DNA of 51,003 nt, from positions 1-51,003 of the forward strand of contig JAUCBJ010004960.1 of NCBI GenBank assembly GCA_032718475.1, in the 5' to 3' direction. Position numbers and translations under genes: made by a program. The number at the start of each line of letters is the position of its first letter. The stretch's first letter is position 1. The notes beneath the pieces are model-generated. The model did no database searches. It was given only the letters and a program-made list of their open reading frames with translations, and was not told where the DNA came from. The stretch comes from Nemertoderma westbladi. Lineage: Eukaryota; Animalia; Xenacoelomorpha. Positions 1 through 51,003 of the stretch are shown one piece after another.

Positions 1-1396
1 GAATGTTTGCAACCGGATGTTAAAAGGGGAAAAGCCACCACCAATTTGGACTAAAGGTCAACTAATGCCTCTCCCCAAGAAAGGAAACCTCGGTATACCA
101 ACAAACTATCGTGGGATCTGTCTGCTTGTGGTAGCTGCCAAAATATACAATAAAATGATTCTATATAGGATTAGGCCTCACATAGAGAAACTACTGCGTA
201 AGAGCCAAAACGGATTTCGACCAAGTAGATCAACAATAGCTCAGATACTTGCACTACGGAGACTGATTGAAGGAATTAAGTCGAAGAATATTCCCGCAGT
301 CATGACTTTTGTGGACTTCAAGAAAGCATTCGACTCAATCCATAGAGGTAAAATGCTTGAAATCCTAAGAGCTTATGGACCACCAGAAGTAATTGTTGCT
401 GGCATTGGATTGGATTGTTATATTGTGACACAGAAGCGCAGGTACTCTCACCAGATGGTGAAACTGAGTTTTTCTCAATCCTGGCTGGGGTACTGCAAAG
501 TGACACATTAGCACCATTACTATTTTGTAATTGTGCTGAATTACGCAATGAGGACGGCCACAAAGGGTGAAGATCTGGGATTCACACTTCAAGAACGCAG
601 AAGTAGTAGATATCCGGCAAATACAGTCACAGACACCGACTTTGCGGATGATATCGCCCTGCTCTCTAATACGCTAGCAGATGCACAGCTTCTACTAAAT
701 AAAGTGGAGAGGGCTGCTAAGGAGGTTGGATTGCATGTAAATGCTACCAAGACCGAATTCATGACCTTTAATGTTGATGAAAACTTGACAACCATTGATA
801 ATAATCAACTAAGGAAAGTCGACGACTTCCAGTACCTTGGATCATGGATAGAGAGTAGCAAAAAGGACATAGAAGTTAGGAAAGCAGAGGCTTGGGTAGC
901 TCTATCAAAAATGGATACCATCTGGAAATCAGATCTCTCCAGGCACCTGAAGACTAAGTTCTTTCGAGCCACAGTGGAAAGTGTATTTTTATACGGGGGT
1001 GAGACCTGGACACTGACTAAATCACTTGAACAACGAATTGATGGTTGCTACACAAGACTACTAAGGGCAGCCCTAAACATCAGCTGGAGACAACACATGA
1101 CAAACGCCGAGCTTTATGGTACAATACCACCTGTATCAACCACCCTCCGTGAACGCAGATTAAGATACATTGGGCACTGCTGGCGAAGTAAAGATGAGGT
1201 CATACCAGATCTACTTCTCTGGCAACCAACTCATGGAAAGCGTAGTCGTGGACGACCGGCCATAACATATATAGATCAACTTGAAAGGGATACTGAACTT
1301 GGGAGAAACGAAATTGCGACAACTATGGAGAATCGGGAAGCCTGGAATGATCTCATTTCCACTGTCCGAGTTCGCTCGACCTAGTAGTAGTAGTAG
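1..1396 (+). mobile_element. RTE-clade non-LTR retrotransposon (LINE), 3' portion; 5' end lies outside the window; sits in an intron of gene A
   Basis: RT motifs PLPKKG..NYRGICLL, QNGFRPSRST, FVDFKKAFDSI, DFADDIALL, FQYLGS and the RTE-type C-terminus (LRERRLRYIGHCWR..GKRSRGRP). The element ends in a (TAG)5 tail at 1382-1396, a short-tandem-repeat tail typical of RTE. Confidence 0.92.
17..1384 (+). pseudogene. Frameshifted reverse transcriptase ORF of the RTE element
   Basis: ORFs 17-511 and 533-1384 join through a third frame (LYCDTEAQVLSPDGETEFFSILAGVLQSDTLAPLLF). The lesions are a 5-bp duplication (ggattggatt, ~407-416) and an extra T near 522-526; QGD reads QSD. Confidence 0.88.
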
Positions 1397-1569
1397 TATA
1401 ACAAATATTGTTTCAAATAAAATAAAGATAGATTTATTTATACATTATGTAAAAACAATAACAAATACAACAAACAATGTACCGGTATAAAGGTATTGTC
1501 CAACATAACATATAGGATTACCCCTAAAGCTTTGCAGCTTGCAAATCAAATATTTTTCGATTTTCTTAG

Positions 1570-2181
1570 ACAAACCCATTTGGATTATTCACAAAGACAC
1601 AGAGCGAACTGTTATAGGAGATGTTGGGAATGTCGTTACGCTAACATGTACATTGGAAAGTTATCCAGCTGTATCGAGTTATTATTGGCTTAGTGAAGTT
1701 GACTTAAATAAGGAGCTGCCCGATGGTGATAAATATAGAACATCAGTTGTAGTGGAGAACTTTGGGTATAAAAATATTGCTGTCATAAGTCTAATGATAT
1801 ATGATGTAACCAGTGATGATCTTAATTTAACCTACTTTGGGAGGGTTAGAAATGGTATCGGTACTTTTGGTGAATGTGACGTTAAGTTGGAACCTATAGG
1901 ACCTCCACATATGCCGACTGGAGTTAAAGTAGAAGCAGTTGATAATTCCAGAGTTATAGTTAGTTGGACACCAGGATTCAATGGTGGATCTGATCAATGG
2001 TTTAGAGTTGAGTACACCAACAGTAACGGTAACATTGTTACTATAACAACAGGAAATACAAATGATTCTTACATAATCGTCTCAGAATTACCCAATGAAC
2101 GTCATTATTTCTCAGTGGTGGCCTGTAATGAGTTTGGTTGTCAGGATCCAACTCCTATAATAGAAGGTGAACCAGCATCAG
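1570..2181 (+). CDS. Gene A penultimate coding exon: Ig-like domain + fibronectin type III domain of a nephrin-like IgSF receptor
   Basis: Acceptor ttttcttag|ac at 1569/1570 and donor tcag|gtgaga at 2181/2182; 612 nt, phase 1-1. Ig motif VTLTCTLESYP..YYW..LMIYDVTSDD..Y; FN3 motif GPPHMPTGVKV..VSWTPGFNGGSDQWFRVEY..YFSVVACNEFG. Confidence 0.85.
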
Positions 2182-2742
2182 GTGAGATACAACGAGTTGT
2201 TACAATTGTTTGCTATTTGTCAGTTTGGAGAATTGAAATTTCCCGCTATAAATTGGGGTTGCCAACGACGAAAGAGCAGCCCTATTTATTTATAAATACT
2301 CAGCTATTTGTCTGCTTTTGGGGCGATTTCGTGAAACTTACTAGCAGATCGTCGGTATTTCATTGTAAAGTTCGCGGGAAAATTTACCAATCCAATGTTT
2401 TTGACGAACAAGAATAATCCTAAATGGATTGGAAGCCTCCCCCCCCCCTCCCCCCAAAAAAAAGAAACTCATCTTCAATATGCACAACTTGCACTGTGAA
2501 AATGCGCCTGGGCTCTCATCTTTAGCAAGAAAATCGCCCCCCCCCCCCCCCCGTTTTTCTGACTGGGAATATATTATCCAGCTCTATATTTATATATCCC
2601 CCTTTTAATTCTATAATTTTATATTTGTAATTATTTTAAAAAACATTTTACCATAATTAAAAAAAACTATCTGTATTAATTGTAATGTTACTGTACTGAA
2701 GTTCAATGCTCACTCAAACCAGCAATCCTTATGAAAGAGGCT

Positions 2743-3247
2743 CCGCACACCCGCACACACCCGCACACACACCCCCCCGCACCCCCCCACACCCGCACAC
2801 ACCCGCACACACCCGCACACACCCCGCCACACCGCACACCCGCACACACCCGCACACACCCCCCCCCACACCCGCACACACCCCCCCACACCCGCACACA
2901 CCCGCACGCACCCGCACGCACCCGCACACACCCGCACACACCCGCACACACCCCCCCCCACACCCGCACACACCCCCCCACACCCGCACACACCCGCACG
3001 CACCCGCACGCACCCGCACGCACCCGCACACACCCCCCCCACACCCGCACACACCCGCACACACCCGCACACACCCGCACACACCCCCACACACCCCCAC
3101 ACACCCGCACACACCCGCACACACCCACCCACACACGCACACACCCGCACACACCCGCACACACCCCCACACACCCCCCCACACCCGCACACACCCGCAC
3201 ACACCCGCACACACCCGCACACACCCCCACACACCCGCACACACCCA
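2743..3247. repeat. Intronic simple repeat, unit about CACACACCCG (10 bp) with poly-C variants
   Basis: Directly visible; it explains the HPHTPAHTRT / CGCVRV low-complexity ORFs in most frames. Confidence 0.95.
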
Positions 3248-3287
3248 GTACAAGTTCAAAAACATTTTATTATTGTTATATTTTTAG

Positions 3288-4072
3288 AAGAATTTCCTAC
3301 ACATTCCAATTCCTCTGCTGCAATCATTGGAGGTGTTGTTGGAAGTGGAATGGCAGTGATTGTTATAGTCGTATTGGCAATCATTTTACTCAAAAGATAT
3401 CGGAATAGAAAACCTCGTAGTCCTGTCTACGATGACACAGTTGTATATGGACTGGATGGTCCAGCTAGCATCCCGAGTCACCCCTATGAAGAATTAGAGA
3501 TACCAGCCATTCGAGCTTCAAACAATCGGTCATTAGCCACTGAGAGTTTTCGAAACCAACCATTCAATGAGAACTATCTAAATCCACCATCCAATGGGAT
3601 AACTATAAATCAAACAGCCAATGCGAGGTCTGTAAATCACTCATCAACCAATCGGTCACCTGTCAATCTTACTCCACTCACCTCCAGTAGTCGAGATGAT
3701 CAGATAACAAATGAAGAGCATCCCTATGATACTATCGATGAATCTAAAGTTGGTAGAAACGAGGTAACTACAGAAACTGATACAAACTGCCAGAACACAA
3801 TCACTGAGGAGAATACCAACACAGTAGTGGAGGGGAGAGGGCGAGATAATAGCAACACAGTGGAGGAGAAAGTTCAAGAGAATAGCAATACAATGGTGGG
3901 AAGAGTTTATGTTAACCAATCACAAGTAGCGGAAGCCTCAATGAACAACCAATCAGATAGCCGTGCATGCATGAGTAAGTCAGTATCCCCAATATATACC
4001 AACCAATCAGAGGTTACCGGAGCAGGAATAATCAACCAATCCGCATTGAATGAGGACAATCGGGCTATTTAA
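3288..4072 (+). CDS. Gene A terminal coding exon: transmembrane helix + ~225-aa tyrosine-motif cytoplasmic tail
   Basis: Acceptor tttttag|aag (alternative NAGNAG start at 3291), phase 1, matching the upstream donor. Reads EEFPTHSNSSAAIIGGVVGSGMAVIVIVVLAIILL-KRYRNRK (TM + basic stop-transfer); stop TAA at 4070-4072. Confidence 0.85.
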
Positions 4073-4157
4073 ATGCTAAGGAAGTCTATGGAATCTAGTA
4101 ATGGATCGAACGAGATATACTATACAACAAACATACATTCCTAAGTATATTTGGTTG

Positions 4158-4163
4158 AATAAA
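4158..4163 (+). terminator. Candidate polyadenylation signal (AATAAA) of gene A
   Basis: First AATAAA after the stop codon, about 100 bp before the satellite. The AT-rich context makes this weak. Confidence 0.35.
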
Positions 4164-4266
4164 TTGTTTTATACTAAAAGATATACTTACAAACCGGGTC
4201 TGCCCAGAATATTTTACATTTTATTGATTAGTTGATTGTAAAAAGTAATAAGACTGGAAATTATGT

Positions 4267-7200
4267 GTTAAATTAGATTAGCTATCATTGGTTATACTTA
4301 GATTCGTTAGATTAGAGTAGTTAGCATTGGGTAGACTTCGAATCGTTAAATTAGAGTAGCTAGCATTGGTTATACTTCGATTCGTTAAATTAGAGTAGCT
4401 AGCATTGGTTAGACTTCGATTCGTTAAATTAGAGTAGCTAGCATTGGTTGGACTTCGATTCGTTAGATTAGAGTAGCTAGCATTGGGTAGACTTCGAATC
4501 GTTAAATTAGAGTAGCTAGCATTGGGTATACTTAGATTCGTTAGATTAGAGTAGCTAGCATTGGGTAAACTTCGAATCGTTAAATTAGAGTAGCTAGCAT
4601 TGGTTATACTTAGATGCGTTAGATTAGAGTAGCTAGCATTGGGTAAACTTCGAATCGTTAAATTAGAGTAGCTAGCATTGGTTAGACTTCGAATCGTTAA
4701 ATTAGAGTAGCTAGCATTGGTTAGATTTCGATTCGTTAAATTAGATTAGCTATCATTGGTTATACTTAGATTCGTTCGATTAGAGTAGCTAGCATTGGGT
4801 AGACTTCGAATCGTTAAATTAGAGTAGCTAGCATTGGTTAGATTTCGATTCGTTAAATTAGAGTAGCTATCATTGGTTATACTTAGATTCGTTAGATTAG
4901 AGTAGCTAGCATTGGGTAGACTTCGAATCGTTAAATTAGAGTAGCTAGAATTATTGGTTAAACTTCGATTCGTTAAATTAGAGTAGCTAGCATTATTGGT
5001 TAGAGTTCGATTCGTTAGATTAGAGTAGCTAGCATTGGTTAGACTTCGATTCGTTAAATTAGAGTAGCTATCATTGGTTATACTTAGATTCGTTAGATTA
5101 GAGTAGCTAGCATTGGGTAGACTTCGAATCGTTAAATTAGAGTAGCTAGAATTATTGGTTAGACTTCGATTCGTTAAATTAGAGTAGCTAGCATTGGGTA
5201 GACTTCGAATCGTTAAATTAGAGTAGCTAGCATTATTGGTTAGACTTCGATTCGTTAAATTAGAGTAGCTAGCATTGGTTAGACTTCGATTCGTTAAATT
5301 AGAGTAGCTAGCATTATTGGTTAGAGTTCGATTCGTTAAATTAGAGTAGCTAGCATTGGTTAGACTTCGATTCGTTAAATTAGAGTAGCTAGCATTGATT
5401 AGACTTCGATTCGTTAAATTAGAGTAGCTAGCATTATTGGTTAGACTTCGATTCGTTAAATTAGAGTAGCTAGCATTGGTTAGACTTCGATTCGTTAAAT
5501 TAGAGTAGCTAGCATTGATTAGACTTCGATTCGTTAAATTAGAGTAGCTAGCATTATTGGTTAGACTTCGAATCGTTAGATTAGAGTAGCTAGCATTGGT
5601 TCGACTTCGATTCGTTAAATTAGAGTAGCTAGCATTATTGGTTAGAGTTCGATTCGTTAAATTAGAGTAGCTAGCATTGGTTAGACTTCGAATCGTTAAA
5701 TTAGAGTAGCTAGCATTATTGGTTAGACTTCGATTCGTTAAATTAGAGTAGCTAGCATTGGTTAGAGTTCGAATCGTTAACTTAGAGTAGCTAGCATTGG
5801 TTAGATTTCGAATCGTTAAATTAGAGTAGCTAGCATTATTGGTTAGACTTCGATTCGTTAAATTAGAGTAGCTAGCATTGGTTAGACTTCGAATCGTTAA
5901 ATTAGAGTAGCTAGCATTGGCTAGACTTCGATTCGTTAAATTAGAGTAGCTAGCATTGGTTAGAGTTCGATTCGTTAAATTAGAGTAGCTAGCATTGGTT
6001 AGACTTCGAATCGTTAAATTAGAGTAGCTAGCATTGGTTAGACTTCGATTCGTTAAATTAGAGTAGCTAGCATTGGTTCGACTTCGAATCGTTAAATTAG
6101 AGTAGCTAGCATTATTGGTTAGAGTTCGATTCGTTAAATTAGAGTAGCTAGCATTGGTTAGACTTCGAATCGTTAAATTAGAGTAGCTAGCATTATTGGT
6201 TAGACTTCGATTCGTTAAATTAGAGTAGCTAGCATTGGTTAGAGTTCGATTCGTTAAATTAGAGTAGCTAGCATTGGTTAGAGTTCAAATCGTTAAATTA
6301 GAGTAGCTAGCATTGGTTAGAGTTCGAATCGTTAAATTAGAGTAGCTAGCATTGGTTCGACTTCGAATCGTTAAATTAGAGTAGCTAGCATTGGTTAGAG
6401 TTCGAATCGTTAAATTAGAGTAGCTAGCATTGGCTAGACTTCGATTCGTTAAATTAGAGTAGCTAGCATTGGTTGGAGTTCGATTCGTTAAATTAGAGTA
6501 GCTAGCATTGGTTCGACTTCGAATCGTTAAATTAGAGTAGCTAGCATTGGTTAGAGTTCGAATCGTTAAATTAGAGTAGCTAGCATTGGTTCGACTTCGA
6601 ATCGTTAAATTAGAGTAGCTAGCATTGGTTCGACTTCGAATCGTTAAATTAGAGTAGCTAGCATTGGTTCGACTTCGAATCGTTAAATTAGAGTAGCTAG
6701 CATTATTGGTTAGACTTCGATTCGTTAAATTAGAGTAGCTAGCATTATTGGTTAGACTTCGATTCGTTAAATTAGAGTAGCTAGCATTGGTTAGAGTTCG
6801 AATCGTTAAATTAGAGTAGCTAGCATTGGGTAGACTTCGATTCGTTAAATTAGAGTAGCTAGCATTGGTTAGAGTTCAAATCGTTAAATTAGAGTAGCTA
6901 GCATTGGTTAGACTTCGAATCGTTAAATTATAGTAGCTAGCATTGGGTAGACTTCGATTCGTTAAATTAGAGTAGCTAGCATTGGTTCGACTTCGAATCG
7001 TTAAATTAGAGTAGCTAGCATTGGTTAGACTTCGAATCGTTAAATTAGAGTAGCTAGCATTGGCTAGACTTCGATTCGTTAAATTAGAGTAGCTAGCATT
7101 GGTTGGAGTTCGATTCGTTAAATTAGAGTAGCTAGCATTGGTTCGACTTCGAATCGTTAAATTAGAGTAGCTAGCATTGGTTAGAGTTCGAATCGTTAAA

Positions 7201-10200
7201 TTAGAGTAGCTAGCATTGGTTCGACTTCGAATCGTTAAATTAGAGTAGCTAGCATTGGTTCGACTTCGAATCGTTAAATTAGAGTAGCTAGCATTGGTTC
7301 GACTTCGAATCGTTAAATTAGAGTAGCTAGCATTATTGGTTAGACTTCGATTCGTTAAATTAGAGTAGCTAGCATTATTGGTTAGACTTCGATTCGTTAA
7401 ATTAGAGTAGCTAGCATTGGTTAGAGTTCGAATCGTTAAATTAGAGTAGCTAGCATTGGGTAGACTTCGATTCGTTAAATTAGAGTAGCTAGCATTGGTT
7501 AGACTTCGATTCGTTACATTAGAGTAGCTAGCATTGGTTCGACTTCGAATCGTTCAATTAGAGTAGCTAGCATTATTGGTTAGACTTCGATTCGTTAAAT
7601 TAGAGTAGCTAGCATTATTGGTTAGACTTCGATTCGTTAAATTAGAGTAGCTAGCATTGGTTAGAGTTCAAATCGTTAAATTAGAGTAGCTAGCATTGGT
7701 TAGACTTCGAATCGTTAAATTAGAGTAGCTAGCATTGGGTAGACTTCGATTCGTTAAATTAGAGTAGCTAGCATTGGTTCGACTTCGAATCGTTAAATTA
7801 GAGTAGCTAGCATTGGTTAGACTTCGAATCGTTAAATTAGAGTAGCTAGCATTGGTTAGACTTCGATTCGTTAAATTAGAGTAGCTAGCATTATTGGTTA
7901 GACTTCGATTCGTTAAATTAGAGTAGCTAGCATTGGTTAGAGTTCGAATCGTTAAATTAGAGTAGCTAGCATTGGTTAGAGTTCGAATCGTTAAATTAGA
8001 GTAGCTAGCATTATTGGTTAGACTTCGATTCGTTAAATTAGAGTAGCTAGCATTGGTTAGAGTTCGAATCGTTAAATTAGAGTAGCTAGCATTGGTTAGA
8101 CTTCGATTCGTTAAATTAGAGTAGCTAGCATTGGTTAGACTTCGATTCGTTAAATTAGAGTAGCTAGCATTGGTTAGACTTCGATTCGTTCAATTAGAGT
8201 AGCTAGCAATGGTTAGAATTCGAATCATTAAATTAGAGTAGCTAGGATTGGTTAGACTTCAATTCGTTAAATTAGAGTAGCTAGCATTGGTTAGACTTCG
8301 AATCGTTAAATTAGAGTAGCTAGCATTGGTTCGACTTCGAATCGTTAAATTAGAGTAGCTAGCATTGGTTCGACTTCGAATCGTTAAATTAGAGTAGCTA
8401 GCATTGGTTCGACTTCGAATCGTTAAATTAGAGTAGCTAGCATTATTGGTTAGACTTCGATTCGTTAAATTAGAGTAGCTAGCATTATTGGTTAGACTTC
8501 GATTCGTTAAATTAGAGTAGCTAGCATTGGTTAGAGTTCGAATCGTTAAATTATAGTAGCTAGCATTGGGTAGACTTCGATTCGTTAAATTAGAGTAGCT
8601 AGCATTGGTTCGACTTCGAATCGTTAAATTAGAGTAGCTAGCATTGGTTAGACTTCGAATCGTTAAATTAGAGTAGCTAGCATTGGCTAGACTTCGATTC
8701 GTTAAATTAGAGTAGCTAGCATTGGTTGGAGTTCGATTCGTTAAATTAGAGTAGCTAGCATTGGTTCGACTTCGAATCGTTAAATTAGAGTAGCTAGCAT
8801 TGGTTAGAGTTCGAATCGTTAAATTAGAGTAGCTAGCATTGGTTCGACTTCGAATCGTTAAATTAGAGTAGCTAGCATTGGTTCGACTTCGAATCGTTAA
8901 ATTAGAGTAGCTAGCATTGGTTCGACTTCGAATCGTTAAATTAGAGTAGCTAGCATTATTGGTTAGACTTCGATTCGTTAAATTAGAGTAGCTAGCATTA
9001 TTGGTTAGACTTCGATTCGTTAAATTAGAGTAGCTAGCATTGGTTAGAGTTCGAATCGTTAAATTAGAGTAGCTAGCATTGGGTAGACTTCGATTCGTTA
9101 AATTAGAGTAGCTAGCATTGGTTAGACTTCGATTCGTTACATTAGAGTAGCTAGCATTGGTTCGACTTCGAATCGTTAAATTAGAGTAGCTAGCATTATT
9201 GGTTAGACTTCGATTCGTTAAATTAGAGTAGCTAGCATTATTGGTTAGACTTCGATTCGTTAAATTAGAGTAGCTAGCATTGGTTAGAGTTCAAATCGTT
9301 AAATTAGAGTAGCTAGCATTGGTTAGACTTCGAATCGTTAAATTAGAGTAGCTAGCATTGGGTAGACTTCGATTCGTTAAATTAGAGTAGCTAGCATTGG
9401 TTCGACTTCGAATCGTTAAATTAGAGTAGCTAGCATTGGTTAGACTTCGAATCGTTAAATTAGAGTAGCTAGCATTGGTTAGACTTCGATTCGTTAAATT
9501 AGAGTAGCTAGCATTATTGGTTAGACTTCGATTCGTTAAATTAGAGTAGCTAGCATTGGTTAGAGTTCGAATCGTTAAATTAGAGTAGCTAGCATTGGTT
9601 AGAGTTCGAATCGTTAAATTAGAGTAGCTAGCATTATTGGTTAGACTTCGATTCGTTAAATTAGAGTAGCTAGCATTGGTTAGAGTTCGAATCGTTAAAT
9701 TAGAGTAGCTAGCATTGGTTAGACTTCGATTCGTTAGATTAGAGTAGCTAGCATTGGTTAGACTTCGATTCGTTAAATTAGAGTAGCTAGCATTGGTTAG
9801 ACTTCGATTCGTTCAATTAGAGTAGCTAGCAGTGGTTAGAATTCGAATCATTAAATTAGAGTAGCTAGGATTGGTTAGACTTCAATTCGTTAAATTAGAG
9901 TAGCTAGCATTATTGGTTAGACTTCGATTCGTTAAATTAGAGTAGCTAGCATTGGTTAGAGTTCGAATCGTTAAATTAGAGTAGCTAGCATTGGTTAGAG
10001 TTCGAGTCGTTAAATTAGAGTAGCTAGCATTGGTTAGACTTCGAATCGTTCAATTAGAGTAGCTAGCAGTGGTTAGAATTCGAATCATTAAATTAGAGTA
10101 GCTAGGATTGGTTAGACTTCAATTCGTTAAATTCGAGTAGCTAGCATTATTGGTTAGACTTCGATTCGTTAAATTAGAGTAGCTAGCATTGGTTAGAGTT

Positions 10201-13200
10201 CGAATCGTTAAATTAGAGTAGCTAGCATTGGTTAGAGTTCGAATCGTTAAATTAGAGTAGCTAGCATTGGTTAGAGTTCGAATCGTTAAATTAGAGTAGC
10301 TAGCATTGGTTAGACTTCGAATCGTTCAATTAGAGTAGCTAGCAGTGGTTAGAATTCGAATCATTAAATTAGAGTAGCTAGGATTGGTTAGACTTCAATT
10401 CGTTAAATTAGAGTAGCTAGCATTATTGGTTAGACTTCGATTCGTTAAATTAGAGTAGCTAGCATTGGTTAGAGTTCGAATCGTTAAATTAGAGTAGCTA
10501 GCGTTGGTTAGAGTTCGAATCGTTAAATTAGAGTAGCTAGCATTATTGGTTAGACTTCGATTCGTTAAATTAGAGTAGCTAGCATTGGTTAGAGTTCGAA
10601 TCGTTAAATTAGAGTAGCTAGCATTGGTTAGACTTCGATTCGTTAAATTAGAGTAGCTAGCATTATTGGTTAGACTTCGATTCGTTAAATTAGAGTAGCT
10701 AGCATTGGTTAGAGTTCGAATCGTTAAATTAGAGTAGCTAGCATTGGTTAGACTTCGATTCGTTAAATTAGAGTAGCTAGCATTGGTTAGACTTCGATTC
10801 GTTAAATTAGAGTAGCTAGCATTGGTTATACTTAGATTCGTTAGATTAGAGTAGCTAGCATTGGGTAGACTTCGAATCGTTAAATTAGAGTAGCTAGCAT
10901 TGGTTAGATTTCGATTCGTTTAATTAGAGTAGCTAGCATTATTGGTTAGACTTCGAATCGTTAGATTAGAGTAGCTAGCATTGGTTCGACTTCGAATCTT
11001 TAAATTAGAGTAGCTAGCATTATTGGTTAGAGTTCGATTCGTTAAATTAGAGTAGCTAGCATTGGTTAGACTTCGATTCGTTCGATTAGAGTAGCTAGCA
11101 TTGGTTCGACTTCGAATCGTTAAATTAGAGTAGCTAGCATTATTGGTTAGACTTCGATTCGTTAAATTAGAGTAGCTAGCATTATTGGTTAGACTTCGAT
11201 TCGTTAAATTAGAGTAGCTAGCATTGGTTAGAGTTCGAATCGTTAAATTAGAGTAGCTAGCATTGGGTAGACTTCGATTCGTTAAATTAGAGTAGCTAGC
11301 ATTGGTTAGAGTTCAAATCGTTAAATTAGAGTAGCTAGCATTGGTTAGACTTCGAATCGTTAAATTATAGTAGCTAGCATTGGGTAGACTTCGATTCGTT
11401 AAATTAGAGTAGCTAGCATTGGTTCGACTTCGAATCGTTAAATTAGAGTAGCTAGCATTGGTTAGACTTCGAATCGTTAAATTAGAGTAGCTAGCATTGG
11501 CTAGACTTCGATTCGTTAAATTAGAGTAGCTGGCATTGGTTGGAGTTCGATTCGTTAAATTAGAGTAGCTAGCATTGGTTCGACTTCGAATCGTTAAATT
11601 AGAGTAGCTAGCATTGGTTAGAGTTCGAATCGTTAAATTAGAGTAGCTAGCATTGGTTCGACTTCGAATCGTTAAATTAGAGTAGCTAGCATTGGTTCGA
11701 CTTCGAATCGTTAAATTAGAGTAGCTAGCATTGGTTCGACTTCGAATCGTTAAATTAGAGTAGCTAGCATTATTGGTTAGACTTCGATTCGTTAAATTAG
11801 AGTAGCTAGCATTATTGGTTAGACTTCGATTCGTTAAATTAGAGTAGCTAGCATTGGTTAGAGTTCGAATCGTTAAATTAGAGTAGCTAGCATTGGGTAG
11901 ACTTCGATTCGTTAAATTAGAGTAGCTAGCATTGGTTAGACTTCGATTCGTTACATTAGAGTAGCTAGCATTGGTTCGACTTCGAATCGTTCAATTAGAG
12001 TAGCTAGCATTATTGGTTAGACTTCGATTCGTTAAATTAGAGTAGCTAGCATTATTGGTTAGACTTCGATTCGTTAAATTAGAGTAGCTAGCATTGGTTA
12101 GAGTTCAAATCGTTAAATTAGAGTAGCTAGCATTGGTTAGACTTCGAATCGTTAAATTAGAGTAGCTAGCATTGGGTAGACTTCGATTCGTTAAATTAGA
12201 GTAGCTAGCATTGGTTCGACTTCGAATCGTTAAATTAGAGTAGCTAGCATTGGTTAGACTTCGAATCGTTAAATTAGAGTAGCTAGCATTGGTTAGACTT
12301 CGATTCGTTAAATTAGAGTAGCTAGCATTATTGGTTAGACTTCGATTCGTTAAATTAGAGTAGCTAGCATTGGTTAGAGTTCGAATCGTTAAATTAGAGT
12401 AGCTAGCATTGGTTAGAGTTCGAATCGTTAAATTAGAGTAGCTAGCATTATTGGTTAGACTTCGATTCGTTAAATTAGAGTAGCTAGCATTGGTTAGAGT
12501 TCGAATCGTTAAATTAGAGTAGCTAGCATTGGTTAGACTTCGATTCGTTAAATTAGAGTAGCTAGCATTGGTTAGACTTCGATTCGTTAAATTAGAGTAG
12601 CTAGCATTGGTTAGACTTCGATTCGTTCAATTAGAGTAGCTAGCAATGGTTAGAATTCGAATCATTAAATTAGAGTAGCTAGGATTGGTTAGACTTCAAT
12701 TCGTTAAATTAGAGTAGCTAGCATTGGTTAGACTTCGAATCGTTAAATTAGAGTAGCTAGCATTGGTTCGACTTCGAATCGTTAAATTAGAGTAGCTAGC
12801 ATTGGTTCGACTTCGAATCGTTAAATTAGAGTAGCTAGCATTGGTTCGACTTCGAATCGTTAAATTAGAGTAGCTAGCATTATTGGTTAGACTTCGATTC
12901 GTTAAATTAGAGTAGCTAGCATTATTGGTTAGACTTCGATTCGTTAAATTAGAGTAGCTAGCATTGGTTAGAGTTCGAATCGTTAAATTATAGTAGCTAG
13001 CATTGGGTAGACTTCGATTCGTTAAATTAGAGTAGCTAGCATTGGTTCGACTTCGAATCGTTAAATTAGAGTAGCTAGCATTGGTTAGACTTCGAATCGT
13101 TAAATTAGAGTAGCTAGCATTGGCTAGACTTCGATTCGTTAAATTAGAGTAGCTAGCATTGGTTGGAGTTCGATTCGTTAAATTAGAGTAGCTAGCATTG

Positions 13201-16200
13201 GTTCGACTTCGAATCGTTAAATTAGAGTAGCTAGCATTGGTTAGAGTTCGAATCGTTAAATTAGAGTAGCTAGCATTGGTTCGACTTCGAATCGTTAAAT
13301 TAGAGTAGCTAGCATTGGTTCGACTTCGAATCGTTAAATTAGAGTAGCTAGCATTGGTTCGACTTCGAATCGTTAAATTAGAGTAGCTAGCATTATTGGT
13401 TAGACTTCGATTCGTTAAATTAGAGTAGCTAGCATTATTGGTTAGACTTCGATTCGTTAAATTAGAGTAGCTAGCATTGGTTAGAGTTCGAATCGTTAAA
13501 TTAGAGTAGCTAGCATTGGGTAGACTTCGATTCGTTAAATTAGAGTAGCTAGCATTGGTTAGACTTCGATTCGTTACATTAGAGTAGCTAGCATTGGTTC
13601 GACTTCGAATCGTTAAATTAGAGTAGCTAGCATTATTGGTTAGACTTCGATTCGTTAAATTAGAGTAGCTAGCATTATTGGTTAGACTTCGATTCGTTAA
13701 ATTAGAGTAGCTAGCATTGGTTAGAGTTCAAATCGTTAAATTAGAGTAGCTAGCATTGGTTAGACTTCGAATCGTTAAATTAGAGTAGCTAGCATTGGGT
13801 AGACTTCGATTCGTTAAATTAGAGTAGCTAGCATTGGTTCGACTTCGAATCGTTAAATTAGAGTAGCTAGCATTGGTTAGACTTCGAATCGTTAAATTAG
13901 AGTAGCTAGCATTGGTTAGACTTCGATTCGTTAAATTAGAGTAGCTAGCATTATTGGTTAGACTTCGATTCGTTAAATTAGAGTAGCTAGCATTGGTTAG
14001 AGTTCGAATCGTTAAATTAGAGTAGCTAGCATTGGTTAGAGTTCGAATCGTTAAATTAGAGTAGCTAGCATTATTGGTTAGACTTCGATTCGTTAAATTA
14101 GAGTAGCTAGCATTGGTTAGAGTTCGAATCGTTAAATTAGAGTAGCTAGCATTGGTTAGACTTCGATTCGTTAGATTAGAGTAGCTAGCATTGGTTAGAC
14201 TTCGATTCGTTAAATTAGAGTAGCTAGCATTGGTTAGACTTCGATTCGTTCAATTAGAGTAGCTAGCAGTGGTTAGAATTCGAATCATTAAATTAGAGTA
14301 GCTAGGATTGGTTAGACTTCAATTCGTTAAATTAGAGTAGCTAGCATTATTGGTTAGACTTCGATTCGTTAAATTAGAGTAGCTAGCATTGGTTAGAGTT
14401 CGAATCGTTAAATTAGAGTAGCTAGCATTGGTTAGAGTTCGAGTCGTTAAATTAGAGTAGCTAGCATTGGTTAGACTTCGAATCGTTCAATTAGAGTAGC
14501 TAGCAGTGGTTAGAATTCGAATCATTAAATTAGAGTAGCTAGGATTGGTTAGACTTCAATTCGTTAAATTCGAGTAGCTAGCATTATTGGTTAGACTTCG
14601 ATTCGTTAAATTAGAGTAGCTAGCATTGGTTAGAGTTCGAATCGTTAAATTAGAGTAGCTAGCATTGGTTAGAGTTCGAATCGTTAAATTAGAGTAGCTA
14701 GCATTGGTTAGAGTTCGAATCGTTAAATTAGAGTAGCTAGCATTGGTTAGACTTCGAATCGTTCAATTAGAGTAGCTAGCAGTGGTTAGAATTCGAATCA
14801 TTAAATTAGAGTAGCTAGGATTGGTTAGACTTCAATTCGTTAAATTAGAGTAGCTAGCATTATTGGTTAGACTTCGATTCGTTAAATTAGAGTAGCTAGC
14901 ATTGGTTAGAGTTCGAATCGTTAAATTAGAGTAGCTAGCGTTGGTTAGAGTTCGAATCGTTAAATTAGAGTAGCTAGCATTATTGGTTAGACTTCGATTC
15001 GTTAAATTAGAGTAGCTAGCATTGGTTAGAGTTCGAATCGTTAAATTAGAGTAGCTAGCATTGGTTAGACTTCGATTCGTTAAATTAGAGTAGCTAGCAT
15101 TATTGGTTAGACTTCGATTCGTTAAATTAGAGTAGCTAGCATTGGTTAGAGTTCGAATCGTTAAATTAGAGTAGCTAGCATTGGTTAGACTTCGATTCGT
15201 TAAATTAGAGTAGCTAGCATTGGTTAGACTTCGATTCGTTAAATTAGAGTAGCTAGCATTGGTTATACTTAGATTCGTTAGATTAGAGTAGCTAGCATTG
15301 GGTAGACTTCGAATCGTTAAATTAGAGTAGCTAGCATTGGTTAGATTTCGATTCGTTTAATTAGAGTAGCTAGCATTATTGGTTAGACTTCGAATCGTTA
15401 GATTAGAGTAGCTAGCATTGGTTCGACTTCGAATCTTTAAATTAGAGTAGCTAGCATTATTGGTTAGAGTTCGATTCGTTAAATTAGAGTAGCTAGCATT
15501 GGTTAGACTTCGATTCGTTCGATTAGAGTAGCTAGCATTGGTTCGACTTCGAATCGTTAAATTAGAGTAGCTAGCATTATTGGTTAGACTTTGATTCGTT
15601 AAATTAGAGTAGCTAGCATTGGTTAGACTTCGAATCGTTAAATTAGAGTAGCTAGCATTGGTTAGAGTTCGAATCGTTAAATTAGAGTAGCTAGCATTAT
15701 TGGTTAGACTTCGATTCGTTAAATTAGAGTAGCTAGCATTGGTTAGAGTTCGAATCGTTAAATTAGAGTAGCTAGCATTGGTTAGACTTCGATTCGTTAA
15801 ATTAGAGTAGCTAGCATTGGTTAGACTTCGATTCGTTAAATTAGAGTAGCTAGCATTGGTTAGACTTCGATTCGTTCAATTAGAGTAGCTAGCAGTGGTT
15901 AGAATTCGAATCATTAAATTAGAGTAGCTAGGATTGGTTAGACTTCAATTCGTTAAATTAGAGTAGCTAGCATTATTGGTTAGACTTTGATTCGTTAAAT
16001 TAGAGTAGCTAGCATTGGTTAGACTTCGATTTGTTAAATTAGAGTAGCTAGCATTATTGGTTAGACTTCGAATCGTTAGATTAGAGTAGCTAGCATTGGT
16101 TCGACTTCGAATCGTTAAATTAGAGTAGCTAGCATTATTGGTTAGAGTTCGATTCGTTAAATTAGAGTAGCTAGCATTGGTTAGACTTCGATTCGTTCGA

Positions 16201-19200
16201 TTAGAGTAGCTAGCATTGGTTCGACTTCGAATCGTTAAATTAGAGTAGCTAGCATTATTGGTTAGACTTTGATTCGTTAAATTAGAGTAGCTAGCATTAT
16301 TGGTTAGAGTTCGAATCGTTAGATTAGAGTAGCTAGCATTGGTTCGACTTCGAATCGTTAAATTAGAGTAGCTAGCATTATTGGTTAGAGTTCGATTCGT
16401 TAAATTAGAGTAGCTAGCATTGGCTAGACTTCGATTCGTTAAATTAGAGTAGCTAGCATTGGTTGGAGTTCGATTCGTTAAATTAGAGTAGCTAGCATTG
16501 GTTCGACTTCGAATCGTTAAATTAGAGTAGCTAGCATTGGTTAGAATTCGAATCGTTAAATTAGAGTAGCTAGCATTGGTTCGACTTCGAATCGTTAAAT
16601 TAGAGTAGCTAGCATTGGTTCGACTTCGAATCGTTAAATTAGAGTAGCTAGCATTGGTTCGACTTCGAATCGTTAAATTAGAGTAGCTAGCATTATTGGT
16701 TAGACTTCGATTCGTTAAATTAGAGTAGCTAGCATTATTGGTTAGACTTCGATTCGTTAAATTAGAGTAGCTAGCATTGGTTAGAGTTCGAATCGTTAAA
16801 TTAGAGTAGCTAGCATTGGGTAGACTTCGATTCGTTAAATTAGAGTAGCTAGCATTGGTTAGACTTCGATTCGTTACATTAGAGTAGCTAGCATTGGTTC
16901 GACTTCGAATCGTTAAATTAGAGTAGCTAGCATTATTGGTTAGACTTCGATTCGTTAAATTAGAGTAGCTAGCATTATTGGTTAGACTTCGATTCGTTAA
17001 ATTAGAGTAGCTAGCATTGGTTAGAGTTCAAATCGTTAAATTAGAGTAGCTAGCATTGGTTAGACTTCGAATCGTTAAATTAGAGTAGCTAGCATTGGGT
17101 AGACTTCGATTCGTTAAATTAGAGTAGCTAGCATTGGTTCGACTTCGAATCGTTAAATTAGAGTAGCTAGCATTGGTTAGACTTCGAATCGTTAAATTAG
17201 AGTAGCTAGCATTGGTTAGACTTCGATTCGTTAAATTAGAGTAGCTAGCATTATTGGTTAGACTTCGATTCGTTAAATTAGAGTAGCTAGCATTGGTTAG
17301 AGTTCGAATCGTTAAATTAGAGTAGCTAGCATTGGTTAGAGTTCGAATCGTTAAATTAGAGTAGCTAGCATTATTGGTTAGACTTCGATTCGTTAAATTA
17401 GAGTAGCTAGCATTGGTTAGAGTTCGAATCGTTAAATTAGAGTAGCTAGCATTGGTTAGACTTCGATTCGTTAAATTAGAGTAGCTAGCATTGGTTAGAC
17501 TTCGATTCGTTAAATTAGAGTAGCTAGCATTGGTTAGACTTCGATTCGTTCAATTAGAGTAGCTAGCAGTGGTTAGAATTCGAATCATTAAATTAGAGTA
17601 GCTAGGATTGGTTAGACTTCAATTCGTTAAATTAGAGTAGCTAGCATTATTGGTTAGACTTCGATTCGTTAAATTAGAGTAGCTAGCATTGGTTAGAGTT
17701 CGAATCGTTAAATTAGAGTAGCTAGCATTGGTTAGAGTTCGAGTCGTTAAATTAGAGTAGCTAGCATTGGTTAGACTTCGAATCGTTCAATTAGAGTAGC
17801 TAGCAGTGGTTAGAATTCGAATCATTAAATTAGAGTAGCTAGGATTGGTTAGACTTCAATTCGTTAAATTAGAGTAGCTAGCATTATTGGTTAGACTTCG
17901 ATTCGTTAAATTAGAGTAGCTAGCATTGGTTAGAGTTCGAATCGTTAAATTAGAGTAGCTAGCATTGGTTAGAGTTCGAATCGTTAAATTAGAGTAGCTA
18001 GCATTGGTTAGAGTTCGAATCGTTAAATTAGAGTAGCTAGCATTGGTTAGACTTCGAATCGTTCAATTAGAGTAGCTAGCAGTGGTTAGAATTCGAATCA
18101 TTAAATTAGAGTAGCTAGGATTGGTTAGACTTCAATTCGTTAAATTAGAGTAGCTAGCATTATTGGTTAGACTTCGATTCGTTAAATTAGAGTAGCTAGC
18201 ATTGGTTAGAGTTCGAATCGTTAAATTAGAGTAGCTAGCATTGGTTAGAGTTCGAATCGTTAAATTAGAGTAGCTAGCATTATTGGTTAGACTTCGATTC
18301 GTTAAATTAGAGTAGCTAGCATTGGTTAGAGTTCGAATCGTTAAATTAGAGTAGCTAGCATTGGTTAGACTTCGATTCGTTAAATTAGAGTAGCTAGCAT
18401 TATTGGTTAGACTTCGATTCGTTAAATTAGAGTAGCTAGCATTGGTTAGAGTTCGAATCGTTAAATTAGAGTAGCTAGCATTGGTTAGACTTCGATTCGT
18501 TAAATTAGAGTAGCTAGCATTGGTTAGACTTCGATTCGTTAAATTAGAGTAGCTAGCATTGGTTATACTTAGATTCGTTAGATTAGAGTAGCTAGCATTG
18601 GGTAGACTTCGAATCGTTAAATTAGAGTAGCTAGCATTGGTTAGATTTCGATTCGTTTAATTAGAGTAGCTAGCATTATTGGTTAGACTTCGAATCGTTA
18701 GATTAGAGTAGCTAGCATTGGTTCGACTTCGAATCTTTAAATTAGAGTAGCTAGCATTATTGGTTAGAGTTCGATTCGTTAAATTAGAGTAGCTAGCATT
18801 GGTTAGACTTCGATTCGTTCGATTAGAGTAGCTAGCATTGGTTCGACTTCGAATCGTTAAATTAGAGTAGCTAGCATTATTGGTTAGACTTTGATTCGTT
18901 AAATTAGAGTAGCTAGCATTGGTTAGACTTCGAATCGTTAAATTAGAGTAGCTAGCATTATTGGTTAGACTTTGATTCGTTAAATTAGAGTAGCTAGCAT
19001 TGGTTAGACTTCGATTTGTTAAATTAGAGTAGCTAGCATTATTGGTTAGACTTCGAATCGTTAGATTAGAGTAGCTAGCATTGGTTCGACTTCGAATCGT
19101 TAAATTAGAGTAGCTAGCATTATTGGTTAGAGTTCGATTCGTTAAATTAGAGTAGCTAGCATTGGTTAGACTTCGATTCGTTCGATTAGAGTAGCTAGCA

Positions 19201-19714
19201 TTGGTTCGACTTCGAATCGTTAAATTAGAGTAGCTAGCATTATTGGTTAGACTTTGATTCGTTAAATTAGAGTAGCTAGCATTATTGGTTAGAGTTCGAA
19301 TCGTTAGATTAGAGTAGCTAGCATTGGTTCGACTTCGAATCGTTAAATTAGAGTAGCTAGCATTATTGGTTAGAGTTCGATTCGTTAAATTAGAGTAGCT
19401 AGCATTGGCTAGACTTCGATTCGTTAAATTAGAGTAGCTAGCATTATTGGTTAGAGTTCGATTCGTTTAATTAGAGTAGCTAGCATTGGTTAGACTTCGA
19501 TTCGTTAAATTAGAGTAGCTAGCATTATTGGTTAGAGTTCGATTCGTTTAATTAGAGTAGCTAGTATTGGTTAGATTTCGAATCGTTAAATTAGAGTAGC
19601 TAGCATTGGTTAGATTTCGAATCGTTAAATTTGAGTAGCTAGCATTGGTTAGACTTCGAATCGTTAAATTAGAGTAGCTAGCATTGGTTAGACTCGAATC
19701 GTTAAATTTGAGTA
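4267..19714. repeat. Satellite DNA array, 39-bp monomer with a 42-bp (+TAT) variant, about 390 copies
   Basis: Consensus GTTAAATTAGAGTAGCTAGCATTGGTTAGACTTCGA(T/A)TC repeated head-to-tail with no spacers; more diverged monomers at both edges. Confidence 0.98.
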
Positions 19715-20062
19715 TTTGCTAGATACTGTGTTGCTAGAATTATTATCACAATTGTTTGTTATGCATTCAATATTTCCTTTGTGGTTCATGAAATACTAAA
19801 TATAAATGAAAACTTGTCTATTAATAATAATATTTGTTGATAAACCAACATATTAACAATACTGTACAACAACGCAGGCCAGATTTCTTATTGGTAAATA
19901 AGATACGGATTATATCTCGAGAACGCTCCGGTCACGTAATTTTTTTTCTGAGCTTCCTATGGCATATGCAACCACTTTATTGAAAATTTATTTCGGGTCC
20001 AAAAATATTGATGAAATTTTGCAGTTTCGTCTATATTTAGTATTCCATTGGTGTTATATTTG

Positions 20063-20774
20063 GGATAGTAATATTTACTGACAGTTGTCAGTGCCTGACA
20101 TTGGCGTATATCGAAAGTATTGAGTGATAAAAGTCGTTTGTTCGTCCCTATCCTCAATGTTTCCCGACATACCGATGTCCGTCGTCCCCTCTCCATAGGC
20201 CTACCTCATCCCAGTCACTGTTGTGAATTTGGTACAACAATGGAGATGGTTGTTACTCGCCATGACAATCGGTGTATTATTGGGGATGACTAGATGAGCC
20301 AATAGAGAGAAGGTCCAGTCCAGTCGCTCTACTACTACTAGGATCGGCATGCTGCATTCCAGCTGCATTTTTAAGAATGCTGTGCCTGCTTGTCGACAAA
20401 ATTGCGCCGCCACAACTCTTTGACCGGAGACCATGTGATGAAAGTCGTTCGTTCGTCCCCATCCTCAATGTTTCCCGACATTCCGATGTCCGTCGTCCCC
20501 TCTCCATAGGCCTACCTCATCCCAGTCACTGTGGTACAACAATAGTATGGTACTGGTACAACAATGAAATAATTTCAAGGAGACCTGCTCTTAATAAATG
20601 TAAAAAATGATATCCCAGACAGCCGTGAGACCTTTGCCTTTTTAAATACATTTTCGATTGTTGGACATAATTGTTGGATAGCCTCTGCAAAAATTGGATA
20701 ACTGTTGGATAGCCTGTACAAAAATTGGATAACTGTTAATAACGGGTAACAACTGTCAGTAAATATTACTATCC
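20063..20774. mobile_element. Non-autonomous TIR element (MITE-like), about 710 bp
   Basis: Perfect 26-bp inverted repeats GGATAGTAATATTTACTGACAGTTGT (20063-20088 and 20749-20774); internal ~90-bp direct repeat (20130 and 20441) and a ~31-bp tandem repeat near 20661-20736. TSD ambiguous (TATTT-like on both sides). Confidence 0.65.
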
Positions 20775-21014
20775 TTATTTGTATTATATTTGGTATCTTT
20801 TATATTTGAAAATTATTATTTTGTAACATATTTTCTCTCTCATTATTTCTTTGAAATCGCCGAAGTTGTAGAATATTAGGGATTTTCTCCAATCGGGGAC
20901 TCAACATAAATCTACCATATTGTTACTATTTCCCTGCCATTGATGCCAAAGAGGAAGTTACATTTGGCCCCAGAATTTAATATAAAACTTGGCAAACAAA
21001 AGTTCATCTATAAT

Positions 21015-23541
21015 ATATTTTATAGCTTCTGTGTTTATTGTTTATATTACTTGTTATATTTTGGTTGAAATATTTTGTTATAGCATTTAAAAATAAAGTA
21101 TTTTTATTTTATTAGTGAAACATATAATGGGTATACTAATGTACTGACTACTTCGGCCCTTAAATCAAATATGTTGTCCACAAGGCAGCTTTCACATTTC
21201 AGCTTAAATATATCCATAACATCCACTTTTTATCGTCCAATCTCAGCATTGACATTTAATCACAGAAATACCACAGAATTCACCCAATATAGTAAGTAAT
21301 AAGATATGCTTCTATTAGAAAGATGTCTATTCAACAGTTCATCTCTATATGTTACTACAAGTCAGCCATGGATATGTATGTATTTATTGACTATTAGTAG
21401 ATTATATAGAGATTGTGAATAAATACGTAAGATAATAATGATATGTTAAGTAATTTAGTTTACATAATAATTAATTAGTCCAAAGAAAATACAGCGTATG
21501 AAGTTGATCATATAAAAACAGGTAAATTGAGAATTACGTAATAACAACGAAAGACAATGAATTTAAAAGCGGGAGGGAGTCAGGCAATGTAATTTAACAT
21601 ATATATTTGATACATATAGCCGCAGCATTAACAATATATAGGACTCCATAAAGACAAACAGTCCCTCGAAACAGTAATGCTATCAAAATGCTAATTAACT
21701 AATAAAGTTCACTATTTATATAGATAAATTTTTATTAGAAAAAGGAAAATTAATGTCTATGTAGGTAGATATGTATGTAGTAATATGTAAGTAGTATGTA
21801 GTGATATGAAGTGTGGTAGGTATGTACAAATAGTAGAACTTTATACCACGTTCGTACTTTATACCACGTTCGTACTTTATACCACGTTCGTACTTTATAC
21901 CACGTTCGTACTTTATACCACGTTCGTACTTTATACCACGTTCGTACTTTATACCACGTTCGTACTTTATACCACGTTCGTACTTTATACCACGTTCGTA
22001 CTTTATACCACGTTCGTACTTTATACCACGTTCGTACTTTATACCACGATCGTACTTTATACCACGTTCGTACTTTATACCACGTTCGTACTTTATACCA
22101 CGTTCGTACTTTATACCACGTTCGAACTTTATACCACGTTCGAACTTTATACCACGTTCGAACTTTATACCACGTCCGTACTTTATACCACGTTCGTACT
22201 TTCTACCACGTTCGTACTTTATACCACGTTCGTACTTTATACCACGTTCGTACTTTATACCACGTTCGTACTTTATACCACGTTCGTACTTTATACCACG
22301 TTCGTACTTTATACCACGTTCGTACTTTATACCACGTTTGTACTTTATACCACGTTCGTACTTTCTACCACGTTCGTACTTTATACCACGTTCGTACTTT
22401 ATACCACGTTCGTACTTTATACCACGTTCGTACTTTATACCACGTTCGTACTTTCTACCACGTTCGTACTTTATACCACGTTCGTACTTTATACCACGTT
22501 CGTACTTTATACCACGTTCTTATATCACGTTCGTACTTTATACCACGTTTGTACTTTATACCACGTTCGTACTTTATACCACGTTCGTACTTTATACCAC
22601 GTTCGTACTTTATACCACGTTCGTACTTTATAACACGTTCGTACTTTATACCACGTTCGTACTTTATACCACGTTCGTACTTTATACCACATTCGTACTT
22701 TATACCAAGTTCGTACTTTATACCACGTTCGTACTTTATACCACGTTCATAAAGAAAACAAAATTTATTTTCATTACCATCAGGACAAGACCCCTGTACC
22801 TCAACCACCCCGTTGTACTAATTAGCTAACTGATACAACTTACACGCCATGCTGTCATTCATTGATTAATAATTATTGTTATATCGTAAATAATAAGTAT
22901 TATTGGATTATAGAGTTTGAGTTTATAAATTAAATATCTCTTATTTATAATTTTATTTGTTAAAAAAAGGTTTGCATTTACTTCTAAGTTAAGTTGTAGG
23001 GGGAAGTTAAAATGTCGTGTTAGTCTCAATAACAATGAAAGTTAAACAAAAGTTAACTTTTAAAATATTTTATAGCTTCCGTGTTTATTGTTTATATTAC
23101 TTGTTATATTTTGGTTGAAATATTTTGTTATAACATTTAAAAATAAAACATTTATATTATTAGTGAAACATATAATGGGTCCACTACTGTACTGACTACT
23201 TTGGTTAAATATGATCACCAAGGCGCCAAGCCTTTCACATTTCAGCTCCAATATACTCAACTCATAGCATAGCATCCACTTTTTATCGCACAACCACCGA
23301 TTTGAAATTTATTCACAAAATTCAAAAGAATCTTAGAATTCACCCAATATATGAGATATGGATGGTTTGAAAGATGTCTTTTCAACAGTAAAACATATTT
23401 ATTTTTGTATAAGTCATAAGTATAAGTCAGCCAGAGTGGCGGCCCTCGAAACAAACAGCAATGCTATCAAAATATAGTTTTTTGTTTATAATTAAAATAT
23501 CTTTTATATATAATTTCACAATTTTTATTTATTAAAAACGG
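21015..23541 (+). repeat. Local direct duplication of the region upstream of gene B (copy 1 ~21015-22970, copy 2 ~23065-23541)
   Basis: atattttatagcttc.gtgtttattgtttatattacttgttatattttggttgaaatattttgttata occurs at ~21015 and ~23065; collinear blocks aagtcagcca and ccctcgaaac..atgctatcaaaat follow in both copies. Confidence 0.8.
21838..22748. repeat. 18-bp minisatellite (ACTTTATACCACGTTCGT), about 50 copies
   Basis: Directly visible; it yields the LYTTFV / YFIPRS repeat ORFs. Confidence 0.97.
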
Positions 23542-23625
23542 TACTCAATCTATAAATTTTGTAATGCCGATACAATATTAAACATAAGTTGTTATAATTG
23601 AACAACAAACTTTGCCCCAATTACA

Positions 23626-24472
23626 ATGAAATCATTACTGATATTACTGATACTAACTGATGTTATTATGGGGTTCAAGTATAATGGATATCAACTAGTC
23701 GAACTAGATGGATCTAAATTTACTAGAGAATGTTTAATTAAAGAAGACAGAGACTCTATTGCAGTGAAAGTTGATTTTGTTATTGAAGAGGTTAGCGAAT
23801 TAATAACGGAAGCTATTTCCGATGTACTGGAATTGTATGTTACTGCTATGGATGATAATGGTAACAGCATACGTGTGAATAATGCAGCAAACTCCAAAGG
23901 AGATGTTTGTAGAAACGGTTACAATGTTATCCCTTGTGACGAATGGACTACAGCAGAATATATAAGTAGCAACACAGTCGGAGCTGCAGGAAGTATAACT
24001 GTTGGGTTGAATCCTCCTGTTATTGAATTTCTACCGGAGTTATTGGAGATATTAATACGACATTGGATTAAAAATTATAAAGTTATAAATCTCCAAAAAA
24101 ACCCAGACATATCCGATCAGTCAGCTTACCCACTTATAATAACTCTCCCACCACAATGTAAAGCTGATAATGATCCAGAGTGTAGCTGCGATGTACCGAG
24201 TTGTACTTATATAGAAGGCAGTTCAGCTACATTAAACTGTAAGTTATCAGATTGGGTACCGGTACCGGTAGCTGGAAGTACATCAGGAGATTCTAGATGG
24301 AGTTGGTATAGTAACGGAGCTGCTATTGGTGGAGTCGTAACTGAACCAGGAGATACACTGAGTATAAACAGAGATCTAAGTCGTGGAGACAATGGGAGAG
24401 AGTTTATATGTAAGGCGAGGAATAGAGCTATAGAAGTGGATAAATCCTGTACCACTACGATCGTAGTTCAAT
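23626..24472 (+). CDS. Gene B first coding exon: signal peptide + unrecognised ~155-aa N-terminal domain + Ig-like domain
   Basis: ATG followed by hydrophobic MKSLLILLILTDVIMG; Ig motif EGSSATLNC..WSWY..LSINRDLSRGDNGREFICKARN; strong donor CAAT|gtaagt at 24472/24473 (phase 1) at the domain end (IVVQ). Confidence 0.85.
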
Positions 24473-25119
24473 GTAAGTTTGAGATATCCACTAAAGGTTA
24501 TATTATGTCACAATATACTGTATTTAGATACATACTATCAGTGTCAGTGAACATCACACTGCATTTCTGTCACGGACTTATGCATTCTGAGGAAGCCAAG
24601 CCGGAGAAAAGACAAAGAGTGAATACCAAAATGGGGAAAGAAAGGGTGGTAGTTAAATGTAGAGAGACTCCACGGTGTGGTACACCAGATTAACGTTACA
24701 AGTGATTCAATTGGATACAAAAATATAATCAGCAGAAACTACTTCAATAAAATTCCTAGTTAATTTTTCATTAACTAAGTTATTAAACCAAGATATAAAG
24801 TTTGGGTTTCTATGTAATTTATTTAATTCTTGTATTTTTGTATATATATTTAGTGATTTAAAATTCACATGGTAGAACTCGTAGAGCACACCAAATTAAG
24901 TATATAAACCTAAAAATTACAGAATACCAAATAATTAAGTAGGGCCTAACAGTTGTAAAAATTACGCTAATAAGGCACAAAATGCACATAATTAATATTG
25001 AGAAAAAAAAATTATAGTAAAAATATACATTGAAAATTGTGCAAAAACTGGCTAATTCTTCTGTTTAAATGGACAATGCAATGAAAGAAATGTAGTCCAT
25101 TTAATTTATTTGAATACTT

Positions 25120-26340
25120 GTACCTTAGTTAGGGAGTTTGACTGGATAGGTCTCGAGTCAGTGTATCCAGGCGAGCCGAGACAATCTGGGACGGTGAAAA
25201 GATATTCATCAAGATGCTTTTTAAAAGTCTCCAGTGCGCAGCCTGTCAAGTCTCAAGTCAAGTCTTTGTCAATGTAGATTCTTACCGAGTTCTACATAAA
25301 CCGTCGTTTAGTGCGAAATGCGCGTGGTTTTGTAACCATGGCAACCTTGTGACGTACTGTACGTACATACTACATATCATCACAATAATTAATGCTATTA
25401 TTACATTCAAGAATTAGATGTTTCTTTGTCGAAATTGGTAACATCCAGGTTAATATCAATATCATCTAAACTACACAAACATTCTAAACACGTTCGTGGA
25501 GCCATCGCGCAGCACGAGGCTCAGTTATGAGATAAAACAATTATGTACATATTGGTATGAGTATACAGTTAAGAGCCTCCTTTGAATGATACAGAATGGT
25601 CTAGTACAAATAGGCCATTTTCAGCTAGAAGAACGGGTTTAAAGCAAAGAAATGTGAGGATATTTAATGTCTAGACATGTAGCCCTCTAGAGAGAGACTG
25701 TTGATTTGATGGTGTCTGAAAGTCCCTAAAAAATCTCAACTTATGGTCTTATTAATGCCTACTAATTTTCGACTCTACAGCTTTAAATCCGACGAAGTTA
25801 TAAGTAAGTCAAAATCGTAGCGACGAATATGACATACAGTACCATTATTGAATGAACTATTTGCCATAATTGACCTACCACGCCCCCTCCCCCCCCCCCC
25901 CCCCCCCCCTAAGAGATAAAGTCAGTTCGCAAAGGCTCCGAAACTTCACCGGTAGGTCTATGTCATTACTTCGGAGTCTCTAGCCGATCCTCAATTAAAT
26001 GTCTTAACTTTTCAATATCGTAAAAGATAGACTTTATGATTCTCTACAAGCAACCCAAATTTCAGCTCAGGAAAATGAGGCGTTACCGAGAAAGTCTAAA
26101 AACCACATCTGTCGTAACTGACATCAGACTGCATGATTTTTCACCAAACTTCACAAATTTTCTAAACTTTCCCTCTACTACTTACCTACTAAGTTTGGTT
26201 CAATTCCGAATCAGCGATGGCGAGAAATTCGCGTTCAAAGATTTAACGAGACAGACAGACGGACGGACAGACAGAAGGACATGCCCCATTTGCCTTATAT
26301 GAACCGTATGCCAAGGCTCGCCGACTACGTGTTTCACCCC
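25120..26340. mobile_element. Probable non-autonomous repeat remnant (Helentron/DINE-like); boundaries uncertain
   Basis: GACA/GACG microsatellite at 26249-26274 followed by a short GC-rich segment, a poly-C tract, and complementary ggcgagcc (~25170) / ggctcgcc (~26315). Pattern recognition only. Confidence 0.3.
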
Positions 26341-27197
26341 ACATACAGAAATATCCTTACATGGGAGACGTAATTCAATTGGTTTAATATTTCAAAACTC
26401 AAAGTTACGATTTCCACTAATGCTAATGTGCATATCAGAAATAAAGCTATTTTGTATACGTGTATCAGAAATTTTAGTATAATGTTGATTTTCCTTTATA
26501 TATTTCCCAAATTTAAAGCAATACTTTTTTTTTCAAGTGAGCCTAATGAGCTCGTATATTATTAATAAGGGAAACCAGAGTAGACCGCACACATCAATTA
26601 AGCGGAAAATTCAAATAATGTCTCAAGTATATTTGAGACAATATAACAATATATTATTATATAAACACGTCATCATAATATTTATATGAACATTTAATGT
26701 TTTCGTTTTTTTTATTATACATTACTAATTTTTTGACACAGCATCTATTTTGGTACATTGGCAGGAGTTTGCAGTATCATAGCTAGTGTTGCTAGCTCCT
26801 GTCACCGGTAAATCTGGGGTGGGGGGTGATGTTTGTAGGAGTGGTAGTCTTGGTGGTTGATATATATTATTTCAGTAGCCCTACCCATGAGTAGGTCGGC
26901 CAGGATCTAGGACACTTCCCCCCCGGACACTTCCCCCCCGGACACTTCCCCCCCGCCCAAGTAGGACACTTCCCCCCCGGACACTTCCCCCCCGGACACT
27001 TCCCCCCCGGACACTTCCCCCCCAGTTAAAGTGTTAAAATTAATCTGGGTGATTCAAAGCAATAAACAAAAGTTAAAGATGGTTACAGGACAAGTTGTAT
27101 CTAGACAAGTTTTTCAAAATTATAAAAGAAACATTTTTATAGTCAAATTTTGTTTGTTTTTCTTTTAATTCCTTTAATTCTTTTAATTTCTTTTAAT

Positions 27198-27330
27198 TGG
27201 GGGCTGCCGCCCCCAAACCCCCGCTTCTTTTGTTGGGGGCTACCGCCCCCAAACCCCCTCTTCTTTTCTTGGGAGCTGCCGCCCCCAAACACCCGCTTCT
27301 TTTCTTGGGGGTTATCGCCCCCAGACCCCG
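27198..27330. repeat. ~36-bp tandem repeat (TGGGGGCTGCCGCCCCCAAACCCC..TTCTTT), 4 copies, inside the MULE-like element
   Basis: Directly visible; each unit contains a GGGGGC..GCCCCC hairpin. Confidence 0.8.
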
Positions 27331-27363
27331 GCATTTCCCTGAGTGCCCGTGGTGAAAGACTAA

Positions 27364-28604
27364 CCCTTTCACTACTATGGCATAACAGTTAGGTCACACC
27401 TACTGTACTATGGCCTAGGTGTTATGCCACGAAGTACTAGGAGCTCTATGGCCACATAAACATGTCAGTCTGATAGCTGACACACCCATTACATGTTCAG
27501 TACTCTTCCTCATAACAAAATTAAGTGGTAATTTCAAATTTTAATTGGTTGTTTTGGTTTTTGGTAGGGCTGTAGAGCAGTAAGTATAATGGAATATAAA
27601 GGCCTGCTGGTACTGGTAATAAAATGTCTGTCAGTCTGTCTGTCAAAAAATAAGGAAGCATATTATGTAATGAAAACATTCGCCATGGGGGTTTTCCAGG
27701 TCTCTGATTTCATTTCTGATGTCAGTTTTTACGACTGACCAACTCTAGGCTGTCTGTGTCTGTATGTATGTCTGTATATGTCTGTTTGTCTGTCAGTCAA
27801 AAAATACGGAAGCATATTATGTAATGAAAACATTCGCCATGGGGGTTTTCCAGGTCTCTGATTTCATTTCTGATGTCAGTTTTTACGACTGACCAACTCT
27901 AGGCTGTCTGTGTCTGTATGTATGTCTGTATATCTGTTTGTCTGTCTGTCAGTCTGTCTGTCAAAAAATAAGTGGGGGTTTTCCAGGTCTCTGATTTCAT
28001 TTCTGATGTCAGTTTTCACGCCTGGCTCGACTCACAACACACTGTGTGACATAATATGCTTCCTTATTTTTTGACAGACAGACTGATAGACAAACAGACA
28101 TACATACAGACACAGACAGCCTAGAGTTGGTCAGTCGTAAAAACTGACATCAGAAATGAAATCAGAGACCTAGAAAACCCCCATAGCGAATGTTTTTATT
28201 ACATAATATGCTTCCTTATTTTTTGACAAACAGACTGACAGACAAACATACATACATACAGACACAGTCAGCCTAGAGTTGGTCAGTCGTAAAAAAGGAC
28301 ATCAGAAATGAAATCAGAGACCTAGAAAACCCCATAGCGAATGTTTTTAATACATAATATGCTACCTTATTTTTTGACAGACAGACTGACAGACAAACAG
28401 ACATACATACAGACACAGACAGCCTAGAGTTGGTCAGTCGTAAAAACTGACATCAGAAATGAAATCACCAACCCTTAAAACCCCCAAAGCGAGAATGTTA
28501 GTAGATTTAATTCTTTCTTAAGTCTTGACAGACAAACTGACAGAAAGACCGACAGACATCAGTACGTGGGGAACACATACAATCTTGAATCAGTAGTGAA
28601 AGGG
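27364..28604. mobile_element. piggyBac-like non-autonomous element nested in the MULE-like element
   Basis: 13-bp TIRs CCCTTTCACTACT / AGTAGTGAAAGGG flanked by CTAA (left) and TTAA (right); interior made of ~130-155-bp units in opposite orientations. Confidence 0.8.
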
Positions 28605-29600
28605 TTAAGACCACTTTGAAATAATTAATTCATGTTTGTATCATCAGATAATAAATTGACTAAGCCTAAAGTAGGAGCTGTATTGAATATTAACCAATTT
28701 AATATATAAATTACTACAATATTATATAATTCAACAAAATCCTATTAAAAATATTGCAAGTAACCAGGAAATTTAATATGTAGTGTGTATAATATCCATA
28801 TAGTATAGTATGTATATCAATATGTAATGCTGAACACAGAATACAGGTCGACGCATGTCGATTTTACCCTGGAGAGGTATAGTTTTGATTGCAACAATAA
28901 TATTCATTCCCATCTGCTACAATTTGAAGAAGACTATTACATAATAATACCTACTGTATAATTAAAACAATTAATTATTATAATTCTATAGTTAATAAAG
29001 TACATAGTAAATAAACAGTATATCATTCCGGGGATGGAATTTATAGGTCATCTAATATAATTAATTGTTTAAAGATTCGCAAACAATACGATGTAATTGC
29101 ATTGATAAAACCCATAAATAAAACTTGAATATAAAATGTAAAATCGGGATGAAAAAGATCACTTTCTGTGCTACGAAAGGAAAATTGGATGCAACTTATC
29201 TGGATACAAGCGGTCCGTTTACCTTACAAAATGAAAAATACGAATGTGCGAAGTTAAGAACAGTCGGGGGGGGGAAGTGTCCGCGGGGGGGAAGTGTCTG
29301 GGGGGGAAGTGTCCGGGGGGGAAGTGTCCTACTTGAGCGGGGGGGAACTGTCCGGGGGGGAAGTGTCCGGGGGGGAAGTGTCCGAACACCGGTCGGCCAG
29401 TATCGCCTGTGACTTGTTATTTAAGTGCGGTTATCGGTTACCAAATAGGTTTTGGAAAATTGTTAATTTCGTTTATTTATTAATTGCTTTTTTTAAATTG
29501 ATAGCTAATGTTTTTTTTGAATTATTTAATTTTATATTTGAATCTAATGCATTCCATACTTTTGTGCCTTGAAATTTTAACGATTTTTGCGTCTGTACCA

Positions 29601-30614
29601 TTTTTTTTCATTTTTTTTTTCATTTTCATTTGTTTTATTTACTTCAAGCATTGTTACAGTATATATATACTTATAATTGCACATTTTATTTAATGTGAAT
29701 TAAAAACTGACAAAGTTATGTTGATGAAGTAGGACGCCGCCTTGTCGCAATGCGAGTTGAGTGGCGGTCGCCCTAAAATGTGAAGCCTATGGATGATATG
29801 ATAATGAAGATGATCAGATCTATGCAACACCATCTGTTTATAAGCCCAAACTACACCCCCCCCCCCCTCACCCCCGGGTCGTCACTCCAGATACTCCAGC
29901 CCATTGTAGTCAAAACTCAATTTTAATATTGGTTATGCTGTATTATTTGCAACTGCAAAGTAGTACTTATATGAACGGTTTTTCATGTTTGAATAATTCG
30001 TTAGTTAAATTGTTTTTAAATAGTCCTTTAGAATTAATGGTACATATATATTCCGGAATATTATTCCACAATTTTGCCCCAGCGTATGCAAGAGATGCCT
30101 GGCCGAGTGTTAGTTGTTTCCGAGGTATAAAAAATTTGTTTGTTTCTGCGGCTCTTGTATGATATCGATGAATCTGTCCTACACGTTGAAAAGATTTTGA
30201 AAAGTCAGTAACTTCATATTCATAGAAAACGGAATGCATTAGTAGACCTAATTGTAGACAGTGTAAGTGCTGAATCGGTAATATACGTAAATTATGGTAA
30301 ATTGGAAATGAATGGCTTTGGTTATCAGAATAGGTGATGCACCTTAAAATTTTATTAACTTTAATACGAATTTTTTGTATTTGACTTTGTTTGGCTCGAC
30401 CCCAGACTATTAAGCAATACTGGATATATGGGTGAACGAGGGAGTAGTAAAGTTGCTTTAAAGTATTAAGAGAAAACAGATGCCGTAATTTATAAAACAA
30501 TCCTGAACATTTTGATATTTTTTTTAAAACAAACTCTATATGTGCTTTCCATGTTACATTAGCATCCATTATTACACCTAGATATTTAATCTGTTGCACT
30601 TGTTTCAACCTTGT
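29601..30614 (-). mobile_element. L2/CR1-group (Crack/Daphne-like) LINE, 3' part: RT C-terminus, 3' UTR and tail
   Basis: ORF 29967-30608 has KYLGVIMD..W..HI, LKQLYYSLVHPYIQYCLIVWG, H.YHTR, YAGAKLWNNIP. The minus-strand tail is AATAAA followed by ATGAAAA/poly-A repeats ending at 29601, next to TSD TCTGTACCA (29592-29600). Confidence 0.88.
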
Positions 30615-31796
30615 TGTAAAAGCTTTTGCGGAATTAGCTGGTTATTTTCCCCGTAAAGTACTCTGTAGTTGGTTTAACAGGCATAAAAGGCCGTGTCCTT
30701 ACTGTACTGGTGTTTTAGTGGACATAAAAAGCCATCTCTTCTGTATGTGTACTTTAGCGGACATAATTAGTAATTCTATGACGCAATGCGCTAGATCCTC
30801 TTGAAACAGTGTAGTTACTATGACGACAGCTAACAGCTGAGCTGTACGCGTGTAGTTTTTTCCTTGTTCTCTGGTGTTTCTTTGTTCGGTCAACCAATCA
30901 GAGCGATTCTCTTGCTTTTTGGACAGAAACCTCCGAGAAATCGCGCAATGCATTATGGGTCAATGTTTACATTTTTGTCCTGAGCCTAGAAGACCGGCTT
31001 TTGGAATCTCTGTGTTTTTCAGTCTTTAGCCCAACATTAGTAGGCTTAATTATAGAACGTATATCTGTTATCATTACTCACATATCTTAACATAACATAA
31101 TCATAACCATTCATACCTTAACATTTGTACTGCTATTTACTGTCGGTTATTCATTATATCGGTTGATGGAATATTATTATATTTGGAATACCGATAAATA
31201 ATTACAAAACCCTCAATCTTCTTGATATACTGAAGGTAAGAGAGACCGGTTACATATAACGATTGCGACTTACATTAAAGTGGTTCTGAAATGAATCTAA
31301 TGCTATTTCATAGGCACTACATGTATTGGTTGTTGTTCTCTTTATATGTGATTAAAATTAGCGAAGGTCGGCAGATCGGTGTGCAGCATTGTGCAGTATT
31401 GTGTATGATTGTGACTGTTAACAAAGCATCTCCTAAAGAATGCGCCATATACGTGAATCTATAGCCATCCCGTTGTGTCTAGTTTAAGTCATAACTCTGT
31501 TTACATATTTAGAGCGCCACGTCCTAAAGGAACTGTTAATATTTCCCGAAAGTGAATAATATTTGTCAGAGATTATATATTACGATCAGTCGAATAATAC
31601 AGTAGGCCTACACCGCAATACGGTTAGGCTTCCGAATCCAGTCTCCCGGGTATATCCACCGGGTGAATGGTCGCGCATAGACTGGCTTCGGCTAATATAG
31701 TGTATCAAATACTCGTCATAGGCTAAAGACGATTTATTATCTAGAAGACATCCCAATTTGGCAGGTTAAACTGCTAAAGGTCTGAAAGCGCGAACA
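30615..31796 (+). repeat. 5' LTR (1182 bp)
   Basis: TGTAAAAGCTTTTGCGG...GAAAGCGCGAACA; about 10 substitutions and 1 indel against the 3' LTR by eye. Contains CCAAT (~30894), Inr-like TCAGT (~31019) and a donor-like AAG|GTAAGA (~31236). Confidence 0.97.
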
Positions 31797-31808
31797 ATAA
31801 CAGATATA
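31797..31808 (+). promoter_or_regulatory. Non-tRNA primer-binding site ATAACAGATATA, complementary to LTR positions 31060-31071 (candidate self-priming PBS)
   Basis: Abuts the LTR-terminal CA, lacks TGG, and is the exact reverse complement of TATATCTGTTAT at 31060-31071 and 45690-45701. The function is inferred. Confidence 0.65.
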
Positions 31809-32076
31809 GCTTCTGTATTGCAGTAGGCAATAAAGTTGAAGTACCGGCCAACCGGTACCTAGTAGGCCTGACTACCTAACCAATCAGACCGGTACCTACA
31901 GCAGTACAGGTACAGCAGTATTATTCGAATTTGATAATTATATACCGGTAGGCCTTAATAATTAATCAGGGACGGCCGCCCTGGTTTTTTATTGAGATTT
32001 TACTTGTTTCTGTCAGGTTTTATTTATTTGTAGGTTAATATTGAGCAGAAGACATGTAAGCCTGCTCAGATTGTAC

Positions 32077-32656
32077 AGATAATTTGTAGGCTGGACTGTT
32101 GTCTGACTATCGTTAAGTCTGAAAGGACTGTAGTGTGTGTAGAGCGTATGTCCGAAAAAGTACCAGTTAGGAAAGTAGGGGCTTCCAGTGCTGTGAGGTA
32201 AACCCCCTCGAAAGAATAAGTCGTACTACTCGGTTAGAACGCATACTAACTAACCATTTCGGAGTCTGCATATACTGTAGTTTATTTAGGCTTGATAGTA
32301 GTCTGCCAGCGTTTGGTTTGTACTTTGTTTGTGTAGTCTGTACGGGTAGCGTAATATTTCTTATTTAGATAATTTGTAGGCTGGATTGTTGTCTGGCTGT
32401 TGTTGGGTCTGAAGAGATTGCGGTGTGTGAGGAGTGTATGTCCGATAAAGTGCCAGTTGGGAACGTAGGGGCTTCCAGTGCTGTGAGGTAAACCCCCTCG
32501 AAAGAATAAGTCGTCCTACTTGGTTAGAACGCATACTAACTAACCATTTCGGAGTCTGCATATACCGTAGTTTGTTTAGGCTTGATAGTAGTCTGTCAGT
32601 ATTTGGTCTGCATTTTATTTGAGTAGTCTGTACGCGTAGCGTAATATTTATTATTC
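32077..32656 (+). repeat. 290-bp tandem duplication in the BEL 5' leader
   Basis: agataatttgtaggctgga.tgttgtctg starts at 32077 and 32367; the shared core ggggcttccagtgctgtgaggtaaaccccctcgaaagaataagtcgt is identical. Confidence 0.9.
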
Positions 32657-33970
32657 AGAGTTTATGCGATTATTCGCAACATTCATATCCCCAAGTTTAT
32701 TCCTACAGTAATTGTGCTTGTTATATATACCGTTATAGTTAAACTAACCCCGGTACTACATCAGGGCTGCTTGGTGTAGGTCAAGACTGGTGATTTTGTG
32801 CCCCGGTCACTCCAGCAGATACTGTGGTTCTTTTAGCTGTTCAAGTATTTTTAACTACTGATTATTAGTTGTATAAGTACTTGTACCTAATTTAGGGTTT
32901 AGTGTACAGTACTTTCCGAAGGTAATTAGTGTGTAGGCAGTATATTTGTGTTGTAAAGTGGTTAATAGGCACGTTGGTTCTGGTAGACCGCGGTAGTTAA
33001 CTTCTAGGTAGGAACACTCCGTGATACATAACGTAGTACTTATAGCGATACGGCTATAAGTCGTCAGACGGTGGTATTTTTTCTATCTGGACAACGCAGT
33101 ATATTTACTACCGTAGTACCCTGTCTGTTTGTAATAACCAGATATTCTAACCCTTTGTTAGACTGGTTTGTAGACTTCTTGTAAAATTACCCTAAAAATT
33201 CGTACTTGTAATTTTTGTGTTTATTTAGAGATTGTAATCTCACCCCGAATTGTATGTAATTTGTAGTATTAAGTAACTTAGGTAAATTAGAATTATTTGT
33301 TTTAGTGTCCAACAAGTAGCACTTCACTGAGAGCGCACAGCTTCTGTGTAGTGACTCTTTCCCAGAAATAATAACATTTATTTCAAATATTGACAAAACC
33401 CATTATACGGGTATATATATTATAAATCAACTCAAACCGATTTATAAAATAGTAGGCCTGTCTTACAATAATTAGGTCTAAATATCAGTTGGACTACTGC
33501 TTACATAACGGTAATAAAGTAAAGTAAAGTAACCAAGTAACCCCCTAAAATTCAGAAATTCAATTATTTAAAATAATTGACATACCGGTATTTACAATAG
33601 GCTTATTATATTTATTTCTATAAATTTAGGCTAAATTATATACCGGTATTCTGTGATTAATTCTAGTCTGTAATTATACTTATATATATACATTACAAGT
33701 GTAAGCTGTATACCGGTATTCACGATAGGCCTATCATATATTTATATATATTTACGCTAAAATTATATACCGGTATTCTGTGACAAACCTAGTCTGTAAT
33801 AATACTTATATATATACTATAAGCATACCGGTATTCTAATATATTATATATATATCACGCTACACTGAGTAGCAGTATCGGTAATTAATTACTAGGCTAA
33901 CAGTGATACTGAATTACTAGACTTGCTTAAACTGTAATATAGCAGTAGGCATTCAACTGTACAAACAAAC

Positions 33971-36900
33971 ATGTCTGACACAAAGCAAAACCTGTCAGAC
34001 AGTCTCCTAGATACAACCATCTGTGACCCAGACAGGAGTGTGGAACGTGTGAGACCGAAGTTCAACTCACCTCCTACTGTAAGAAAGATCATCCCTCCAG
34101 TAGTAGTATCAGACCCTAGGCTAGTCCAACACCGTAGGTCTATCATAGGCACTCGAGCTCAGGTCAAGCGGGACCAAGAAGCAGTGGAACAGCAGCAACA
34201 CTCTAGCCGAGAACTTATTTCTCAGCGGACCGACAGCTCCAGTGGTGAGGATACTGTAGAGCTGACACCCGAGCACGGAGCAAAGATGACAGATGCGGTT
34301 TATTCGGATCCCCTTCTCATCTTTCCTGCAGCCGTACTCACTAGGGTATTGATTGCGGTGGAGGAACACCAGATTGATTGGGCGAGAAGTAAGCGATCGA
34401 CTAAGGATAGTTATGCGGGATACACAAGGGAAGAACTGAAGTCTATTGTCGAGTCGCAATGGAACTTCCCCGGACCCGGACTCCCATTTGACTTATCGGA
34501 AGCTGCCTGGGAAGACATACACAGGATGGGAGTAACAAAGGAAACCATCGATCCAGCTGTGTGGAAGAGGTCCACAGCAGGATACGTACAGGGATTCTTC
34601 AGCTCTTTGGAGAGATTAGAGGAACAACTGTTTCGACAACCCCAAGGACCTCAAGAGCAGGGAGAGCTGCTTTATCAAGTTCGAGAAAGAATTCTAAGAA
34701 TCAGACTAATCCTATCGGCCTTTGAGGAGGCTTCGAAAAGAAGACAAGACACGTCGTTGCAAGTTGCCGTATAGACTTGGTTACATCGGGTGAGTCTCCA
34801 AGTTCAAAAAACTGCCCCGTGGAAATCTCAGTTAGATGAGCGCTCAACCCTTGGAGAATCAACAGACGCTACCTTTTCCCAAGTGGAAAGTGAAGCGACA
34901 GCAGAGAAACCGCATAAGAGGGATGCTATTGACATCTATCTGTCAGACTATCAACGCTTTGTAGGTGACGAAGAGTTGAGGAGACGGCTGGATGGACTTA
35001 GCCCTAATAGTGAAGGAGCCAAGCTTGTGTTGGACGCAATCGATGCGGATATGAGAGCTGCGAACCAAGCTAAATTTGATGAACGCCTCCGCATCGCTAG
35101 AGTCCAAGAAGAACAAGTAAAGAAAAAACGTATAGAAGACAGAAAGACAGCGGCAGTGGCAGCAGCAGTAGCAGCGGCAGAAGCGAAAAGAAAAGCGGCA
35201 GCGGCAGCAGCAGCGGCAGAGGTAGAAGCGGAAAGAAAGGCGGTAGAAGTGGAAAGAAAGGCGGCAGCGGCAGCGGCAGAGACAGAAGCGGAAAGAAAGG
35301 CGGTAGAAGTAGAAAGAAAGGCGGCAGCGGCAGCGGCAGAGGCAGAAGCGGAAAGAAAGGCGGTAGAAGTGGAAAGAAAGGCGCAGTGGCAGCGGCCGAA
35401 GCAGAAAGAAAGGCGGTAGTGGCAGCGGCAGAGGCAGTGGCAGAAGCAGAACGGAGGGCATCTGAAGAAACAACCCAACTAGAGTTGGAAAATCTTCAAG
35501 AGAATCAAGACTGCATAAATAAACAGTTAACAGCTAGTCAAATGCAGATGATGAGTCGATCTACTCCCAAAAGACAGGGATATACATCATCTGAGGAAGG
35601 CAATACCACCGATCCTGAAGGCGGAGGAAATCGATCTCGCCTAAGCAGACGTAGAAGAATGTCCCACCGTCAGAAATTGCCTGATTTGCCCCCAGCTGTT
35701 AGAAGGCAACTAGCTAGCACAGACTTAGGTAGTACAGAACCCACACACCAAATAATTAAAATAGAAAGACTCCCTACTATAGTAGATGAGCCTGAAATAA
35801 TTAGGCCTGTTCTCGAAGCCACCCCTTCGGTGATAGAGACACCTGTACTCCCTGAACCTACCTCTAAATTCCCTCTGCACAGCACTAAGCTACCTGTGCC
35901 CAGCAGAACGGCCCATGAGACAGTTCATGTCCTAGACTCCGAGCGAAATATTAATGATTTGTCGCCCGTTGTCCCTCGTCCGCCCGCTACAACGTTGGCG
36001 GCTCCCGCTTCGGCGGTCGAGTGGGTGGATGAGAGACGGCGGGGGATGGATCTCCTGCTCGGGCAGATGCAGGAGACTGTTAAGCAGTTCAAGGGCACAG
36101 TAAGGGAAAGTAGGTTAGAGTTGCAAGAAGTGCAGCAAAGTATCGCGTTAGAACGCGATAAATTAGTAAATACAAAAAAGGGTATACCACCACCCCCGGT
36201 AACAATGTGTCAACCTGTTAGGTCTGAAGTATCTCATGCGCAAGGTGTGGAGCCTACACGCATCTATACTGCTAGTGAAGTAGAAACTCCTATAGTGAAC
36301 CCTATTAAGGGTAATTATAAACCTGTTGACAATGATATCCCATATAGACTTGATAATAATCCGAGAAATTTATATACCGATAACTCGATATTAAATAACA
36401 CGATGGCCCAAGAAAATTTTACGCGTCAAATGGCTAGAACCGAAGCCCGTCAAGCGGTAAAGGTGGGAGAGATCGTCAAGTTCAATGGAGATGAGATGAA
36501 ATGGTTACCTTTTAATGAATATTACAAAGATAACATACAGAACTCTGTGCTATCAAATGGAGAGAAACTTAGATTCCTCATCGAGTGCTTGGAAGGATCT
36601 CCCAAGTTAATGGCGTTAAAGTTTATTGGACATCCAGATGGATTAAGACAAGTTTGGGATACCCTAAACATCAGGTATGGTAATAGGAATAACATAGCTA
36701 GGTATTTGTATGCAAAATTGGTAGCGCCCCGAAAATTCATTAGCAGCGGCATTATAGAGTTTTCCGATGAAATTCAGGAGATCTGTAGACAATTAGATTG
36801 GCTAGTTAAGTCTCATGAATATCAGAGTTCTATGGTTATTGGCGCCGTGGCCTCTACTTTACCGAAGGGTGGAGTAGGTACACGCTGGGATAAGAAAGTG

Positions 36901-39900
36901 TTATATATGATGGAACAACAACGACGAGACCCTACCATGGCTGATCTCATGGCATTCTTAGATGGAGAAGTGAAATTACAGCTCCTAAAGCAGTCCAGAG
37001 AGAAGACACCGGAAAACAAGGTAAGTGAGAAACCCGTTTCTAGGAGAAAGGTAACACCAGTGTGTTATACCGACGACGGCGAAAGCCAGGCTTCTCAAGG
37101 AGAGGACAGCGGGAAAGACACTGAAAGATCTTATTATGTCAACAAAACGCCCAAAGACGTAAGTAAATTCAGGTCTCGAACCAAGTACAGGAGAGAACAG
37201 GTAAGAAAAACCCCTCCTACGTCTCCTAAGAGAATTCAGGTAAGAAAGCCCGAAGAAAGAACGAGTGTGTACAACGTTACTCAAAATAAGGTAAGTAACA
37301 TCAAACCGAAATGTGCGCTGTGTGACGGGCCCCACCGTTTGAATGTGTGTGATTGATGGATTCCTAAAGAAATCATTAACGGATAGACGGGAAGTCATGT
37401 GGGATAAGCGGTTGTGTTATAATTGCCTCAGACAAGGACACCAACGACGAACCTGTTACTCCGACACAAGGTGTGCAAAGTGCGGTGCGAAACATCATAT
37501 CTTGTTGCACACTGATTTCGAGCGAAACAGCCAGAGTCAGGTAAGTGATTCCGAATTACATGTCCAATTCAGTGATGTGAACGACACTGACCAAAGTTCT
37601 GAGAAGGAAGGATTCTATACGGACGAATTCTCCGACGAAAACGAATCCTGTTACATGATAAATACCGCAGTGTATCGAGCACTTACGTATGAAAAGGACA
37701 CCGACAGCGAGATCCCCCTAACTACTTCTGACCGACAACCATCTTGGAAAGCACCAACTTCCAATGTAGGAATCCGAGAATTTCCTGTAGTACAGTTAAG
37801 GGTCCACGGACCTAAAAGGAGTTATATAGTGAACGCCCTCCTTGACTCCGGTAGCACAGGAACATTCATCGACAAAGAACTAGCCGAAGACATCTTTGCT
37901 GGACAACCCAAGTTCCGAACTAAGCTAAACATGTCAGGAATTATGCAGGTTTGGAAATATACCGTAATAGCGGATTATTATGTAGGCGCGTATAAGGTCA
38001 GTAAAAATGGTGGCAATAAAGAACTTCGCTACCAGCCAAGTGAAACCTTATAACTGGGATGAGGACGATTTCACCCAGCAGCTTGAAATACCTAGATTCA
38101 ACACCGATTACCCTGGAGTGCAAATACTCATCAGTCAAAACGCGCATGAAGCGCTCGAGACATTGGAGAAACGGCCTGCTCAACCGCAACCACTACAAGC
38201 TTATGCGGGAAGAACTAGAGTGGGTTGGTACTTTACTGGCCCTTCCCGTAGAACTCTCATGGAAAGATTACCGAAAGATCAGGTATATCAAGTAAGAGAA
38301 TGGGAAGTTGAGAGCAGTGAGTTAGACGATCCAACTGAGGGAACACCATACTCCTCAGATAATGACGATGTCCACCAACTCTTCGACGAGGAGAATACCA
38401 TTGATCTCCTTAAGGAAAACGAGACTTGGCAAAACCAAGTGAACTTATGTCAACTCCTTCGTCCATCAGAACGTGACGACTATAACGACGAACTGAATGA
38501 CGTCATCGAACGTTATAATGCCAAGACTCGGGATGAACACGCCGTACGATTCTTTACTCAAGAGGTTGTAGAGCCCAATTCCTACGATAAGGCCCTATCG
38601 GTAGAAGAAGAAAGAGCCAAGCAGATCCAAGAGACAACTACACGTTTTCTTAAAGATCAAGGTAGATATGAAATCGGTCTACCTTTCCGAAAGCGAGAAC
38701 CAAAGTTCATAAACAACAGACCCTTGGCAGGGAAAAGAATTGCTCAACTACATCGACGCCTTACGGCAAATTCTTCAGCTAAAGAAATTTATCAAACGCA
38801 GTTGAAGAAATTTATTAGCAAGGGATATGCGGAGCGAGTACCGGAAGAAACACCTATAACTGAGAGAACGTATTATTTAACTCACCATTACGTTCCCAAA
38901 CCCGGTAAACCCCATGAGGTACGAGTAGTGTTTGACGGCTCCACCCTCTACATGGGCCAATCCCTCAATTCTGAATTGTTACCCGGACCCAACTTACTCC
39001 AATCCTTGTTGGGAATACTCTTAAGATTACGTCAATATTCAATCGCTTTCGCCTCAGATATAGAAGGCATGTTCTTACAAGTCAAGGCGCTGGATAGGGA
39101 TCGAGATAGCCTACGATTTCTGTGGTGGCCTGAAGGAGACCTCAACCAGAAACTGGTGGAGTACTGGATGACCATCCAGGCTTTTGGGATAATCTCAAGC
39201 CCTTCAAACGCCTGTTCAGTGGTGCGCACCACTGCGGATGACAACCGAGAAGCCTGCTCTAAAGAGGTGATTGACAACATCAAACGGGATATATACATGG
39301 ACGACAATCTAAAGTCCCTTCCATCAGTCGAAGAAGCCATTGATGTCGCTAAAGGAATGGTAGAGTGCTTAAAAAGAGGTGGATTCCGATTAACTAAATT
39401 CACCAGCAACTCCCGTTAGTTTCTGGAGTCGATCCCGGTAGAAGATCGAGGAGCGAAAGACCTAGATCTAATCAAAGATGATCTTCCAGAAACCAAGACA
39501 CTTGGTTTGAAATGGGACACAGAGAGAGATATCCTGTTTTTCCAGCTAAAACAGCGAGATAATCCAGTTCGGACTGAACGGATTTGTTTAAGTATCCTGA
39601 GCACTTATTTCGATCCATTGGGATTTATTAGCCCAGTTATATTGATTGCTCGGAGTTTAGTACAACAAATGTGGCTTGAAAACCACTCATGGGACGATCC
39701 ACTTAAGGGAGAATTATTAAAGAAGTGGATGAAATGGGAAGATTCTCTACCAGCCATCGAGAACTTTATAATTTCCCGTTCATATTTTGGTCATGTTCTC
39801 CCTACGTATTCCTATCAACTCCATGTGTTTGGAGACGCCAGCGATATGGGAATAGGTATAGTAGCCTACCTAAGAGTGGAAACTCCAGATGGAATCAAAG

Positions 39901-42179
39901 TCGCCTTGGTTACCTCTAAGGCATTGATAAACAACAAGTTGAAAGTTCCTCGAGCAGAGTTAAAAGCGGCTCTATACGCTACAGCCATCGGCCGGAATGT
40001 AACAGAACAGATCGATTATCCACTGGAGAAAACTGTCTATTGGACCGATGCTTTACTCGTGTTGGAGTATATAACCAATGAAGTCTGTCAGTTCAGTGTC
40101 TTCGTTACCAACAGAGTAGCCATTATACTTAGTCGCACGAAGATGGATCAATGGAGACATTGCCCCGGAACGATTAATCCAGCAGACATCGCCTCCAGGG
40201 GAGCAACTCCACAAGAACTGATAGATACTCCAGACTGGTTAGGTGGACCCGACTTCCTCTACAAAGAAGAAGAAGAATGGCCTCCTCATCTTACTACGGC
40301 AGAGATTAGACTGGCCAAGGGAGCGGAGAAAGTCAAACCTAAAACTCGGGCGAGTAAATCGAAGTTATTTAAACCTATGGTAGATCTGTCTGTACTACAC
40401 ACTTCCGGAGACGACGCTTTGGATCCGAAACCCACAGCCACAAATAAGTCTGTTGTAGAAATCCGTGAAAAGGATTGGAAATCTGGAATACCAGACGTCT
40501 CGCAAGGACTCTCACCTCTCCTGCAGAGAGCGATACATCACTACAGTTCCTGGAATCGGCTCTGTAAAGCCGTTACATATTTAAAACGATGTTTTCATCA
40601 TCACTACTCCGGGACGAAGACCAATAGTGATACCGCTCCTCTGACATCTGTGCAGGTCCATGTTGTTAAAGATCTTTCCAAATATAAGATATCCGACAGG
40701 TTTCTGAATGAGAAGATCAGTTATCAGGAGCATGAAGAAACCAACAAGCAGATGCTGAGACTCCTGCAATGCTATGAGGATTCCGATAAGTATTTCCTGT
40801 TGTTGAGAAATCCACAGATGCGCTTAAGGGATCGTTTCTCTAGCACAATGATAGATGGGTTGATACGTGTTGGAGGAAGATTAACGAATGCTCCATTATC
40901 CTTTGACACTAAGTTTCCCATACTCATTAGAAATCTTGAGATACAAGTCAAGATGATTGTAGATGTTCACAGCAAACTTTATCATGCTGGTAGAGAACGA
41001 GTTCTTAGCGAAATTCGAACTCGCTATTATTTTTATAAACCCCGTAGAGCTCTGAACCAAGTTCTTAGGAACTGCATACCCTGTAGGAAAGCATTCAGTA
41101 GGCCTTTAACACAGCGAGAGGCAGAATTACCTAGGGAACGAGTAAGCTTCTATGAACCACCCTTTACTAATACCGGTGTAGATTTATTTGGCCCTATTGA
41201 AGTATATCGTGCTAGGACTATAGTCAAGAGATGGTGTGTCATCGTTGTTTGTATGACTTGTAGAGCTATCCATCTCGATATGGTGAACGATTTATCTACC
41301 AACAGCTTCCTATTAAGCTTACGACGACAGATCGCTCACTTTGGAACCAGTAACACGATGAGATCTGATAAGGGAACAAACTTCATTGGTGCCAACAATG
41401 AAATCAAAGCTTACGTCAAAGATTGGAACCAAAGACAGGTGGACGATCAGCTAAGGGTAACAGCGTCTAGCTGGACCTTCAACGCTGCCGACGCCCCTTG
41501 GTGGGGAGGAAGTTGGGAGAGATTATTTAGAAGTGTGAAGACTGCATTTCACTTTATAGTGCCGTGCCGTGCGTATCTCACCGACTAACTTTTGTGGACG
41601 TTAATAGAGGAAATCGCCGCCTATCTCAACGAGAGACCGCTTATGCTAGTCTCATCGAGTCCCGATTCCCTGGAAGCGCTAACACCCACGCACTTCCTAC
41701 TGAAGAAACCTGTAGCCATGCTCCCACAATCGGAAATCACAGATGGAGACGAATACTGCCGGCAAACTTGGCAACTCATGCAGTTGTTATCCCGTCGTTT
41801 CGCTGACCATTTCGAAAAACATTATCTGCCCACGCTACAACTTCGAACTAAGTGGTTTGCGCAGCAAGAAAACGTCAGCGCTGGAGACATGGTCCTTATT
41901 GTGGATGCAGATCTTCCACGTAAGAGGTGGCAGACAGGTCGTATCATCGAGACTCACATCTCGGATGACGGTTTGGTGCGATCGGTAGAACTCGTCGTCA
42001 TGCGACGTAACTTCAAGAAACCGGGAATTGTCTTCGAGACACAGCAGCTCAATCGCCCAGTTGGTCGTTTATGTTTACTGGAAAGAGACAGAGAACTCTC
42101 CGGAAACTATGGAAGACAAGATACCCTTCCCACGACCACCTCCCTAATCCAACAAACATCTAGGGACTCCCCAGCTTAG
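33971..42179 (+). pseudogene. gag-pol: BEL/Pao gag-pol polyprotein (about 2,730 codons), disrupted by 3 stops and 3 frameshifts
   Basis: Gag core KFNGD..W..F..LSNGEKLRFL..CLEG; three Zn knuckles (CALCDGPH, CYNCLRQGH..C, CAKCGAKHHILLH); protease ALLDSGS; RT RVVFDGS, SLN..LLPGPNL, DIEGMFLQV, YMDD; RNase H LHVFGDAS, PRAELKAA, WTDA, NPADIASRG; integrase H..H..C..C, GVDLFGP, SDKGTNF, WWGGSWERL. Stops at 34772, 39417, 41586; frameshifts near 35383, 37350 (tgat duplication) and 38007-38050. Confidence 0.95.
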
Positions 42180-43809
42180 CAGCGTCTGGAGTGGGTGTGT
42201 GACCATATTATTTTATATTCTTATTATTTTATATTTATGTATGTATTATTATGTAATTTTATTATAATCGTTTTCTTTAATTTTATTTAGTAGAATGTTA
42301 TTTTAGCGATTATTTAGTAGATTAGTGCAATATATATTCGCGTTTATTACTTAATTACTTATATATTATATATTTAGTGCGACGGCGAGAAATAATTCTT
42401 TTTCTCTTTCCTTACTGTCCGTATCATATTATAAATACGTGACTACAGTAAGATGAAATGTCCGTACTTATTAAAGTACAATAAAGCTCCTACTATATTC
42501 AAGTATTATTGGTAAGTAGAGTATTAGGAATGCAAAGTTCAGATCCTCGTGTCTCGGCTAAACCAAGCTCTGGGTAGACCTTGGAAACGACTTGCCTATT
42601 CTCACTGACATTGCTTCCTGCGATATTGCTCTCATACCGTATATTAAATAATACATATAGTAGCGTGATGTCACTTTAACAGTAGCGTACAACGCAAAAT
42701 AAATCTGTTAAACCCTTTGACCATCTGTAATTCTAGTCGATTAAGATATCGCGGCACCCACTGTTATACTTGAAAGACAAAATTCTAGAATCAGTGGTTA
42801 ACGTCCCCAGACAAGTTCTGGAATAAACTGGTGCCCATCCTAAATATTAACTATTAATATTTATAAAATCAGTCAAAATTTAGATCCTTTAAAATTCTAG
42901 TCGATTAAGATATCGTAGCACTTACCGATACTCTTAAAAAGACCAATTTCCTAGAATCAAGGTTCCTAGTCCCCAGACATGTTCTGGAACAAAATTGTGT
43001 CTATTTAATATTAAATAATAAAATTTACGGGAATAAATTTAAATTCATATTTTAATGAATTTGATAAATTGTCATTTTTATACAATTTATAACATTCCCA
43101 AAATTCCATAAATTAATAGATCATGGGAGCGGAGATTCACCCTATTAAGTATATTCGTGTGCGAGAATCTCCAATATATAGTCAATAGCCGATAAAATTC
43201 ATAAAATCATGTATAGAGAGGATATTGACCATTAAAGAATTACTATTAAATAGCATCCCAGATCTGTATGCATGAGAATTACCCTAATTCTACCGCTAGC
43301 TTTCCATAATGTCACCATGGCAACAACCACGCTAGAATTAGAAGTGAGTTAAAAGAACAATAAAGCTTGCCCATTGAATAGCATAAGGAATAAATAGCAC
43401 ACTGCTAGTATCCCAGGATACCCAATAATAACGTGGCATTCTGGAAGGCACTGACTAACGGACAAATGCCCCGAATGTGCGCGGTTTGTGACAGTTGTGT
43501 GGAATTTGTGCGTTTATAGGCAAATGTTACTACTAAAGTGTGTTTACAGTAGCGAGTCGCAATTGTGAAAGTAGCCCTAACTCTCCAGTAAGAACCTGAA
43601 GTAAATCTAAGCCTTTGGGACGGACGGTGGAGTGACTCGCGCTGGTTGTTGTTGTCGTTGTGCAGCTACGACGTTGGCGATAGGCACATCGGCGAAAGTA
43701 CACCTGCGCTGAGGATCTTGCGCTGTCCGGGGGCCGAGAGGGGTAGGCAGCGACGCCCGCTAGCCTAAATATAAACTCATTATAATATTGATAAACTCAT
43801 ATAGCAGAT

Positions 43810-44256
43810 ATGACTGAGTTGATAGAAGATGATCTTGGTATCAGGGAGCGATATATTCTACCTTTACAAGCGTTTGTTGAAAACTTGATACGCTGCGACG
43901 CTGGTCCAACTACTACAGAGGACGATGGTCATTATATCGAACCGCCAATGTCCCAGGAGCAACTTACGCATGAATTGGACTATAGAAAATTCACCGCTCG
44001 CTATACGCATCGTAATGGTACGTATATGGACTTCTTAACTACCGGCCATCCTATCGATTTACACGATACGGACGATATCGACACCGAAAGGGAAATGGTC
44101 CTATTTAAATATCATACCCAGCGGAGTTGGAACGATAAATTGAGAATCGAATGCAAAAATTCTATTCGAAATCGACTCGAAGGAGAAGACGTTAAAGAAC
44201 CGGATAAACGCGGTAACTCCAACGTATATTTGGAATTCTTGAGAGAAACATTGTAA
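43810..44256 (+). CDS. Orphan 148-aa ORF in the post-integrase region of the BEL element, function unknown
   Basis: ATG-initiated with protein-like composition, followed by further open stretches to ~45170; no motif I recognise. Confidence 0.4.
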   Translation: MTELIEDDLGIRERYILPLQAFVENLIRCDAGPTTTEDDGHYIEPPMSQEQLTHELDYRKFTARYTHRNGTYMDFLTTGHPIDLHDTDDIDTEREMVLFKYHTQRSWNDKLRIECKNSIRNRLEGEDVKEPDKRGNSNVYLEFLRETL

Positions 44257-45237
44257 AACCGAATAAATATCACCTGCGTTTCCCCTACAAGACGTGCGTC
44301 TTTGGTATTATTACGATGAATGCCCTAGACCCAACCAACAAACGGAAAGACATAAACATCCGTAGAGACGTTGCTTTAAACACGGTTTTACTCGCTATAT
44401 TTACGGGAGTTTCGAGCGACACTTGTTCGATGTATCACCTACGCTCGCTCGATTCAAACGATCCTTAAATAAACCTATGATCAGAGTTCCGGAATACTCG
44501 GTCAGACCTCTTCACTCCCTAGTGAGAACCCAGACTCTCGACCCTAATAGTATCAGGGATCTTCCCGAACTGTACTCACTGTTCAAAGATCTAGTGTTAC
44601 CCGAACAGTTGATCGGTGGCACTCCGGTAGTGGGCTCACTAAATATTCGCCCATCTTACCTAGCCGGATTGAGACGCGGATATTTAATATCGCCATTCAA
44701 CCGTATCATCGTCCCTGTTTAACCCGATACAACCTGTCACCGAGGCGGAGGCGAGAGTTGTACGAAACGCGTTGGACACTACTCGTCAAAAGAATGGAAA
44801 ATGAACCTACAATTGTTTAGAGAAACGTAAATTGCAGCAGCAAGTCCAAGCGGTAAACGAATTAATTTTATCCCAGTTCGATCAGGAAATTCAGAATCTC
44901 TAAGAAGATATCGAACTTGGACGACCCTATTCTCTGCAAGAGTTTTGGACGAACGCATCCAACGATAAGCGGAGGAAAATCAGCTCGAGGAGAAGCATAT
45001 CGAAATGGACGATACACCGATCGTAATCCTAAACCTTCTGATGCAATTGTATTGCACCCTTCACCCAGGAGTTACAGCCCTCCTAGTAAAGTGGCTCGCC
45101 CCAAAGAGAAAAGGACTCTTGCTAGCCTCAAAAAACTGCGTAAACGCCGTCCGCGTAAGAAAGACTAACTGTTTAGAGTATTTTTATATTTTAGAAACTG
45201 TGATTTTTATATTTTATAGACTAAAATCCCATTTTCT

Positions 45238-45245
45238 GGGAGCGG
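45238..45245 (+). promoter_or_regulatory. Short polypurine tract GGGAGCGG before the 3' LTR
   Basis: Purine-rich octamer directly 5' of the TG of the 3' LTR, preceded by a T tract. Confidence 0.6.
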
Positions 45246-46426
45246 TGTAAAAGCTTTTGCGGAATTAGCGGTTATTTTCCCCGTAAAGTACTCTGTAGTT
45301 GGTTTAACAGGCATAAAAGGCCGTGTCCTTACTGTACTGGTGTTTTAGTGGACATAAAAAGCCATCTCTTCTGTATGTGTACTTTAGCGGACATAATTAG
45401 CAATTCTATGACGCAATGCGCTAGATCCTCTTGAAACAGTGTAGTTACTATGATGACAGCTAACAGCTGAGCTGTACACGTGTAGTTTTTTCCTTGTTCT
45501 CTGGTGTTTCTTTGTTCGGTCAACCAATCAGAGCGATTCTCTTGCTTTTTGGACAGAAACCTCCAAGAAATCGCGCAATGCATTATGGGTCAATGTTTAC
45601 ATTTTTGTCCTGAGCCTAGAAGACCGGCTTTTGGAATCTCTGTGTTTTTCAGTCTTTAGCCCAACATTAGTAGGCTTAATTATAGAACGTATATCTGTTA
45701 TCATTACTCACATATCTTAACATAACATAATCATAACCAGTCATACCTTAACATTTGTACTGCTATTTACTGTCGGTTATTCATTATATCGGTTGATGGA
45801 ATATTATTATATTTGGAATACCGATAAATAATTACAAAACCCTCAATCTTCTTGATATACTGAAGGTAAGAGAGACCGGTTACATATAACGATTGCGACT
45901 TACATTAAAGTGGTTCTGAAGTGAATCTAATGCTATTTCATAGGCACTACATGTATTGGTTGTTGTTCTCTTTATATGTGATTAAAATTAGTGAAGGTCG
46001 GCAGATCGGTGTGCAGCATTGTGCAGTATTGTGTATGATTGTGACTGATAACAAAGCATCTCCTAAAGAATGCGCCATATACGTGAATCTATAGCCATCC
46101 CGTTGTGTCTAGTTTAAGTCATAACTCTGTTTACATATTTAGAGCGCCACGTCCTAAAGGAACTGTTAATATTTCCCGAAAGTGAATAATATTTGTCAGA
46201 GATTATATATTACGATCAGTCGAATAATACAGTAGGCCTACACCGCAATACGGTTAGGCTTCCGAATCCAGTCTCCCGGGTATATCCAGCGGGTGAATGG
46301 TCGCGCATAGACTGGCTTCGGCTAATGTAGTGTATCAAATACTCGTCATAGGCTAAAGACGATTTATTATCTAGAAGACATCCCAATTTGGCAGGTTAAA
46401 CTGCTAAAGGTCTGAAAGCGCGAACA
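45246..46426 (+). repeat. 3' LTR (1181 bp)
   Basis: Direct repeat of 30615-31796, followed by TSD CTTGT. Confidence 0.97.
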
Positions 46427-46612
46427 CTTGTTCCTCCTATATTCAAATTACGATCGCAAAATTTATTTCCGTATAAAATATATTCTGTTTTCTTCACGTT
46501 TAACGTTAATCGATTTGACACGAGCCATTCCTGGATTTTGATTAATTCCCCATTAACTTTGTCAATCTGTAATTGACAGGCAATTGACAGGCAATCTGTA
46601 ATTGACAGGCAA
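46427..46612 (-). mobile_element. 5'-truncated end of the same L2/CR1-group LINE, split off by the BEL insertion
   Basis: The minus strand reads IDKVNGELIKIQEWLVSNRLTLNVKKTEYILYG..NIGGT and rejoins in frame to RLKQVQQIKYLGV at ~30610 once the BEL element and one TSD are removed. Second TSD copy TCTGTACCA at 46613-46621. Confidence 0.88.
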
Positions 46613-47294
46613 TCTGTACCAATCTAGTCCGAGGTAAAAAGTAGTTTTTGTTTGTAAACGAACTTTAAATAATTTCATTTATAACATTATTATTAAAAAC
46701 CAAGTTGAGATACTAATCACTACCAATAAGTAAACAAATATTTGAAATCAAATCAAATCAAGATTCTCATCAAAATATGAACTGATTGACAATATTCGGA
46801 ACGGCCGTAGTCAACAATAAAGGCAATCTGTCAACTAAAATTGCATTTGTTTCCACTAAACTATCCGAAGTTTCAACGTAACTTATAAGTTTATAACTCG
46901 TCCCGCTGGGTAAATATGTCGTAAAATAACTTGGTAATAATTTGGCATCACCGCCAATAGACTATTTATTTTATATCCTATAAACCAAACTTTTGGGACA
47001 CCAAAGAGTGGGTGGGTACAAATTTATCCATAAATTTATATTATTTTGTATTTTTTACAGTATTACTTATTTGCTTAAAGTTAGATCATCAAATGAAACC
47101 TTATTGATCTATATGGGCTTACATTAACCACTACAGGGTAATTATTTATTTAGATAAGCAACAAAGAAGTGGCAAAAATATTCGCGTTTAAAAAACTCGC
47201 TATTACAATATTTAACAAATTAACATTATTATCATTATGAATCTAAAAGTTTTACATCTAAGTTATATTATTATTATTAATATTATTGTTACAG

Positions 47295-47900
47295 ATTTGC
47301 CGTCTAGGATAAACATTAACCCCAACGATGCGATTACAAAGAAAAAAGGCGAAACATTGGAATTAAAATGTTCGGCAGACGAATACAATGTGGAACTAAA
47401 CCCAAGTTGGTCCTGGTACGTTGGTACTAAAGATGTTACTGGTGATGCAGCTACAGTTGCTGAACCATCTTCATCAACATTTACACTAGACCCTTTACGC
47501 GCAGACGATGGAGGTGATTATAAGTGCGAGTTTACCGGTAGTTACAGCAACGGTGGGGAAGGGAGAAAAGAAAGTCCTGCGGTAACGGTAACTGTAGAAT
47601 ATTGTGATCTGGACCTGAGAGTTTCTGGTACTTCTTATGATGGAGGTGATTCAATACAATTAAATAGAAGTTTAGAAGTTCATAACGACCCAATAGAGGT
47701 AAAGTGGATTCCAGTTGGAGATGGATGCAATATAGGTGTTGGTTATATTTGGAGTGGCGACTTCGTAACCGGTGGAGATGAAGTTAGGAATATCGATATA
47801 AATAAAAGATCTTCAGGGATTTACACAACAACAGCCGAATATACGTTTTATGATTCATCAACTATTACAGAGTCATTCACTATTGAGTTAATAGTTCAGT
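47295..47900 (+). CDS. Gene B second coding exon: one canonical Ig domain + one short degenerate Ig-like domain
   Basis: Acceptor gttacag|at and donor CAGT|gtaagt; 606 nt, phase 1-1. KGETLELKCSA..WSWY..FTLDPLRADDGGDYKC, then YIW..INKRSSGIYT..FTIELIVQ. Confidence 0.87.
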
Positions 47901-48275
47901 GTAAGTAACAATAAACTACTGTAAATATTACCCTCCATCACTGTTAGTAGAACAGGAGTCATTCACTATTGAGTTAATAGTTCAGTGTAAGTAACAATAA
48001 ACTACTGTAAATAATACCCTCCTTCACTGTTAGTAGAACAGGAGTCATTCACTATTGAGTTAATAGTTCAGTGTAAGTAACAATAAACTACTGTAAATAT
48101 TACCCCCCATCACTGTTAGTAGAACAGGAGTCATTCACTATTGAGTTAATAGTTCAGTGTAAGTAACAATAAACTACTGTAAATATTACCCTCCATCACT
48201 GTTAGTAGAACAGGAGTCATTCACTATTGAGTTAATAGTTCAGTATAAGTAACATTAAACTACTGTAAATATTAC
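47870..48275 (+). repeat. 86-bp tandem repeat (4 full copies + 1 partial) spanning the exon/intron boundary
   Basis: Unit starts at 47870, 47956, 48042, 48128 and 48214 (GAGTCATTCACTATTGAGTTAATAGTTCAGTGTAAGTAAC...). Confidence 0.95.
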
Positions 48276-48323
48276 ATATATATTACATATATATACATAT
48301 GTATATTTAAATTTAAATTTAGG

Positions 48324-51003
48324 TGGGGGGGGGGGGGGGGGGGGGGGTGGTATACACCATTTTCGGACAACTCTTCGATTTATCACTCTCAGCGTTTTAA
48401 AATTGTTTGGTTTTGGCTATAATTTGGAATATAGGTGCCTAAGATGCTATTCTACATGATAGGTTAGAAAATTTTTATTTATCGCTATTTAATATTAGTT
48501 ACTACTAGTTAACAACAAAAAAACTTGGTTGCGCTTAAAACCCTAAGGCTTTTACAGTTTTGAATCTAATAACATGAAATTTTTTTCATATGATAGATCA
48601 AAGATGGGGCAATATAACTATCAGGCGAAATTTTGAGAAAATAATTGGCACCGCAAGGTGGCGCTACAAATTTATGCTAATTTTTTAGGTTTGTTATAAA
48701 TAGTATTAAATTTTATTAACAAATAATTTCGAAAAGTTGTCTGATACTTTTATGCAGGGTGGCTATGTATGTAGACACCCACAGAAAGTTTCAGACTAAT
48801 TGCTCAAAAATTGTAGAAGTAGTAGGGTTTTGAAGTTGACAATTTCATAAAAAAAATATTTGGAGATACAGTAATTGACCTTTCATTATACTTAGTAATA
48901 GTAATTTCAATTAGGTCTACCTAAATGGAAATTGTTATAACTTGAAAACTAAAAGATCTATTAAATAGCGGTTTTCAGAATGTAAACAAAGATATACACC
49001 TAAGTAATAAAGCACAATAATCAATACAAAGGTATCTTACTCCCTCGCATCGTTTTCAGATTTGTAATCCTCGTTAAATTCTGCTCTAGATCAAATAAAG
49101 ATCACCTTAATTGAATATAAGCAGATTTATTTCAATAATAAAACTGGTTGAATTTCAAATATTGGATTTTGAGCCATTTGCGATGCCATATTGATTTATA
49201 ATATGGATCAATGAAGCGCTTACAGGTAGGATGTATGTTTACTGTATTTTCTGCACTTTTATTTATAATTTACCTTAAAGAAATGTCTGGATATTAAAAA
49301 TTGATAAAAAAGTATAAGATAATATCGGAAATATTTTTAACGGAATTCCTCAAATATGTTTTAAGAAATTATTCGCTACATCTACTACAAACACACTACA
49401 AATCAGAAACAGAATGCATCAGATTCAACACACTCCAGCAGCTTCAAAATTAACTTTATAAAAACATATATTATTAACGACCGTTGGATTCTGGAGTAGA
49501 AAATAGGAGAGCCGAGCCCAATACAGGTTTGCTGACTGTCTGGCGCGAGCTTTGATAAAATTTTAGTGTAATCCAAAGAAGCTACTCTAAAAATGTATTA
49601 CATTCGCACGTGTCGGCCCTTAACCCTATTACCACTGGGGTGTTTTGACCATTGGCACTACTGGGGGGGGGGGGGGGGGGCGATTCTGCCCACCCACTAT
49701 ATTTTTGTAATCGTCCAATGAAATCCTACAAAATTTGGGCTGTTGGTGAAACAACTATAGATGAACACTATCAAACCTTAAAAAGTTAAATTTTCATAAG
49801 CAGGGAATCATAATTTTGATGAAAAAATAAAAGTAGTCCCAGGACAAAATTACAACATTTTTCGTTTTCTAAAAACTAATAGTGTGGCAATGTTGGCTAG
49901 ATTTAGTAGGTTTTTCAAGACGCTGAATCGAATGTGATTATATTCCATTTCCAAAAATTGATTTGGATGCTATTTTTCGTGCACCTAAGAAGTGGGCGTG
50001 GCACTTCAAATTTTGAAAAATTAGATATTCAGAAAATGCCCCTAATTTATATTTCAACGCATATTTATAGGTTTTCTGGGCCCCCCCCCCCCCCCCCCCC
50101 TTAAGTTAAGGAATATGTTAGTTAATTAGGGAATATGAGGGTAGGGTGTGAGATCAAGTTGTTTTAGTATAATAATATTTTAAGAATTCATATTTCATAT
50201 TTATTTTTTTATTTTTATTTATTTCATGTTTTTTTATTAATATTTTTAAATACATAATAATATACAATATTATATATATTACATTTGACACTACAATTAA
50301 TTAAATTAACGACGAAGAAGTTTGTTAAAATGCTGTTCACAATTGCAAACTCGACAGATTTCGTGTCGGGTAGATATAGAACTTCCTTGCCTACCGATCA
50401 GCGCTTGACCGGTACATTAAGGGGGGGTACACCCCCCTATGGACCTTTTTTGCAAATGGCTATAATTTCTGCTTGTGTGTAATTTTGTAAATTTTATACC
50501 TTTCGGGGGATTAACATATGGCCAAATATTGGGTTCAAAAAAAAAAATTTCAAATTTGCGTCGCCCTCTAGCGGCCACCAGCGAAATTGTTAAATTCACT
50601 AAAAAAAACACTACTAGTCTCACAATTTTGGGCGAAAATTTTCGAAACTTGGTTTTTCTGAATCAGCATCCTCGGCTCCACAAAACTTATCGGTTACATT
50701 TTTTATTTAGGTCTTAAATATTTTTAAAATTATTAACTAATATTAATTATTACTTAATAGATATTAACTAATTTCAAGAAATTAATATGGCACAATTCAA
50801 AATTCTAACCGATAACTTTTGATCAAAACCCGAAAAGAAATCAAACAAAAAAAAAATTTCGAGAATTGGTTAAGAAATGGCTGAGTAGTAGTATTTTGAA
50901 TGTGAAAAATACAATTCCGAGATAAACGCATTTAAAGTTTAAGAACAATATATTTCAAATGTTCCCGCTCTTTTCAGTACTGGTATCTCCTTTTCTTTTC
51001 CCA
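48324..51003. other. Intronic sequence of gene B, probably rich in non-autonomous DNA-transposon fragments
   Basis: No credible ORFs; poly-G and poly-C tracts; piggyBac-like start TTAA-CCCTATT at 49620 with no partner end found; palindrome GGGGGGTACACCCCCC at ~50421. Confidence 0.35.

Follow-up and report, generated by a model that had tools for sequence, protein, structure and literature searches.

The window, by which we mean the whole stretch of 51,003 nt of Nemertoderma westbladi DNA analysed here, contains a BEL/Pao LTR retrotransposon of 15,812 bp at positions 30615-46426. Its main parts are as follows, with the evidence for each in brackets.

30610..30614, + strand: left target-site duplication CTTGT (flank comparison)
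30615..31796, + strand: 5' LTR, 1182 bp, TG...CA (99.07% identity with the 3' LTR)
33938..42176, + strand: gag-pol region in seven stop-to-stop pieces, with DUF1759, Cys-His boxes, PR, RT (YMDD), RNase H, integrase and DUF5641 (Pfam and motifs)
45238..45245, + strand: polypurine tract (PPT) GGGAGCGG, C-interrupted (sequence)
45246..46426, + strand: 3' LTR, with a second copy of the 12-mer described below at 45690-45701 (LTR-LTR match)
46427..46431, + strand: right target-site duplication CTTGT (flank comparison)

The two LTRs align over 1182 columns with 10 mismatches and one gap, and CTTGT is present at both flanks, indicating that the ends of the element are secure and that the insertion is young. 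The LTR-LTR match and the duplication also fix position 31797 as the first base past the LTR-terminal CA. The gag-pol region is broken by in-frame stops and frame changes into the seven pieces listed. Among the internal ORF pieces, matches to DUF1759, Peptidase_A17 and DUF5641 exceed the Pfam cut-offs, and the motifs follow the order PR-RT-RH-IN, confirming the BEL/Pao identity proposed in a first-pass annotation of this DNA. The same Pao-specific domains are found in the top protein matches of the element. Domain order, Pao-specific domains, TG...CA LTRs, target duplication and PPT thus all agree with the description of Belpaoviridae/Semotivirus (PMC8742986). The ORF encoding the integrase C terminus has no chromodomain match in Pfam, and the polyprotein is not of the Ty3/gypsy chromovirus type. 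The element does not belong to the Tf1/sushi group (Metaviridae, Ty3/gypsy chromoviruses), from which it differs by its Pfam matches and domain content. Its closest protein relatives are approximately 35% identical over the full query, with at most 41% identity among the matches listed.

Several other features of the window were observed. Between the integrase and the PPT, approximately 3 kb (42180-45237) contain ORF fragments and a 164-bp duplication; a Pfam search of four ORFs of this region gave no match, and the region could be a decayed extra gene. The leader (31797-33970, 2.2 kb) contains tandem duplications of 290 bp and 126 bp as well as a number of strong splice acceptors; palindromic motifs recur near 31600-31960, at the LTR end and in the leader. 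Outside the element, a very long array of a 39-bp unit (approximately 260 copies) occupies 4131-19500 and retains long open frames on the minus strand. The element is flanked on either side by + strand ORFs with Ig and fibronectin-III domains (1509-2414, 23602-24690 and 47219-47908), and it is thus probably located within an intron of an Ig-superfamily host gene.

The region of interest comprises the site adjoining the 5' LTR, its complement within the LTR, and candidate signals for transcript start, splicing and polyadenylation.

31019..31024, + strand: TCAGTC, an initiator-like alternative candidate start; also a weak 3' splice site (sequence)
31060..31071, + strand: candidate self-primer, exact complement of 31797-31808 (sequence match)
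31233..31241, + strand: best predicted splice donor of LTR and leader; the intron would begin at 31236 (simple matrix)
31274..31356, + strand: ATTAAA at 31274 and again at 31351, two candidate poly(A) signals 3' of the primer (sequence)
31797..31808, + strand: primer-binding site without TGG, offset 0 after the LTR; predicted to be unpaired within the U5 domain as well as in long folds (sequence, folds)

According to the ICTV profile, BEL/Pao elements are primed by tRNA-Arg or tRNA-Gly at an 18-nt site and have genomes of 4.2-10 kb (PMC8742986), which agrees with the initial statement that the superfamily is normally described as tRNA-primed. The window element differs in both respects: it has a length of 15.8 kb, and no such 18-nt site is found, the nearest TGG past the 5' LTR being at 31982, 185 nt downstream. 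Because the family is placed by protein phylogeny, the missing tRNA site marks a BEL/Pao variant and does not exclude the element from this group. The sequence directly 3' of the 5' LTR is ATAACAGATATA (31797-31808). In the whole window, its reverse complement occurs only at 31060-31071 and 45690-45701, and the 12-mer is unchanged in both LTRs. The lack of TGG, the exact complement inside the LTR, and the start of the site right after the LTR-terminal CA (offset 0), which had all been noted at first sight, were borne out, and the 12-nt self-complement at the priming position is a real feature.

This match is the longest LTR complement within the 2174-nt leader, and only two LTR complements of at least 12 nt are present in the 13,449-nt internal region. 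Of 5000 dinucleotide shuffles of the LTR, 3 contained the 12-mer, and 6 did when any offset of 0-5 was allowed; the first-pass annotation had put the chance below 1 in 1000. A chance of approximately 1e-3 per element is attainable in a scan of many elements, so evidence from relatives is needed. The candidate primer is located 736 nt from the LTR end, a further difference from Tf1/sushi elements.

Self-priming has been demonstrated for Tf1, and Tj1, Tcn1 and TAR have been proposed to use it, in the accessible text of PMC4600332, PMC5341516, PMC7175516 and PMC6317226. In Tf1 it requires three duplexes, one between primer and site and two in which the sequences on either side of the site pair with parts of the LTR lying downstream of the primer (bioRxiv 10.1101/2022.12.06.519325, accessible part), and RNase H cuts off the first 11 bases (PMC7175516, accessible part). 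The window element resembles Tf1, Tf2, Tj1 and the Tf1/sushi group, as described in the portions available of PMC7175516 and PMC4600332, in having an 11-12-nt LTR complement to a site just past the 5' LTR and no tRNA site. For the TAR lineage (Houba, Osr-1) and Tcn1 chromoviruses, which belong to another superfamily and other hosts than the window element, self-priming was predicted from an LTR complement of at least 10 nt located 0-5 nt past the LTR (PMC6317226, accessible part); the corresponding values here are 12 nt and offset 0. The first-pass annotation had tied self-priming to Ty3/gypsy elements. This stands for Tf1, but self-priming had already been proposed for the plant Ty1/copia TAR lineage, and thus outside Tf1/sushi, in the available text of PMC6317226, so that the mechanism as such is not new. 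Hairpin priming has also been discussed as possibly ancestral (PMC3601003, in the part accessible). In full-text literature we found no report of BEL/Pao self-priming; subscription papers, repeat-database entries or supplements could hold one. By term counts, the BEL/Pao surveys PMC554778, PMC3118150 and PMC6238403 do not mention PBS, tRNA or priming, and the accessible text of PMC8220671 names the PBS only in general.

A TATA box is missing from the region approximately 30 nt 5' of 31060. A transcript start at A31061 would yield an 11-nt primer as in Tf1, and a start at A31021 would yield a primer of approximately 51 nt with 12 nt paired. AATAAA does not occur in the LTR, and its two ATTAAA hexamers are found 200-290 nt 3' of the 12-mer, making it likely that the RNA 3' end is well downstream of the 12-mer. 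Splice sites were scored with a simple frequency matrix. Given the strongest donor at 31236 and the strong acceptors of the leader, a spliced mRNA without the site is possible. A primer built by splicing was considered for the window element and rejected: the best spliced fit was at most 8 nt with poor splice sites, and none of the 14 best donors is upstream of 31060.

We examined the predicted fold of the LTR-leader RNA, in which the following segments take part.

31590..31600, + strand: U5 arm with 11/11 pairs to 31918-31928, predicted to close a loop around the primer site in long RNAs
31606..31629, + strand: U5 arm complementary to 31809-31828, a predicted Tf1-type third helix favoured only in short RNAs
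31671..31682, + strand: U5 arm predicted to pair with 31780-31793 just 5' of the primer site
31780..31793, + strand: 5'-adjacent strand of the helix bracketing the primer site (predicted fold)
31809..31828, + strand: 3'-adjacent strand, pairing from the first base past the 12-mer with 31606-31629 or 31895-31916 (predicted fold)
31895..31928, + strand: leader arms, the alternative partner of 31809-31827 and the partner of 31590-31600 (predicted fold)

The domain 31590-31835 has a fold z of -3.72 (0 of 200 shuffles equally stable), and both its MFE and its centroid structure leave 31794-31807 unpaired. The duplex on the 3' side of the site (31809-31828 with 31606-31629) has -25.8 kcal/mol, a value that was reached by 0 of 500 shuffles and by none of 301 leader 22-mers taken every 7 nt (best -25.0). 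The duplex on the 5' side (31780-31793 with 31671-31682) is not significant by itself (64 of 500 shuffles); of 36 folds, 25 give it a probability of 0.94-0.99 and the remaining 11 one below 0.6. The probability of the 3' duplex is 0.95-0.97 in the short domain, 0.00-0.10 in free folds starting at or before 31400, and 0.00 for any RNA extending past 31950, in which the downstream arm takes over. With primer and site held open, the 3' duplex has a probability of 0.42-0.93 in short RNAs starting at or after 31061, and of approximately 0 for a start at 31021. In RNAs extending past 31950, the 3' flank pairs with 31895-31916, and the 11-bp helix of 31590-31600 with 31918-31928 closes the loop. When the fold extends to 32000 or 32200, the site has a probability of 0.94 of being unpaired, and 31809 is again where pairing sets in. 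For nested folds that reach 32000 or further, the primer helix has a probability of 0, since its strands would have to cross those of the closing helix, a pseudoknot that the program cannot score.

Two alternative folds thus present the site, which is partly paired when the boundaries are intermediate; in these models, RNA length decides the partner strand in the 3' helix. The fold check suggested in the first-pass annotation had a divided outcome: the site is predicted to be open between two helices, as in Tf1, where LTR sequence downstream of the primer provides the helices on both sides (bioRxiv 10.1101/2022.12.06.519325, accessible part), but the Tf1-type 3' helix loses to the downstream arm in long folds. 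An exact Tf1 pretzel at the window element is possible according to the folding model, and the predicted competition for the third helix by a downstream arm is a difference from Tf1/sushi. What is new here is that in the predicted folds the site stays unpaired, bracketed by two helices in the manner of the Tf1 'pretzel'. A primer duplex lengthened by 7 bp upstream of the 12 bp (-21.0, 0 of 300 shuffles) was not taken as separate evidence, the pairing of the 3' flank with the LTR upstream of the primer not being significant (483 of 500 shuffles). Among 14 relatives tested for a third helix, none reached p < 0.01 (best 8 of 200 shuffles; the L012 site was indexed 3 nt early in this test).

The family is highly repeated in public DNA runs, with 14,768 contigs on 1.9 kb in run X1 compared with one long contig on the flank, where contig depth is not a copy number. 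Low contig depth at 30770-31025 was considered as a sign of a variable U3 and set aside, as such depth cannot rank parts of the element. The sequence adjoining the LTR is covered in 4 of 4 runs. An early concern was that sister copies might carry a normal TGG site that was deleted here. There was no sign of this: none of the 12 indels listed out of 146 is an insertion at the junction, and in run X4, which carries another organism label, two contigs with a diverged junction (3 of 12 positions differ) also lack TGG. None of the 40 substitutions listed out of 447 is informative on covariation of the two 12-mers. The contigs of run X4, which is only presumed to be RNA, contain no GT..AG joint.

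Relatives of the element were collected as 92 loci, of which 68 are from metagenomes and 24 are animal-type contigs inside prokaryote bins; they are distant, with 30-40% protein identity to the window element. These 24 BEL/Pao-encoding contigs (L069-L092) in GTDB prokaryote genomes are most likely animal host contamination, and one of them (L079) lies within a Wolbachia chromosome and has a target duplication. Viral contigs yielded no relative (8 and 51 pattern matches, none confirmed), and the junction pattern was found in 0 stretches of metagenome contigs. In seven loci the LTR end is defined by two LTR copies, four of them with a matching target duplication. Three of the seven (L001, L013 and L079) have TGG 0-5 nt past the LTR and a self-complement of at most 4 nt. 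The other four have no TGG at this place: L071 pairs 11 contiguous nt with its own LTR, and in L026 (12 nt, LTR 2079-2772), L075 (11 nt, LTR 999-1770) and L085 (11 nt, LTR 1484-1848) the pairing with the element's own LTR spans a predicted GT-AG intron bounded by textbook splice sites. For L085, the 11 nt are obtained under the looser acceptor filter and 8 nt under the stricter one. Hence, self-pairing of 11-12 nt is present in 4/4 TGG-less loci with defined ends (three of them spliced) and in 0/3 TGG-bearing loci.

When 33 loci, including L013, were scanned with the LTR end left free, eight more were accepted with 11-12 nt (six spliced, two contiguous). These matches weigh less because the search itself chose the LTR end. 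L003, L004, L012, L047, L072 and L073 reach 11-12 nt of pairing only if a predicted GT-AG intron within the LTR is removed. A 23-nt hairpin of L081, a candidate in L066 and a second 12-mer within the L073 LTR are not at the LTR end and were set aside; these rejects indicate that the search yields false positives when the end is free. When sites and LTRs were exchanged among 19 elements, at least 10 nt paired in only 3 of 342 pairs, two of the three between sister families, and the site of the window element paired at most 8 nt with the LTRs of other elements. The pairing is thus maintained with different letters across distant families, which amounts to covariation at the family level. The paired site begins with GT in 13 of 14 relatives, with AGT in L075 and with AT in the window element; the primers of relatives whose sites begin with GT would end in AC. 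A C-interrupted PPT like that of the window element is present in most self-pairing relatives.

Trees of RT-RH-IN were calculated from 91 rows with FastTree and from 48 of these with IQ-TREE, the 43 rows left out being mostly untyped or redundant. Four tRNA-type loci are on one side of a branch (0.98; SH-aLRT 100), and 15 loci labelled as self-pairing, three of them doubtful, are on the other side together with the window element. The window element has a long branch (1.34) and no resolved sister, and the locus closest to it in the tree, L002, lacks a 5' LTR that could be used. Given this long branch and an identity of no more than approximately 40% to any protein match listed, the side of the tree on which the element falls could be distorted. 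The trees are midpoint-rooted only and carry no direction of change. Self-complementary sites occur across the element's side of the tree, making inheritance within BEL/Pao more likely. Based on these sequence comparisons, self-priming was probably inherited within BEL/Pao and did not arise in the window element, contrary to the independent origin or acquisition envisaged in the first-pass annotation. It is likely that the trait is common by descent to a large BEL/Pao branch.

Taken together, we consider Tf1-like self-priming by the window BEL/Pao element to be the best reading, at a probability of roughly 0.72. Transcription would start at or shortly before 31060, and the 11-12 bases of the RNA that end at 31071 would anneal to 31797-31808. 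Cleavage just 3' of 31071, presumably the work of the element's own RNase H, would free a 3' end from which minus-strand synthesis could begin. The predicted U5/leader fold would hold the site open between two helices, and primer pairing would form a pseudoknot as in the Tf1 pretzel. The primer would be contiguous in the window element, and many relatives seem to build theirs across a splice junction. RNase H motifs are present, and a primer-cutting activity is putative. Of the proposal of tRNA-independent self-priming made initially, the position of the site, a fold presenting it and relatives with other letters are thus in favour, but start site and RNase H cleavage, which were shown for Tf1, are only inferred from Tf1 for the window element. 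Counting against it are the missing TATA box, the dependence of the third helix on fold boundaries, the non-significant third helix of the 14 relatives and a site that begins with AT where nearly all relatives have GT.

Other explanations of the 12-nt match have to be weighed against this. It is conceivable, if unlikely, that the match arose by chance or belongs to an LTR-leader structure with another role, such as packaging, dimerisation or control of translation or splicing, and that priming is by something else. The region is highly structured and contains a second perfect 11-nt LTR-leader complement (31590 with 31918), and an event of 1e-3 will occur in a large scan. However, the match begins directly at offset 0, no tRNA site lies close by, the predicted flanking helices end at the edges of the 12-mer, and the geometry recurs with other letters in TGG-less relatives and is absent from TGG-bearing ones. 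A second alternative is that a host RNA without a CCA end, a half-tRNA or another small RNA, acts as primer. Plant Ty1/copia lineages use half-tRNA-Met or half-tRNA-Ile, and such priming yields sites without TGG (PMC6317226, accessible part). A tRNA gene search of the window found none. We regard this explanation as improbable, since it leaves the exact LTR complement unexplained, and the sites of relatives differ from each other, each fitting its own LTR and not those of others.

A variant of self-priming would use the copy in the 3' LTR (45690-45701), at or near the RNA 3' end, either in cis or from the second RNA of a dimer. The 12-mer is unchanged in both LTRs, and there is no clear promoter at 31060, so that the 5' copy could fall outside the transcript. 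Yet an RNA end at 45701 is not predicted from the positions of the two ATTAAA hexamers and the lack of AATAAA. Raised as an option in the first-pass annotation, use of the 3' copy is now disfavoured, and we give it very little weight.

Returning to self-priming from the 5' end of the RNA, a broader scenario, on which we are evenly divided, is that tRNA priming was abandoned in favour of self-priming on an entire side of the BEL/Pao tree, independently of the same step in Tf1/sushi and in TAR. The window family, deep and on a long branch, would then have arrived by convergence at a Tf1-like pretzel in which the primer is contiguous and the 3' flank of the site holds an RNA switch, and in many relatives the primer would be assembled over a splice junction within the LTR.

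If Tf1-like self-priming by this element is correct, self-priming would have arisen in all three LTR-retrotransposon superfamilies, including one that is widespread in animals. It would bear on whether tRNA priming or self-priming came first, and on how often RNase H turns to cutting its own primer. With a repeated family and a predicted cut between 31071 and 31072, the proposal can be tested by RNA-end mapping alone. Self-priming would also explain BEL/Pao elements annotated as 'no PBS found', and such elements would escape control by tRNA supply or tRNA fragments.
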